A DNA stretch of 63,961 nt, counting the filler, from Intoshia linei (taxonomy: Eukaryota > Animalia > Orthonectida), in assembly GCA_001642005.1 (NCBI GenBank). It is 6 parts of 6 records of this genome, joined end to end, with 100 filler letters (N's around TTAATTAATTAA, not from the genome) between each part and the next. Parts side by side here need not be neighbours in the genome. Positions count along the whole stretch, not along the records: positions 40,952 to 54,697 come from LWCA01000999.1; 5 more parts are not named here. One strand, written 5' to 3'. The notes beneath the pieces were generated by a model that did no database searches, was not told where the DNA came from, and worked only from the letters and a program-made list of their open reading frames with translations. A program made the position numbers and the translations under genes. Shown in pieces: positions 1 to 63,961 of this stretch. How positions within the stretch are numbered: the first letter of the stretch is position 1; each line of letters starts with the position of its first letter.

Positions 1-200
1 TTTAAAGTAAAAAGTAATGTGATATGACGGTTCCACCTGAAACAAATTTGGGAAGCACTCTTTTAAAGGATTGATAATAGTTAATAGTAGGATTTTTAAG
101 TTGGATTTTCAACGTGAATTTATTTTTTTGGTATAATAAAAGAGTACCCTCGGCAGAGCTAGGTGATGTTTGTACGTAATACAAAACTTCCAAGCTAGTA
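1..200. repeat. Dispersed repeat, inverted copy at ~57460-57666
   Basis: tttaaagtaaaaagtaatgtgatatgacggttccacctgaaacaaatttggga...gccctcg..agagctagg closely matches the reverse complement of ~57460-57666; non-coding. Confidence 0.8.
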
Positions 201-224
201 CATGTATATATGTATGTATACTAA

Positions 225-520
225 ATTATATCAAATTATTTCATTGTGTGTGGTGTCGATTATTTCAATAACTAAGAGCCCCTGAATTTTAACAAACATA
301 AATTCTCAGTTAAATTTTTTCGGGGAGAATGTAAGATAAATTTCAATCTCAGAAACTTACATCTTCCCGGTTGAATATTCAAATTATTCTTTTTTTTAAA
401 AATCAAACGTGTTTTAGCATTTAAAAAAAATTATTTCAGTTACAATAATACATAATAATCATACACAAAAGTTTTTAATCTCAGTGACTTCTTAATGATC
501 AAAAAAGCACTTTTATAAAA
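225..520 (+). mobile_element. Partial copy of a dispersed Helitron-like non-autonomous repeat family
   Basis: Shares blocks (tgtgtg..tttcaataact, tttcaatctcagaaacttacatcttcccgg) with 1325-2000 and with the reverse strands of 32420-33160, 36900-37060 and 37790-37930. Confidence 0.5.
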
Positions 521-1324
521 TAAGATTAAATTAAATTAAACAAATCAATTTTGATTAATAATTATTAGGTATTAGTTAAATTAATAAAGTAATAAACGTC
601 ACGCGGGTCAAAAAAATTGTTACGGGGCCAGCAGTTTGACACATTTGGGGTACATGGTTTATCATTAATTTAAATCTTCGTCATATATACTTTGTACATA
701 ATCATGTATTTCGGTAAGCGATTTTTGTTTAAATTGTTGGAAATAGGCATGTGCTTTTATACATAAAATTTTGTACTCAAGTGAAGTTTTTATATGCATC
801 TGCTTATTTATAAATTTCAAATTCATTGATCAATCAAATCATACATTTTTTATGTGAGCTTTCTGGTTTAATATAATTAAATTAGGTGTAACGGTAAAAC
901 CAAAAAATTTGACCCTTTCTATCTACTTTCTCAGTTGCATTCGTAACTATTTAGGGAAATGCTAGTCATTTTTTTTCGGTATTTAGACGTAATTCTACAT
1001 TAAAAACTCTAATCAGAGTTTTAAATTTTGTTACAATTTAGACAAACAATCTACACATCTCTACTAAATTATTTTATTAATTATATTTATATTATATTAA
1101 ATTGGTGTAGAAAAAAGGTCATATACGCATGTAAGTAATTAAAACTAAAAAGTATTCACTAATTATTAATATTATAAAAGTTATCCACAATAATTATTAA
1201 TTGCTGATGTATTCAATAAATTTTATTGTATATCAGACTGGTCCAAGTAAATGGGGAAGTGAGGGCAAAATAATTGAATTCAGACATTCATGTATGAAAA
1301 TTTTATTACGTTTATTCTTTTCCT

Positions 1325-2000
1325 TTACTTATATAAAAATTAATGTCTGTGTGTAACCATTTATTGAAAAAATTGAAAGTCGCAGGACGTGTTTTTGTCT
1401 ATTTTTCAATTTCATAATTTGAGTCCTTCAGGGTAAAAAATCCAATTTTCTTTTTTTTTGAAACATAAATTCTGGGATAGTTTTTAAATTTATAAACATT
1501 ATCATAACATGGAAACCTCAAAAAAAATAAATTTCCCGATCACAACCCCACCATTACCATTTTTTTTTAAATGAAAACAGCATAGAATTTAAAAAAATTA
1601 CACATTGTACAGTTGTATTCTGTTAAGACACACAACAAATTTCAATCTGAATAAATGATGCCTTCACGGTCAAAAAAGTACTTTAATATTCATTTTTTTT
1701 ATTTCAAAACTATTTTATTAAAACAAAAAATTTGAATTAATTAAATGGTCCTACAATTAAAAAAAGAAAGATTATTCTGATAGAGTTAATCTATTTGATA
1801 TAAATACAAATTTTCAACCTCAGAAATCTACGCATTCCCGGTCAAAAATAATTTTTAATATATTATCAACCAATATTTTTCAAATGTAAAATGTAAATAT
1901 TCATCCCATTTTTTTTTGATTTACAAAAAAAATTTGCATTGAACGACTACACATTTAAAATGAAGAAATATGGGTGGATATCTTATAAATTGATTGCTAG
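1325..2000 (+). mobile_element. Dispersed Helitron-like non-autonomous repeat
   Basis: Several hundred bp align by eye with the reverse complement of 32420-32950. It starts tacttatataaaa..tgtctgtgtgt and ends ..tgctagt, resembling non-autonomous Helitron ends. Confidence 0.55.
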
Positions 2001-3044
2001 TATGTAATAATTACGGGTCGAAAATTGCCGATTGAGTAATATATTAATGGTTTTAGTTTTCATAATTTTAATACGTATTGTATATAGATTTTATGAAAAA
2101 AAATTTTCCCATGTATAATATCAATTAGAATTCCAGCTAAACGTTATTTAAATGGCTATCCGTATGTCTGTTATCCAATTGTGTGTATTACGCTATATAT
2201 AACGTATGTTCACATTAAAAAAAAATGCGCAGTTTTTCGCTTCATCGACACCCTAAGGCTACAACAAGCTCACCCTTATGGCTATTTATGTCCATTTGAG
2301 TTACAAAATAAGTCAAATCATATATTTATGATTATACTTAGATTAGTTCTGACTTTTAATTATTTACTTCGAATGAATAGATTTCTAGTTACCTATGTCG
2401 TGGTCCTGCGTATATTTGACAAAGATTATTTTATTTAAATGTCACCCGCTGGTAATTTCTAAAAACTATAATTTATTTGATACATAAATTATAGCATCCA
2501 TGCTAGTTAGCGGTTTGCTGAAAGTAAACTACTCCCACCAGTTTCAAATTCAATTTTTTGTTAAAAATTTGAAAGATGATTAAACCATCAAAATTTTAAC
2601 GTAATATGTACATAATCAATTAATATTAAATAAATTTAAAATCTAAATGCATACTCGGTGCAGAATATAAAATTACATTACCTCTGTATTGTAGATAATT
2701 GTTGATTACATAAATTAGCTGAAATAAGTAGAACACTTCCTAAGATTTATAGGAATGATTAAATAAAATAGACAAACATGTGTATAAAATAAAAATTAAT
2801 TAAAAAAAATATTTATTATAATAGTTATGTAACAATGGTTGAGAGAATGAACAAGAACCGTCGAGACAATTTACAATTTCTAGGCACTGTGGAAATCTTC
2901 TCGCATTGATATGTAATATAGGTGTGGCTATCTGACAGTTGCAAATATCGATTTGAGATTGTCTATTATCTCATTTTTAAAACGCATTCAAGTGTAATAA
3001 ACATCAAGTCACAACATTTAACAATAAAAAAAACTATATAACAT

Positions 3045-3497
3045 TTATTTTACAAGTTCATAACCAGGAAAGATAAATTGAGCCTCTCGTAAATAACTTT
3101 CATATGAATCTGAAGCATGAATCGCGTTTCTAGTGTCGCTTAGTGCGTATCTCTTCCTAATTGTATCGATAGAAAAGTCATTAACAGATTTGTAAACTTT
3201 TGAATTTCCAAGAAAATTTCGAAAAATTTCGATGCAATTTCCAGTACGATCGTATTTCAGAATTTGAGCCTGTATGATATCAGAAGACATATGCATGCTT
3301 AATCGTGTGTGAAAGAATTTTTTCGTGTGCTGTTTATAAAATGATTCTGCGTCAGATAAGGACCATTGAAGCCATTTTGATTTAACAACAGAAAAATTAT
3401 TTTTTTGAATGAATTTATTAATCTTCAATAGAGTATGATACGATTTGATTACATCAGGTTTAAATATGATAAGAGTCTTATCAATTTTCATTGTCAT
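3045..3497 (-). CDS. NME6: Nucleoside diphosphate kinase 6
   Basis: TLIIFKPD, FYxxHxxKFFHxRL, IRKRYALSDTRNAIHASDS..RE..FIFP match the NME6 subfamily. A possible intron 2963-3062 would give the C-terminus FPDNLKSIFATVR*. Confidence 0.9.
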   Translation of the reverse strand: MTMKIDKTLIIFKPDVIKSYHTLLKINKFIQKNNFSVVKSKWLQWSLSDAESFYKQHTKKFFHTRLSMHMSSDIIQAQILKYDRTGNCIEIFRNFLGNSKVYKSVNDFSIDTIRKRYALSDTRNAIHASDSYESYLREAQFIFPGYELVK

Positions 3498-4735
3498 TTA
3501 TTTTTCAGTATATGACGCAACTAAATTTAATTATATTAAATGAATTTGTCATGCACTGACAATGTTATTCCCTGGATAGAAATAAAACCAAATATGTTTT
3601 TGATGTTTTATCACGTTTATAATTAAATGAAAGATACCTTAACACTATAGCAGTTATAAAACTCTAAAAATTCTTTTTGGCAATCGTTTTTCTTTAAATC
3701 TGTTTTAGAAATAATACATTTTCCGTAAGCTTGGGCCTATATTTTATTTTACAATTAAAAATTACTGCGGTACATTATAAACTCATCAATTATCTATTGA
3801 AAATCAATAACATTTATTTTTAAGTGAACTCAATGTCATTGTCCTCAAAAATTAATTCTAATGAAATTGTAAAAGTTTATAATATTCGATAATAATAATA
3901 TATATTTTTTCATAATAGAAAGCAGGGGTTTTTTAACGTAAGCTTTGGGTTATTCGATAAATATTAAAGTGTCTATATCAGTTAAAAAATTTTAACCAAA
4001 ATTTTTAGGTAACTTGTATTTTTTCTATCTTCTCTAGTTCACTAAAATTATACCAAACCACAACATTGGCGAATTAGAGAAAATGCAGTATAAAATATTA
4101 AATGTCAAAATTGATTTACTATGAAAATCGTCATTAATTAGTATCATTATACTATAATAGATTTATTATCATATACCTATCTACGTATTTAATTTACCTC
4201 TTTCGAACAACTTAAAAATGAATCGGAAAATAATTTTATAACGTCCAATCTTTTATTCTTCATTAAATAATTAAAATTTTAGTTTATTTTAATATTTAAT
4301 TTAAACGTTGAATATTTTTATTATTTTTTGTAGATTTGATTCAAATCATTTGTATTTATTCAATTAAGCCTTATGATAAGACCCAATGGAAGTGCAAATT
4401 ATATTTGAAAAAAGTCAACGAATTATATTTTCTTTTACAATTTTTATTTACAAATTTTAATTAAATTTTGTCTAGTCTGAAGAAATAATATAGAATTTTA
4501 GATCAAATATTTGAAGATTACAAATAAATAGGATAGTGAAACTAATGGAAACAAAATAGAAAACCAATGGATTTGTAAAATTGAATAGAAAACTGATTCA
4601 TGATTGATAACGGGAGTACTCTCTTTATTTTGTATAACTATGTCATTTTTAGATAATGACTATACTACACTAAAATCCACTTTAAAAAATACTGATATAG
4701 TAATTATGACTATTGATTTATGACAACCTTTTTAG

Positions 4736-5565
4736 TTTCAAGATGAGAAACGTTATTTGATCGCTCAAGGTATAATCAATGTTTTTGATCAAAAACAAAA
4801 ATCAATTACCTCAAATCACCTAATACTTTTAAATGATTTGCTTGTTATATTCAATATCGCTGAAAATAACCAAACTGTAACTATTATTTAATTCATTATA
4901 TATTGTTTAGTTTAGTAATCCCAAAATTTTCGACATTGAAAAAGTTTCTGTTGAACTCTTTGTGGATTCTTTAGGTAATTTTTATTATATTTAATGTACA
5001 TTTTTTTAGAATCAAATGTGTTTCAAATAACGTGTCTTAATGAAAACATTATCATATTTACCATGTGTTATGTTGAAGCTGTGCGATGGTGTCGGTCAAT
5101 TAACCTTCGATCAAAACTTATCAAATTAAATTGTATTTGGAATATAAAATAATTTTAAAATTTAGTGGGAATTCCCACCAAGAAAACTGAATGGATACCA
5201 GACAATAATGCCGTTTGGTGTATGACATGTCAATCTAGTTTTACAGTCATCAATCGACGTGTAATATTATTTTTTTTTATTACCGTTATTTGTAGCATCA
5301 TTGTCGCAAATGCGGGTTTGTTGTATGTGACGAGTGTTCAAAACACCGTGCGATAATTAAGCGAATTTCTGTGGATCAAAAATTGAGAATATGCAATAAA
5401 TGCTATACAAAAAAAGTTAATCACGTCAAATTACTTAAAGATATAAACCAATGTTTACAAAAAATTATATCCACTGATTTGAGCGTTACCTGTTCAACTA
5501 CAGAAACTGAAAATATCAATAGCTTATCTGTGTCATTGTGTGAAACAGTATCTACTGAACTGTGA
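4736..5565 (+). CDS. PH + FYVE domain protein (Phafin/FGD-like), multi-exon; 5' exons probably lie in 3560-4700, unresolved
   Basis: PH-like exon RYLIAQG..HLILLNDLLVIF. FYVE WIPD..CMTC..FTVINRR|HHCRKCGFVVCDECS..LRICNKC after removing the 35-nt intron 5261-5295. Confidence 0.8.
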
Positions 5566-5633
5566 TTGTATATTTTTTTAAATAAAATTTACCATTCAAG
5601 TTTCTTAGTACACGTAAATAATAAAATTATCTA

Positions 5634-7036
5634 ATGAATGCAAACTTAACCAGAAAGTTTAATATAGCAAAAAAAAGGCTATTCGAAGGACCCTGGATGA
5701 AATGGAGCATTTCAGATGATGATCCAGATAACATTGATGGTTTAAATCTCAATTCACCTTATGACGTTTGTTTCTATGACAATAACTTAGTGGTGGCTGA
5801 TACTGAAAATAAGCAAGTTGTCATTTTGGATGGCAAAAAAGGTGAATTAATCACCACTTTAGGAAAGTCAGCCATTTCACCCGTTGGAGTAGCTTTTGAC
5901 CGAAATTCTAACCACATTCTAGTTGTGGAAGCACAGAGACAATGGTTCTAATTTATATATTCTTATATTTACGTTTAGTATTTTGCATTATGATGTGAAT
6001 ACTGGGCAGTGTGTTGAAGGGTGGGGTAAACATCATTTTAAGGATGCTCGTGGAATTGGGATAACCTCAAATGGAAGTGTAGTAGTTAGTGATATAGAAT
6101 TGCACTGTATAAAAATTAGAGAACCAGGGTCTAGAAAATTAAAAAGATTAGGTTCGTATGGAACCGAACATCACACTTTTAGGTATCCCATGTACCTAAA
6201 TATTGATAGCAATGATCGTATTCTAATATCTGATACACACAATAATTGTATCAAAACCTTTGATATGTCTGGAAATATATTACGAGAAACAAGGTTTTTT
6301 TAAATTAAATCAGTTCTTTATCGTAACAATAATGCGTATTAATATTTGTAATGGTATTGAAGGCGGTGCAATGTGAAGGTGAAACTTTCCATAGAAATTA
6401 AATAAGTTTATGCGTATTAATTATATTTTTGATAAATTTTTTATCATCAAGGATTGCTTCTAAAGATTAGAATCTTAGAATTGGATATGAACATTATCGT
6501 TCTATAAACAAATTAGTCAATTAATATTTTTCAATGTGAATTAGAAATCATCATGAAACAATACATAAACAGCCAAAACACAATCATTTAATGGTGTCAA
6601 ATAAATATCGTTAACCAGTTAATTAGGTCCTTATAAACGGCTATATCCATGTATTAAAGTGAGAATCGAGACTTTCGTGTTCTTTAAAATAAATTCAGAC
6701 TACTTTTTATTCTTTATTATTATTTAAAAATATATTTTCAGAGAATTACGATCAGAAAAACCTTTTGGGATACTTAGTGGAATATCAACCATGCCTAACC
6801 GAAACATTATAGTTTGTGATTATTTGAATAATTTTGTATCAATGTTAAGTAATGATGGGCACTATATAAGACACTTGCTGTCGAGCAAACAAAGCATTGA
6901 ACAACCTACAGGAGTTTCAATAAATTCATCGGGAACCGACATGGCTGTTGTCAGTGCAGGTTTATATTCAACTTTGAGCGTATACTCACTGGATCAACCA
7001 ACTGATATCAGTAAAGATATAGAAATTGTCGATTAA
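5634..7036 (+). CDS. NHL-repeat beta-propeller protein (3 exons); may be the C-terminus of the PH-FYVE gene
   Basis: Repeated NHL blades: LNSPYDV..LVVADTEN, SPVGVAFD, FKDARGIGI..VVVSD, FRYPMYLNIDSNDRILISD, IIVCDY, IEQPTGVSIN. Confidence 0.85.
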
Positions 7037-7121
7037 TTTACCCATTGACAGGTAAATGGTAATTGATTATATATTGTTGATAATAATAAAAAGAGTAAAT
7101 TAAAATTTATATAATTTTACA

Positions 7122-8019
7122 CTAGATTTCAGCAGATACACTTTCAATTCGTTCAAATGATTCCTAAAAATAATTTGTTAAATAGCCAAATAAATTTTTA
7201 CCCACCCACCATTTTGTACAACTTCTTCTGCAAGATGTTTATCAAAATACTGTAACGCGTACACTTTCGTATTTCTTACAAATTTAACTATTCGCTTAGA
7301 TTTGTCATTTAAATTGTAGATAATTGAAGTAGCGACACTAAAAAGTGCAGCAACACTTCTCAAAATAGTCTTTCCTAAAATTCCCAAAACTAGGTTCATT
7401 CTATTTTCAAAATCTTTATAACTTCCTAAAATACGTTCAATGTTTTTATCTTTCATTTTTCCATGGATCAATGCATAATTTGATTCACTTATCTGTGTTA
7501 AATTTTCTAAATTTGATACATTCTTTAATAATAAAACTTACTGGACATGACATAAATGTTAAATTCATCCGCAACATTACGAAGTTTAATTGCAATTTTT
7601 TGGATGGATTTTACAGTTGAATAGTCAAATCTATCCATATGTAGACAACAATTTTTAGGTTCTTTACAATTAAATGGATTTGGTATAAATTCAATTTTCT
7701 TGGCAGAAACAGGAGTGGAATTTTTAACTTTAAAAAGAATTTCCAACTTCTTTTTGGTTTTCTCAAAAAATGAAACTCGCCTTTCAACTGAAGACTTGTT
7801 TCCATTTCCATTAGTTTCATTTTTTTCTTCTTTTTCTACAATTGATTTTAATCTGATATTTTCGTTAGCTTGAGATGAAGAATCGCTGATTGTTCGTGTT
7901 CGACTATATCTTGCATTTTCAACCTTTGGATTAGGTGGGATAAATTGAAATTCTTTAAATATTAATCTTGCTGCCAATTTTACATCATCTAATTTTTCAT
8001 TTCTATCAATAACATCCAT
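7122..8019 (-). CDS. Bcl-2 family protein with BH3 and BH2, degenerate BH1, no TM anchor (3 exons)
   Basis: BH3 IAIKLRNVADEFN; BH2 LAEEVVQNGGW|ESFE; last exon ends SAEI* at 7122. Confidence 0.75.
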
Positions 8020-8648
8020 TACATTTAAATTAATTCAAGTGAAACATAAAATTCCATAGTAATATTATTAACTATATATTGACATAATTTATTTTAGGTA
8101 CATATTAAAATTGATAAATAATAATGTACTAATTTTGAGATTTAATTGGTTGGAAACAGAAAATATTTACAAATTTGTTAATAATTTAAATGTATATGAA
8201 AAATGAGAACACCATTTTACAAAAATTTCGTCGAACCACCCGAAGAGAGATATCGATATGGTAGGTTCGGTTCTGCCAACAGAACGATGGTTCATGTTAT
8301 GAAATTACGTTTTTTGTAATATTTAATCGATAATAATAATAAAGTATTATTATGATCACTTCAGAGACTAAATTTAAACCCAATGGCAAAGCTATGGCTG
8401 TTTTTCAATTCTCTGTATTAATTTAACTAATTTGTACAAAATTTACTTTAAAAGGGGATAAATTGATATTTAAAGTAAATAAATCAAATCTGAATGAAGG
8501 CAACCGTTCCCACACCTGTCGAAAAATATTTAATCGAAACAACTCTAAAAATACATTGTAAAAGATCCTATTATTTTTTGTTTATTTTATAACTTGAAAT
8601 TATTTTTCAAATTTATTTACACATAAATATTTATATTTAAAATAACTT

Positions 8649-10132
8649 ATGGATTTAAAGTTAATATCTTCTTTATGCTTAACAAGCGATTCCACTCATT
8701 ATAATATTGGAGAAAACTTTGTAGGAAGTTTACACATCATCTCCAAAGAAGACAATATTTTTAAAGATGTAACAATCAAATTGGTTGGAAAGTGTACATT
8801 TTACAATTATATTATAAATCAGGTAATGAATACATATTTTTTATAAAATAAATAATTTCAAATTTTGAAGATAAAAGTGTGCATCATTAAAAACTGTAAA
8901 ATATAATTATATTAGAACGGAACAGTACGATCAGAAGTTAAAAAAAAGTTTATAGAAAAATTTTACAAAATCAACAATAGTAATATCAGAATAAATATGC
9001 ATAGAATATGTTAATTGTAAATCTACATAGATAGAAGAATTTTGTTGAAAGGATTGAATAGAATTCCCATAATATTTCCTTTGCAACAAAACGATAAAAC
9101 CCCGTAATTTATAAATATATTTCTAATTTTAATACAATATACTCAGATACACAACATCTTTTAAAAATTATCATGGAAAAACATATTACTACTTAAAAAC
9201 TTACGTAAAAAATGTAAAAAAAGACAAGCTATCAATAAAATTAATTGCAAGTATTGATCCTCTTAAAATAAATGTAATGTCATAATTTTTAAAATAACAT
9301 GAAAATATAAAATAGGATTGATCTGAAATAAATACACACTGTCCATAAGATTATACACATTACAATGTATAAAATAAGTTAGTTTTTCATATTCCATTTT
9401 ATTAATATCTCGGAAAGGCTGTAATTACAAATATTAGAGATAATTTCAATAACCTGGTAATTAAGTCTAGAATTACATCATATGTTGCATAATAAAACAG
9501 TTACTTGGCTTTATTGCATTTAAATAGTTTGTACTGATACAATTAGGTCGCATTACAGTATAATAAATTAATAATAATAAATAATTATTTGATATAGTAC
9601 TTTTTTATTTTAGCAAACGTATGAAACTGAAAAATATTTAAAGCTCAATAAATCCATAAGTGGATTCTTTGAAATAAAAATTAGTATAACCAAAACAATA
9701 TTTAAAATGACCGAAAAAATTCCTGTTGATTGTAAAGTAACAAATAACGGAAATTCCAGTAAACTAATCAAAATTGCTATTGTTAGAAAATATATTTACA
9801 AAAATACAACCACAACAGCTAATTATAAAGAAAAACTTTACTCAACCATCCGTAATTAATAGTATAACTTAATAATATATAATTTATAATAATAATAGTA
9901 TAATTTAGTTAAAAAGGTAAAATCGAATGAAGTGTACGAAGAAACGAGTTATATTCCTCTACAAAAAGATATTTATCCAACCCCACCTGCCATTCGAAAA
10001 GAATATGTATCATGTGAAGATTATGTAGTGGTATATTTTAAATAATAATAATTACACATTTTATAGGTAAAATGCATTAAAAAATTACTGGGGAAGACAA
10101 AAGTAAAATTGAGAATATTTTTGATTGCTTGA
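8649..10132 (+). CDS. Alpha-arrestin (ARRDC-like), multi-exon
   Basis: Arrestin_N: YNIGENFVGSL..VTIKLVG, LLKGLNRIPIIFPL, TSFKNYHGKTYYYLK. Arrestin_C: IKISIPKTIFKMTEKIPVDCKVTNN. Confidence 0.75.
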
Positions 10133-10191
10133 TGTAAATATTTTTATTCAAATAAATATTAAATGCGACATTAAAATGAAAAAAAATATTT

Positions 10192-12490
10192 TTACACTAT
10201 CAAATTTTGCTTATTTGATATATTCTTTTCGTGATCAGTCGGTCTAAATAATATATTATATTTCAACTTTGTATTTGAAAATTTTGTTAAAATTGATAGT
10301 CTACTCTTCACATATTTGCATACCATTTAATTAAAAAAACAGCAACGATTTAAATAGAAAATTAAACTGAAATTCTATAAAAATTAGAGTGAAAACCTAA
10401 TAGATCAGTTCAATTAACAGATTAAAAATAGATCAAATTTTATAAATTAATTTTACCGAAAATAACATTTAACATTTACCTATCAATCTGATTTGTAGAA
10501 TCATCAACAATTTTTTTGTAATTTATCATCTTGGGTACTAATTTCTAAAAAAATTAATAGAAATTAAAATATTATATACGGTAATACGATCATATATTTC
10601 TGAAACTAAATTCATGGCTCTACTTCTTCCTAGGTTAGAATCTTTAATTTCAATTTTATTTAAATTTAAGGGTGAAGAATGTTCATCTAAAATAAATTAA
10701 AAAATAATAAATAAATTATATAAAAATTAATTAGATGACACCCTAGTACAAGTTATTTTTCATTATAAAATCAAATGTGGGTTACCAATTATTATTTTCA
10801 GCATTATCTATAATTCAATCAGTCATTTCTAAAATATCATTCATATGCAGAGCCGTTTTCAGGCATGGGAATATGGGCTGTAGCCCAGGGCACCTCATTA
10901 AAAAAGGCCCCCAAATTAATAAAAGTACTCACTGTAAGGATATTGAGTCAATTAGTTCAAACAATTTATTTATAGTTCAAACAAATTTAATTATAGTTAA
11001 AATATAATTTAAGTTTCTTCAATTTTGTTTGTCAATAGAATGGTATTGCCTGATTGGTTTCCTAGGATTAAGTTTATTTACTGGTTCGGCTGTGATGTTG
11101 ATAATATTATTCTTACATTTATATCTTAAAAAGAGGCCCCAATTTATTAAAAAATACTTCACATTTATATCTTAAGAATCAGTTTATAAGTTTTGAAGTT
11201 TATTGAAGTTTGAACTTTTTCTAAACTAAAAAAAATTAAGAATGAACTTCGAAATTGCTTAGCTCAACCTCGTTTGAATGTGCTCTCCTTAATTTCAATT
11301 GAGAATGATATCAGTTTTGATAATATCATATCTGATTTCTCTCAGAAAAAAGTGAGAAAACAACATTTGTGAAGAATTATCAAGAATTTTTTGTGACTGC
11401 ATGGTGTATATTTTCAAATGAAAAAGTAAACTTTGCTCATTAATTAATGTAAGTATGTTTTTTTAAAATGAATAAAAGTTACTAGAAACCTACATAATAT
11501 CTTTTAATACTCAATGAAATAAAACTCTAAGTCTCCAACCAACAGTATGCCCTGTCTTCTAAACAGGGGACCTTAATTTTTTGTATCGCTTCGCTCGAAA
11601 TTTTAAAGGCCCCGGCCATTTGCTTAGCTCAGTGCCCCGAAGTGGCTTAAGACGGCTCTGTTCATATATGAATGTCATTAAAAATTATTTATGTTATTAG
11701 TACGTAAATCTAAAAAGAACAGAAAAGGACGACATTCGTGTGTATAAATATTTTGATCTAAAATTATTTATGGAAATTCTATTGATTTTTATCAAAATTT
11801 TTTGTAAATTATAATAATGTAAAACAAATAATAATTTTAAATATGATATATTATAACCAATAGGTTTCAATAAAAATTACTATTTTTAATATTTTCCACG
11901 TTTGAATAATGATGAATAGTTTTGTCTTGCTCAAAAGATGAATATACCTTGTTTTTATATGTTAGTTCATCTCGTAAATCTATAAATATTATTTTTTCAA
12001 AAACACAATCATACCTTTTATTTCATCTTTTAATCTTTGTACATTTTGAGTCAGTTTTTCTTTGTCTACTAGTTCTCCTTCGAGAAAAGCATTTTTTTCT
12101 AGAGACACAGTGAGTTTGTATTCAAAATTTTCTAGTGATGTAATCATAGTACGCTTATCCATTTCATAGTCATCAACAGATTGTTCTTGAGTTCTTAGAG
12201 TGTTTTCCAAATTTAAATGAAGTATTTTTACAGTTTCAAGGTTTTGAGTTAATTGGTTTATGGTAGTTTGATTATCTACATATCTTTGGTTGTATTCTGA
12301 CTAAAATTGTAAATTATTTGAACAGAAAATATTACTCTGATTTCATCAATATTGTTTTTAAGTCTTTTGTTATCCTCAGATAAACGTTTAATTTCGTTGT
12401 TTGTATCATTTAGTTCAGCTTCGAGAATTGCATTATATTCTTCGTTTTCTTTAGCGAATGATTCATATTCATTTTTAAGATTGTTAAAAC
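10192..12490 (-). CDS. NDE1: NudE/NDE1-NDEL1 dynein regulator; 5' end unresolved (upstream exons may include 12710-12952)
   Basis: EYESFAKENEEYNAILEAEL; EQSVDDYEMDKRTMITSLENFEYKL..EKNAFLEGEL.DKEKLTQNVQRLKDEIK|DLRDEL; C-terminal SRAMNLVSEIYDRI. Confidence 0.85.
10848..11660 (+). mobile_element. Internally deleted hAT element inside an NDE1 intron
   Basis: TIRs CAGAGCCGT / ACGGCTCTG; 8-bp TSD ttcatatg / ttcatata; hAT dimerisation remnant FSKLKKIKNELRNCLAQPRLNVLSLISIE. Confidence 0.85.
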
Positions 12491-14047
12491 TAATCCATTT
12501 TTAAATACGCATTCAAATTTAAAAGTGTTTCCGAAAGTTGATGTAAGTACAGTATTATCATGGAATACAAAATTATAAGCCCTCAGTCAGTTTAAATAAA
12601 ACAGATCATTCTTGCATTTATTATTAATTTATCAAAGGAGTCGACTAATTTCATCTGTCTTAGTTTAATCTTTGTTTTTTGCTCCCCGAAAGAGCAAAAT
12701 CATATAATTTTAGTTTCTGGGTTTCAATTCTATTTTAGGAATTACCACCAAAGCTAAAAAATTGTTAGTCTCAGATTCAAAAATTATAGAGTAAAGGTCT
12801 AACTTTATCCTGAAGTAATTACAATATCGATTTTTCGAAGTTGAAAATAAAGCTAAAAATGGAACAATGTTATCATGTTCTACATAAAATTTAATTTCAC
12901 ATCCAACGGATCCTAAATCACATTTTGGAGTATAGGCCTCCAGAAACGACAATTTATATATACGTAAGATAATATATACATGTAACTAAAATTATAAAGC
13001 TAATTCAGCGATTCACAACATCTTTTAAAGTACGTTGTCCTTCTGTTATTCAATTTATAAACGTTAAAACAGTATCAAAATATAAAAAATATTTGCTTCG
13101 TAATAATTTGTCAAAAATTGTAAAACCCATTTATATCATGATCTTTTTCATAGAAGGGACCCGCGAAAATTTTCCCTTAATATAGAGGTCCATCTATATT
13201 AAAGTTAAAGAATCACCGATTATATTATTTATTGGGAGCCGAATTCGTGAAACGTCGCATTAAATGATTAGATGAAAGATCGAAAATTAATACTATACGA
13301 TTTACATTTCGTAGTTAATCGGAAATTGAATGTAAATCAAAATTTGATAGAAAATCAATACAAAATACACCGACAAACAATAGTACTTACAATGTTAATT
13401 ATGATTTAACTAAAAAGGTAAAATAAAATATAAAATACTTATTTTCCATCATTTCAGCATGATTTTTCCAATATTCTATATTACCCTCCTGAGTTGTCAT
13501 ATTGAGTTTCACAAAATTTAAATTTTATTTGTTGTTATGAAAAATTAAGTAAACTTGCATTTATTATGAATCATAAATGTAAACCATTGTGACTTGAATG
13601 ATTTTCAATTATATTGTCAATATTTAGCCTACAACTACAGACAAATCTGCTATATATCCAACTGTGCATAGATTCACATTACGGTTAATCATACACATAC
13701 TTTTCTGAATTATATAACCTTTGACTAAGTTGAATTAAGTTAAGATAGAATAAATCTAAAAGTCAACAAGCCTGAAATCACAATTTTATCATACTTTTCT
13801 ATCAGGGAGTAACATTGTGGTCAATAAAATTATAATAGAGTCCGGGAAAAAAAGATTTACTATTATAGTTTAGAGATATGAACGAACCAACATATTGAAA
13901 TGAAATTCTGCCACTGGCGGTAAAAAAATTATTTCCAGATTTTAAATTATCTCAATCGTACTGTACGTTACGTACACATTGCAAATATCTAATTAAAAAT
14001 AATAAAGATATGTTTATTTAAAATTAAACGAACTTTACTAAAAATAA

Positions 14048-15055
14048 ATGTCTGAAGAAATGGATTCATCTGAATTAAGCCTTGATATCAGTTTTAATAA
14101 ATAATCAATATATGTAATTATATTAGATGTACTAGAGTCACTTTTAATGGCTCGACTAACACTTCAACCGATTGTAAAAATTATGAATAAACTCCCAAAT
14201 AGCAATGCATTTGAAAATTTGATTGAAGAATTACCAGAGGGATGTACCAGAATTAAAGAACATAGTTTAATAAAAAGTAATGGTTATTATATACTTTAGC
14301 TATTTATCAATTAAAAATGATGATTGAAAAATATGTTGGCATGTACGAAACGATATCAGAGATCCATCAAAACGATACTGATGACTTAATGGAAAAAATT
14401 GAAAGTTTCAATAAAAATGAATCGTATAAATATGTTAAAAATATTCAAAGTATTTATTTAGATTTGAAAATACTGCAGAGCATGAAATGGTAATTTAGAT
14501 TGATTCGGTTTCATAATATTTTATCTAGAATGTGAATCGTCTGATAAAGAGATCTCAAAATGCTCGAAACATTTCAAGATACCTATTTACTGAAGATAAA
14601 CCGGTAATTTGGGACAATTTGATTAAGAGATGTTTTGAACTATATGAATAATTTAAATTAGAAGGAAACTCACAACGAACAAGTATACAATGATATTGAT
14701 TTTATTCACTATTTGATTGAGAAATATTCATCATTGGCAACCGTATCAAATTCCTCTTGTAACGTGAAAGAATTGAAAAAGTAATTTTATGTATCAATTT
14801 TAACTTAAAATTTAGAGCATTTAACTACATAATAAAGGACAAATCATCAAAAAAAAAAGTAGATGTAAAATCTAGTAAAGGAAGAAAAGTTCGTTATAAC
14901 ATTCATAAAGAAATGGTAAACTTTTTACCAGTAGACCATCGAAAATATGCGCAATTGACACAAGAATCTAGGTATACGATTTAATTTTAAAAATGTTACG
15001 TTTTAAATTTAGAAGAACATTGTTTCATTCCTTATTCAAAAATGTGCACATGTAA
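14048..15055 (+). CDS. AATF: AATF/BFR2 (short form), multi-exon
   Basis: ESLLMARLTLQPIVKIMNKLP; TRAUB motif KVDVKSSKGRKVRYNIHKEMVNFL..RTLFHSLF. Confidence 0.85.
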
Positions 15056-15062
15056 ATACAAA

Positions 15063-15596
15063 TTAAATAAAAGACACATATTCTACCACATTACCTTTTT
15101 TGTAATTTTTTTTCATTGCTTTTTGTCTCTGTTTGATTTGATTGTTTCTGGCGGTAGGTAAATTGACACAAGATGATGAGCTTTTTTCTGGGATATAAGT
15201 GGCAATTGGGCTGGAAGATTGTTTTGGTTGCATTTGTTCAAAGGAGAAACACGATGTAGCTTTGGGACAATAACTTGTAAATGACGTAGAACCAGAATAA
15301 TATCCTTGAGATTCATCCGATAATGTCATTGAATTTTTTATACGTCTATAAAAGTTGTATGCAAATTTGCGACCTTGTGCGGTGTCGAGAGGTGGAATGT
15401 AATTTACTGTTTCGACGTCTGGTTCAGTATCAGTTTTATTGGGGAAATTTTCAATCAAGTTTAATGCTTTTATTGTGTCATATTTTTCTAATTTTGTTTC
15501 AATGGATATTTTTCGTTTTCGCTCAACCGTTTTAGTGTTGCATAATGATCTCTTTGTCTTCTTTTTTCCTTGTACAATCTTTAAAATGGACTTCAT
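15063..15596 (-). CDS. Hypothetical intronless basic Ser-rich protein, 177 aa
   Basis: Clean ATG-to-stop ORF of 534 nt in very AT-rich DNA; no recognisable domain. Confidence 0.55.
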   Translation of the reverse strand: MKSILKIVQGKKKTKRSLCNTKTVERKRKISIETKLEKYDTIKALNLIENFPNKTDTEPDVETVNYIPPLDTAQGRKFAYNFYRRIKNSMTLSDESQGYYSGSTSFTSYCPKATSCFSFEQMQPKQSSSPIATYIPEKSSSSCVNLPTARNNQIKQRQKAMKKNYKKGNVVEYVSFI

Positions 15597-15822
15597 TACT
15601 TTAAATTATTAAAATTGAAGTTATTCGTTTTAATTTATAAATGTATCGCAAATTCTATTTGAAAACTACTCGAATAAATATTGCGCCAATTGCGCTATAG
15701 GCAATAAACAATTTAGTTATTTTCTAATTATATATTTTGTCACCGTGTTAACACATATTTGTTTGTTTAAATACCTTTGAATAAACTGGGTTGAAAATTT
15801 GATTAATTACAGTTTTATCAAA

Positions 15823-18138
15823 ATGTCTACACGCGCAAAGGGTGGTTTCGTTGAAATTCAAAATCAAATGTACAATAAGTCAATTGATAGAGGATTCGAC
15901 TTTAATATGCTAATAATTGGTAGTTGATTGTTTGCATTTGTGTATAGTTATTTTTAGGACAATCATGTTTAGGAAAAACCACATTTATAAATAATATTTT
16001 TAATTCGAAAAAATTGACTGAGGATTATAATTCAAATTACTTTAAAACTGTAAAAACCACAGAGGTTATTATTATTTTTCTAAGATAAAAATTGTTTAGA
16101 TTTGTGAAACTCGATTACTATTAAAAGAAAACGGAGTCAAACTGAGATTAAATATTATTGATACGCCTGGATTCGGCCAGTCTCTGAATAATTCCAACTG
16201 GTTTTAAAATTTTTGTTTATTACAGTCTCAATCATTATCATCAGTATATCTGACGTTTTAATTAGATAGTAACAAATATAAAATTGTGTACAATTTTAGT
16301 TTGAGGATATATATAACACTATTATCAATCATAATTTAATTAAAAATTGCGATTGTGTTTATTTGTTTAGCATTCATGATAATTGTTTAAAAATATTTAG
16401 TTGTGATGTACTTATGAATTATATAAATACATGTTACAATGAAGCCATTGAAAAAGAATTAGCTTTCGATAGAGTGGTATTTGATAATGATCCTTGTGTT
16501 CACTTATGTTTGTATTTTATTTCTCCAAATTCACATCAGTAATCTAATTCTACATTATTTAATTATTAATATATTTAAATAATGTAGATTGAGTGATCTT
16601 GATATTTATGCTATGAAAAAATTACACAATGTAGTTAATATTCTGCCTATTATTGCAAAGGTAGATACATTAACAATGGAAGAGAAAAGTGAGTTAAAAA
16701 AAAGAGTTTAAAATATTATTAATGAAAATAATTAATTATTAGATTTTAAAAGATATTACCGATAACGAAATCAATATTTTTCAATTTCCCAAGATGGAAA
16801 AATGTGGAATTTCAAAAAATGTATGTACTATTTACATTTTTATAATAGAATACTAGGCACCTCTAGTTCCGTTTGGAATAATTTGTGGGGATATGAAAAC
16901 TAAAGAAACTGAAAAAAACAAAAAAACTAGGATATACCCATGGGGAACTGTAGATGGTAAATAATATTCTTTAAAGCAACATGATATTGTGCGATAAAAC
17001 ATTTGTTGAATAGTTAATAGAATGAGTAATAATAATCAATTTAATTGATAATTCCAATAATAAATTATTTGAAACATTAATTACGGTGATATTATAATTT
17101 TAATTATATAAGTTTCTTTACAAAAATTTTTACCTTTTTTCACTTTAATTTAGATTTAAAAATGTTTTATCGTGCGGTAGATTTATAAGTTTATATTATT
17201 ATATTATATAATATTATCTAGTTATGAATCGCGATTACAACGAATTTGAATCATTAAGACACAATATATTCGGGTCTTGCATTTTAACCATTATTTTACT
17301 ATTTTTTTAGAATCCATATGTACAGTTTTATTAACAAAACTAGGAAAGTTTTGTATGAAAATTTTAGAAGAGATACATACACTAAAAGCAATCAAATCAA
17401 CGGCGATTATTTTATGTAATTTTTATGTTTATTATTTACAAATTTTAGTGATGTCGGAGATTTGCTTATACCTAACATCCATGAAACAGATGATGAAGAG
17501 ATGTTGAAAAAAAGAATTTCTCAGATGAAAACCGTCTTCCAAAAAGTAATTATATTCAATGTGTCATGAATATACATTTTCTCAGTGGTTTTCAGTGTAA
17601 GTAACACATCACCTCGTTATGTAGGATGGCAGATTTAATAATTTTCATGGCCATTTTTTTTAATTTTACATTATTTTCTATGCATTTAAGATTATTTTCG
17701 TGGCCCTCAATTTTATTAAAATTTCCGAGTTTGATTTGACCTAAGAGCTGCATTTTTGTTTAATTTTATAATTGGTGTCGAAATGTAGGTATTACCTAAA
17801 AAAACGGGTAACTACTGATATATTTGTTATTTTTAAATGTGTATTGCCAATAAACTGCAATTATTTATCAAATTTTCCAGGAAATGAAAACGCACGAAGA
17901 ACGTTTAAACCAAATAGAAAGCCAGGTTTCAGAAATAATGAATTAATAATACATAATTAGTATGTTCAATCTAAAAGTGAAATGGACAACGTTTTACTAA
18001 AGAAAAAAACAGAACTGGAAGGTTTAAAATATGATTTTGAAATGGTTTCAAACAACAAGTAATATTTGTACTAATTTCACTATATGTCCAATTAGAACCA
18101 CGAAGCATGACAAAAAAAAGAAAAAAGATAAGAAATAG
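15823..18138 (+). CDS. Septin, multi-exon
   Basis: RGFDFNMLIIGQSCLGKTT (G1), IIDTPGFG (G3), VHLCLYFISP, IIAKVD (G4), RIYPWGTVDV; Lys-rich C-terminus. Confidence 0.93.
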
Positions 18139-18183
18139 TTTATTAAATTAAATATGGTACAAATAAACCAATGAATAAATACA

Positions 18184-20641
<2,458 letters not shown>

Positions 20642-21110
20642 TAAAATATATAAACAGAATAAACTTTATTTGTATGCGTCATGACGTCCATATATAACAT
20701 TTTAATTCGGATGTATAATTTGTTTGTTTTTATATGTAATGTTACAAACGATCTATTTCAGCATTTTAGGAATTGTGGATGTATCCAATTTATTTAAATA
20801 GGTCTTAACAACAGTTTTGTCAACGCAAACCGAGTTTTTATACCGAATAAATATCAATATTGCGTCAAAACAGATTAACATAATGTGCGATATTTATGAT
20901 TACAACAAGGCCCAATCATTATAATATTGCAAAAATATTTTTAAAAAATAAATTATTGCAACAATTTCTCCAATAACTGCAATATTTCATTAATATTTTA
21001 CTTAATACTTATTAAATAATTATTTTGTAAATTAACTTCTGTATTATAATATGCATAATTAATCGGTTTTTGGAACGTTTATCTATGAACTAAGAAATAA
21101 ATTGCTAATA

Positions 21111-21344
21111 CAGTATTCTCTCTATAACTCGCCAATCTTAAGATTGAGAAAAAGTTGGCGAGATAGAGAATTTAAAACTAGATAAAACCTTTAAATTAAA
21201 AATTAAATTGCAATAAAATATAAATTGTAAAATTTAATACAAAATAACTTACATATATATTTAATTGTAATTTGAAAAATCGTTTAAAAACTTTTAATTT
21301 ATATTTTAAATTAATGGCGAATTATAGAGTTGGCAAAAATACTG
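21111..21344. mobile_element. Tigger/pogo-type MITE
   Basis: TA|CAGTATT..ctctataactcgcc and ggcgaattatagag..AATACTG|TA inverted ends with TA flanks. Confidence 0.6.
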
Positions 21345-22467
21345 TATGTTTGATTAAAAAATGAAAGATGCGATTAAATTATACAGAAAAATGTTATTAT
21401 ATTGTCATTCATTTCGATGTAGAGGAGACAGGTGAAAATTAAAAGTAGAAATGATTTAATTAATTAACATACATGGTATTACTATAATTTAAATATAAAA
21501 TATTATCAAAGGTATCAGGGTTCATGCCTTGTCTCCGGACTGTGAGGACGAGCTTGACATTACGGAAAAATCGTTCACACTTCAAATTTAAAGTTTAAAT
21601 CGAATGTAATTTAATTGCATTTTTTTTAAATTTACAATTATTTTATTACGGACCTGATACAGGGATAAACATCGTATTTGTTGATATTTATTCAAATTTT
21701 AATGTAAATTTTATTATAAATATGAAGATTTTATGAGCCTATTACTTATATATTATCAGAGGTAGGAATCCTTTAGTCACAATGGGTCGAAAGGTTACAT
21801 TCTTGCAAATATTTTACCAAATAAATAAATACATTTTTTCAATATCATCCAATGATTAATTTAAAATGATTCCTTTTTTGTAGCGTCATTTAGACTGGAA
21901 AAAGTTTAATAAGATTATATTTATTGTAAAATATTTTTAAGGAGCATCATCCATTAATAGATACACACTGCAACATGTAACTCCGTTATTCGGGTATAGA
22001 CTGAACAAACTAATAGTTGTTGATTTACTTAAATTTCATTCTATTGTAATGGTAATTTCTACATTTTCTTATAAAAATACATTTTCACTAATCAGTATAT
22101 TATAATATCACGTCGAAAATCAATGTGTTTGTTCATCATAAAAATATAAGTATTAATTAAATATATGACAATTAGTTGAAATAATGATTAAATACAGTTT
22201 TAAAATAATAATCTGCTATCTAAGAACAATGTTTTGATTTAATTTATGTGATAATTATAGTAGGCTCATTAATTATCGGTCTGTACATCAATCTGTTTTT
22301 TATTAATTGCTGTTATTCGTTTAATAATAATAATATTTGACTTGATTCATCAAACTTTTAGGTGAGTACATATTTTTGCAACATAATTTATGCTAATAAA
22401 CACTAAATTATAAAATAACTTTTCATTAATAATAATATTTCTAATTTCCTAGATACAAAAAACATAA

Positions 22468-23485
22468 ATGACTGCAAGACCGTATAATTCTCAGTGTTTG
22501 CTTTCAAACTGGTACGAAGACAGGGAACTCCAAGACGTAAGTTAAAATGTACACATTTTTAAAAATTAGTTTGCCGATAGGAATTTCAGACAATTAAAAA
22601 ACAATAATAAATTATTAACACAAAGTTGGAGTAAAATTACAAATCAATTATTGCAAGATGTATGCATTTTATATTCAAATAAATAAAAAATTCAGAAATC
22701 GCCTTCAATCATTACCGATGGACTTAAACATAATCAAAAAGTTTGTTTAAGTGCAAAAAATAATGGTTCCACAGTAGCAATAGGAATAAATCAAAGTGAA
22801 TGGGTTCTAAATTGTCAATATGTCTCTGATGCTACTAATAATAAAAAAATTGATATTGAACCAATGGATGAAATTGACGTTACGGGTTGTAAATACATTT
22901 CTGAAGATTCGATTAGAAATTCCCGATTTATTTTCAACATTGAATCGTATGAAATGGTTAAATATAATAATGTTTAGTGTCGATGCAGATGAAACTATTC
23001 AATATGGTAAATCAATTATGATATCTGTTGAATTTAATGATATAAAAGTAATTTATACTACAATAATATAAATAGATTTAAATTATTAGTACTATCTTGC
23101 CAGTGAAAAATCATTTGTTAAATGTGCGAGCATATCCAGAAATAATTCTGTATACCTAACTAAAAACCTCAATTATAGATGTCATTGGATGTTTATGTAT
23201 GGATTTCCTGAATATCAATTTGAAATGATGCATAAACCAGTCAAAGTTAATTTTACGTAGATTATTTTATAATATTTTTAGTGTGATATGCTCAATTTTA
23301 TAATCAACAGACATACAAACGAAAACTTGAATATAGAAGACGCTTTACATTAGTTAATTTTTTGTTGATATTTGTTTAATTGTTACCATAGCACTATATT
23401 TGGAAATGAATATGAAATAAGTACAAAAAATGTCAAAGGATCAAAAAGTAATTTATGGAAATTTTCAGCAAGTTGTATTATCTAA
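22468..23485 (+). CDS. CFAP161: Cilia- and flagella-associated protein 161-like, multi-exon
   Basis: YNSQCLLSNWYED, TIQYGKSI, YYLASEKS..VYLT..CHW, IINRHTNENL, TIFGNEYEI, NLW follow the CFAP161 motif order. Confidence 0.75.
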
Positions 23486-23527
23486 TAAATAATTAATATA
23501 TGATATTATTGTGTGAAAACTAGCATA

Positions 23528-23599
23528 TCCCATGTGGTCCAATGGTTAGGATTCGGCGCTCTCACCGCCGCGGCCGGGGTTCAATTCCCCGCATGGGAG
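23528..23599 (+). tRNA. tRNA-Glu(CTC)
   Basis: Acceptor stem TCCCATG/CATGGGA, anticodon arm CGGCG-CTCTCAC-CGCCG, T-loop GGTTCAATTCC, followed by a T-run Pol III terminator. Confidence 0.97.
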
Positions 23600-23684
23600 T
23601 TTTTTTATTTTAATTAACAGTAAAAAAAATGCCGTTTGAACATTTAATTACTTTACACATACTTTTTCTAGTTGTCTGTGAAGA

Positions 23685-24488
23685 TTACGTATATCTATTT
23701 TAGATAAATTTGCCAAAAATCCACTATTCTTTGTTTCATTAATTGATCTATTCAAAGATTTGAGAAATTGCATAATGCAATATGATTCCTCTTCGCTATT
23801 AGATTGTATCCATATTCTTCCGTTCATTCCAATAGAAGCCTCAAATTGACAAATAGAACCAATATCTTCTAATATCTTGCTTCTTTTATGAAGTATTCTA
23901 AATTTAGATATAGGTATACTTGGTAAAACTACTCTCTACAAAAAAATAGTGATGTTCTCATTAGATATCCGGTATTTGATAATTGATCCAAACCATAGTG
24001 TCGTCCACTTTCGTGAATACATGAAATTTCAGGGTCTACGTGATCTGCTGCCAATATAATTACTGCGTACACTAAATCACCCCTCTAAGATACATTATAA
24101 AAATAAAAAACGTGTCAAACCTTTAACATGGGTCTTGTTTTTTTAGTTGCTCCTTCAAAGTCTAATTTAGACAAGAGGGCAATTTTGTTGGCATTAATAT
24201 CGACAATATATGACTCACTTTTGACACTCACAATTATACCAATTACAAACTCTCCAACAGTCGGTGTATACTAAAAATTATTATTACAAAAATTTTACGG
24301 AATGATGTATATTTTACCTTTTTCTTATTTGAGTCTATCCAATGAATCCCTTCATTATTGTAATAACGACCGCATAATGTAGAAATATATTTTTGATCTT
24401 TAAATTCTATTCCGGGACCAATCTTAACCAGCGTTTCTTTTAAATCTAACTCTTTTCCTGGTAAGACTATGTTTCCTTGAATTTTCAT
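23685..24488 (-). CDS. EXOSC3: Exosome component RRP40
   Basis: IVLPG, KIGPGI, YTPTVGEFVIGII, FEGATKKTRP, GDLVYA, PEISC, FEASIGMNGRIWI. Confidence 0.93.
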
Positions 24489-25285
24489 AATTCTAATTTA
24501 TTAGATATACTTTAAACTCACATATTATCGTAGTAACAGCTCAAATTTGATGCCATAGAAACTATATATAAGCCATTCACTAGCAAATAAAATATAAATA
24601 TTTTAATGAAGTGACCTACAGTAAATAATATCTAAGATTGATACTTATGGATAAACTTAAAATGCGTGTACAACAGCGTGAAACATGGATATTTGCACTA
24701 TTTTACATAAAAGTAAATACTAAAATGTACATTTACAGTTAAAAACCGTACGGTGTAGCGCGCAAGAAATATGATAAAATTTGAACATCTGTTTTTTAAT
24801 GATTTTTGTAAATATTTAATTAATATGTAATTTGTAATAGATTGAATAATGAGATAAGAACGTAGTTAACAGATATTTTCGAAATTCAAAAATATTGATT
24901 TTTGTAATTAGACATAAATTGCATTCAAAATACGAATAAAATGTTAAGGTGTTACAAATTGAACGTATTATTTATGTTATACATTTATGGTATTAATAAA
25001 TTGTAAATTATACTTACAGAAGGGTGCTTCACGTCTATATTCTGATAAATTAACAATTTAATTAAAATTAATATAAGTATAATTATTAATTATATAATTG
25101 TGATTAACACAAATAATTATATATTTTAAATAATTAACTCATGTTTTTAAATTCTAACCTCATGTTGTTTACGCACATTCAATAGAGTTTAATTTTCTAA
25201 ACATTACTGTGTACTGTTATTACTTTTTTAGTCAACATTGGCAAAGTTATATTGCATTCCTTTTGAGAAGGTATTTTAGAATACA

Positions 25286-26620
25286 CAGTTCGACCCCCGT
25301 TTGGGACGAACCTCGGCAGCAGGTACCCCGCCTTTTGGAAACTTTTTAAATGTTGTATGAATTGTTTTCATAGTATTATTTAATATTTCCTATAAATAAG
25401 TGTCAAATAAACCTCGTTTTGGGGAACTTTATTTTTTTACAAAAATTTTAAATGAAAATGGCATTTTTATTTAATTTTCAACCATATTCAAAATGATGAA
25501 CGATAAATTAAAATATTACACAAAATTGGAAAAAGCTCAATTATTAAAAGATAAAAAGTTCTCCGAACGAAAACTGTGGCTTTTTGTAGAATAAGCCCAA
25601 ATAATCAAGTGATGAATGTCAATGTTGATGTAATACCGTCATCAAGCACCTATAATTATTTTGTTGAATTAGATAAATCCGTGTTTGAGACATCTTAAAG
25701 TTTAGGAAACAAGATGTCCCGGTTAATGGTACGAAATTAAAACATATTGCTTTAAATGTGGCTACACGATTGAATATTAACAATTTTGTTGCCTCAAATG
25801 GATAGTTGGATAGATTCAAATCCAGGCATGAATTATTATTTAAGTCAATTTATGCTGAAAGAAATCATGTGATAAGTCGAATTTAATTGATTTTTATGCA
25901 TTTTACGATGAGCACATACGTTAATATAAAACTGAGAATGTTTTATATTATGACGAAACCGCTTTATCTATTAAAAACCTTCCAAAGAAATCATTTGTTT
26001 AAAAAAACGATGAATGTAAAGTAACTAAATAAATGAAAAAAAAGTAACATTATTTTTATGTTGTAGTTTGGAGGGGAAAAGCTACAGTCATTGGTAATAG
26101 GAAAAAGTAAGAATCCTCGATGTATGAAAAATTTTTTTCCATCTGATTTTGGAGTTTTATATAATTCATTGGTAAATTTATGGATGACAAGCAATATTTT
26201 TTATGCATGGTTGATGGTTTTGAATTGTGAAATGAAGGATCAAAAGAGAAAATTGTACTTATTTTGGATAATGCTAGTTGCCATAAAGTTAGATTGTTTA
26301 AATACTAAGTTGCTTTTTTTACCAAAGAATGCAACAGCTTTAATTCAACCACTTGATATGGGTATCATAAAATCGTTTAAAAACCATTATTATAATGTAA
26401 TGAGAGAATTTTTCCTAACTATGAATTGTGAAGAATTATCAAATTACCTTTCTAATTTAAACATGAGGCAAGCTATTTTTATAATTTTTCAATTATGGGA
26501 AAAAATAACTGGAAACAATTAAAAATTGCTGGAAAAATATAAATAAACACCGCGAAAGGACCCATATAACAATTTGTAATATAAAAACTAATGAAATCGA
26601 ATTTTTTATAGAAGAAGGTA
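25286..26620 (+). mobile_element. Decayed Tigger/pogo transposon
   Basis: CAGT start; CENP-B HTH remnant FVASNG*LDRFKSRH; DDE remnants YDETAL, IGKSKNPRC, FLPKNATALIQPLDMGIIKSFK; stops and frameshifts. Confidence 0.85.
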
Positions 26621-26814
26621 TATTTATATTAAACTATGACGAAGATTGTACATTAGTTTTATATATATCTTAACTACAATAGCATGCCGGATAAATATAT
26701 AATATGGATAAATATATGAGAAAAAAAAATTTTAAATATTGATATGATACGTCGTGTATTATACGATATTAGATAGATGTATATAATAAAAATTTATTTG
26801 ATACCACAAAAGTT

Positions 26815-28250
26815 TTATTTAAAAATAATGCTTGCTGATTCACCCTAAAAGTTATTTTACACAAAATATAATAATTAATTTCATTACCAAAGCACAATAT
26901 AGCCAATATGCAATCGTAAATATGAAAAGAACTATTAATATTCCAAATATAATTGGATATTTGAATCTTTTCCACCAAATATATATAAGTGTTTTAATCG
27001 GCGAAGTGTACCAACAAAATGAAGTAGCAGGACGACTTAAACATTAAATATAATTTACATAATAAATACTTGGGTGGCTCTAGCTTGGGATATTGGTTAG
27101 GTTCATCTCTGGCATTACCACATGGTTTTTGAATAATTTCGTTTTTATCAACAATTTCCATTTCCATTTCGATTTTACCCTAAAATATAATTTTAAAGAC
27201 TGGTTTATTCATAAAATACACGACAAATTTTGTTATTATTATCATCCTTATCAAAAATGGGCCAGAATCCACGCAATCTTTTATTTTTGAAAAGTGACAC
27301 TCTTTTCTTGTTTAATTGTTTAATATTACACACCTTTGCACTTTTTGCAGGAGGGGGCAAGTTGTTTAAATGCATTTCCAAGGACCCTAGTTTATACATT
27401 AAGTTTAAAAACAAAACTTAATTTTTACCCAAATAATCATCTCTTGAAATGACATCATTATCCCAAGCTTGTATTATAAAAGTTGGCTCAACTTGTCTTT
27501 CAGCAGAATTTAGATTCCAAAAATGTTCCTTAAAAGTATAATAAATAAATATATTATATATTCACATATTAATAAATACCTTTTTCTTAATTACTATGGA
27601 ACTAGTTGAAGAAATATATTCAAAGGGAAACTTAAAACGCCAATTGAAACTAGCTTGTCCATCAAGACATCTAAGTTTAAAGAAATGTTTAATTTTCGAT
27701 GTTTCAGTTGTATATATAATATTTATAATCATAAAAATTAATAATAATAATAAAATTACTTTAAAATCCGATTAAAATATAAACCTATAATGTACATCTG
27801 TTTTCTGGGTTTCATCCTGTTCCGATATCCACCCTTTTATATATACATCACTCATCTTTTCACCAGTAATGGATGTTTCATCCAAATGCATATCGACGGT
27901 ACCGTAAATACAAACTCGGAGTTCATATCTGAATATTATATTAAACGTATCTTGATAAATATTTACTCTTTTGGTTGAATTTTCTTTATACAAATAGGTG
28001 GAGGTGGTGTTCCATGTTTCAAATTAAACATATCCACCCATAAATGAATATATCCCTAAAAATTAGCTTAAAAAAATAATATTTACCTGAGGTATCCCAG
28101 GTTGGTCAGGATTATATAACGTTCTAATTTCCACGTGTTCAGGTACAACCTTTATAACATTTTGCTCTGATAATGTATTAATGGCGTGTATTGCTAAACG
28201 TTCTCGTAGAGATTCTCCAAAATGCTGATGTTCCACGTTTAATTCATCCT
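26815..28250 (-). CDS. Ferlin (dysferlin/myoferlin type), 3' exons only: last C2 domain and TM tail
   Basis: VPEHVEIRTLYNP.QPGIPQG.IHLWVDMF, YELRV, TGEKMSDVYIKGW, QKTDVHYRCLDG..SFNWRF, WDND..SRDDYLG, EPNQYPKLEPPKRPATSF.W, hydrophobic tail. Confidence 0.92.
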
Positions 28251-28598
28251 CTAAATTAAAAATATTAAGTTTAATGAATTATAATTATAGCATGCGATAT
28301 TTCCAGGTTTCGAATAAATAGTGAAATTTTGAATTATAAATATAAAATATTTTGATTTTATTAATGAATTAGTGAAAGACGTTCGAAATAGCGAGTATCA
28401 AAAAAGCGATCATCATAATAGCGATGTTAATAACATCGTATAGTGACTACAGTATAACCCCGTGTTGGGGCACCTTTTTTGAAAAGTGCCCCAAAAACTG
28501 AGCGTAATGATAATATTTTATTATGTATTACATTAATTGAACGTTGATAGTATTTAATCATAGTAAGAAAATTGATAAAGATTCGTTGATGGGGTATA

Positions 28599-28698
28599 NN
28601 NNNNNNNNNNNNNNNNNNNNNNNNNNNNNNNNNNNNNNNNNNTTAATTAATTAANNNNNNNNNNNNNNNNNNNNNNNNNNNNNNNNNNNNNNNNNNNN
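28599..28698. other. Assembly gap with six-frame-stop linker (also 40852-40951, 54698-54797, 61253-61352, 62715-62814)
   Basis: N-run + TTAATTAATTAA + N-run, the same at five sites. Confidence 0.95.
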
Positions 28699-29300
28699 AA
28701 CTTGAAAAACAGTATAAAAAACATGTTTAAGTATAAGGTCTAATATATGAAATTGACAACCTTCGTATGTAAACTCTGGCAAAATCTGTTTCAAATAAGT
28801 TATTACACTCTGATGAATACCGGTGTTGGAGCTTCTTGTGTCGCAAATCACCATTTATATTTGATCATTAATATTAAATAACTCCAAACATTTAGAATTT
28901 ATTGGTATATTGTAAGACCCTTACTATTATTTAATGACCGTAAAGCAATAAGTATTTAATAATTTTCTCCAGAAATACAAACAGCCAGTTTCTCAGTTTT
29001 ATGGCTGTCATATCTAATTATTCTTTTGCCGTCAAAATGTAAAAACAAGTTCTGGTTAAACGCAGCTACATCATTTATTAAAGTTTCTTTAACGGTTTTT
29101 AAAATTTTGTTTATATTATAAAATAGTGCACTTTTACTTGGTATATTTGATTCATTGTTGGACAGTTTTAGAATTGAATTGATTTTTCGAATAGAGGTAT
29201 TTGTAATAATGGATGCCATATCGGCTTTTTTTACTGATATAACATCAACTTGACCGTATTTATAATCTTTATCATGTAAGTCATCTGTATGAGATTAAGA
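28699..29300 (-). mobile_element. Decayed hAT-like transposase fragment
   Basis: LHFDGKR, ICDTRSSNTG, GCQFHILDLILK (CxxH motif); in-frame stops. Confidence 0.65.
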
Positions 29301-29731
29301 AAAATTAAAATCTTGGTTATTTATTTGAATCCATTTTTTTGTTTATAGAATTTTATTATATAATTAATAAATAGTAATGTTATAAATTTGATTTGAGTCG
29401 ATTAGAGTTTAATATACAAGAGAAAACTAAAGAATAACATAATATTACAAATATGGTTCCATGTTGGTCATTGTAAACTTATCATTTATTAAATATATTT
29501 ACACTACCAATATTTATTTGGTGAACACATTTAAAATTATTACTATATTCTATTTAAAAAACAAAAAGTTTCATTAAACAGTAATGTAAGAATGAACGAA
29601 ATTTAAAAAAAATTCATATTAAAAATATCTTACCATAATAAAGCATTATTGGTATTATTCTATATATAACATTAAAGGTAAATTTACTATATGCATTTTC
29701 AATATTTATATAGACATTAGCTATTTATAAA

Positions 29732-31519
29732 ATGTGCGCACATTTTATATTTACTGACATGTCGTCAATTTCAAGTGGTTATGGATCTCAATTAATTTCG
29801 ATAAACGAAAGTCATAGATTATCTAAAAGTGAAACCAATTTGACGCATCTTGATTTAGGACTGGGTTCAGAGTTTTATATAGTTAAAAAAAGGAAAGCTG
29901 GCGAAAAAAATAAATCTAAACGAATCAATATGATCTACTATCAAGATTCGGCAGCAGAATTGAATACAGCATATCAAGATATTAAATATTTACATTGCAA
30001 ATTTGATAAAAGTTTCTACAAAAACTTAAAGTTACAAGGTCAATCTATTGAATTACCAGCTCCAAAAATAAAATTGTTAAATGAAACTGTGTCTAATAGT
30101 GCTACCTATACAGAACGTCAGGTAGAAATTTCAAAATACATTAAAAAACGAAATATGGAGATAAACAGATTAAAATCAGCTTTATTTGAATCTGCAAAAA
30201 ACATTTATAATAGTAGTATCAAGTACTCTTCCAATAATAACATAGATGAGTATTTTCAAGAGTTTTTGAATGAATATGAAAATATGATTGAAAATGAATG
30301 GTTACTTCATAATATCAAATTAAATAAGCTGGAACAATTGTATGATAGCCTTGAAAATAACTACGAAAGTATTCAAGAAAATTACTTAAAAATGCAAGAA
30401 AACTCATCTCTTTTTAGACAACCTTTAAATACTCTCAAGAAAGATATTAAAAAAAAATTGAATCAAACCAAATTTATTGTAGACAAATTAATGGAATCTT
30501 TAAAGCCAAAAAGTGAACAACAATTTAAAACATTTGAAAATAATGCAAAAAATTTGACAATCTTAAAAGAAAAATTTACAAAGTATAAACAAATGTTTCA
30601 ACCAATGATCAAAAAATTTGTAGATGTTAATTTAAGTCGAAGCAGTACAGTTCGAGTTAAACGTCGCATCAATTTTTCCAAAACTAATAAAATCAATTGT
30701 AATAAGGAGGTTGTTAAACCAAAATCTTTAATAAAGTGTCAAAGTCAAGGATCATCAGATCTGAACAAAGAAATAAACATAATTAGAAAAAACAATAACC
30801 GAGAAATTGTAGATGAAATTAATGTAAAACAAACAATGGTTAAAAAAAGGAATTTAAATGTACCTTCACTCTCTACCCTACAACATATCAAAAAGAGGAA
30901 CCATTGTAAATTAGAGACTCTTACAAATATCAATAGTAATGATAATTACATGGAATCGACACGTTCTAGCAAATCAGAAACAATTTCAAATAATGATAAT
31001 GTAGTTATCAACACTACCATTAAAAATATAAACAATACTACTAATCCTTTAAAACATGTTCAATTTAAATTTGACATTTTTTTAAGTACTTTTTTATCTT
31101 TAAATAAAATGGATACCAAAATGATTATTGATGAATTTACGAAATCAGCCGTTTATTTCGATTCAATTTCTATGCTTTCTACTGAAATATCTATCCTTCA
31201 AGATAATATTTTGGGAAGTCATGAATATTTTACCAAAATTAGACAAATTATTGGCACCTCACAAGCAATTGTCAATTCAATCAAACAAATGTATTCAAAA
31301 GTTCTTGCTTTGAATGTCAGACAAATATTTATAAAAATTTCAAACATGATTCTCAAAAAAATTCAAAAAATTATTTTAATTACCAATGATATTTCATCAA
31401 TCAAAATGCTCCCTACTACAGTTGTCATTAATCACAGAGTTCAGGTTACCAATTTTTGTATGGAAATATCTAGCATTTACAGTGTTTTTAAACGGTTAGA
31501 AATTTCAAATTGTCTTTAA
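29732..31519 (+). CDS. Intronless 595-aa coiled-coil protein; C-terminal helical bundle resembling the CAS/FAT-like domain
   Basis: 1.8-kb open frame in very AT-rich DNA; heptad-rich middle; C-terminal pattern NVRQIFIKISNMILKKIQKIILIT. Confidence 0.75.
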   Translation: MCAHFIFTDMSSISSGYGSQLISINESHRLSKSETNLTHLDLGLGSEFYIVKKRKAGEKNKSKRINMIYYQDSAAELNTAYQDIKYLHCKFDKSFYKNLKLQGQSIELPAPKIKLLNETVSNSATYTERQVEISKYIKKRNMEINRLKSALFESAKNIYNSSIKYSSNNNIDEYFQEFLNEYENMIENEWLLHNIKLNKLEQLYDSLENNYESIQENYLKMQENSSLFRQPLNTLKKDIKKKLNQTKFIVDKLMESLKPKSEQQFKTFENNAKNLTILKEKFTKYKQMFQPMIKKFVDVNLSRSSTVRVKRRINFSKTNKINCNKEVVKPKSLIKCQSQGSSDLNKEINIIRKNNNREIVDEINVKQTMVKKRNLNVPSLSTLQHIKKRNHCKLETLTNINSNDNYMESTRSSKSETISNNDNVVINTTIKNINNTTNPLKHVQFKFDIFLSTFLSLNKMDTKMIIDEFTKSAVYFDSISMLSTEISILQDNILGSHEYFTKIRQIIGTSQAIVNSIKQMYSKVLALNVRQIFIKISNMILKKIQKIILITNDISSIKMLPTTVVINHRVQVTNFCMEISSIYSVFKRLEISNCL

Positions 31520-32419
31520 TTTAGAATTTTTTCGAATTTGTAATAAATGTTTATAGGTTTCACATATTTTTTACAAATTCATTTTAAATTCGTCTATATT
31601 CCTGCTTTTGCAAAAACACAATAAAGTTATTATGACAATTTTTTTTTCTTATCGTACAATAAATTAATTTAAATGTTGTAATTAATTTCTATTAATTGTA
31701 ATAATTGTGTAATTTTCATTTTCAACGATTTAATTTCTCGAATTCTGGCTATTTATATTATTTAAATTGTATTCAAACAAAAAATAAAACCCAAAAAAAT
31801 TGAGCTAGAAACAAATTTAAAAAAGTAAACTGTATAACTAAACATGGAGAACAATATTATGAAGTCGGTGCCACGTTTAAAAGCTCAAACGCCAATTTCC
31901 GTTAAAAAAAAGTTCAGTTTTACATTTGTAATATATAGTATATATAAATAAAACTGTAAATGGTCAGACTAACTTTACCGTTAGGAGTTGGCCGAAAATA
32001 TTTTACAATAGTTATTATGTTAGTAATAATATAATTTTAAGCCCTAAGGATATTTTTTCTAAATACTCATGAGACACCTTAATGCCCATGAAACAATTTA
32101 AATTAATGAAATTCTATTTTGGCTTGTAAATTTGATTGCTTTTTTTAAATATTATAGTGTCAAAGTTCCATTTGAATAATTAACAATAATTATTTTTGGA
32201 GTGCATTTTAATTATTAATTGTGTTTATTATTAACAAAGTAAGTTTCAAAATTGTACGTATTTATAATTATATTTATGCAAACAATAAAAGAAAATTTGA
32301 TCAAATTTGAACAAAAATTAGCCTATTATTGATAAATAATACTTTTAATCGATTTCGTAAATTGATAAAATTTTGGAAAAATATTTAATTTAATTTTTGA
32401 TATAATTAACCAAAAAAAT

Positions 32420-33160
32420 TTGAAATTTAAAAATTGCGAAGGAATGAATTATATAGATTTTCACCCATATGTCTTTATTGGAAATGTGTAGACGTAAAAT
32501 GCACATTTTTTTTTGAAATTGTAGGATTAATATTTACATTTTCAATTTTTAATTTAATCGAAATATTTGAAAAATATTGGTAGATAATATATTAAAAATT
32601 ATTTTTCACCGGGAATGCGTAGATTTCTGGGGTTGAACTTTTGTATTTATATCAACTGGAATAAGCTCTACAGAAAAACCTTTTTTTTAATTTTCGGACC
32701 ATTAATTATTTGACATTTTTTGTTATAATAAAATATTTAGAAAAAAAATATATGAATACTAAAATGCTTTTTTGAGCGTGAATTCGTCACTTATTCGGAT
32801 TGAAATTTTTTGGGTGTGTTCATAGAATACAACTGTATTACCTGTAAATTTTTTGAAATTCTAGGGCTGTTTTCTAAAAAAAAGGAATGGGAATTTGGGG
32901 TTTTGGCCTGGAAGATATAATTTTTTTAAATTCTCCATCTCGTTTGATTTTCAAAAAGAGAGACAACTGGGGTTTTTGACTCGTAAGATGTGAAATTGGG
33001 AGGTTGAAATTTATATTAATATACCCGAAAAAAAACTGTAATTGAAATGTGATATTTAAAAAATTCGAAGAGTGGTAGTTATTTCAATAAAGTGGAACAC
33101 ACAGACAGACGGACACACACACAAACAAAAATCGCGTAGAATATTATATAAGTTACGATA
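32420..33160 (-). mobile_element. Dispersed Helitron-like non-autonomous repeat with gtctgtctgt microsatellite near its 5' end
   Basis: Inverted match to 225-520 and 1325-2000; its 3' part is repeated at ~58150-58225. Confidence 0.55.
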
Positions 33161-33169
33161 ACCATATAA

Positions 33170-33330
33170 CTGCAAATGAAACAAGCGATGTAAATCTCAT
33201 TGTGCGATGTTAAAAATGTGGAAAACAAAGTGAAACTCCGTTCAACATTATTTGTGTTAGATGGCGCTTTTCTTAATAAATTGTATATATAAGGTGATAT
33301 TTGTTGATTTTTATTGATCAATTATATGGC
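33170..33330 (-). mobile_element. hAT dimerisation-domain remnant
   Basis: LRKAPSNTNNVERSF. Confidence 0.5.
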
Positions 33331-33941
33331 ACATTATTATTATTAATATATTTTTTTGTGATTCAATGGTAACTCAATAAAATTTTAAGAAATAACCTTT
33401 TTTAAAAATAATTGAGTTTATGGCATTTAAAAAAAAATGGACTTTATAAATTGTGAATGTTAGTATCATGGTGCTTGTAATTTCGTGCTGATTATCATAT
33501 AAAAAGTGACATTTTGCCATAAAAAACTTCCCTATTTATTAGTCTTATTTACAGTTAATGAGAAATTAAATTATTCAAAGGATTTTGGTAAACTTCCAGT
33601 TAATATTATGTAAATTAAATTATATAACCTATATTAGTATACTAATAATTTACTAACAGTGTTAAATCGAAGAAGTAAAATATTAGAAAGAAAAGTAATT
33701 TACTATTATCAAGGAACATCAAAAATTTTACTAATCCAGATAGAAAATTATTTATATTTAGTTCAGTGCTAATTGGTAGGTTTCCTCAAGCAAATTTGGT
33801 AAATTTTTATACCAGATGAATTCTATTGAAATTAAAATGAAAAGTTTTTTATATTAGTCTAATAATAATTAGAGCAATTCCATGTAAAATCGACAAATTT
33901 TTATAAAATTAGTAACCTGACCCTTTTCGATTTTGACTATA

Positions 33942-34669
33942 CAGTCAGATGTGAGTTTTCTGAACATCTAATAATTCGAACATTGACTGTCTGAACATAA
34001 TTTTAAAATGTTACCATAATAGCAGTATAGAAATTTCTTATTTTAATTTGAACATTGTCGATGTGAACATTGAACGGAAAATATTTTGGATGCTAAAACA
34101 ATTCAAATATATTATCATTTTATAGCGTGATTTTTAAATTTTTATATTGTAAGTATAAAAAATAAACGGAAAGGATAGACTTAAATTTAAAGAAAAATAG
34201 AAATATCATTTGTTTCTTCGATCAAAATCCATATTATTCACAACGGGAATTGGAAATTAAATTTAAAATTTCATTAGGTATCATAATGTCTATATATATA
34301 TCTATATATAAAGGAAAAAATAATAATTCTGGATGATGATTGTATTAATAGGAGACAACGGAAACTATTACATTTCCAAATGGAAATGGATCCACAATCC
34401 AAATGGAAATAAATACTTAAACTACCCAAAAATTCACTCCTCTAATGTACACTATGTTAATAAACATTTACAAGCATGCATTTTAAATTAAAATTATATT
34501 ATACATATCTATATATCATCAGACAGACACAAAAAAAGTTATCCATTTTTATATATAAGATTTATTATTTATTTATCTGAATTGTATTTAAAATTGCAAA
34601 CTAAGAACTATTTTTAAAATCTATGCCGAGTCGGAATTCCCGACTATTCAGATTATGCAGATCTGACTG
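33942..34669 (+). mobile_element. Tigger-like internally deleted element
   Basis: TA|CAGTCAGAT..CTGAA and TTCAG..ATCTGACTG|TA ends; psq-HTH-like remnant SQRELEIKFKISLG. Confidence 0.6.
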
Positions 34670-35553
34670 TATCATAAATTTTAGTTTATTTGGTGTTACA
34701 TTTAAAGCTAAAACTAATCGGTACGAATAAAAAATTTTTATGTTATTAAATGGAATTATATTAAAAAAATTTATGTAAATTAAAATCTTCATAAAAAACA
34801 GGATTCCTAGAAAAAATAAAATTTCAAATATCTTTTTACATTAGAGCCTAAGAGCAAAAATGTAAGTATGAAATTTACCGTACAGTTTTATGTACAATTG
34901 TATTCCATAATTTAATTAGATTACCTGTATTGGTAAACATGTCAGATGACATGTTATTTATCATGGGTTTAAATTAATTTTTTGAAATTTTTCCAAAATT
35001 AAGTTTATTTACGTTGTGTAATCATGTTCTAAATTTAAGTCCAAGAATTACGGTCTTCAAGTACATTGAACTTGCATTAGTGCTGTGTAATTTTGATAAA
35101 ACTTATAAAATTTTGAATATTTCGTGGGCTATTTAACTATATTTGCTAGATATTTTCAGTTTATATTTAGGTATCATGAAATTAAAAACATTTAAATAAT
35201 TTGAAAACTTTAATATTTCAAATATCTAACAATTCATATCTCACTTGTAAAATAAATATTCATAATCCGTCAATGTTGTTGGACTTATAGTTAAAAAATA
35301 CGATTTGGATGTCAATGTAAAATTCTGATCTAAAATCAATTCTATTAATCTCATACAAATTGACGTATTTCTACCAAAAATTTAAGATATCTAGTTTGGC
35401 ATCAGCACCATACATACATTAAGTATAATATGAGAATAAGAATTAATGATTGTAATAAAATATCATAGTTTTTATTTACAATTTAAAATTAATATAACAA
35501 GTATGTATAACAAAAAAATAGAATGGTAATATTTTGGTGTAATTTTTTTTTCA

Positions 35554-38500
35554 TTAATTTCTCTTTCTCCATCTGTGAATCAAAACATTGGCAAATCCTG
35601 CTCTAAATTGACTGTTGTAGAATCCATATAAGAATGGATTTAATGATGAATTTGCATATCCAAGCCATAAAAAGAATTCTTCAAGGTGGTAATTTATGTT
35701 GAACGAAACAAATGGGCGCATAGTAAACACAGTGAAATATGGTATCCAACAAATTAGAAATGCTATTACCACAGATCCTAATGTTATTCTAGAATATAAT
35801 CATTATAAATATCTACTGTAAATTATACGTGGCTTTGTGTTCATTCGATTGGCTCAATTTATTTTTTTTAAATATGTTTCTTAAAGATAAGGATAATATA
35901 TTTTTTTTTGATCGTTTTATTTGCAACGGTTTCAATTCAATGCTTTCCGCTTCCCTTGTTTTTGTGACATTGGTGATCATTTTTTCTAATTTTTTTATTT
36001 TTTTTGTCTAAATTTAAATTTTAAATTTATTATTTGCAATGGATAAAAGTATTTATTTATTGACTAGTTTAATAGTTTGTAATTTCAAATGACACAATGC
36101 CTTTTCTCAGATTACAGATTTCTTAAAAGACGGGTCTCAGTACCATAAGTTCAAATCTATTTTTTATAGATAATGCGATCCAACACTGAAAAATTCTCCG
36201 CCATAAATATGGGTTTAATATAAAATAGTAGTTCTCAAATTGGGCGATATTGCTTATTAATTAATGATAATTAACAATTATATCTAAATTTGTGAAAATA
36301 CTTTATATTCATATCAAATAATATCAAATAATATTAAATTAAAATGCTAGTTTTATCATACTAACATTCATTTTAAAAAGTCAATTTTGCAAAATGGATA
36401 CAAAACCATACAAAAAATATATTTTACTTCTAATTTCCAGCATAGAATTATAATTGATAATTATCACAACGAAAGAACTCGCCAATTTTACTACGTAATC
36501 AACGATAATAATCTGGATTATCTTATGACATAATAATCTTATCACGGCTGACTCAGCGGTGGTAACCATAAAAATTTTTTAACAATTAAAAAAACCATGG
36601 CCGCTCCAATTAAAAACGTATTATATATCAATTTTTACATTCACATTTTATTTTTTCATTTAAACTTGTATAATTTTAAATTACCTATGTGAAAATATAT
36701 GAAAATAAAAGAATAAATTTTTTCAAAATTATGCTGTGTATAGTATATAATACACAGACAGTGAATGCTGATTGGAGATAACTATATCAATTTGGAGTTT
36801 TCTTTATGAAGATATACCATTTTCATGATTTTAAAATTTGTATCAGAGTGTATAGTTTTTTAACTTATAAAAACTGTTTTATTTTCAAAAAAAATTATAA
36901 TTGGGGTTTTTGACCAGTAAGATGTAAGTTTCTGAGATTGAAAATTATCCAACCATCTCCCGGAAAAAACTGATTTGGAATTATTGTTTATTAAAATCAT
37001 AGCTATTGAAATAAACGATAACAGACAAACACAAATGATTTTTTTATAAGTTACGATATATTCTTGAAACAAACAATGACTGTTATATAGGCATAGAAAA
37101 TTGCAATAAAATAGATTCAATAATAATTTAAGATTAGATAGATTAATAGAATTAAATTTATAATATTTATATAATTTAATTTACCGTTATAAATTTAAAA
37201 AAAATTTTATCGATAAAAATATTGTTACCGATAATTTAGCGGTAAATGTTTATCAATTGCCTACCCTAATCTGTATGAATGAATTAAAGAAACATCGATT
37301 CTTTCTAAAAAATCTTTTGATTAGATCTTTAGATCTAAGAGAATTTTAATATTTTTCAATAAATTTTAAATCTTACCATTTCTCAATATGTAATATAATG
37401 AAAATTCAATAATCTCTTTAAATTAGATTATTTTCGATATACAATTACATTATTATAACATAAAATTATAGATTCAAAAATACGTATTAAGGAATATACA
37501 ACAAATTAATTAAATTGGTGCATTGTCCTTAAATTTAACAATTTTTAAATTATTTAAAAAAATTTGAATAAATTTATATTATTAATTCATTTAATAAAAA
37601 TTTCATAAAAATATTTTATAAATTATAATTTTAACTAACTTTATTTATAAAAAAATAGATGCAAACGTCTAGCAGTAATTCCTAAAATGGAAGACTTAGT
37701 AATTTAATAATTTATTTTTGTCTTTATAAAAAAATAAAAAAACATTGATATCAAAATAAATGACATTGACGTTGATCTTGAGGAATATAAACTGAGAGTA
37801 AAACCGGAAAAAACTGTAATTGAAATGTGGACTTTATAAAATTCTAAGACTGGTAGTTATTTCAATAAACGATAACACAAACAAATATTGCATAGTATAT
37901 TATAATATGCTATGATTATATAAGTACACACAAACAAATATTGCGTAGCATATTATAATATGCTAATTATATATAATGATAAGTATATAATTATATAAGT
38001 AAGGATTTGATACAAACTTTTCTTTAATACACTGAAACTAACCAGCATTAGAATAAAAATACAATGTTACTTGATTAATTTGATTTTATAATGAAAATTA
38101 TTTTGAAATAACAGTAAAAACAATATAAACAATAATGAATACAATTTTTTAATAATAATGTGGATTCAAGTGGAATACAATTTAAATTCGACACAAATAG
38201 TACATAAAATCACGCTTTACGTGTAATAATATTTTAATCAGATTAAGAAATAAAAAATTATCTCAAACTAAATATAAATAATTTAAAATAAGAAAGGTAC
38301 AAGAAATTAGATTAGCTAAATTAGATTAGATGGTCTAAAATGTAACAAGATGAATAAAAAATATAATTATAATCAAAATTATAATAATGTTTATCGAGTG
38401 TATTAAACAAACTATAATTAGACATAAATATATAAAGTGACACCTTCAAATTTATTTTATTATACTATTACACTTATGCTTTTTACTATTAAATGTAAAT

Positions 38501-39346
38501 ATTATCGGCAATACACTTTACATTATTAATTTTTTAGTTATTATATAACGAATATTACTTGTTCTCTGGTAACTTTGAAAACTTTCATTGTGAGAGCAAA
38601 CATGACAGCAAGAGGAATAAAATATGTTAAAATTGATACAATTAATACAAAAACTTTGTTTTTTTCAAAAATGCAGACATTATTAGAAATATCAATTTCT
38701 CTAGTGTTTTGAACAAATCCGTCTTCAGTATTCCATCCTGCAAAAATGGGAACAAATGCAAACATTATAGAAATAATCCAAAATCCTGTACAAAAAAGAA
38801 AAACTCGTTTATGATTGATGAGGCGTAAATAAATAAAAGGACGTGTCACAGCAAACCATCTATCTAGTGATATCGCAAATAGTGTTAATATGGAAGTAGT
38901 GCAAAGCATTACTAATATTTATTAAAGATTAATTAAATTTTTAAATAATTACCGTCAAGAGATATCCATATATTACAAAATACATTTCCGAGAAACCAAG
39001 GTTTAACTGACAGTGTTGATATGATACTGAATGGTAACACCAAAATTCCTAATGAAGCATCGGCCATAGCCAAAGAAAATACAAAATAATTGGTTGGAGT
39101 TTGTAAATGTTTTTCAAATATAATTGTTACACAGACCAAACCGTTTCCCAAAATTATTAATATTGTTATTAATACCAATAAAAAGCCTACAATTATTGAT
39201 CTAACAGTAGAAAATTTTGGATAATCGGATGTTTTTGGAATAGGTGTAGAAATATTTATTTGAGAAATTGATGTAGAATTGCAAGATGTTAGAGTAATAT
39301 TGATTATAATTATCAGAACAATGCTTTTAATTTTTAATTCCTTCAT
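35554..39346 (-). CDS. HRH2: Histamine H2 receptor-like aminergic GPCR, 4 coding exons
   Basis: [73 protein letters not shown]. Confidence 0.85.
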
Positions 39347-40951
39347 TTATTTTAATTTGCGTATAAATTTTTAAGAAGATGCAAATAAGTGTATCTAAAA
39401 TTGATATATTAAAAATGTATGAATTAAATTAAACATGTATCAAATACAATCCATCAAATATTTAACATAATTCATTGTGTAAATTTCATTGTCTCAATTA
39501 ATCAATAATATCCAGTTAAATTATCATCCTATATTTGAGTCCTAATAGTGTGCTTATTGTCGTATTAACTTAAATTGCAATTTATATACATTTACAAATC
39601 TTTAATGAGATTTTATTAAAGTAATATTATATGTTTTGGTAGCAACTTGGCTGTAAAATTTTACACTTTTAAATCAATACCATATTTTTGTCATTTGTTA
39701 TCCGGTTATTTAAATAAAACAATTGATTAAAAATTTATAGTCAATGATAATACTAATTATATATTCAAATATTGTAGCAGTGAGCATAATTAAATTCAAA
39801 AAAATTTAGTTTACGTCCTATATATTTTTTTTCATTTTAACGATTTCCATTGTCCATACTTTTAATTATGTGGTATTAAATTGAAATTGTTGAAATATTC
39901 ATTTTTATATTATTTAAATTTATTAACTAATATTCAATTAATTTATAAATGTAATGGTTTGATTCAAAAAATCTCTTAAACAGAGCATGGTATAGAATTA
40001 GATACATGTAATTTATGCAAGATATGTGACATGTATAATAAGTTTTATGAATATTTACATTATAATTACTATTATACTAATAATATAGTCAAGAGAAGTA
40101 GTTTCATTGTTGCTTGGACAATACGCAAACCTATCTGTCAGATATTCGATAAAAAAGTGACAAATTGATCATATTGATATGTTTTGATCTCAATACTAAT
40201 TAACTAAAATAGCCATAATTGAAGTAATTTTCAAATGTTATATGAACCATAATCGTTAAATTTAAGATAAAATTATATATACATTAATATTTAAAATAAA
40301 TATTTAGTATAATTTGAAGCCAATTAGTTATATAATGAGTTCATTAATAGGCACATTTTGTTTGTGTGCATGAGACTATTTTTAATTTTAAAATGTATGT
40401 TAATGATTAACATGTATCTCTGTTGTATTTCAATCCTATTTTACTAATCGCGATTATATTTTTCCATTCAATTTAAAGTAAATTGACCTACAATGTATGT
40501 AATATATTGTTATGATATAATACATTAAATATTAATGAAGTAGCTTTATTATATAATTAATAATGATACAAATTGGAAAGTCGTAAATTTTGGAAATTTT
40601 AATCAAATTTACGTGCATAAGTATATATGATATTCTTGTTGATATATATCAAGGGTTCCCAAACTCATTTTTCTTACCGCCTTCTTTTTAGCAATATATT
40701 TTATCAATAAAAAAATATATATCATATCAAAAATTTTTCGACTACGTTGTATATATTAATTACTGTCACTTTTTATATCAGTGGATCCAAAACTTTTTAT
40801 AAAAATATCCCCTTACAACCAAAAAATTCATCAACGCTCCACTCTATCCATNNNNNNNNNNNNNNNNNNNNNNNNNNNNNNNNNNNNNNNNNNNNTTAAT
40901 TAATTAANNNNNNNNNNNNNNNNNNNNNNNNNNNNNNNNNNNNNNNNNNNN

Positions 40952-41622
40952 AGAGAAGATGGACAAAGAATCATTGTAAGGTGTGCTAATAGAGTTAATT
41001 CTGTTGAATATATTAGGATTTTGAATAGGTATATCGATGAACTTCATAATACACGATATATTTTCCAGCATGATAGAGCACCAGGCCATAGATCATGAAT
41101 GACAAACAACTTTATCAAAAATAGATACCTAAATACGCTTGATAGTTGGCCCCCACAAAGTTCAGATCTCAATATAATTGAGCATGTATGGGGTATGTTT
41201 AAGATAAATGTTTCAAAAATTAAACCAAGAAATTTGGAACAACTTTGGACTGTTACAAGAGAAGAATTTTATAAAATACCCGATGAATATATCAAGAATT
41301 TATTCAAGTCTTTACCTAGAAAAATAAAATCTGTTATTGGTTCAAATGGTGGTAATACCAGATATTAACAATAATAAATTTCTTTTTTAATTTTTCTTCG
41401 AAAATGTTGCATTTGATTCAGAAGTGCCTAAAACTTTTGCACGGTCATATTTTAACAATTTCTTGTTTCCATCGTTTCTATGTACATTTTACATATTTTG
41501 TTAATCGACACATAATTATCTATGAATTTTAATCACTTGAACAAAATTTTAAGAAGATTCGACACATCGTTATATTAATATAGCCGTTTAAAGGGGGTTC
41601 CTAAAACGTTTGCACGGGTCTG
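40952..41622 (+). mobile_element. Tc1-family transposon 3' half with IR/DR-type right end
   Basis: FQHDRAPGH, WPPQSSDLNIIEHVW, SLPRKIKSVIGSNGGNTRY*; direct repeats cctaaaac.tttgcacgg at ~41427 and ~41600; ends ctg|TA. Confidence 0.9.
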
Positions 41623-41964
41623 TACCATCAAATATATCTTAATGATCCTAACTGTACCAATCACCTTAACTCTCACCATAAACCTCAAGAACTGCAATCT
41701 CTCTACCTTAAAATTAACAAAATTAATATCGCGATGTCAAAGTTCAAAATGAACGAACCATTCTTTAATCAAATAAGGTAATAATCAACCAATAATGTTC
41801 ATGGATCTTTTACCATGATTTTATTGTGACGATGTACAACAAGTATCAAATAAGCCCCTTGATAAATTGAACTCGAACCAAAATACTTCAAAAAAAAAAC
41901 TTTCTAACTTTCTTTTTCTTTTTTCTTTTTTTTTTTTTTCTAACTTGAACCTTTTAAACACTTG

Positions 41965-42145
41965 AGATGTCACACCTTTCATTTGAAATAAGGAAGATTA
42001 CAATTTATTTAACAAAGGATACCCGCAGACAAAAATCGCAAAGCTGTCAATATTGACATGTGCTGTTAACGAAAATATTAAGAAACATAAGCAAGATATT
42101 CCTCTCCAAGATAGAAAACGACTTGGCAAGAGCTTGAAAAAAGTA
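41965..42145 (+). mobile_element. Possible Tc1 N-terminal HTH remnant
   Basis: MSHLSFEIRK..GYPQTKIAKL..pattern with frameshifts. Confidence 0.4.
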
Positions 42146-42785
42146 ATATATGTAATAATACTTGTACAGTAGAATCTCTTTAATTTAAAGTCAATTTCAT
42201 TGAAATACTCTTCATTTTAAATATTCACATGTTCATTTTTATATGAATTTTATAATTGATTTTGAAAATATTTGAATTATTTTATTTACATTTTATATTA
42301 TTAATTAATTTTATTATTACGAAATTTTTTCATTTAAAATTTAGTGTCTCATAGAATGAATATTACTTATGATTTATTTAGTTAATCTTATATCTTATAT
42401 TAATTATCTTAGCTAATATTATAGAGAATTAAATCGTATCGTTGTTCGATATTCGATATATAATGATTTAGCTGCTGTTAAAAGTTATTTGGAATAAATT
42501 TACATTTATTTATTTTTATTAGTCATAAAAACGTCAAATTAAAAATTGTAAATAATCATTGAAGCAAACTTTATAAAACAGAATTATATGACAACTACTT
42601 GCTCATACTTAATATGAGGCTGTCATATTTGATACAGCACTGTCTATATTTGATACGAAAGTGAAATTTCAATATGATCAATTTATCTAGATATAACCAA
42701 GAAATATTCAATACATCGTTATAACTAAACTATAGTCTAAACTAAGTCGTATAAACTTTATTCTATACACAGTTACTACTTAATA

Positions 42786-43296
42786 TTGCTCACACACGCT
42801 ACAATGAATTTGAATAGAGCTTTGAATTTGGCGCAGGATTGGGAAGATGAAGTTGATCTAATTAATGAAACGGAATTAAATACAGTGGATAAGGTAGTGT
42901 CGAGTCCGATTTTTGATACGATGGACGTAAATGATAGTTTTTTAAGTTTAACCAACTTTACACGGCTGGAAATATTAACTTTATATCACCGATTTATCTC
43001 TGTCTATAACTCACACCGTAAATTTCATGTAAAAATTAATTTTTAATTTGTTCTAGCACTCGATTCATTATTGATGTATATGTTTTGAATTAAGACTAAA
43101 CACGTATCCAATTTTATGTAAAGTATTCTAACTAAAAACAACCGACACAGTCAAAAAACTCCTCGACCGTGTGAGATACCCTCTTTTGGAAAGTTTAAAA
43201 ATATAGTGGTGGAGCGACAGAAAATGGCCAGTGACAATAGAGGGTAGGTGGCCTCATGTCGATTTATTGGGAGACAACACAGATCGTTGAGTGGTT
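42786..43296 (+). mobile_element. Decayed Harbinger/PIF-like (DDE_Tnp_4) transposase N-terminal part
   Basis: LTNFTRLEILTLY, ALDSLLMY, LLDRVRYPL, LLGDNT (first catalytic Asp region). Confidence 0.5.
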
Positions 43297-43325
43297 CAAC
43301 ACAGATCGTTGAGTGGTTCAACACA
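43275..43325 (+). repeat. 22-bp tandem duplication, 2.3 copies
   Basis: caacacagatcgttgagtggtt x2 + caacaca. Confidence 0.9.
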
Positions 43326-43871
43326 CAAAGAAAGAAAAACCTTACAATTAATGCTATAGTTCCTGATTATGCATAACATGCAAAAGCAATGAACGAATAT
43401 TCTTTATAAATAAAACGCAACCCGAAACCAGATTTGACGCTTGAAGCCATGGAATCTTATAGGCGTTGCAGACAATAGTGTATCATGATAAAGACATCAA
43501 TGCTATATATTGCTCACAGTTTAAAGAGTTAAAAAGAAGGTGTTATATAGTTTGAAACAACATGTATTGTTATTTTGTGATTTATCACCAGATGGTTTTG
43601 GACGGAAAATTGATGTATTTGTTTGCAGGTGACGATTCAGTTTTGTCGAATTACTTGGAACACGTTGAACTCGATGTCTAAGTATGATAAGTCACAAGGG
43701 CTTTTGGCGATACACTATGATAGAATGATTATGAAATCTTTCGGGATACAAAAATATTATCGTGATTTGTGGTTTAATGGACATTTTTTAACAAAAATAT
43801 ACGATCCAACTACTAAGATAAAAGCATTAATACCTTTCCAACGTAAGTCTGGTGATGCTTCTACTTTTATT
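43326..43871 (+). pseudogene. Endogenous viral element: nege/virga-like (Martellivirales) RdRp fragment
   Basis: Across frameshifts: NEYSL*IKRNPKPDL, ALQTIVYHDKDINAI, ELD/SKYDKSQG (motif A), LWFNGH, KALIPFQRKSGDASTF (motif B). Confidence 0.9.
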
Positions 43872-45800
43872 TATTACTCTCAGTGAATTTCTACGTGGAT
43901 CAATCCCTATAATGGGTGGTACCCCTAAAAAATTCGACCCAAAGTTTCGTATATTCATTCGTCAAATCATTGACCTTCGTGCGCATCAATCCATTTTAAC
44001 CGACCTTTCTTCAAAATTACTCAAAGCCATCAACAAAATTCGAATTTAATGTTCTGGATTACAACAACGTGACATCAACGAAAGAGAAACCTCCCGATTC
44101 AAAACAATTCAAAGTATTTCGATATATCCAACTTTTGCGGCAGCATTAATTCGGGAATAAGAAATATGTTAAATCGTATTGTAGGATCAATGACTAGTGT
44201 AAACAAAGCTTTTCTTTGGTTATCCAAAATTTTGCGTATGGGCTTACTACAAGTCGTTTCACCCACTGTTCCAAACACTATTATCTCTAACTTTCCAAAT
44301 TCAATACCATTCACTATAGGAGCATTAAGTGTTCAACAGGGCATAAACCAAGCAGTCTGGTCTCTCCTTACCGTTGGTTTATCTTCACTTTGGTTAACAT
44401 GGTCTTATATGAGATGAAAGATATCGGAACCAGAATTGGTTTAGAACTTTCACTCAAAGAGTCCGTGTTCTCTATACTTAAAATTTTTTCGAATAATGAT
44501 GACAGTCCACTACAATTGATGGATTCCAACTCACAATGATGACAAAAGGTTTGGCACTCAACTTCCAAGATACTTTGGACACTCAGTATCTTTTTAGTTC
44601 TGCAATTAATGGAATATTGGAAAGAACCGCTAAGAGTAGTGCTTTTGAAACGGGACCACATCAAACGTAGTTCATGAATTGCTTACTGATCATTTATTAT
44701 TATATATTTGACATTCGTTTTTCTACTTCTTGGCATAGCCCTATACCTATTGAAAATTTATTGACCAATCATTTGGAAAATGTTGGAAAGAAATGAAGGA
44801 AGTGGAATCTGAACTTAGGAATACAACAGTGACGACCTGGAATATGAGTCTGAACTAGAGTGTGATGACATTGTTAAATTTTCAGATACCCTGCACTATT
44901 AGTGGTATTGGTTCGAAATGGACAATTGGTTCAACATGGAACTTGAACGCGCATATTTACACTACAAAACTGAAGGTACCCGAATCAAGAAAATAGAGTT
45001 TAATCAACAGTTTCTCAACATAAATAATATTACTGACACTAAATATAGAATTCTCAGTAGTCCTATTCTTTTCACGACTGTTTTCCAATTTCACAACGAT
45101 CATATAACCTCTACAAACCGTAATGTTCCTGGTTTTGGGGACAAAATTATCTACACATAAAATTTCATCAAATATGCTTAAACTCCAAATTCCGGGGGTT
45201 GGAAAAACCGTTTGTAGAGACCATATCTTTACTGACACTTTTGCTGTATGGGACGAGTCATTTAACGCCGCAAATGATAATTATTGCTATAATTTGCTGT
45301 CTCAGCATTTTGACACTTATGCTCACCAGAGTGTTTTTTAAGTGCTGACTTTCTCCAGATGGAGATACAAAATGGAGATGAGAGTGCATTCCCACTCAAT
45401 ATAGCTGATTGTCACTCAAAAGGTACTACTTTCTTCATGTCAGAATTTTTAGTTTGTACAAGTAATGTAGACCCTACAGAAAATAGCACTTCGTTTGGTT
45501 CAGTAATGGTCGACCCAATTGCTTTTTCGAGAAAACTCGATATTTGTGCAAATGTTGCACGTATAGGTTCCTCTAATCCCGTTTTTGACAATAATTCCAT
45601 TTTTTTTTTTACTATAAGAGTAGGAAAATGTCTAACTAAATTAACAGTACGCTTACAATTTTAAAATTCATTATCATAACTGAGAGAATTGAAAAAAGAG
45701 AATGCCATCACATTTGGTTCGTTATTCATAAACTATAAATTTGACAACCCGGAAATCGACACGTTAATAATAGACGAAACCTTTTATCTAAGAAATTAAA
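43872..45800 (+). pseudogene. Endogenous viral element: picorna-like nonstructural polyprotein with 2C/SF3 helicase (upstream limit uncertain)
   Basis: PGVGKT (Walker A), HFDTYAHQSV../ADFLQ (B), AFPLNIADCHSKGTTFFMSEFLVCTSN (C), DPIAFSRKLD; frameshifted. Confidence 0.8.
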
Positions 45801-45829
45801 ATCTGATTAAATAAAAGATGACAATTATA

Positions 45830-46330
45830 AAAAATGGACTATTATACTTAAAGATCAATATAAAAAACGAGTATTTTTTAGTTTATAAAATTAGGGAACT
45901 AAATTTTCCAATTAAATGGTTACACTGACCATTTTTAGCAAATTATACTCAGTCCTCTTTTTGCTATACCGAAAGAAAAATATACTTGTATCATCATCAG
46001 GAATCCCGATGCATGAATTTATTTAAGATCTAATAGATTTTTTTGAAGCTTATAATGATACAATGCCATCTGTATCAGCCACGAGAAACATCAAATATTT
46101 AAAAAATGTTTAGGTCACAAGAATAAAATGGATCGTTAAAAGAAAAAATATATTTATGGTAGTTGATGAGTCCCAAAGAAACAAATTTGGCTACTTAAAT
46201 ATCATGATTAGTTTATTTCGGATAGGGTATATGCTTTTAAATGTATACCTTCGCAGAATTCAGTTAATGCAAATTTTATGTGCACAGCCATCAATAATGT
46301 AATTCGAGAGTTATCAATAGAACGAAAAAA
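45830..46330 (+). mobile_element. Decayed hAT-related transposase fragment
   Basis: SSGIP..MPSVS, IFMVVDESQ..YLNIMI, SVNANFMCTAINNVIRELSIERKNF. Confidence 0.4.
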
Positions 46331-47089
46331 TTTCAGTTTTTTTTCAGTAATTGGGATTGCACCTGTGGTCAATGATAGGCAAAAAGATCTCTTGCAAAAT
46401 TTAAGAGATGTTTAAATGTCACTAAAATTGAAGAAGCATTGCAAAACCTAGTATGCACCATGAACAATATTAATTGAAATGAACTCATTTGGATTTTTTA
46501 TTATCTATGTATCATAGAAAAAATAAATTATATTATATTTGTATCTTTATAATTTAGATTCACTGTGATTCTACGCATTATTACATAACCAAGGACCATA
46601 TGAGCTTTTATCCAAAATATTTGTCAAAGTAAACGTTTTTTATATGCGATTCGACACACAATTTTAAACTGAGTTTGTATACTACAATATATTCTTCTAT
46701 AAATTGGTATAACGACTCTTTTTTACATACAATTTATTAAAATAATTTTTTCCTTTAAGATTTACGATAAATGTAAACGGTTGGCCCACAGCATTTAGTC
46801 GCCTCAGTTTTCGTAATAGTTCAATTTTTATTATAATATATAATAGGGAATAGTTTGTTTAAATAAGATAAAATTACGAGAAAAATATTATAATAACCAA
46901 ACACTTAAAATATGTAAATTAAAATTATATTGGGCAACCCCTCACAATAATTTAGTTAACAATATAATATTCAAATTTCCCTTTAAAATGTGGTATGAAA
47001 TTACTCATATAAATGGTCATATCTGCTAAATTATATGCAATTCATATTATGAATACATTGAATAAAATCATTACATTAATTTAAATATG

Positions 47090-47617
47090 AAGAGTTTTGG
47101 CGAGTTCGTGCCTGCAATGATCTCGACCCTAAAAACTCCGTAGAAGATCATCAGATGCTTTTAGACCAGATTGCATGGCACGAACGGTGAAATTTCCAAC
47201 TAAAATTATGGTTCAAGGAGCAATTAGTGTATCTGGGCCCGGCTCTATATTTGTTATAGAGGGTATAATAAACAAACATAAATATATTGACACATTAAAA
47301 AACTTTTTAAATGATCGTCCAAGTTTTCTAAAATATGCATGTTTTCCACCCGATTTGGTTCCATGTCATACATATTATAATATATAATATTCTGCACGGT
47401 CAGTTAAATATTTTTTTGATTCCAACCAATGGAAAGTATTACCCTGGCCCAATAATTCAGTAGATATGAATCCCATTGAAAACGTTTGAAAGGTATTGAA
47501 AGATGAAGTACATCATGTTCATATTTCGTCAAAACAAGAATTAATTGACCCGACAATATGGGTTTGAAATAATTTGGACAAAATTCAATTATTATGCAAA
47601 AACTTAATAATTGGAAT
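47090..47617 (+). mobile_element. Tc1-family transposase DDE remnant
   Basis: RTVKFPTKIMVQGAIS..GPG, DLVPCH, VLPWPNNSVDMNPIENV*. Confidence 0.85.
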
Positions 47618-48590
47618 TTACTGCTAATTAGAATTTTGAATAAAACAAGAGTAAGATCACACTAATCTATAGATCTAACAATGGGACTATTTGATAAAGA
47701 CCAAGTTGGTGGAAACAGAGATTTGCATATTGTCATCTGAATTTAGGAAATAACAGTATGTTGAAGAATGTTTCTTTACCTCATTGGCTGAGTGTACAGA
47801 CAATGAAATGTTTAAAAGAAAGATAAATATGATTTTCTCATTAAAAGATGGAAGAAGAACTAATATGATATGAGAATATTTTAATTTCAACGGATCACAC
47901 TAGGTGGGGCCAAACATGAATACAATAATGTTTTCTTATTTGGCAGCTTATTGTACCAGACACACCACAGAAGCCTATCTTCCAATAATCATCTGTTGCT
48001 TATTACAATACAAAGTGTTTGAAGTTCCCCCTTGGCTAAATGACTTATACGTAAGATGTAATGCTGCATATACATTACTTATATGCAGATCGCACATGGG
48101 TCAGGAGATATTTCATGGAAGTTTGTCTGTGATGCATGCTTTTTCGAAGACGTCAATACAATATATAAGAGCAGCCGCAGCAAAACTGGAAATAGATCAA
48201 TCTATAGCTCGTCATGTGATACATACAAGTTCTAGTCTAGTGACTAGTAATAATGTGGCTATAATAGAAAGTTTCACAGTGGCAACTCCGGATTATATAT
48301 CTATGGTAACGACAGCTGGTGTATTAAAGTGTAAGAAAGTACACCTTCTGACTATTGACACCATGCAAGAGATTAAGAGCAAAGTAATGATTATCTATAA
48401 GAACTTTAGTGAGATAATCCATTATTTTGGAATAAAAACAACATAAACACAAAATGTCTACTCATAGTATTGAATTTAATTCAAAATATATCTCAAATGA
48501 TTCTATTGGCAGTTTTAACGATTGGCAGATAAAAACTCAGATAAGTTTATCTTTAATAAAAAGATTTATTGATTTGCTGATATCTGGTTC
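47618..48590 (+). pseudogene. Endogenous viral element: bunyaviral (arena/nairo-like) L polymerase core
   Basis: LFDKDQVGGNR (premotif A), STDHTRWG/PNM (A), KVFEVP, HMGQEIFH (B), VTSNN (C), FGIK (D), IEFNSKY (E), all in the correct order. Confidence 0.88.
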
Positions 48591-48732
48591 TAGGGTAGTG
48601 ATATCATCGGATTTTTTACTTTGTTAGACACAATTAGTGTTGGCGTTAGTGTTAGTATCGATAAATTTTTGAATATTTTTAATATCTATTATTTTTTTAT
48701 TTTATTTTTAACTTTATTTTATTATCGCCAAA

Positions 48733-48920
48733 ATGACAAATAAAAGATCTAAAGTATGGAATTATTTTACATTAGTAAATAGTAATGAAGCTAAATGCAC
48801 AAAATGCTATACAATTGTAAAATGTTCAGGAACTACCAGTGTTATCACGTTAAAAATGTCCACAATATTAATTTGAAAGAAGATATAAACCAAACAAAAT
48901 TGCGAAGGATAGATTTTCTT
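48733..48920 (+). mobile_element. BED zinc-finger remnant of a hAT transposase
   Basis: KRSKVWNYF..AKCTKC..SGTTS. Confidence 0.7.
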
Positions 48921-48924
48921 GTTA

Positions 48925-49522
48925 CAGTGCACCCCTGATAACGAACCCTCTTGTTAACGAACTTTAGTAATTAGCGACTTATTAATCAATCATTATAGAT
49001 AAATGCGATAATAAAGCTATATAAGTATTAAATATACACAAAACTTTATTTTTGCACGTGACTGTTTTGATTTATAATTAATTTAATTATTTTTTCAATA
49101 ACGAACAACGAATAGATTATATTAATTTTTTTAATTTTTATTTAACTTTCCCCTTAGATAATGAACATATAAAAAAAATAATAATGGCAAGAAAAGGATT
49201 CGACTAACCTACTACTAAAAGAAAAATGAACTCATTTCATTTGCAGAGAATAATCAAAATTACAAACAAAGAGATTTAGCTGAAAACTATCAAATATCTC
49301 TTGGAACAGTTAATACCATTTTAAAAAGCTCTTCCGTTATCAAAAACTTTCGTCATGAAATCAGGAAAATGAGAAAAAAAAGAAAGTCCATTGTAGATTT
49401 TTTGTCTAGGAAGCAATAAATTAATTTTAAATATTATTTGTTACATATTTTGTTCGTTATCTTTCAATAACGAAGTTGGAAAAAAATAATGACTAAATGT
49501 TCGTTATCAGAGGTGTGCACTG
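48925..49522 (+). mobile_element. Tigger-derived MITE
   Basis: TA|CAGTGCACCCCTGATAACGAAC and GTTCGTTATCAGAGGTGTGCACTG|TA TIRs; HTH remnant KQRDLAENYQISLGTVNTILK. Confidence 0.85.
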
Positions 49523-49914
49523 TATTATTCTACTTTATAAACAAAAATCTATTACTAATCCATTTTCATTATGGCAATAAGGTTTTGAATGTACAGTCTA
49601 ACTCGTCAATAATGAATACCGTAAATAATGAACGAGTTTTGGTCAAAATTCATCCCTTCTATAGAAAATTTCTTCATTCATTACTTATCGTGATTTTTTA
49701 ATTATGAATCTGAAATATCTGAATATTCACTAAATGTAATGTTAACAGTTTTGAAATATGTCACGTAATTATTTTTTATTAGATATGGATTGTCAGTCTT
49801 TTTGGTTTATAAAAAAGACTAACAAGCCAAAATAAAAAGTAAGTTGTATCTACAAAAATGTTAGTGAAAATGAAAATAATCATTGAAATTTCTTAGTTAG
49901 TTAGGAAAATTTTC

Positions 49915-50630
49915 AAAAGAAAGAATAACGTTATTGTTTTGCGTGTCAATGACCGGTGAAAAATATGATATTCTTTTGATTGGTATTGCAAAAAACCCCA
50001 GAAAATTTAATTAAATAAATTTCAACAAATTAAATTTAGATTATAAAAATAATACCAAAGCCTGGATGTCCACAATTATTTTTGAGCAGTGGTTACATAA
50101 ATTTAATTTAAAAATGAAAGACAAAAATAGAAAAATACTTCTGACACTTGACAATGCCCCTGTACACCCTAAGCACTGTAAATATTCAAACATTAAGATT
50201 TATTTTTTCCCACCAAATGTAACATCTAGAATGCAACCTCTCGACCAAGATATAATAGGTGCTTTTAAAAGTCATATAAAAAATTATTGAATACAAAAAT
50301 CTTAATTCGATCAATTAATAATGAAACTTCTTTTTTAAAGTGTCTCAAAGAAATTAAACTTTATGACGCCATTTTACTTATCATTGAAGCGTGGAAATCC
50401 ATATCACCAAAAGAAATATCTAATTGTTATATAAAAAAAGATAGAATTATCAATGCTGGATTATGATGCACTATTTAATATTAATGAGCCTTCAATTGAC
50501 ATCGATTATATTCCATATGATATTGAATCAAACAATATTTCTGATATCATAAGTCCAGAAGAATCACTTGTAAATATAAATGAAAACATTTCTTTGCCAA
50601 ATAATAATAATATTAGAATAATTTTTTTCT
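49915..50630 (+). mobile_element. Tigger/pogo DDE_1 remnant
   Basis: KAWMSTIIFEQWL, ILLTLDNAPVH, FFPPNVTSRMQPLDQ. Confidence 0.85.
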
Positions 50631-50639
50631 ACACCCCGA

Positions 50640-51820
50640 CTTTTAAAATTGTTGAACAATTCTCATTTCCTTCAAACTGACGCAACGTACAAGCTGATTT
50701 ATCAGGGGTACCCAGTCTTAATGATAGGTAGAAGTAATATAAATCGAAAGTTTCACCCTGGCACTATTGCGGTCACAACAAATGAAAAATCGGATGATTT
50801 TAAATTTTTATTCCAATCATTGATTAAGGGAGTTGGTAACAATAATAATTTAATGGATCCAAAGGTTTTAGTAGCGGATAGTTCTTCAGCAATTACAAAA
50901 GCATTTGAAGAAGTTTTCATTATGGAAAAAAAAATATATTGTTTTTTCATTATTATAAAAACTATCACGAAACATACTAGCCTTTGCGCTATACCTAAAT
51001 GTGACAGAATGGAACTTCGTCGAGATATAAATTTTCTTCAAATTTCTTCGTCGGTTGATATCTACAACGTCGCGAAGAATTTATTTCTGACAAAGTGGAA
51101 TCAGTACACTCAATTTTGTCAGTATTTTATTAAACAATGGATTTGCAAAAGCTGGTATGAGGGCGCAGTTTTACATATTCCATCAATAAACAATTCTCTA
51201 GTGGCCACTAATGGTGTAATTAAACGACAAATGACCCTTAGGGAGCACATTCCACTGAATCAATTTTTTAGTGTAATATGTAAGGACATTTTATCGATTT
51301 GGTCTCTAGATAGGAAACGTAATTATTTATTTGTTTAAACATAATATAGCACATTTAATCAATATATTCATTTTTTAGAATATCTCCAATATTCAAGTAA
51401 TTCCAAATTAGAAACTAAAGAATAGACTAATGCTTATTGATGGCCAAAAGAAAATCAACTCATCCGCAAAAAAACATTAACCAATGATGTGACTAAATGT
51501 TATATAATTTCTGTGATGAAAAATGTTGATTTGGATTACGAAATTAACACATATCAAGCTAAATCCTGGAAAAATTTCAATCATTTCAAGGAAAGCATAT
51601 CATTGGTTATTGTGGTAATTATAAATAAATTAAAATGGGAAAAAGCCACATGTACTTGTTCAACTTATCTGAAATGTTATACCTGCAAACACAGTTTGGG
51701 TATGGCAATTAGATTGAAGTATGATTGATGTGTCGTTCCTATTGAAGCTAAACTCTTACCTTTACGTCAAAAAAGAAAAAGAGGACGACCCAGTCTTGCC
51801 AAAAGAGCATTATATTATCA
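50640..51820 (+). mobile_element. Mutator/MULE transposase remnant with SWIM finger
   Basis: LQTDATYKL..GYPVL.IG, LVADSSSAI, CFF, NNSLVATN, CTCSTYLKCYTCKH. Confidence 0.85.
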
Positions 51821-52855
51821 ATGGTTATTATTATGTTAATATTGAGACATTGTATAATACAGCCATACAAACTCAAATCCTCGGCGGGCTGCATTATTTG
51901 TCAAAATTTTCAGGCGGCCGCATCTTAATTTTTTTACAGATTAAGGGTAGGTTTTTAGAGATTTTTTAAACGACGTTTAAAGGGAGGTTATTATGGAATT
52001 TTTATTTAACCTAAGTTTAAGGAAATTTTGTGAAAGATAACGTTTTTGAGTAAAATTCGCCACTGATTGTATATAATATATACAAAGTCGTGCGAGCCGC
52101 ACATAAATTTGAAACTGAAACGTGCGGGCCGCAAGTTTGACATGCCTGGTATAATATATACTATATTACAGTATACTTACGTACGGTATATGAATTTATT
52201 ATATTATATTTGTTTAGAATCATTACTTACAGACAATAATTACATGATAATATTAATTGTATAATACATTTTTACTTATTACGAAAAAATGTTTAAAAAC
52301 GAAAAAAAAAAACACTGATTTAAATGCATTCGAATAAGGATTGTTAAAAAATTAGAATGTGTTAATGTTAGAATTAATGTAATAGTTGATACATCTCCAA
52401 ATAAACTACTTAAATAAAATTAATTGTTAAAATTTAATAATTAATTGACGTTATAAAGTATTGTTATATTTCTTTAAATAAGTGCTAGTTATTTATCATG
52501 TGACATTTCCACTATTCAGATGCTAATTTAAGTGCTAAGAAGAATTTAAGAACTCTATTTAAGTGCTAAATGTTGGACTTTAAATGACGCGTTAAATCAT
52601 AGCCTTTAAATAATAAATTCTTTGAATTCAATCTTTTATGTTATGTTAAAAATTTTGCCAATTTCTGCCAAAAAAGGTCATGCAGTTCTATAACTTTGAT
52701 AGAGAAGCAATTTAAATTGAATTGTGGAAAAAAATTTACATAAAATCAAAAATATGGCTATAAGAGAAATTGAGTTAGCTCACAAAATCTCATAAAAGCC
52801 ATTACATACAATACCTATCTAGCATCAATTTAAAATAAAATATAAAAAAACATAC

Positions 52856-52961
52856 TTCCATAGATGGAGTAAAACAATAAGTTAATTCATAATCTTCACA
52901 GTATACAGGTAAATGAGCTACAGAGTCCATTGGAAATGAATCACCGGCAATGATTACAATT
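52856..52961 (-). CDS. NHP2: Isolated exon of NHP2-like L7Ae protein
   Basis: ag|IVIIAGDSFPMDSVAHLPVYCEDYELTYCFTPSME|gt; flanking NHP2 exons not found nearby. Confidence 0.65.
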
Positions 52962-54171
52962 CTAAATTATAATTAATTCATGCTTTCGTTTTAAAAGTCA
53001 GTTGTAAATATATCTATAAAAAGTTTACACAAATTATCATCTTTGAGTTAGTTGCAATGAATTTTAAAAAAATCACAGCTAATAGTAACTGGAAATTTAA
53101 CCTACACAAAAAAATTAATTTCACAAAGTGACGCTGTTAAATCTCAAAGATTGTATAAAATCTTATATTTTAACAGAAAATATATTTTTAAGATAATGAG
53201 TTAAGTTAAGTAGATAATTCTAAGTAGTAAGTAGTAAGTGAGATAAGTAGATAGATAGATTAAGGTAAGATAAGTCTGTTGAGAAAAAGAAATGTAAATA
53301 GAGTAAGTAAGTCAAAAAATCGTTTTTTTTATTTGGTAACTATTTTATAAAAACAAAAATTATTTATTAAATTATTTTTTCGGGTTATAACTACAGTAAA
53401 ACCTCCGTTATTTTCCCGGTTAATTTATATTTAAATAATATTATGATAGTAAAATTCTGTAATTCGGCCAAAATTTTTCATAGTACATTTTTATTTTTTA
53501 AACCACGTAATATAACAGCCAACTAATATTAATGTTATATTTAATATTAATCGTATATCCTGTATTGTTACGTTAATTAAGTAACTAAAATAACCTATTT
53601 TGATTATAATTATTGGATGAAACTTTTGAAACCATAGTTAAGTTGACAATTACAAATTTTCACTGTTGATAACTGTCACTTCTTTGGCAACTAAGATGTA
53701 CTGTTTAAAAATTATCTTTATTATGATAACAAAATGTTATACAGTGAGACAATAGATATTAACATTTTAATCATACATTTTTGCAAACCAAAACAAAATT
53801 TGTTTTAAAATATGCATTTTATAATCTATGGGGGTATGAGGGGGGAACAGAACATATTTCTAATTGAAAATTAGAATTGAAGTTAAAAAAATAGCAGATA
53901 CATTTTATTTAAAAAAAGCTCCAAAATTTGATAATTTATAAAGAAAAAAATCAACAAATCAAAGAGCAGACCTAATTGAAAATAGAGTTTAACGAAATTG
54001 TGTCAAAACTAAATCAAAAATGTATTTAATAGGACAGTAAACTGTACATTTTTAGAGGAAGACTATGTGATATAAATATATAAAATGACCACAGATTTTA
54101 TTATAGATGCAGTGAAACTTTTTTAAAATATACAAAGAATGCAATACAATAATAATGGTCCACAATAAAAT

Positions 54172-54438
54172 TTAATACATAACGTCACTATATTGACTGG
54201 ATAATGAATTATCCAATTCATTTCTCATAGATCTTTCCCGGTAACGATCAGCAGATTGTTTACGCTTCAATATTTTTTCTCGTTCTCGATCTTTTCTGAT
54301 AAACATGAGTCTGATTTCATACATATGATCCATTTCATTTAAGGCGTTTCTTGATATTAATTCATTTGTTAATAAAACACATATATCGAATTCAATGTCA
54401 AAGTGAATTCTGTCGTATGTGTAAACACCAGATAATAT
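54172..54438 (-). CDS. Unassigned exon, ~88 open codons
   Basis: ttaactttag acceptor then ILSGVYTYDRIHF..KDREREKILKRKQSADRYRERS..MY*. Confidence 0.4.
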   Translation of the reverse strand: MLSGVYTYDRIHFDIEFDICVLLTNELISRNALNEMDHMYEIRLMFIRKDREREKILKRKQSADRYRERSMRNELDNSLSSQYSDVMY

Positions 54439-54797
54439 CTAAAGTTAAAAATAAACATAGCATAATCTAGTTACTCTATTTATACGCACAAGCGGACAAA
54501 TTATAGTTTTTACACTAAAAAACTAAACAATATAGTACATAAAATTGTTCAGGGCTCAGAAAAATGAAAGAATTTTGATCTAAATCTTTGTATATAAAAA
54601 AGTCTAACAATCCAACAAAAAAATAAAAATTTTTTTATTCGATAATATATAAGATTCAGAACAAAGTTTACCTAAAATTGTGGCTATCGTTGAAAAANNN
54701 NNNNNNNNNNNNNNNNNNNNNNNNNNNNNNNNNNNNNNNNNTTAATTAATTAANNNNNNNNNNNNNNNNNNNNNNNNNNNNNNNNNNNNNNNNNNNN

Positions 54798-55356
54798 ACA
54801 CCTACCCTTGAACGATCGATAATAAGAAATGCATCTAATTCTACTCAATCTTTAAGGGATATCGCTAAAATCACTGGAAATTGTGTATCAACTACTACTG
54901 TATGGCGAGTTTTAAAAAAATCTATTATTAGACTTGAAAGAATAAAAAAGCTCCTTTATTGACGTTAACCCATAAGCAAAAAAGGATGGAATTTGCAAGG
55001 GTAAATATTGGCAGAAATCCGGGGAAAATATGTTTTTCCGATGAGAAACGCTTTTGTCTTGATGGGCATGATGTGAGAAATGAGAGCCTTGAAAAACTTA
55101 AGAGGCAAAGTAGAGGTGGTAGATTCATGGGCTGGGTTTTAGGTTAACGGGAAGACATCTGTCTTATTTATTAATTGTAAAATGGATTCCATTTATTACC
55201 AGAATATGATTAGCACAAATTTATTGCCTCATAAGGAAAGATTTGATGTTTTTCAACAAGACAATGCACCCATATATGTTTCAAATTCATCAAAAAAATT
55301 TTTTATGACTAAGAATGTTGAGTTATTGTCTTGGCCACCAATGTCACCGGACCTAG
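54798..55356 (+). mobile_element. Tc1-family transposase remnant
   Basis: LTHKQKRMEFAR, FSDEKRFCLDG, FQQDNAPI, WPPMSPDL. Confidence 0.9.
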
Positions 55357-55473
55357 TTAAATTACTTTATATATGTGTTTGTACATTACTTGTATTATCT
55401 TGTTATGAGTAATAATATACTTTTTAATTTTACTTTCTCGTTATTTTTTATCATAGACATTCATATCTCTTAC

Positions 55474-55757
55474 TTCCGAATGATGTGAATCTGAATTAGC
55501 ATATATCAATAGGTGGGATTTTTTACATTCTCTCGTGTTTACATTTATTGAAACTTGAATAAAAAATACTGCTACTAAAAAGAGGGTATCTGATAAAGTC
55601 AAAGCTCTCCACATGAAGTATTTAGTTTTTTTGAAATAACGAAATAATATGTAAAAGGATAAAACATTGCCAAATATACCAATTATGCAACAAATTGCAC
55701 AAAGTAACAATCCAATTATTTGAAATTCTATTTTTTCATAGCGTATTGTTTCATTTT
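55474..55757 (-). CDS. Exon of a rhodopsin-class peptide (FMRFamide-receptor-like) GPCR, TM1-TM2 only
   Basis: IIGIFGNVLSFYIL, ALTLSDTLFLV; AG/GT borders. Confidence 0.6.
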
Positions 55758-56818
55758 CTAATAGTAGAAGATATGGTTTATCAATTGAAGATTATGTTCA
55801 CAATTTATTTATTTAGTCAAATGACTATAAATCTATAAAATCATTTAAGATGTATAATTTCTTACAATTGTGATTGACTTTTAAATTATTAAGAATTAAA
55901 CAATTTGTTAAAAACTAAATTAATAATGCCTGTCAAATAAATTTCAAAATCAAAAGTTTGTCGAGAATTGTAATATGTATTATTTTAATATCAATGTCTA
56001 ATATAATACAATAATATATTATCTAATATAACTTTTATAATTGATGCATTTCAAATACAGTCGTGTCGTGTTATGTGTAGTAATTATTTCTTTTTATTAT
56101 TGATTTCTATTTTGATGTTAGTTAACAAATTTGGTGTAAATGTTTAAATTTAATTTTTAAATATAAATTAAGTCTAGTTGAATCACTAAATTAATTTTAA
56201 ACAGGATATTACTGTACAGCAATACTATTCTAACGTAAACAACCTTAGAATAAATTATAATTCAAAAATATATAAATATATACAAGTGCCTATAAATTCA
56301 ATAATTAAAAAAGGTTTTGTAGATTAATACTATGCGTGGGGTACATTTAAAATTTTTTAGCATCCTATATTTTGCATATACTCCATATAAAGTAAGTATG
56401 TATATAAAACTAGTGTTAAGAGTCTTATATTGTGTAAGTGTATGATTATGTCAATGATCTTAAAAGCTGTATCAGAGTGTTTATTTTTTAAAACTATGGG
56501 ATTCGTTTGATTTTTAAAAGCAGGATAATTGGAGTTTTTGACAATGAAGAATTCTATTTCTGAAAATGTATTCCTCACTTTCACCTCACTTTAAAAAAAC
56601 TGTATTAGAAATTGGTTTTTTTGAAACTTTACGCCTCTTACTCTATGAAATAAATAGTTACCGATAAACAGATTGACATACATTTTAAGCTAAATTACTT
56701 TAAACTAGATACACTTACTGTAGGTATAAATTAAGTAAGAATAATTTAATTATAGAAGTTATAATATAATTGTGTGCCAACTTGAAAATAATTAAGAATG
56801 ATTTGTATTTATAGCGTC

Positions 56819-57119
56819 AGCATTTTAATCTGTAAAGTGTCAGTATTTTTAATAGTTTTTCAGTAAAAATATTAAATTGTCAGTAATTTAAGTTTATTTT
56901 TTGTCAGTATTTTTTTACTGACAAAATATTATTTTATAAAATGTGTTTATTTCTATATACTTTACTAAAGCAATTAAAAACTGACAAATATGTAATTCAA
57001 TACTGACAAAGTACATTTTATTACTGATATTTTAATATTTATACTGACAATTTTTTATTAAAATATTGACAGTTTCGGTAATTAAATACTGACAAATAAG
57101 AATTAATTTCTTAAATGCT
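56819..57119. repeat. Palindromic foldback-like element built from tgtcagta / tactgaca units
   Basis: Left half repeats gtcagta, right half repeats actgaca; ends agcattt..aaatgct. Confidence 0.55.
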
Positions 57120-58349
57120 CTATTTAAATAGTAATACATTATTTTTAATTAGTATATACTAACAAATTGTAAGTTGTATATTAAATATTGAAAAAGCAAA
57201 AATTTTTATGGAAAATGAAATTTTCTCTATTTATAATACAAAAACGTCAATCAAAGTAAATTAATGCAATCATTAATTTATTTCATCGAGAATAAAAATA
57301 ACAATTTGAGATATTGTAAACGAGATTTTTAAAATTACTGTAAAAGATGTAAATTGAATTTAACGTAAAGGATTTATTTTTACGAGACGGATAAAATGCC
57401 AATGTCATTATCATATTTGCAGTAAAAAGTTTCCTAATTCACGTTGGAGATTTTATCGTATATGTAAACTAGGTTGACTGTTATGTACTACGTACAAACA
57501 GGACCTAGCTCTGGCGAGGGCACATTTTTATTATACCAAAAAAATGAATTCATGTTGAAAATCTAACTTAAAAATCCTACTTTCACTGTTATCAATCCTT
57601 TAAAAGAGTGGTTCCCAAATTTGTTTCAGGTGGAACCATCATATCACATTACTTTTTACTTTAAAGTGAATTATTCCACTTAATTTTTTGTTTGTTATTA
57701 TTTGCGAAAAGAATTTTAAAAACAATTGTTAGCCCAATTTTTTAATTTATTAGATAGAATGTGTGTATAATATTAAAAATAAAGTAAAAACACTCCAACC
57801 CTAAAAATTGTCATAAATAGCATAAATTCCAAAAAAAATAAAATTATAAAAACCTATTTTGTCATTTTCAATATGATAATATATATTCAATNTAAAATTA
57901 TAAAAACCTATTTTGTCATTTTCAATATGATAATATATATTCAATATTAATTTAATAAATATTTAAAAATACCAATTATGTATCAATAATTAACCGAATC
58001 TTCACTTTATAAACATATTTTAAACGAATTTACCAAATATTACAAAGGATTGTAATAAATATAAAAATGATACTAACAAAGTTGTATGACTTTTAGTTTT
58101 GTTGTTGTAGTTTCTATTTAAATTTTATTAAAAATGTTTTGAAAATGATAATTTAAAATTTAAAAATTGCGAAGAAATGAATTATATAGATTTTCACCCA
58201 TATTTTTGTATTAGAAATGTGTATTATTAGTATTTAACTTAAACTTCAATCTGCATAATTTCTAATATATATCTAAATAAACATATAATTGGTGAAACAG
58301 CTGTATTTACGTTAATATTAAATATATTTTATATATTGGAATTTTTGAA

Positions 58350-59481
58350 ATGGCTTATGGACAAGGATTTATAAAATCTATATTCAAAGCATTTATTGTC
58401 ATAATAAATGTGATTGTCGGAGTAATATAATATTATTTTTTTACCTAATTTAAGCTTATTGGATGTGGTCTAGTGACATTGGGATTCTTAATAAAATTTG
58501 GATTTAAAACTGTATTAGCCAAGTGGATAGAAAAGAATTTGGATGATTTTACCAATAGCAGCACAATTGAACAAAATTTAAATCCCATATCAATTACTTT
58601 TATTGTACTCGGTACTATTATAATCATTGTATCAATTTTTGGATGTTGCGGAATTTTTTACGAACTCAGAATTTTGCTTATCATTGTAAATTATACATTT
58701 ATTATAATTAGTAAACTGTACAATTTACACGGTACAACAATTAATCATTAATATTATTAATACTTATAATAATTAAAAAAGAGCTATATTTCTACAATTG
58801 TATTATCGTTGAATATTAATAATTTTCTGTAATGTACTTATATTTTAGTATTTGATAGTCTTGGTTTTTATACTGTTAATGGAATCAGCAGTTTTTGTTG
58901 TATTTGTGGTCAACAATACAAAAGTACTCTTCTTTTTTTTATTACCATCATTAAAATTAGATTAATACAAAAATTAAGCAAAGTATCAGCAACATCGTAA
59001 ATAATAATTATGATACTGATCCGAAAATGAAAAAATTTTTGGATGAATTAATGAAAAAGGTTTATTTTTCAAATTTCCAAATGTTAATAATATTATTAGG
59101 ATAACTGTTGCGGAATAAGTGGACCAGATGATTTTAAAGTCGTTCCAGAAATTTGTTGTAAAAGTGGAGATGTAAGTCATGATTGTCCTAAAAAACCGGT
59201 ATGAAATTTTATTATTTATTCAAAATTTTGATAGGCTTGCTATGATATAATTACTGGAAAATTGAAGATATATTATAATGTATTTATAGCAATATGTGTT
59301 GTGTTCCTAGTTATTCAAGTAATCTTTATTTTTTTATCGTAGCACAGGTTTTATCTATATGTCAACTTATATCTTAAATTTTTGGTAAAAATTATAAATT
59401 ATCATTTTAGTATAGATGAGTTTAATTTTGGCATCAATATTTTTTATTATATTAATTTGTATAATTATACAAAAAAAATAA
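58350..59481 (+). CDS. Tetraspanin, multi-exon
   Basis: Four hydrophobic segments, IFGCCG after TM2, EC2 NCCG..DDF..VPEICC..ACY. Confidence 0.92.
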
Positions 59482-61352
59482 AATTAACATGAGCATTTTT
59501 AATTTGATTCAAAAAAGGCGTAACTACAACTATATGTTGCATAGAATGTGTCTTAGACGCCAATTCAGAGTTAGATACATAATTGATGCTTTGCTAACAA
59601 CGAATTTACCAATTGAGTTGGTCCAATTCAGTTAAATTAACAAGTTTATGTTTATTTTTAAATTGATAGATATTTGTAAAACTTTTATTTAATTAATATC
59701 AAACCATTTAATTACTATTTTTTTTGAACCAAACTTTCAAGAGGGGTTTTTAAGATTTTTAGAAAACAAAATAATTGATTAGTTATCAATGATTTCTGTG
59801 TCAAATATCGTGTTTCCAGTTATAAATTTTATATTTAATAAATTGAATTAATTATTTTTAATCTTAATAATATATCCTGCCTTGTTACGTTAATCTGTAC
59901 TGCATACTGTACGACTTATATACTAATTAAAAAATGTATTTTTGTATAGGATCTGTGCACATTTTAATAAATGTAATATGATGATTATAATTTATAATTT
60001 TACTCAGAAGAACTTACCACAGAGAGGGCTAGGGCCACATATCAAGCCTAAAATAATGATAACTACTATTTTAATTTATTAATACGTAATGTTGGGAAAT
60101 TTGTTATTTTAGGGACATTTTATGATGATCAATGCAATTTCAAACTGTTATTTTTGTTTTTTAGTCATTAACGATCGAGTGTACAATATATTAAATCAAT
60201 ACGAATATGTTTAAGTTTTGTAAAAAGTACTGAATTTTACTGAGTACTTAGTTTTACTTTTACTGAGTTATTGGATATTTTTTGTACTAAGTTTTATTTT
60301 TATTTAGTTTTTCTTTTTTGAACTGAGTTTCAAAACTCAGTACTTTTAACCATTTGAGTATTCGTTATTTCAAAATAAGACATGTTGTAAAATTTAATTT
60401 CTGTGTATTTATTACACAAGATAATTACATAATTTCTGCACTAATGTATGCATCGTGGATACATTAATGTATTTAAACTAAATTACAAAAAAAATTAGAA
60501 GCTAGTACAGCCTAGATTGTTTACATACTGAGTGGGTTAACTGTCTTAATTATCGCACAGGTTTTTATGATATTCAAATTCATCAATATTATCCATCTCA
60601 CTTATACGTTAAAATGTTAACTTTTAGGTCGCATTTTAGAAATTAAAAAAATACATGACCTTATGGTATGAGAAATACAATACCAATAACATGTAGTGTT
60701 GAATTCTAGGCTTGTTTTCATTTTTTAAATAAAGGGTAATCTGGGATTTTGATCGTGAAAATGAACTTCTTTGGTTTTGATAAAGAGATATTAAGTTGCG
60801 TGTCCGTTCACAATATCGTAAATCACATGATTGTAAATTCAAATGATCGTAGTCAAATGGATCGTAAATCAAAAGATCGTATTTATTTTGTTTAAGTTTA
60901 AATTAAATAATTCATTAACTAGGTCATTTAATTTAGACTACAGACCCAAGTTAAAACTGAAATATTAAGATACCATATTATACCCACAAACCATATTACA
61001 AAAAAAAAATAAAAATATTCTATGGTGTTCACACCATAGATTTTGTTAGTCATGTTTGCAATAAATATGGTCAATACAGAGATTCCATAATATACAAAAA
61101 TTTATTAGATATTTTTTGTTAAATAACTTTTAAATCATTTTTAAGTAGCACAAATTAAATTAATCTTTTACAATATATTCGGGAAATTTTTTTTCATAAT
61201 AATTGTATCATAATAATTCTTAATTGCACATTTGTCGATAATTATATTTAAANNNNNNNNNNNNNNNNNNNNNNNNNNNNNNNNNNNNNNNNNNNNTTAA
61301 TTAATTAANNNNNNNNNNNNNNNNNNNNNNNNNNNNNNNNNNNNNNNNNNNN

Positions 61353-62660
61353 ATCAAAGAATTTGTTGAAGCGTTACGTACTGATGAACATTTCGAAGGT
61401 ATTATTAAACGGCCAAATAATATTTTAAATTCTAATGACAAACATTGATTATCATGTAACACTATCACGAAGGCAGATCAATTATAAAGCAAAATTTTTC
61501 AAAATTCTAGACAATGTACTAGTTACTTTAAGAGAAAGATTTGCTTTTATGGAAGAATATAATTTTTTCGAATTAATTGATATCACCAAATTCAATGAAT
61601 TTTCTATTTTATTTCCAGCTCATCATATATCGGCGTTGAACTCAATGTATCCTGATATTTTTGGATATATCATCTTTAACTAGCGAATTAAAATATATAC
61701 CAATGAAGATTTTAAGAAATGTACCTCAATTCAGAAATTATTGGAATATATTAGGTTGTCCAATAAGTAATGTCGTTTTATAGACTAAAACTAAAACTTT
61801 TATTTTAAGTGTTTATAAATTAATCTCCGTTAGATTCCACAATTCTTTCCCAGCGTTGTGGTAGTTTATATATTCCACTAGAATAAAAATTGGTATCTTT
61901 ACAAAGCAAAAAGTCATCTATATCCAATTTTAATTTTTGAATTGAATCATCTTTGTGTTTTTCTTTGTTTTATGACATCTTGGCCATACACACTACATAT
62001 ATTTTGTGTTGCTTTAACAGCAGAATGAGAATTATTATATACAAAGGCTAAGCGTAGAATATGGCGAATATATTTTTCAAAATCACAAAAGTTTTATGTA
62101 TAAATTCATAATAAATATTTGTGTATATTAATAATTTACACTTTCATCTTATGCATTGTTAATTTCAAATTATTTTAAATGTTTTTGATCATATAGTGAT
62201 TAAAAAACATTGTGAAAATAAAAGCGACATAACTTTATGAACAACCTAATATATATAAACTGATCTATTAAATGTCTTACCAGAGACTGTAAAATGTATG
62301 GAATTATTACTCACTATCCCTATAACTTCGGTTTTTAATGAAAAAAGTTTTTCGACGCTCAATAGAATTAGATCATATCTGAGGTGTACAATGGTGCAAG
62401 ATAGACTCTCCAGTATGACCAGAATATCTATTAAAAAGGAATTGTAAAAGAAATGGAGATTAATGGAGAACTACATTCTCGGATTTTTCATGAGTTTGCC
62501 ATTAAACCACGTTTATTAGAATATATGTATAAATAATAGTTATAAATAATACAATTTAATTTAAAGTTAATTAATTGTAGTGATATTAAGTTTATATATG
62601 TTTCGTTTCTATGGTACTGTGTTGAGCACGAGTAACGTTTTGATCTCAGAGTCGCCACTG
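61353..62660 (+). mobile_element. hAT (ZMYM-like) transposase 3' part, interrupted by a mariner
   Basis: ILDNVLVTLRERF; LLLTIPITS..NEKSFSTLNRIRSYLRCTMVQDRLS; terminal gtcgccactg. Confidence 0.8.
61751..62249 (-). mobile_element. Internally deleted mariner element
   Basis: TA|TTAGGTTGT..GTCG and CGAC..ACAACCTAA|TA TIRs; C-terminal GIYKLPQRWERIVESNG on the minus strand. Confidence 0.85.
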
Positions 62661-62814
62661 ATCTGAATATCTAAAATTATTATAATTATTTCTATTCTAT
62701 AATGAAAATATTAGNNNNNNNNNNNNNNNNNNNNNNNNNNNNNNNNNNNNNNNNNNNNTTAATTAATTAANNNNNNNNNNNNNNNNNNNNNNNNNNNNNN
62801 NNNNNNNNNNNNNN

Positions 62815-63430
62815 GTCTTCTAATCTATATGTACCCGGTCCAATAACTTCAACAATTTTTAATGGATCCGACATAGAATATCCCTTTAATTGCGGACGAC
62901 CCACCTATACATAATCACCAATTGTTAAATGCCTTTCTTTGGTTTTATCATTTTCAATCAATTTATTTTGACATTTTTGTACATTCCTTCTGGCAATAAG
63001 TTCTGCCTGCTCGGCACTCACTGAACTAGCTTTCAATTTGCACGACAATCGAGTTTTCAGACTACTGTCATGTAACAATTGCGATGGAGATACTCGCGTA
63101 GTTGAGTGGGGAACAGCTCTATACATTATTAAAAACCGATTTTACATCCTTATTTTCTTTTACACCAATTCGCAATTTTTCTTTAACCGTTTTAGTGAAC
63201 CTTTCTACCAATCCGTTACATTGAGGATGGTTGTTTGAAGTGTACCTTGGTGTAATACCACGTTTATTCAACAAATTTCGCCATTGTTCCGATTTAAATT
63301 GGGTTCCATTATCCGACAAAATAATCTTTGGCAATTCTTCCCGTGCGAAGATATCTTCCAGGAATTGCAGAATAACTTCCGTTGTAGTATCTTCGACTAA
63401 TTTAAATTCAGGATCCGTTGATATTGACAT
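62815..63430 (-). mobile_element. Ty3/gypsy integrase remnant
   Basis: LPKIILSDNGTQF, HPQCNGLVERF, YRAVPHSTTRVSPSQLL, GPGTYRL. Confidence 0.9.
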
Positions 63431-63961
63431 TTTTGATGCTGTATGGAATTACAATTTTTATATTTTTACTCTATCCCATATCTTGACAGTAGCTTCCAAA
63501 TTTTTACCGATAACGTAGATAACACAGAAACAACGGAATTGTCATTTATTTTCACTAATTCTAACTCTGTGGAGTCGTAGGTACCCATAGCATGTTCAGA
63601 GTATCCACGTTTACACTTCTTAGCATCACGGTTTGATTTTATGGGACTAATGTAACTACTACGGTAATTTACTAGTCTGTTTTCTCCAATAGTACCTAAT
63701 AAATTTTTTTTCTTCTCTGTATTTATCTACTAAATCTAGAACGGTGGCTGCCATTTTTGACCTATTTTATTACATTTTTAACAATCTTGAGTTGTTTATC
63801 TAAAGTTTTGTTCAATAGATTACAATAATTGTAAAAATTTAATTTTTATCGTAATATCTTTATTTTATAAACTAAATAAAGTGATCTAAATATTAGGTCG
63901 TTTTTTAAACAAAATTAAAAAGTTTATTTGATTACATTAAAAATAAAGTTATATTATAAAA

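Follow-up and report, generated by a model that had tools for sequence, protein, structure and literature searches.

The window, a stretch of 63,961 nucleotides, contains at 40952–52150 a block in which fragments of RNA viruses are interspersed with transposon remnants, every tool-confirmed piece lying on the plus strand. The host is confirmed as the orthonectid Intoshia linei and is not an insect, as the preliminary description had held, and its claim that some 11 kb contain no recognisable host gene stands as well, since none was found within 40952–52150 and the NHP2 exon at 52856–52961 on the minus strand lies beyond the block. On its left the block begins at an assembly gap, the contig itself being flanked by two gaps (at 40852 and 54698), and the composition is AT-rich over its whole length. 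The features, in window coordinates, are as follows.

40952..41448, plus strand: remnant of the 3' half of a Tc1-family transposase, ending like a terminal repeat (DDE_3, E 3e-10)
41987..42170, plus strand: piece that may be a Tc1 N-terminal HTH (by eye)
42804..43280, plus strand: possible Harbinger/IS5-like transposase piece (by eye)
43280..43871, plus strand: alsuviricete (virga-like) RdRp, endogenous fragment (RdRP_2, E 1.5e-16)
43872..45150, plus strand: virus-like coding tract, no family (35% GC)
45150..45661, plus strand: putative picorna-like SF3 RNA helicase, endogenous fragment in two frames (PF00910)
45680..46460, plus strand: one Merlin-like and one hAT-like piece, possible DDE transposases (by eye)
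47131..47613, plus strand: another Tc1-family remnant, truncated on either side (DDE_3, E 7e-5)
47614..48515, plus strand: bunya-like L protein (polymerase palm), endogenous fragment (best E 3.2e-24)
48516..48924, plus strand: short terminal piece, multicopy, followed by the start of a hAT-type element with its BED finger (zf-BED)
48925..50620, plus strand: Tigger/pogo element with CAGTG-type end, HTH piece and DDE_1 domain (DDE_1, E 4e-22)
50622..51830, plus strand: MULE transposase remnant with SWIM finger (MULE, E 2.7e-12; SWIM, E 0.002)
52856..52961, minus strand: coding exon of a host NHP2-like gene (L7Ae family), bounded by AG/GT (Ribosomal_L7Ae, E 1.1e-5)

The three RNA-virus fragments that had been proposed, from a virga-like RdRp, a picorna-like SF3 helicase and a bunya-like L protein, are packed into 5.2 kb, and following established taxonomy we take them to represent three phyla. 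Homology to RNA-virus proteins, weaker in the case of the helicase, is combined with embedding in host DNA and with decay in the form of stops and frame changes, as in non-retroviral endogenous viral elements (EVEs). The virga-like RdRp fragment stops after motif B and carries in-frame stops and two frame changes; it has 16 relatives apart from I. linei's own gene model, with a best identity of 65%, and 43636–43909 is present in public run X2 with zero differences. The NCBI model A3Q56_06057 / OAF66221.1 includes this piece; it joins three unrelated pieces of the block and is probably no genuine gene. The bunya-like L fragment, interrupted by stops and two frame changes, has 41 relatives, including Drosophila Sunshine bunyavirus and metagenomic viruses; a Bunya_RdRp domain was found in 4 of the 12 relatives tested, and a tree gave the fragment no supported placement within its group. 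The helicase is the weakest call of the three, the PF00910 profile matching collinearly in two adjacent segments (profile 7–52, 13.3 bits; 68–105, 18.5 bits; cut-off 21.5), with no relatives in the protein collection or the viral contigs and one chance-level match in the PDB. A rival weak match to picornavirus VP3 (E 0.026), equally a picorna-like reading, was set aside in view of the collinear two-part match and the order of the motifs, which speak for a helicase. The tract at 43872..45150, with a GC content of 0.353 against 0.21–0.24 in the non-coding flanks, is likely the upstream part of a picorna-like polyprotein. Searches with it returned neither family nor relative, and the 16 loci with relatives of the virga-like RdRp held no credible match to 43.9–45.1 kb, one 35-aa segment (29%) being discounted as chained to the RdRp match.

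As for the transposons claimed earlier, two Tc1 remnants, the BED/hAT start, the Tigger/pogo element and the MULE hold up, the Harbinger-like piece, the first hAT-like piece and a third Tc1 found confirmation in no library, and the supposed two Tiggers are best read as one interrupted element. The 5' part of the first Tc1 remnant, which has a high summed depth in run X1, disappears into the assembly gap, and a motif at 41435 presumably marks its terminal-repeat-like end. Other copies of the second Tc1 in runs X2–X4 part from the window at 47131 and 47613, and the repeat boundary at 48516 is common to all four runs; the zf-BED match that follows reaches 21.6 bits (cut-off 20.6). The Tigger/pogo element, with what we take to be a CAGTG-type end, also gives a weak CENP-B match (E 0.51). 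The MULE remnant keeps a 60-nt GT..AG intron, with a spliced joint at 51318–51379 in X2, and was therefore inserted as DNA; the possibility that the transposon pieces are captured cDNA was rejected on the grounds that this intron is still spliceable and that terminal motifs survive. Four pieces, all on the plus strand, are candidates recognised by motif and by eye: the Tc1 HTH at 41987..42170 (no Pfam match, no relevant PDB match), the Harbinger/IS5-like piece at 42804..43280 (confirmed by no library; included in an X1 contig), and the Merlin-like and hAT-like pieces within 45680..46460 (at 45.7 kb and 46.1–46.4 kb, neither confirmed by any library), after which multicopy DNA occupies 46.6–47.1 kb. 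No reverse transcriptase, integrase or gag family occurs among the block's 114 segments; with no LTR or LINE piece detected, the LTR retrotransposon enrichment of a flamenco-type cluster is absent, a point against the explanation preferred further on.

These segments are the stop-free stretches of at least 36 aa scanned in the block (60 plus, 54 minus). None of the 54 on the minus strand has a transposon or virus family, the matches there being weak and to unrelated families, while all eight tool-confirmed independent viral or transposon pieces lie on the plus strand (p = 0.008, a value that ignores the post-hoc choice of the block in a 42%-repeat genome). Transposon and virus fragments are thus co-oriented, as in a uni-strand piRNA cluster. 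The earlier count of ten pieces, with p of about 0.002, is right as to orientation and too high as to number, since setting aside the unconfirmed pieces and reading the Tiggers as one leaves eight. Outside the block, Pfam-backed remnants number three on the plus strand (26.1, 54.8–55.4 and 62.3 kb) and two on the minus strand (62.0 and 63.1 kb); the minus-strand remnants that the preliminary description placed at 29 and 33.2 kb received no family, and no remnant was found among the 147 segments in 1–21 kb. The same contig has a multicopy minus-strand coding piece at 54175–54438 and two weak minus-strand transposase matches, below cut-off, at 52.7 and 53.2 kb, all of which count against the explanation preferred below. 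It is quite improbable that the block is no more than a common graveyard of transposons and a hot spot for insertion, oriented by chance and accompanied by a stray duplicate of the NHP2 exon. The genome does consist of 41.8% repeats, with DNA transposons at 8% of the genome, the boundaries were picked after the fact, 4 of the 12 candidate pieces are unconfirmed and, if 100 comparable blocks are assumed, an all-one-strand block of eight is expected with p = 0.54. However, viral content marks the block irrespective of strand, so that the uncorrected p-value applies unless virus-bearing blocks are common, and an X1 contig runs unbroken across the NHP2 exon, as a single copy would give.

Runs X1–X4 were examined as contigs, X2 coming from another study than X1. 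An X1 contig covers 42532–46023 at a depth of 14.7 and joins two of the viruses to their flanks, and X2 contains near-identical pieces of two viral tracts (depth 3–7, unstranded contigs), which could be explained by DNA carry-over, although spliced joints in X2 suggest RNA. The bunya piece is seen and linked in the assembly only, 47634–48479 being covered by no run. One X1 form is without 1,664 bp, including the entire bunya piece, and one X1 contig is without 345 bp of the helicase, so that some haplotypes are losing the archive, which also counts against the preferred explanation. That part of the block is misassembled, or has come in from the nemertean host or some other contaminant, is scarcely credible. 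The contig ends at two gaps and is spanned whole by no listed piece, and no run bridges the bunya piece, across which an X1 contig joins; but that joint cuts the Tc1 and the Tigger end, both continuous in the window, and so reads as a deletion. Moreover, the stretch spanned by the X1 contig at 42532–46023 recurs in pieces in a separate study, stops and frame changes interrupt the viral pieces, and the composition is AT-rich all along.

The NHP2 exon, new with the present analysis, lies 0.7 kb past the block and occurs in spliced form in runs X2 and X4. No neighbouring NHP2 exon was found in the window, 11.9 kb of contig yielded none downstream, and a full-length NHP2 protein search, a weak test, gave no candidate. 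With the next NHP2 exon absent from the window, the block may sit antisense in an intron of at least 12 kb, or the exon that it lies behind may be a stray copy. The exon is a plausible candidate source of minus-strand transcription through the block, which follows an internal exon and not a gene end, readthrough clusters starting just past an expressed gene on the same strand. The neighbouring receptor gene has a 2.7-kb intron, and the median intron of I. linei is 57 bp. It is somewhat unlikely that the block is simply an intron that has swollen within a host gene on the minus strand, or the region downstream of such a gene, where antisense insertions were tolerated, sense insertions were purged for interfering with transcription or splicing, and the viral fragments are carried along neutrally, with no part in defence. 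The missing downstream exon, the deletions segregating at the locus and the long intron of the receptor gene agree with such a history, as does the established antisense bias of intronic elements in mammals. Yet the short median intron speaks against it, and DNA transposons have the weakest orientation bias of any class within human transcripts, so that plain intronic selection predicts a weaker bias than that seen. Nor is AATAAA depleted on the minus strand of the block, where it is in excess (35 against 23.7 +/- 5.1), a result that also counts against a piRNA precursor, and three virus phyla in 5.2 kb are left unexplained.

The explanation that we prefer, tentatively and with slightly less than even confidence, builds on what was observed, namely the pieces with their strand and decay, together with the NHP2 exon: the block would be a germline locus of I. 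linei, likely read on the minus strand and probably within the NHP2 unit, that yields antisense guides of the piRNA type. A host retroelement would have reverse-transcribed viral RNA prior to insertion, transposons would have inserted as DNA, and deletions would have squeezed the pieces together; minus-strand transcription would traverse the block, and insertions lying antisense to the transcript would have been retained by selection for their contribution to a PIWI pathway. Minus-strand guides would pair with the mRNA of all three viruses, the negative-sense one included. I. linei possesses three Argonautes, listed as PAZ-PIWI proteins, and one Dicer (PMC7943196); parasitic flatworms have lost PIWI, which counts against the piRNA reading. 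The fuller proposition, that in a highly reduced orthonectid an intron of NHP2, a housekeeping gene, serves as a one-strand piRNA trap of DNA transposons, not LTR elements, with guides against three RNA-virus phyla, and so forms a haplotype-polymorphic, heritable antiviral memory among Spiralia, is unlikely as it stands.

The fragments document, as fossils, the entry of virga-like, picorna-like and bunya-like viruses into an orthonectid germline. If small RNAs confirm the preferred explanation, multi-virus one-strand piRNA archives would reach from mosquitoes to a spiralian parasite, and a named host gene, NHP2, would be the driver of such an archive; the locus is small, polymorphic and open to testing. 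Drosophila flamenco, which is far longer, is likewise a one-strand stack of decayed mobile-element fragments, but gypsy-LTR-rich and with a promoter of its own, whereas the I. linei block consists of DNA transposons and RNA viruses, with no LTR piece detected. Mosquito core clusters hold antisense non-retroviral EVEs, with transcription that reads through from genes upstream (bioRxiv 10.1101/2022.08.22.504762); like those of Aedes, the block has several co-oriented virus fragments, with a host coding exon of the opposite strand upstream of them, but it is known from sequence, follows an internal exon and belongs to a spiralian parasite. In the literature searched on I. linei viruses, only a passing mention of one viral RdRp was found, a viral-family RdRP noted in the proteome (PMC6396948), which may be the one at the present locus; the section concerned does not mention the cluster, the helicase or the bunya fragment. 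Endogenous virus copies in non-arthropods are also the subject of PMC6085071, which reports primary piRNAs derived from EVEs for dog whelk, for starfish and for sponge or anemone; among the lineages that show evidence of negative-strand 5'U small RNAs, that of the dog whelk, a mollusc, is the nearest. As described there, those cases are single virus-like contigs with small-RNA data, whereas I. linei presents a multi-virus locus known from DNA.

The segment at 40952-52150, carried on a 13,746-base contig (40952-54697) whose left edge is a 100-base gap, is a real and unusual block from a little-studied phylum, in which fragments of three RNA viruses lie on one strand, with a putative function. 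The window has the composition of AT-rich animal DNA, its host genes having small introns, and its gaps (28599, 40852, 54698, 61253 and 62715) each consist of 44 N, a 12-base stop linker and 44 N. The features discussed are as follows.

43280-43871, plus strand: alsuviricete RdRp piece (RdRP_2, E 1.5e-16)
45150-45661, plus strand: picorna-like SF3 helicase, two adjacent segments with collinear PF00910 matches
47614-48515, plus strand: bunya-like L protein palm (41 relatives, best E 3.2e-24)
52856-52961, minus strand: L7Ae-family exon (E 1.1e-5; AG and GT ends)

The three viral fragments of the preliminary description are supported by RdRP_2, PF00910 and the L relatives, the helicase most weakly. 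The RdRp piece is broken by stops and two frame changes. Leaving aside the host's gene model, it has 16 relatives, named virga-like viruses among them, with a best identity of 65%. That NCBI model, A3Q56_06057 of the orthonectid Intoshia linei, recovered by searching with the RdRp piece, fuses three unrelated block pieces and probably does not represent a true gene. A short direct repeat of about 23 bases lies at the fragment's left junction (43280-43325), around which the contigs of X1 and X2 (of X1-X4, public sequencing runs compared with the window as assembled contigs) are gapped. Bunya_RdRp is present in 4 of 12 tested relatives of the L fragment, and names were found for two of nine that were checked, polymerases of Drosophila Sunshine bunyavirus and of Bunyavirales sp.; in a tree, no position of the fragment within the bunya-like group gained support. 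The helicase segments score 13.3 and 18.5 bits, singly under the 21.5 cut-off, and we take SF3 motifs A, B and C to be present in order. Because no relative was found in protein and viral-contig collections and a weak picornavirus VP3 match (E 0.026) overlaps it, the helicase is, judged on sequence, the least certain assignment. The 1.3 kb upstream, assigned to no family, shares its 35% GC.

Misassembly is very improbable, since a 3,154-base X1 contig (depth 14.7) spans 42532-46023, differing by 7 substitutions and lacking 345 bases of the helicase, and X2, from a different study, is identical over 43636-43909 and carries two further virus-like-tract pieces with one difference each; X1 may be the sample from which the assembly was made. 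Another X1 contig (depth 15) joins 47290 to 48955 via 9 other bases and skips the bunya piece, for which the assembly is therefore the one source. This joint, whose shorter side is 69 bases, interrupts a Tc1 and a Tigger end, both of which run on unbroken in the window, and the X1 form is thus read as a derived deletion.

On the plus strand of the block, Pfam backs two Tc1 remnants as well as a BED finger, a Tigger/pogo and a MULE, and the block's 114 segments (60 plus, 54 minus) gave no minus-strand match to transposon or virus families. The earlier claim that every piece lies on the plus strand thus holds for eight tool-backed pieces; four more were placed there by motif, which library tests did not confirm (p = 0.0005 for twelve independent pieces). 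Remnants on both strands outside the block were likewise borne out in part, with three Pfam-backed on plus and two on minus, none of them in 1-21 kb. PMC7943196 (supplement 1) gives 41.8% repeats, 8.0% DNA transposons and 1.3% LTR for the genome, so that with about 100 comparable blocks some all-one-strand block of eight is expected (p = 0.54). Chance as the source of the shared orientation is nonetheless improbable, and the bias is persuasive only because viral content singles out the block independently of strand (p = 0.008 for eight independent pieces).

Several other repeats occur in the window. A retrotransposon integrase remnant lies at 62905-63448 (minus), and reverse-transcriptase-bearing elements thus exist nearby. 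A multicopy coding piece of no Pfam family (54175-54438, minus) shares the block's contig in the opposite direction, and beside it X3 has a 233-base CT..AC skip, which marks a minus-strand intron of some related copy. A Tc1 remnant (54798-55412, plus) adjoins an exon resembling GPCR helices 1-2 by eye (55444-55791, minus), for which no significant Pfam match and no later exons were found. Non-coding repeats, direct and inverted and 77-95% alike, at 1-1900, 32400-33150, 36800-38000 and 56450-58200 are likely MITEs.

The exon at 52856-52961 is, from its sequence features, presumably NHP2. In X2 and X4 it is joined to in-frame coding sequence precisely at its ends, which, together with the GT..AG and CT..AC skips that X2 and X3 contigs show, suggests that X2-X4 are RNA libraries, although none is so recorded. 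Neighbouring NHP2 exons on both sides were absent across the window. An X1 contig (52552-53326) crosses the exon unbroken, suggesting that it exists only once in the genome; in that case the block sits antisense in an intron of 11.9 kb or more, the alternative being that the exon is a stray duplicate. A protein search, a weak test between the two, yielded no candidate for a full-length NHP2. The species' median intron is 57 bases (PMC6543705). Purifying selection within an intron, with no defence role, is a rather doubtful explanation of the orientation: selection against termination finds no backing in the count of minus-strand AATAAA, which is in excess across the block (35 vs 23.7 +/- 5.1). 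Directly left of the block in the window, a rhodopsin-family receptor (35557-39346, minus) has 7tm_1 on three exons, two of them 2.7 kb apart, and a stop-free frame of 601 aa without Pfam family occupies 29714-31519 (plus).

We tentatively favour, at somewhat short of even confidence, accumulation and antisense retention as a piRNA-type guide source. Captured viral cDNA and DNA transposons would have built up in a region read on the minus strand, transcription would cross the block, and antisense insertions may be retained since they would supply guides. Intoshia linei encodes three PAZ-PIWI proteins and one Dicer but lacks a cellular RdRP (PMC7943196); parasitic flatworms lack PIWI (PMC11114477).

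The block is classed, from its sequence, as a cluster of endogenous viral elements that are non-retroviral (nrEVEs) and a candidate piRNA locus. That I. linei has a viral RdRP had been remarked on before (PMC6396948), and the cluster is not described in the searchable literature on Intoshia or orthonectid viruses, which excludes most subscription papers, the species' genome paper included. EVE-derived piRNAs are on record in a mollusc (PMC6085071). Unlike flamenco, defined by an LTR criterion, the block has no LTR family among its segments, whereas its layout would work like that of the Aedes core clusters (10.1101/2022.08.22.504762).

Follow-up and report, generated by a model that had tools for sequence, protein, structure and literature searches.

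The DNA of the orthonectid Intoshia linei carries a broken, 580-base piece of a nege-like polymerase (RdRp) that lies among DNA-transposon remnants, has a permuted palm with its motifs in the order C-A-B, and likely comes from a virus of the centivirus group; we put the probability of this reading at roughly 0.8. The piece was analyzed within a window of 63,961 nucleotides, filler included, in which 6 parts of 6 records of assembly GCA_001642005.1 are joined end to end, and all positions given here count along this window. The stretch is present in 2 of 4 public runs (X1 and X2, from 2 studies), with next to none of it in X3 and X4. X1 is of a kind guessed to be DNA and may be the source sample, and the kind of X2 is not on record.

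Extent and decay of the polymerase fragment

The fragment occupies 43296-43874 on the plus strand and comprises fingers and palm, including motifs C and A and the start of motif B, as recognized by Pfam RdRP_2, by tblastn, and by a profile of permuted RdRps. When 43200-43880 was scanned frame by frame, one frame matched RdRP_2 (PF00978) with an E value of 2.5e-19 and 69.9 bits against a cut-off of 27, and a second frame matched the same family at 2.9e-6. This is the check that a sequence-only reading of the stretch had proposed, and the match is not chance. Short pieces were required: when the six frames were scanned against Pfam in stretches of 4,000 residues, none of the three viral fragments described in this work came up. 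The permuted-RdRp profile, made from 18 permuted RdRps and used on each frame separately, is covered from position 124 to 323 of 485 across 43296-43874, with the frames in the order 3, 2, 1, 2, 3. The four frame changes lie near 43461, 43535, 43620, and 43675, and two in-frame stops lie near 43374 and 43407.

The sequence-only reading had bounded an endogenised fragment at 43326 and 43871. Its right bound is near the edge of homology found here (~43874, within motif B), while the profile places the left edge slightly further left, at ~43296, and one tblastn match with 27% identity extends back to 43173. The motifs quoted in that reading are all in place, spread across several plus-strand frames: IKRNPKPDL at 43410-43436, ALQTIVYHDKDINAI at 43463-43507, ELD at 43667-43675, SKYDKSQG at 43677-43700, LWFNGH at 43767-43784, and KIKALIPFQRKSGDASTF at 43815-43868.

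Within the RdRp piece X1 has two substitutions and no indel, and X2, which holds 43636-43909, has 0 differences. X1 shares the stops and frame changes with the window and X2 agrees with it over its shorter stretch, so these are not assembly slips. The degraded, partial reading frame is as expected of a non-retroviral endogenous viral element (EVE), and the piece likely makes no working protein. The fragment has also lost 4 of 50 conserved columns, which alone is weak evidence of decay because live-virus rows lose columns too (at least 2 in 11 of 31 rows, at least 4 in 5 of 31). Solved-structure searches with the RdRp piece gave no useful match, and its edges showed neither terminal repeats nor a target-site duplication. 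Short tblastx matches between negevirus genomes and other parts of the window were rejected as sum-statistics noise.

A permuted C-A-B palm

All three palm motifs are present in the fragment: motif A is split by a frame change, motif B is cut at the fragment's end, and motif C (GDDS, 43628-43639, plus strand) lies ahead of motif A. The GDD is 15 codons upstream of the aspartate of motif A; the chance of a GDD at one given place is ~3e-5. The sequence-only reading held that the fragment breaks off before the GDD, and homology does stop early, inside motif B, but the GDD is present and upstream because the palm is permuted.

Motif order was read in 165 relatives, made up of 45 from one search and 120 listed of 164 from another. 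Among these listed relatives the GDD comes after motif B in 129, before motif A in 27, and could not be parsed in 9, and the offset of 15 is kept in 22 of the 27 permuted ones. The C-A-B order is stated for centiviruses and sandewaviruses in passages of PMC8045340 and PMC11596407, where nelorpiviruses, Kitaviridae, and Virgaviridae are given the canonical A-B-C order. With its GDD standing before motif A, the fragment departs from this canonical order of nelorpiviruses, Kitaviridae, and Virgaviridae (tobamo), and it is not of tobamo/virga type. There is no named sandewavirus among the 165 proteins listed or in the tree rows. In a tree of 157 rows, permuted RdRps (P0011, P0013, P0117, P0132, P0160, P0184, P0187, and P0201) are scattered among canonical ones, and this suggests several separate permutation events or reversals within this virus group.

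Phylogenetic placement

Phylogenetic analysis with 42 rows placed the fragment in a starred clade with centiviruses (support 99/91), which persists, still starred, when the second Intoshia protein is left out (99/97, 28 rows). The clade includes aphid and centipede centiviruses, and the fragment stands in it beside a second Intoshia RdRp ORF. The fragment fills 129 (36%) of the tree columns, and an AU test retained the alternative of a nelorpivirus grouping (p 0.22). Since the trees omitted the motif C region, motif order is a character independent of them.

Raw similarity ranks the relatives otherwise. The highest raw identity is to Ying Kou virus (61%), which is of nelorpivirus type, and the best 12 summed tblastn scores among the 165 relatives listed all belong to canonical proteins of nelorpivirus type. 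Hubei negev-like virus 1 is the best named protein match, yet it falls outside the starred clade. A metagenome scan returned 16 relatives, the closest at 61%; motif order could be read in 13 of them, and each is canonical. Every named close relative of the fragment derives from arthropod samples. Nege-like viruses are known from flatworms (PMC10269781), and the two flatworm nege-like proteins that we retrieved have the canonical order and lie outside the fragment's clade. As judged from motif order and trees, the fragment likely originated from a centivirus-group virus. The relatives also include P0032 (LOC124303475 of Neodiprion virginianus), a gene model of an insect that carries RdRP_2, sits on a chromosome of 40 Mb, and is likely another virga-like EVE.

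A second Intoshia RdRp

A3Q56_05216 (OAF67055.1, P0009) is a 359 aa protein with RdRP_2, annotated as one ORF on another Intoshia linei contig (18,950 nt). It is sister to the fragment in three trees (99/86, 91, and 91/74), the pairing being starred in one (99/86) and unstarred in the tree with better sampling (91/74). The protein shows changes in motifs A and B and has an odd letter make-up. Between the two Intoshia copies, 11 of 50 conserved columns differ versus 42 of 79 variable ones (p 0.0005), which is the pattern of divergence between viruses, so two insertions fit better than one duplicated fossil. We infer that the copies may represent two insertions from related viruses, with A3Q56_05216 likely the fragment's sister by way of a separate insertion, and the sister copies point to repeated exposure to one virus lineage.

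One sentence of PMC6396948, a study that required a near-complete domain, attributes a viral-family RdRP to Intoshia linei and gives horizontal transfer as its probable source. The 7 text supplements of that paper mention neither Intoshia nor the accessions; A3Q56_05216 is probably the protein behind the remark.

Neighbouring viral fragments

A bunya-like L polymerase fragment in three frames lies at 47612-48513 on the plus strand and is matched by 47 proteins at E values up to 0.001, the best at 5.2e-32 with 39% identity. Two of the 10 L relatives looked up are named (Drosophila Sunshine bunyavirus and Bunyavirales sp.), and 4 of 12 scanned L relatives have a Bunya_RdRp match, 2 of them above the cut-off. 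The fragment belongs with an unclassified group having short L proteins, most relatives being 1,700-1,900 aa long.

Between this fragment and the RdRp piece, at 45192-45544 on the plus strand, two adjacent frames match PF00910 in complementary parts, at E 0.031 (profile positions 7-66) and E 0.013 (68-105), neither reaching the cut-off. A helicase profile of our own, built from 20 polyprotein segments, picks up the two parts in the right order: the E value is 3e-10 for the part used in selecting the segments, which is circular, while the Walker A part gives 0.045. Two of the 43 selected helicase loci were checked and both are picorna-like. A related-locus search with the helicase piece returned 0 loci, and the ESM Atlas gave no usable match for 45317-45661 or 44073-44414. 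These matches make 45192-45544 a likely picorna-like superfamily 3 (2C-type) helicase fragment. Solved-structure searches with the L piece, its relative P0214, and the helicase frames found no useful match; matches to a lipase and to capsid VP3 were treated as chance.

Two firm viral fragments and one likely one lie within a 5.2 kb block, and the same viral profiles found no further fragment across the rest of the window. Between the RdRp and helicase pieces, the G+C content of 43875-45190 is raised to 35-38% (versus 26% for the window), and both strands carry several open frames, each of 60-115 codons. None of these matched a Pfam family or any of 643 ORFs from 174 loci, and the stretch is possibly more viral sequence. 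The idea that the minus-strand frame near 44084-44332 encodes a capsid found no support.

The block likely varies between haplotypes, since X1 differs from the window in having 29 extra bases near 43018 and in a 345-base skip of 45156-45500, into which the helicase core falls. In addition, one 198-base X1 contig skips 1,664 bases (47291-48954), with 69 bases on the short side of the joint; this joint is surrounded by repeats and may derive from a different locus.

Transposon remnants and a possible source of small RNAs

The viral fragments are interspersed with DNA-transposon remnants, all on the plus strand: DDE_3 (Tc1-like) transposase at 41015-41245 and again at 47210-47545, a BED zinc finger at 48748-48840 that is likely such a remnant, HTH plus DDE_1 (pogo/Tigger-like) transposase at 49246-50305, and MULE transposase plus SWIM finger at 50670-51716. 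DNA-transposon families were the only ones recognized, with no LTR or LINE remnants found across 40952-53000 of the contig. Beyond them, at 52830-52975 on the minus strand, a host exon of the L7Ae family (Ribosomal_L7Ae, E 7.3e-6), presumably of NHP2, points into the block. A plus-strand patch of ~30% G+C at 46000-46460 has broken frames and no Pfam match and is possibly another transposase remnant. Inverted dispersed repeats of 200-500 bases elsewhere in the window (1-199 with 57468-57665, 1509-1998 with 32440-32938, and 214-428 with 36856-37061) are likely non-autonomous transposons.

All 8 elements recognized between 40952 and 52800, of which five are DNA-transposon remnants and three are viral, are on the plus strand and 0 on the minus strand. 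A tentative reading of this pattern is that the block serves as a small-RNA source, in which read-through from the minus-strand host gene at 52.8 kb would yield transcripts antisense to all eight pieces. The uniform orientation favors it, as does the presence within 5.2 kb of pieces of two, likely three, unrelated RNA viruses, when the same profiles find none elsewhere in the window, and the layout matches that described in 10.1101/2022.08.22.504762 for mosquito core piRNA clusters. Against this, the orientation was noticed after the fact, making the sign test (p 0.008) post hoc, the pieces may be non-independent insertions, and the helicase, 1 of the 8, is weak. There is also no real orientation control, because the one further transposase remnant detected in the window (at 26067) likewise lies on the plus strand. 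The block has no LTR retrotransposons, unlike the Aedes loci of 10.1101/127498, and the skipping in X1 of the helicase core and, in one contig, of the whole L piece suggests weak constraint. This reading is compatible with a centivirus-group EVE as the best explanation of the fragment, to which it adds a function.

A bolder form of it, which we hold to be more doubtful again, is that Intoshia, among the most reduced of animals, has a mosquito-style virus trap: a one-strand block that would be read in antisense from an adjacent housekeeping gene, holding pieces of three unrelated RNA virus groups (centivirus-, picorna-, and bunya-like) and variable between haplotypes, together with a marine, non-arthropod branch of the 'insect-specific' centiviruses that would have infected orthonectids repeatedly.

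Origin of the insertion and the infected host

The origin that we favor for the fragment is a centivirus-group virus whose RNA would have been reverse-transcribed by a host retroelement. The cDNA copy would then have been inserted in the germ line, a route known from other invertebrates and adopted here from insect work, of which no local retroelement trace was seen. The inserted copy would afterward have gathered the stops, frame changes, and indels that are observed, presumably decaying free of selection in a block tolerant of insertions.

Orthonectids grow inside host tissue. On a rival reading the virus would have infected the host worm or a co-resident, with the intracellular Intoshia plasmodium taking up its RNA or cDNA, so that the fragment would be a true insertion without recording an infection of Intoshia. 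The arthropod samples behind all of the named close relatives lend this some support, and we nevertheless regard it as rather unlikely, for two copies diverged in the manner of viruses, alongside further virus groups, are more easily explained by infection of the organism that bears the germ line. We infer that Intoshia itself, rather than the worm it inhabits, was the infected host.

Presence of the fragment in the genome

A single X1 contig of 3,154 bases covers 42532-45155 and 45501-46023 at a depth of 14.7, within the range of neighbouring single X1 contigs (8.6-16.4), and crosses both fragment edges into AT-rich flanks. X2 runs 35 bases past the right edge and also holds four more pieces lying within 42.7-46.5 kb, at depths of 2-7. 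A 22-nt tandem duplication at the left edge (43275-43325, plus strand) is absent from the X1 contig. No X1 or X2 contig spans from the RdRp fragment to the host gene; the assembly contig at 40952-54697 (LWCA01000999.1, 13,746 bases) carries the fragment plus the host exon. A 21-base joint from 43872 to 48899 was dropped as chance, having vanished at 95% likeness.

The window carries ordinary animal genes (NDK, protein kinase, 7tm receptor) at 26% G+C. The RdRp stretch has 33%, and this difference, along with library types that are not on record, is what could be said for contamination or a mis-assembled live virus genome, a reading made very improbable by stops and frame changes common to the window and X1, by the X1 contig over both edges and X2 over the right one, and by the finding of only the RdRp piece when negevirus methyltransferase, helicase, and SP24 parts were looked for in the window. 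Since the X1 contig joins the fragment to AT-rich flanks, the fragment is in all likelihood a genuine endogenous viral element. The part of the sequence-only reading that called it an endogenised nege-like RdRp fragment is in this way borne out by Pfam, by the nearest proteins and the trees, and by public-run contigs that join it to non-viral flanks.

The best protein match of the fragment is this locus's own automatic gene model, A3Q56_06057 of Intoshia linei (OAF66221.1; 42804-44417, plus strand), which maps here in three pieces (~42804-42927, 43629-43847, and 44188-44414) with 77-95% tblastn identity, the shortfall being due to splice joints. Only the middle piece is viral RdRp, read without motif C and without the motif A aspartate, and the other two are unrelated to it. 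The first exon uses an 80-codon plus-strand frame (42804-43043) that matched no Pfam family and none of the 643 ORFs from 174 loci, and which we take by eye to resemble a transposase N-terminus. That the RdRp piece serves as a host gene, working or domesticated, is scarcely credible despite the 189-residue model in NCBI and UniRef, since the model stitches three unrelated pieces together, skips the stops and frame changes, leaves out both motif C and the catalytic motif A aspartate, and forms a cluster of 1 member. We treat A3Q56_06057 as a gene-prediction artefact over a viral fossil.

Significance

A literature search found no paper on endogenous viral elements in Intoshia, among the papers listed a single relevant passing sentence on viruses of Orthonectida (in PMC6396948), and no paper on non-retroviral endogenous viral elements with piRNA clusters in Lophotrochozoa. 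A virome preprint covering 31 phyla (10.1101/2023.11.03.565523) includes Orthonectida, and its main text, in the portion consulted, names no nege-like virus; negeviruses are described as insect-only in a passage of PMC11596407. The Intoshia proteome had been noted earlier to include a viral RdRp, and the present work contributes a decayed EVE, its corrected motif order, its neighbourhood, and an unexpected host.

A relative with a permuted palm, fossilised twice in an orthonectid, likely extends the host range to a marine lophotrochozoan parasite, and the fragment and A3Q56_05216 can serve as probes for finding a live virus. The bunya-like and likely picorna-like neighbours enlarge the fossil virome of a barely studied phylum. 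If it is true that the block yields piRNAs, EVE-trapping clusters would not be mosquito-only and would outlast extreme genome reduction. In practical terms, the database protein A3Q56_06057 is a prediction artefact built on a fossil.

Comparison with known systems

Mosquito core piRNA clusters that trap nrEVEs, as described in 10.1101/2022.08.22.504762 and 10.1101/127498, resemble the Intoshia block in combining unrelated viral fragments with transposons in one orientation and, according to the former, in lying downstream of an opposite-strand host gene. The Intoshia block differs in being ~11 kb long rather than >50 kb and in having no LTR retrotransposon. The nege/virga-like EVEs of arthropods (Kondo et al. 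2019 and Lu et al. 2024, as cited in PMC7154061 and PMC11978097) are the same kind of fossil as the fragment, which is set apart by its orthonectid host and its DNA-transposon flanks.

The nelorpiviruses (Piura, Loreto, Big Cypress, Ying Kou, and others) share the highest raw identity and the top tblastn scores with the fragment but are unlike it in that all are canonical A-B-C, with the GDD 92 residues downstream of motif A. A3Q56_05216 is longer than the fragment, lies on another contig, and has lost 15 of 92 conserved columns, while the two are alike in coming from the same genome, in the permuted order, and in 65% identity over the A-B block.

The proposed genus 'Centivirus', a group defined in PMC7154061 whose motif order is given in PMC8045340, has as members Wuhan house centipede virus 1, Wuhan insect virus 8, Hubei virga-like virus 4, barley aphid RNA virus 1, as well as Indomegoura nege-like virus 1. 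The layout of such genomes is methyltransferase-helicase-RdRp, glycoprotein, and SP24, of which the window yielded the RdRp piece and no other negevirus gene. The fragment is unlike these viruses in being a dead piece on a long branch, accompanied by no other viral gene and found in a marine lophotrochozoan, whereas the named centiviruses come from arthropod samples. It falls with them in the starred clade, a placement tempered by the AU result (p 0.22), and is like them in its permuted palm, in the same GDD offset, and in 55-64% identity over the motif A-B block.

Follow-up and report, generated by a model that had tools for sequence, protein, structure and literature searches.

Remains of two, likely three, RNA virus phyla in a decaying composite endogenous element of the orthonectid Intoshia linei

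The locus and its genomic setting

Orthonectids are highly reduced marine parasites, and Intoshia linei is an orthonectid parasitic in marine worms. The stretch of its genome analysed here (assembly GCA_001642005.1; 63,961 nt with filler), hereafter the window, represents AT-rich animal DNA with short exons and includes a rhodopsin-type receptor gene at 38541–39346. Assembly filler occupies the 100-nt gaps at 28599–28698, 40852–40951, 54698–54797, 61253–61352, and 62715–62814, in the form of a 12-nt spacer (TTAA repeats at 40896–40907) with 44 Ns on either side. The gap-free contig at 40952–54697 contains relics of Tc1, pogo-like, and MULE elements. It also holds a mosaic consisting, in this order, of a coding-like lead segment, a nege-like RNA-dependent RNA polymerase (RdRp) fragment, a middle piece that is likely part of a negative-strand virus L polymerase, a further coding-like stretch, and a picorna-like helicase fragment. 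Elsewhere in the window, an uninterrupted frame of 601 codons without a Pfam match was found at 29714–31519 (plus strand) in otherwise intron-rich surroundings, and an rve integrase relic, probably of an LTR retrotransposon, lies at 63122–63448 (minus strand). Between the mosaic and a Tc1-like relic there is a high-copy non-coding repeat (46525–47130), which reaches a summed depth of up to about 230–350 in sequencing run X1.

Run X1, which probably represents DNA and may be the source of the window itself, provided a single contig of 3154 nt that spans the mosaic from 42532 to 46023 at a depth of 14.7, with the neighbouring flank contigs at 8.6–12.7. Compared with the window, this contig lacks a 22-nt tandem duplication present at the 5′ edge of the RdRp fragment (43275–43318), carries 29 additional bases near 43018, and shows seven single-base differences. 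It also joins 45155 to 45501, indicating another haplotype in which a 345-nt stretch with most of the helicase core (45156–45500) is missing, and retains the helicase sequence at 45501–45616. Since the viral homology continues beyond 45501, the 345-nt skip would be a deletion from an older, longer copy, i.e., the derived state. Run X2, which belongs to another study, yielded five pieces with 99–100% identity apart from one indel; one X2 contig bridges position 43872 without differences, and X2 shares with X1 the 29 additional bases and two single-base differences. No contig of runs X1–X4 covers 45156–45500, a stretch carried by the assembly of the window alone; locus bins without cover in X2–X4 are uninformative.

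In genomic data, namely the assembled contigs of two studies, decayed viral sequence adjoins host DNA, as expected of a non-retroviral endogenous viral element (nrEVE). An assembly chimera or contamination, with co-sequenced pieces of the host animal or of viruses joined during assembly, would agree with the absence of the helicase core from all X1–X4 contigs and with X1 possibly being the window's own source. We nevertheless consider it very improbable, because the pieces contain stops and frameshifts, unlike live viruses, because the X1 contig runs from flank to flank and includes helicase sequence, and because the separate X2 study reproduces five pieces almost identically, with a contig reaching across the first junction.

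The public annotation places three gene models (P0022, P0009, and P0002) over 42804–45157. Two gene models over the mosaic correspond to the I. linei hypothetical proteins A3Q56_06057 and A3Q56_06058, and P0022, named an alsuviricete RdRp protein, joins the lead segment, the RdRp fragment, and the middle piece as exons. Our analysis exposes all three as likely prediction artefacts, and it is likely that no viral protein is made from the mosaic. A one-line remark in the accessible text of PMC6396948, that the I. linei proteome holds an RdRP of a viral family, may refer to the gene model over the RdRp fragment.

The helicase fragment and its relatives

A preliminary description had presented 43872–45800 as a single endogenised picorna-like nonstructural region with a 2C-type SF3 helicase recognisable by five motifs. 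All five motifs were recovered, over two adjacent frames: PGVGKT (45192–45209) and HFDTYAHQSV (45306–45335) lie in a single frame, and the next frame holds ADFLQ (45344–45358), FPLNIAD...CTSN (45389–45466), and DPIAFSRKLD (45512–45541), a frameshift splitting the helicase between 45335 and 45344. Walker A, the Walker B region, motif C, and the arginine-finger region thus follow one another in order. The search with PF00910 that had been suggested as a check matched both frames in order (profile positions 7–66 at E 0.032 and 68–105 at E 0.003–0.015), each match scoring below the gathering score. A profile of the six closest viral helicases, run against the six-frame translation of the window, detected the two halves at E 5e-19 and 3e-26, with the next-best site at E 1.3. 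Taken together with the relatives and the tree described below, these matches support the identification of an endogenised Picornavirales-type SF3 (2C-like) helicase. The extent claimed for it did not stand: viral helicase homology covers only 45189–45616 (plus strand), i.e., about 140 codons or about 430 nt rather than 1.9 kb, and the tail (45617–45800, plus strand) has a GC content of 0.28 and no viral match.

The search for relatives with phmmer, using one helicase frame with stops read as X against 1.84 billion representatives, returned 18 matches, two of them I. linei's own gene models. PF00910 was present in all 16 non-self matches and RdRP_1 in 11, and a Rep, NS1, or AAA family occurred in none. 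The best relative is an unnamed picorna-like polyprotein of 2453 aa (P0003), to which identity amounts to 63% in the Walker A half (52 aa) and 49% in the remainder (100 columns); relative to it, the element's copy has a 12-residue gap after Walker B and reads ADF in Walker B itself, where P0003 has SDF. In a quick tree of 32 rows, the element was sister to P0003 (SH-aLRT 93), joined P0004 (95), and fell inside the group of the named viruses (86), which comprises Beihai sesarmid crab virus 2, Cryptolin calicivirus 1, Sphaeripse virus, and Beihai barnacle virus 4. This tree leaves out P0013, whose Walker A is off-pattern, and both helicase trees of this study were built by a quick method with no bootstrap. 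Beihai sesarmid crab virus 2 and Cryptolin calicivirus 1 also form one clade in the accessible part of 10.1101/2025.06.19.660416. Around Walker A and Walker B, the element shows the sequence that is specific to the clade of Beihai sesarmid crab virus 2. In contrast to these viruses, it is short, frameshifted, and embedded in host DNA, and the protease, polymerase, and capsid of the same picorna-like virus are absent, the homology ending at 45616. Because the piece is a fragment, its family rank cannot be fixed by the RdRp. A word-seeded protein search gave nothing for the helicase half, and an exact-peptide search for helicase-related loci produced 11 candidates, none of which was confirmed.

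Two proteins of Neoechinorhynchus agilis (P0006 and P0015, on chromosome-scale contigs of 16.4 and 19.4 Mb; accessions KAL7671869.1 and KAL7674655.1) are short annotated proteins with helicase pieces of the same clade and form sister rows in the tree (97). They are probably endogenous elements in an acanthocephalan, which hints that this helicase clade infects parasitic worms widely. Two further picorna-like polyproteins, P0018 and P0012, carry C2H2 zinc-finger (zf-met/jaz) domains.

Other helicase classes, which the preliminary description had named as refuting cases, were rejected. The piece scored 5.6 bits on a CRESS-DNA Rep profile (72 distinct Reps) vs. 72.4 bits on a picorna-like profile (22 helicases), and shuffles of the full piece reached 8.5. 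The picorna-like set and the 30 picorna-like loci collected here were chosen by the window's own motif, which makes the matches in motif B'–C circular; the Walker A half is independent of this choice and by itself scored 14.7 bits on the picorna-like profile vs. 1.9 on the CRESS profile. The spacer from P to KG has 8 residues in the element and 5 in 62 of the 72 Reps, and in a tree the element fell with the picorna-like helicases (SH-aLRT 100), where its branch was long. Profile, spacer, and tree together exclude a CRESS Rep. For parvovirus NS1 and cellular AAA+ proteins, no such family appeared in Pfam at E up to 0.5 or among the phmmer matches; their exclusion follows only from absent Pfam and best matches.

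Sequences upstream of the helicase

The RdRp fragment (43296–43877, plus strand) belongs to the nege-like part of the alpha supergroup and matches PF00978 at E 1.5e-16 and 6.7e-6. It is frameshifted over all three frames, and its homology stops just past motif B. Its motifs follow the permuted order C-A-B: the GDD precedes motif A by 13 codons. The three closest of 80 viral loci (L013–L015; 60–62% identity) have the same spacing, and among 44 loci checked they alone have the GDD before motif A. One of them, L014, carries the nege-like DiSB-ORF2 and SP24 genes. A permuted RdRp order has been described for the Sandewavirus and Centivirus groups, according to the accessible text of PMC8045340. 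The C-A-B order is common to these nege-like viruses and the locus, which differs in holding only a fragment, placed here by motif order and best matches.

The coding-like lead segment (42804–43290, plus strand), in which both X1 and X2 carry their 29 extra bases, by eye resembles what we take to be the N-terminal part of a Harbinger/ISL2EU transposase. No credible match was found for it in Pfam, NCBIfam, or plasmids.

The 1.3 kb between the RdRp fragment and the helicase (43872–45188) had been described as less AT-rich, coding-like, and frameshifted; its GC content is 0.35 vs. 0.23–0.26 in two measured flank stretches, and the plus frames contain 15–32 stops each, none being open throughout. 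Its assignment to a 2B-like region of the same virus did not hold. A single picorna-like nonstructural region over 43872–45800 would agree with the common strand and the similar GC content, and 1.3 kb would fit the 300–460 residues that precede Walker A in the relatives. The 260 residues before Walker A are, however, conserved: a profile of them recovered all six left-out relatives (80-aa pieces, E 4e-10 to 2e-23), and the same profile found nothing in 43872–45188. Whole-polyprotein tblastn with the picorna-like relatives was likewise empty at E 0.05. We therefore regard a single region as extremely improbable, and the null result of the profile favours the fallback of the preliminary description, an origin of the upstream part from another source.

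When 50 viral proteins were compared with the upstream segment by tblastn, the two matches obtained were weak and came from L polymerases (E 0.003 and 0.049, with a very small database). The middle piece (43872–44475, plus strand), broken by several frameshifts, is likely a core fragment of a Mononegavirales-like L polymerase without motif C, as suggested by its motifs F-like (43924–43998), A-like (about 44121), B (44334–44372), and D (44432–44464). In pattern scans for look-alikes of motif B, viral sequences gave 4 and 70 loci and metagenomes 87; the only relevant one is an artovirus-like L (L250), and none of the scan loci matched the middle piece beyond motif B. Motif profiles were derived from 26 usable sequences among 28 relatives of L250, mostly artoviruses. 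The motif B profile ranked 44334 first of 127,840 positions, a circular result given that L250 had been picked through motif B. The motif D profile ranked 44432 first of 127,852; this site lies 100 nt downstream of B on the same strand, and its rank is independent of the family choice, though D was first spotted by eye. At positions chosen by eye, the F, pre-F, and A profiles gave ranks of 159, 217, and 2479, i.e., the top 0.12, 0.17, and 1.9% of ~127,850 positions. By eye, moreover, the middle piece shares R, F, Q, R, and Q of motif F in ungapped spacing with the solved L chain 9q3a_A, and both it and 7yer_A have D, F, W, V, and P at +30, +32, +44, and +50.

The middle piece resembles Mononegavirales L proteins (Artoviridae P0023–P0049 and the solved chains) in the sequences of motifs B and D, in the order F-A-B, and in similar spacing (A to B, 79 codons vs. 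74–81; F to A, 58 vs. 64). It differs from them in the interval between B and D, which is 27 codons vs. 59–72 and thus about 32 codons short. The catalytic motif C (GDN), expected ~30 residues past motif B, is absent from the piece, and we consider its region to have been deleted. There is also no PF00946 match in Pfam, and no close relative was found: the viral and metagenome contigs were empty, a search for loci related to the middle ORF gave 71 candidates with none confirmed, and a word-seeded protein search with this ORF retrieved nothing but I. linei's own gene model. For four pieces of the window, comparison with PDB sequences yielded chance matches only, and the ESM Atlas provided no usable match. 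Tests with the whole L profile depended on motif B. The hhalign result was 44–49% with this motif and 0.4% without it; with motif B masked, the frameshift-aware score was 17.2 (median of 94 control windows, 16.4), and the chain score of 18.55 was beaten by 4 of 188 controls. Once motif B was masked, the L identity failed all three of these unbiased tests, none reaching significance. A single-sequence fold of 44115–44414 consisted of two helices (pTM 0.31).

A second X1 contig (1278 nt, depth 14.1) aligns to the middle piece at 43921–43970 (7 differences in 50 positions) and 44187–44231 (6 in 45) with nearly the same spacing, so that the middle piece has a diverged second copy elsewhere. This contig, with its single-copy-like depth, could hold a better-preserved piece of the source. 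Three wasp genome proteins (P0028, P0034, and P0044, from Mischocyttarus and Polistes) represent artovirus-like L fragments, one of them with PF17917/PF17919, presumably RNase H types of retroelements.

Alternatively, the mosaic may derive from two viruses, the middle piece being the glycoprotein gene (ORF2) of the nege-like virus itself, moved beside the RdRp by an internal deletion. A hydrophobic ORF2 does sit behind the RdRp in nege-like genomes, and ORF2 profiles from three and five relatives had their peaks in the window at 44001–44258 (E 0.2 and 0.11). Neither match is significant, however; the hhalign score of 12.9 was below that of shuffles (up to 19.1), no PF16506 match was found, and an ORF3 (SP24) profile of 11 relatives detected nothing behind the middle piece. 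As this origin also leaves the first-ranked L motifs B and D unexplained, we regard it as improbable and retain the L polymerase as the likely identity of the middle piece.

The coding-like DNA that follows (44476–45188, plus strand) has the same GC level and no Pfam or NCBIfam match. From 44777 onward, the comparison with 1.84 billion representatives matched I. linei's own gene models alone. This stretch may continue the L gene or represent a further source.

Origin of the mosaic and comparison with known elements

Overall, our analysis identifies the locus as a composite endogenous viral element that is decaying and that combines sequences from two, likely three, phyla of RNA viruses. RNA viruses require a reverse transcriptase for entry into DNA. 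In the scenario that we favour as somewhat probable, the reverse transcriptase of a host retroelement would have copied viral RNAs while switching templates, and the resulting chimeric cDNA would have been inserted into the germline and then subjected to neutral decay. The outcome would be the arrangement seen today: within 2.3 kb and on a single strand, a piece of a nege-like polymerase is followed head to tail by one that is likely from a negative-strand polymerase and by one of a picorna-like helicase. The GC content is 0.33–0.37 across the pieces and 0.23–0.26 outside, with no AT-rich, host-like spacer between them. All pieces lie in coding sense on one strand and are cut at or beside conserved motifs; the RdRp homology stops just after motif B and that of the helicase begins with the Walker A loop, which is what truncation would be expected to leave. 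We also count the LTR-type integrase relic at 63122–63448 in favour of a retroelement origin. In Aedes, LTR elements supply reverse transcription, and recombination gives rise to composite nrEVEs (PMC8048955, accessible text).

No retroelement sequence adjoins the mosaic, and a search for a target-site duplication revealed just AT-rich shared words of 8–9 nt, both of which weigh against the joining step. Some 50 nt around the first junction and some 700 nt ahead of the helicase are not assigned, so that direct fusion is shown by composition only, and three pieces would share one strand by chance in 1 of 4 cases. Deletions are common at the locus (345 nt, ~12 codons, the motif C region), and later deletions could therefore equally have closed gaps between separate insertions. 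Viral cDNAs might thus have been inserted one by one at a transposon-rich trap site, which may resemble a piRNA cluster and produce antisense small RNAs; subsequent deletions would then have joined them. The Tc1, pogo-like, and MULE relics within 10 kb would agree with such a site, and the accessible text of PMC8048955 describes piRNA clusters of Aedes that hold more than 10 nrEVEs of different families. Yet no spacer of host composition survives, the scaffold is gene-dense, with the receptor gene ~3.5 kb away, and the Tc1-like relics read on the mosaic's own strand. Sequential insertion is a serious but less probable alternative, and we continue to favour a single chimeric cDNA formed by template switching.

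The most specific form of this scenario is tentative: one reverse-transcription event in an orthonectid germ cell may have brought the RNA of a permuted nege-like, an unclassified negative-strand, and a calici-like picorna-like virus, i.e., of three phyla, and perhaps a transposase transcript, into a single cDNA. If so, the locus would directly document that three viruses infected the same cell together, and this in a phylum from which our searches retrieved no described virus. The negative-strand piece, with its diverged second copy and no close relative in the searched collections, would then mark an undescribed lineage. If the pieces were joined before insertion, they would document compact template switching across virus phyla outside arthropods.

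The mosaic identifies two, likely three, lineages of RNA viruses that probably reached the orthonectid germline, and it likely preserves, in fossil form, past infections of a little-studied group of animals, presumably of the parasite itself. With it, a new phylum is added to the hosts of the permuted nege-like viruses and of the clade of Beihai sesarmid crab virus 2. In the literature, with subscription papers mostly outside the search, we found neither this locus nor any three-phylum fusion described. Nor was any account of orthonectid viruses found beyond the line in PMC6396948, although PMC11097642, which sampled Orthonectida, may list some.

Picorna-like nrEVEs are already known, e.g., TgEVE3/TtEVE3 of horseshoe crabs (PMC12282059, accessible text). 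They appear to be a rarer kind, which fits with the absence of picorna-like elements among the classified elements of Bombus in the accessible part of PMC12922265. Like TgEVE3/TtEVE3, as these are presented in the accessible text, the element described here is a fragment of a picorna-like nonstructural polyprotein in the genome of a marine invertebrate; it differs in its viral lineage, its orthonectid host, and its position within a multi-virus mosaic. With the composite nrEVEs of Aedes aegypti (PMC8048955, accessible text), the locus has in common adjacent pieces that are non-contiguous in their source, stops and indels, and presence–absence polymorphism. According to the same text, however, each composite of Aedes is assembled from a single virus, and different families are mixed in piRNA clusters that lie amid LTR elements, whereas the mosaic of I. 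linei unites two, likely three, phyla over 2.3 kb and is not adjoined by an LTR element. In conclusion, the kind of element is known, while its host lineage and its tight mosaic structure are unusual.

Follow-up and report, generated by a model that had tools for sequence, protein, structure and literature searches.

The genome assembly of the orthonectid Intoshia linei, a tiny marine parasite, contains an endogenous viral element that is real and dead; its host phylum is an unexpected one. It is a decayed fragment of a bunya-type L gene, at positions 47618..48515 (+) of the 63,961-nt stretch of DNA analyzed here (the window), and it reaches from premotif A/F to motif E, or ~300 of ~1,750 codons. 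The account that we hold to be probable is that this dead L fragment derives from an undescribed Jiangxia-like virus, was reverse-transcribed and likely entered the germ line of Intoshia linei, and was then trimmed by transposons and left to decay. The window is made of six contigs joined by spacers of the form N44-TTAATTAATTAA-N44; the fragment and two further virus fossils lie on the same 13,746-bp contig (40952..54697), and genes outside 40952-54697 are not physical neighbors of the fragment.

Motifs, boundaries, and decay of the L fragment

The initial annotation had reported a series of L-polymerase motifs in this region. A search of the translated frames recovered all of them, at or within a few bases of the claimed positions, on the + strand, in three frames and in polymerase order: LFDKDQVGGNR (47687-47719), STDHTRWG (47887-47910; a motif A piece, D-H-T-R-W-G, whose frame differs from that of the premotif A piece), GPNM (47907-47918), KVFEVP (48012-48029), HMGQEIFHGS (48093-48122; motif B), VTSNN (48240-48254; at the motif C position, with the Asp pair gone), FGIK (48426-48437), and IEFNSKY (48469-48489; motif E). 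Premotif A/F and motifs A, B, C, D, and E are ordered and spaced as in an L protein of the Bunyaviricetes type.

The pieces can be compared one by one with the clade of L proteins that the fragment matches (see below). The premotif A/motif F piece (K-D-Q-V-G-G-N-R; 47669..47725, +) is 60-68% identical to clade proteins in tblastn alignments, and both the premotif A/F motif and motif A (D.[TS][RK]WGPN) are present in 69 of 69 clade cores. The longest open stretch, of 180 codons (47904..48443, +), holds the end of motif A, motif B (HMGQE), motif C (TSNN), and motif D. The motif E piece (IEFNS; 48439..48513, +) is in another frame and is recognized by the clade profile by itself (iE 8e-4); EFNS is found in 59 of the 69 cores. 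Similarity continues between the motifs, with 37% identity to the environmental protein P0014 across 262 aligned columns. The GC content of the fragment is 0.33, versus 0.27 in the non-viral part of the contig.

The start of the fragment at 47618, as first annotated, fits the behavior of other Tc1-like repeat copies, which cease matching at 47613-47617. Its end, previously placed at 48590, has to be drawn back to ~48515: a multi-copy host repeat starts at 48516, and most protein matches stop at 48464 or 48513. A Tc1 remnant reaching to ~47666 was considered and ruled out, as the divergence of Tc1 copies sets in at 47613 and alignments to clade proteins start at ~47600-47621. No further piece of L was detected within the 63,961-nt window, where 60 of 61 clade proteins match solely the 47618-48515 region.

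The reading frame is broken by four frame changes (near 47725, 47870, 47907, and 48440) and by two in-frame stops (at 47663 and 47751). At the site where 66 of the 69 clade cores carry [TV]SDD the Intoshia fragment reads TSNN, and the catalytic Asp pair is absent. Having neither an intact SDD nor an open frame, the fragment cannot encode a working polymerase. Because it is decayed, a live virus co-sequenced by accident is excluded.

Placement in the Jiangxia mosquito virus 1-like lineage

A phmmer search with the main frame of the fragment against 1.84 billion protein representatives gave 47 matches, the best of which was P0014 (E 5e-32, 39% identity). The named proteins among the 47 were those of Drosophila Sunshine bunyavirus, the Beihai crab and barnacle viruses, and Edhazardia. 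Forty-two of the 47 were already among 53 clade proteins found independently, by a protein search queried with one of the loci that match the fragment. A motif-B pattern search yielded 76 loci, including 12-kb nairovirus-type segments and many unnamed contigs; 37 of these loci match 47580-48600 by tblastn (E 2e-5 to 1e-32). The complete-looking unnamed contigs are 5.2-5.6 kb long, L segments of the matching clade mostly measure 5.2-5.7 kb, and the median length of the 48 clade proteins that exceed 1,600 aa is 1,761 aa. Among the named members of the clade are Jiangxia mosquito virus 1, Drosophila Sunshine bunyavirus, Beihai blue swimmer crab virus 2, Beihai barnacle virus 6, BSF uncharacterized bunyavirus-like 1, along with Bat faecal associated bunyavirus 7. 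The list also includes the Edhazardia aedis protein EDEG_00360 (EJW01769.1, P0047), and the other relatives are mostly unnamed environmental contigs without a host.

A profile built from 47 of the 53 listed clade proteins scored the fragment at 162 bits, compared with a maximum of 4.5 bits in 200 shuffles. Two clade relatives, L040 and L047, match Pfam Bunya_RdRp (E 1e-9 and 4e-11). In phylogenetic analysis the fragment, entered as a single-frame translation with X at the breaks, fell inside the clade every time: two quick trees, with 91 and 44 rows, gave it SH-aLRT 99 each, and a careful tree restricted to 28 of the 91 rows (LG+G4) gave support of 100/100. Named representatives of Mypoviridae, Wupedeviridae, Phenuiviridae, Leishbuviridae, and Discoviridae were neither in these trees nor among the named proteins of the 47 matches. 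By nesting and by best matches, sequence evidence assigns the fragment to the unclassified Jiangxia-mosquito-virus-1-like bunyavirus lineage, which likely infects invertebrates. The clade profile and the trees bear out the earlier description of a decayed L-polymerase core of a segmented negative-strand virus in an invertebrate assembly, and the proposal that the virus is undescribed agrees with a nearest relative of 39% identity.

General-purpose searches were uninformative. A Pfam scan of the three frames of the fragment gave no RdRp and no Arena_RNA_pol match, PDB sequence searches gave nothing relevant, and ESM Atlas returned low-score HTH clusters alone (<=0.83). We attribute these misses to distance, since five clade proteins (three of them from named viruses) likewise lack a Pfam family. 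A related-loci search queried with the 180-codon open stretch also gave no relative.

Jiangxia mosquito virus 1 appears as "unclassified segmented virus 1," with an L protein of 1,889 aa, in the accessible portion of its description (Li et al., 2015; PMC4384744), and is treated as an unannotated family-level group in that of a later survey (Kaefer et al., 2019; PMC6932829). The word "Jiangxia" is absent from the accessible text of the 2024 ICTV update (PMC12282299), in which accented spellings could escape a search. Six unnamed L-like contigs (L053, L070, L096, L035, L085, and L102) form long branches outside the arenavirus, nairovirus, and Jiangxia-like groups; they are possibly further undescribed lineages.

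Within the clade, the fragment is a long branch with no close sister, and its position shifts between trees. The Edhazardia protein was its sister in the first quick tree only, not in the two later trees.

Host of the donor virus

The donor virus may have had as its host a microsporidian or protist that lived within or next to Intoshia, in which case the fossil would record close contact and not orthonectid infection. Consistent with such a source, the microsporidian Edhazardia aedis has a 1.12-Mb contig that bears an annotated clade member of 1,693 aa (P0047), and the rest of the clade consists for the most part of environmental contigs that have no host. In the accessible part of the report on BSF uncharacterized bunyavirus-like 1, its authors say that this virus may infect components of frass (PMC10460066). 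The topology test does not reject the Edhazardia protein as sister of the fragment (p-AU 0.64); however, sisterhood with the environmental P0014 is not rejected either and fits equally or better (p-AU 0.79), the place of the fragment in the clade varies between trees, and several named members come from arthropod samples. Moreover, germ-line capture usually requires viral RNA within the host cell. We consider a donor of this kind unlikely. Germ-line integration in Intoshia linei is probable, and the contig likely records past infections of Intoshia linei itself.

Flanking repeats and genomic DNA runs

Both flanks of the L fragment are multi-copy repeats in the DNA runs. On the left lies a Tc1/mariner-type transposase remnant (47133..47613, +; Pfam DDE_3 E 1e-4, under the curated cut-off), copies of which have a depth of 40-115 in the DNA runs and end at 47613-47617, the viral junction. 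On the right lies a multi-copy repeat terminus (48516-48565, +), with 12 loose ends at 48516 in DNA-run contigs, and beyond it a BED zinc finger (48748-48840, +), which scores 21 bits with Pfam zf-BED against a cut-off of 20.6. The right flank as a whole (48516..48840) is probably a hAT-type remnant, the hAT label being our interpretation. No retroelement sequence, poly(A), or target-site duplication was found in the flanks, and a repeat search gave no terminal repeats or duplications bounding the fragment. In the assembly, then, RNA-virus sequence is contiguous with host DNA, decayed, and flanked by repeats, as an endogenous viral element would be. The candidate junctions of the L fragment are known from the assembly alone and are unconfirmed.

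The genomic check made use of contigs from three public DNA runs of one sample. No contig of these three runs covers 47666-48479, while the flanks are covered. In run X1, one contig (depth 15, 69 letters on its short side) passes from 47290 to 48955 by way of nine intervening letters and thereby omits the whole fragment. The BED piece and the 3' half of the Tc1 remnant are lost in this join as well, which is why we take it for an allele with a later deletion, not for an empty site, although it may instead be a join of paralogous repeats or a chimera of the assembly. Elsewhere on the contig, the single-copy stretch 42532-46023 is covered by one 3,154-nt DNA-run contig (depth 14.7), and over this stretch the DNA run differs from the window by 7 substitutions, 51 gap letters, and a 345-nt deletion. 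Run X1 appears to carry another haplotype, because it also differs elsewhere, including by the 345-nt deletion in the helicase fossil described below.

These data bear on whether the fragment belongs to the Intoshia chromosomes or to a chimeric contig joined at repeats, or to some other AT-rich organism in the sample. An origin of the latter kinds would agree with the missing coverage and the skipping contig in the DNA runs, with the repeats on both flanks, where assemblers err, and with a contig on which Pfam scans of 40952-54697 recognized no host gene. On the other hand, other parts of the contig too are represented in the runs by a different haplotype, so the missing block is not special; rare variants can be lost from run contigs, and records are filtered out. 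The composition of the contig also matches that of gene-bearing contigs: trinucleotides of its non-viral part correlate with those of the gene-bearing contigs of the window, which encode a rhodopsin-type receptor and a tetraspanin, at r 0.993-0.998, a weak test that is driven by AT content. Finally, the junctions break repeats mid-way or at a terminus, like real insertions. We regard a location outside the Intoshia chromosomes as improbable.

Two further virus fossils on the same contig

Two further RNA-virus fossils lie within 4.5 kb of the L fragment, and all three lie within 5.3 kb. The first is a frameshifted virga-like (alpha-like, RdRP_2) polymerase fossil (43266..43900, +; Pfam RdRP_2 E 5.5e-19). 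It is matched by 70 of the 70 fetched loci (best E 4e-40), to which it is ~60% identical across motif B. An exact 22-nt tandem duplication is seen at its start (43275-43318). The second is a superfamily-3 (picorna-like 2C) helicase fossil (45192..45562, +; Pfam RNA_helicase E 0.003, under the cut-off), detected with iE 1e-9 by a profile made from 47 picorna-like helicases. None of 120 loci matches the helicase fossil by plain tblastn, and a search for protein relatives with its single-frame translation, which holds many X, found none. Both fossils lie on the one DNA-run contig of depth 14.7. The 345-nt deletion of run X1 (45156-45500) cuts through the helicase fossil, and the GC-richer stretch upstream of it (44000-45190), which gave no match, may be more of the polyprotein.

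Pfam scans of the contig also revealed a second Tc1 remnant (40958-41245, +), a pogo-type DDE_1 remnant (49916-50287, +), and a MULE+SWIM remnant (50670-51716, +). All eight elements with a protein match (three viral fossils and five transposon remnants) are on the + strand. The chance of such co-orientation is 2 x 0.5^8 = 0.008 if the elements are independent, and for three of the eight the Pfam match falls short of the curated cut-off or barely reaches it. On the minus strand, Pfam scans over the contig yielded just two matches, each under the cut-off. Two unconfirmed pieces without a Pfam match (41987-42169 and 42741-43043) also read on the + strand.

The open stretch and gene model A3Q56_06061

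The sole close protein match is the public Intoshia linei gene model A3Q56_06061 (P0001). Exon 1 of the model corresponds to 47928-48386, and the model splices the viral stretch to the MULE transposase remnant; in all it spans 47928-51422, comprising the viral open stretch, an unrelated middle exon, and the MULE remnant. It is probably a prediction artefact.

Taken at face value, the model implies that the open stretch was co-opted as an exon of a host protein, as a fusion with MULE. There is a GT donor just after 48386, and all six lesions of the fragment fall outside 47904-48443. In simulations with six random lesions, a clean run of 180 codons occurred in 3% of cases (five lesions: 6%; seven: 1.4%), which is mildly unusual and too little to argue for a protein role. 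Co-option is opposed by the loss of the catalytic Asp pair that nearly all relatives (66 of 69) keep, and by a fusion partner that is a truncated transposase. A3Q56_06061 furthermore has one member, with no relative in 5.8 billion proteins (316-2,000 aa), and an allele without the whole region appears to exist. We consider co-option as an exon very improbable.

Relation to Arenaviridae and Nairoviridae

The initial annotation had assigned the fossil to an arenavirus/nairovirus-like virus. That assignment gives way: profiles of these families score at shuffle level, tblastn gives no matches, and the trees nest the fragment elsewhere. The short motifs in common (K.QVGG.R, D...WGP, and MGQG) are real. 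Still, an arenavirus profile (25 sequences) scored 5.4 bits on the fragment versus a shuffle maximum of 5.1, and a nairovirus profile (24 sequences) 4.8 bits versus 3.5. When arenavirus L stretches were compared with the window by tblastn, 0 of 26 matched the region below E 0.3; the sample consisted of 26 loci obtained with one arenavirus motif-A pattern, and one of them, L003, matches Arena_RNA_pol. The 12-kb nairovirus-type L stretches likewise gave no match to the region below E 0.3.

In topology tests, forcing the fragment together with nairoviruses was rejected (p-AU 0.0003) and forcing it together with arenaviruses was borderline rejected (p-AU 0.04). Because the free tree is sub-optimal, the true likelihood gap exceeds the tested one. 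A branch of 2.2 changes per column (100/100) parts the clade from both families. As the fragment shows neither a profile match to Arenaviridae or Nairoviridae nor a grouping with them, the arenavirus/nairovirus reading is largely refuted, and a fossil of a member of either family is scarcely credible.

Origin and possible role

Reverse transcription by a host retroelement is the established route by which non-retroviral RNA viruses become endogenous. By this route, the viral L RNA would have been copied into DNA by the reverse transcriptase of a host retroelement, and the L cDNA would have been joined into a transposon-rich locus. Both ends would have been trimmed by later transposon insertions or deletions, and neutral decay would next have introduced the four frame changes and two stops and erased the catalytic Asp pair. 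Retroelements do exist in the Intoshia linei genome, since a remnant of an LTR-type retroelement integrase (rve, E 4e-9) is present at 63122-63448 (-), on a separate 1.1-kb contig.

If any role remains, it would most likely be exerted as RNA. The locus could act as a trap with a single direction: its viral and transposon scraps lie in one orientation, and reading of the opposite strand would yield small RNAs antisense to them. Transposon and virus fragments do share one coding strand, as in a unidirectional cluster, with 8/8 on +. The flanking elements are DNA transposons, which counts against likeness to a mosquito cluster; mosquito piRNA clusters are rich in LTR elements. Retention of the fragment in a one-directional small-RNA locus can be proposed tentatively, with the odds somewhat against it; otherwise it is neutral debris. 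A broader proposal, that orthonectids, which rank with the most simplified animals, keep a flamenco-like antiviral memory locus (a strand-biased cluster of pieces from three unrelated viruses with presence/absence alleles segregating), is rather doubtful.

Novelty and significance

Endogenous viral elements are common in arthropods, as stated in the accessible part of Li et al. (2015; PMC4384744). In the literature, subscription journals and unseen supplements or EVE catalogues aside, we found no description of this locus or of a fossil of the Jiangxia-like lineage, no virus cluster described in orthonectids, and no described virus of the phylum. The class of element to which the L fragment belongs is ordinary.

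Through fossils of this kind, virus lineages that are known from metagenomes and lack a host can be tied to real cells. The Jiangxia-like lineage, with 53 relatives, is a large one; it is unclassified, and Pfam often fails to see it. Copies in an orthonectid and in a microsporidian suggest that the hosts of the lineage may be parasites or microbes inside the arthropods in which it was first seen. The three RNA-virus fossils within 5.3 kb also offer a first look at the orthonectid virome, and their co-orientation provides a concrete locus for asking if piRNA clusters derived from viruses occur beyond the arthropods. If the memory-locus proposal is true, such clusters would extend from arthropods to a spiralian parasite, and the family-level Jiangxia-like lineage would gain its first genome-anchored animal host.

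Comparison with known systems

The fragment resembles the Jiangxia mosquito virus 1-like lineage in its motif set and spacing, in 30-40% identity over the core, and in its nested position in three of three trees. It differs in that the Intoshia copy is broken, is reduced to 300 codons, lies in animal DNA, and forms a long branch; no named member of the lineage comes from a spiralian. Edhazardia aedis EDEG_00360 is alike in lineage and in being part of a cellular genome assembly (35% identity, E 2e-15). Unlike the fragment, it is near full length (1,693 aa), its motif C is intact, and its host is a fungus-related parasite. EDEG_00360 may represent an endogenous L gene that is still intact, and it may hint at the hosts of the lineage; we found no published description of this L protein.

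Arenaviridae and Nairoviridae, placed in the order Hareavirales in the accessible text of the ICTV update (PMC12282299), share with the fragment the core of a segmented negative-strand L protein and a similar premotif A, motif A, and motif B. They differ in giving no profile-level match to the fragment and in forming a separate, well-supported branch, and their L segments measure ~7 kb (Arenaviridae) and ~12 kb (Nairoviridae), whereas those of the matching clade are mostly 5.2-5.7 kb.

An RdRP gene of viral family was previously noted in the Intoshia linei proteome, with no accession in the text or 7 supplements as accessible (Pinzon et al., 2019; PMC6396948). That report and ours concern the same species and an RNA-virus polymerase sequence acquired from viruses. 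According to the same accessible text, however, a near-complete Pfam/CDD domain was required there, while our fragment and five clade members have no Pfam RdRp, and a filter of that sort would probably have passed over the fragment. Because the fragment lacks a Pfam RdRp match, the gene of Pinzon et al., as far as its accessible description goes, is probably a locus other than the L fragment.

The contig as a whole invites comparison with the flamenco-like cluster of Aedes aegypti, which the accessible part of Aguiar et al. (2020; PMC7161354) describes as made up of TE-EVE hybrids that share a coding strand and as the source of a long antisense transcript and of phased piRNAs. The Intoshia locus differs from what is described there in that only 13.7 kb of it are seen, in being defined from sequence alone, in its DNA transposons, and in its orthonectid host. 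As far as that account goes, the two are alike in that pieces of unrelated RNA viruses are interspersed with transposon remnants along a single coding strand, and in having a virus piece that abuts a transposase remnant.
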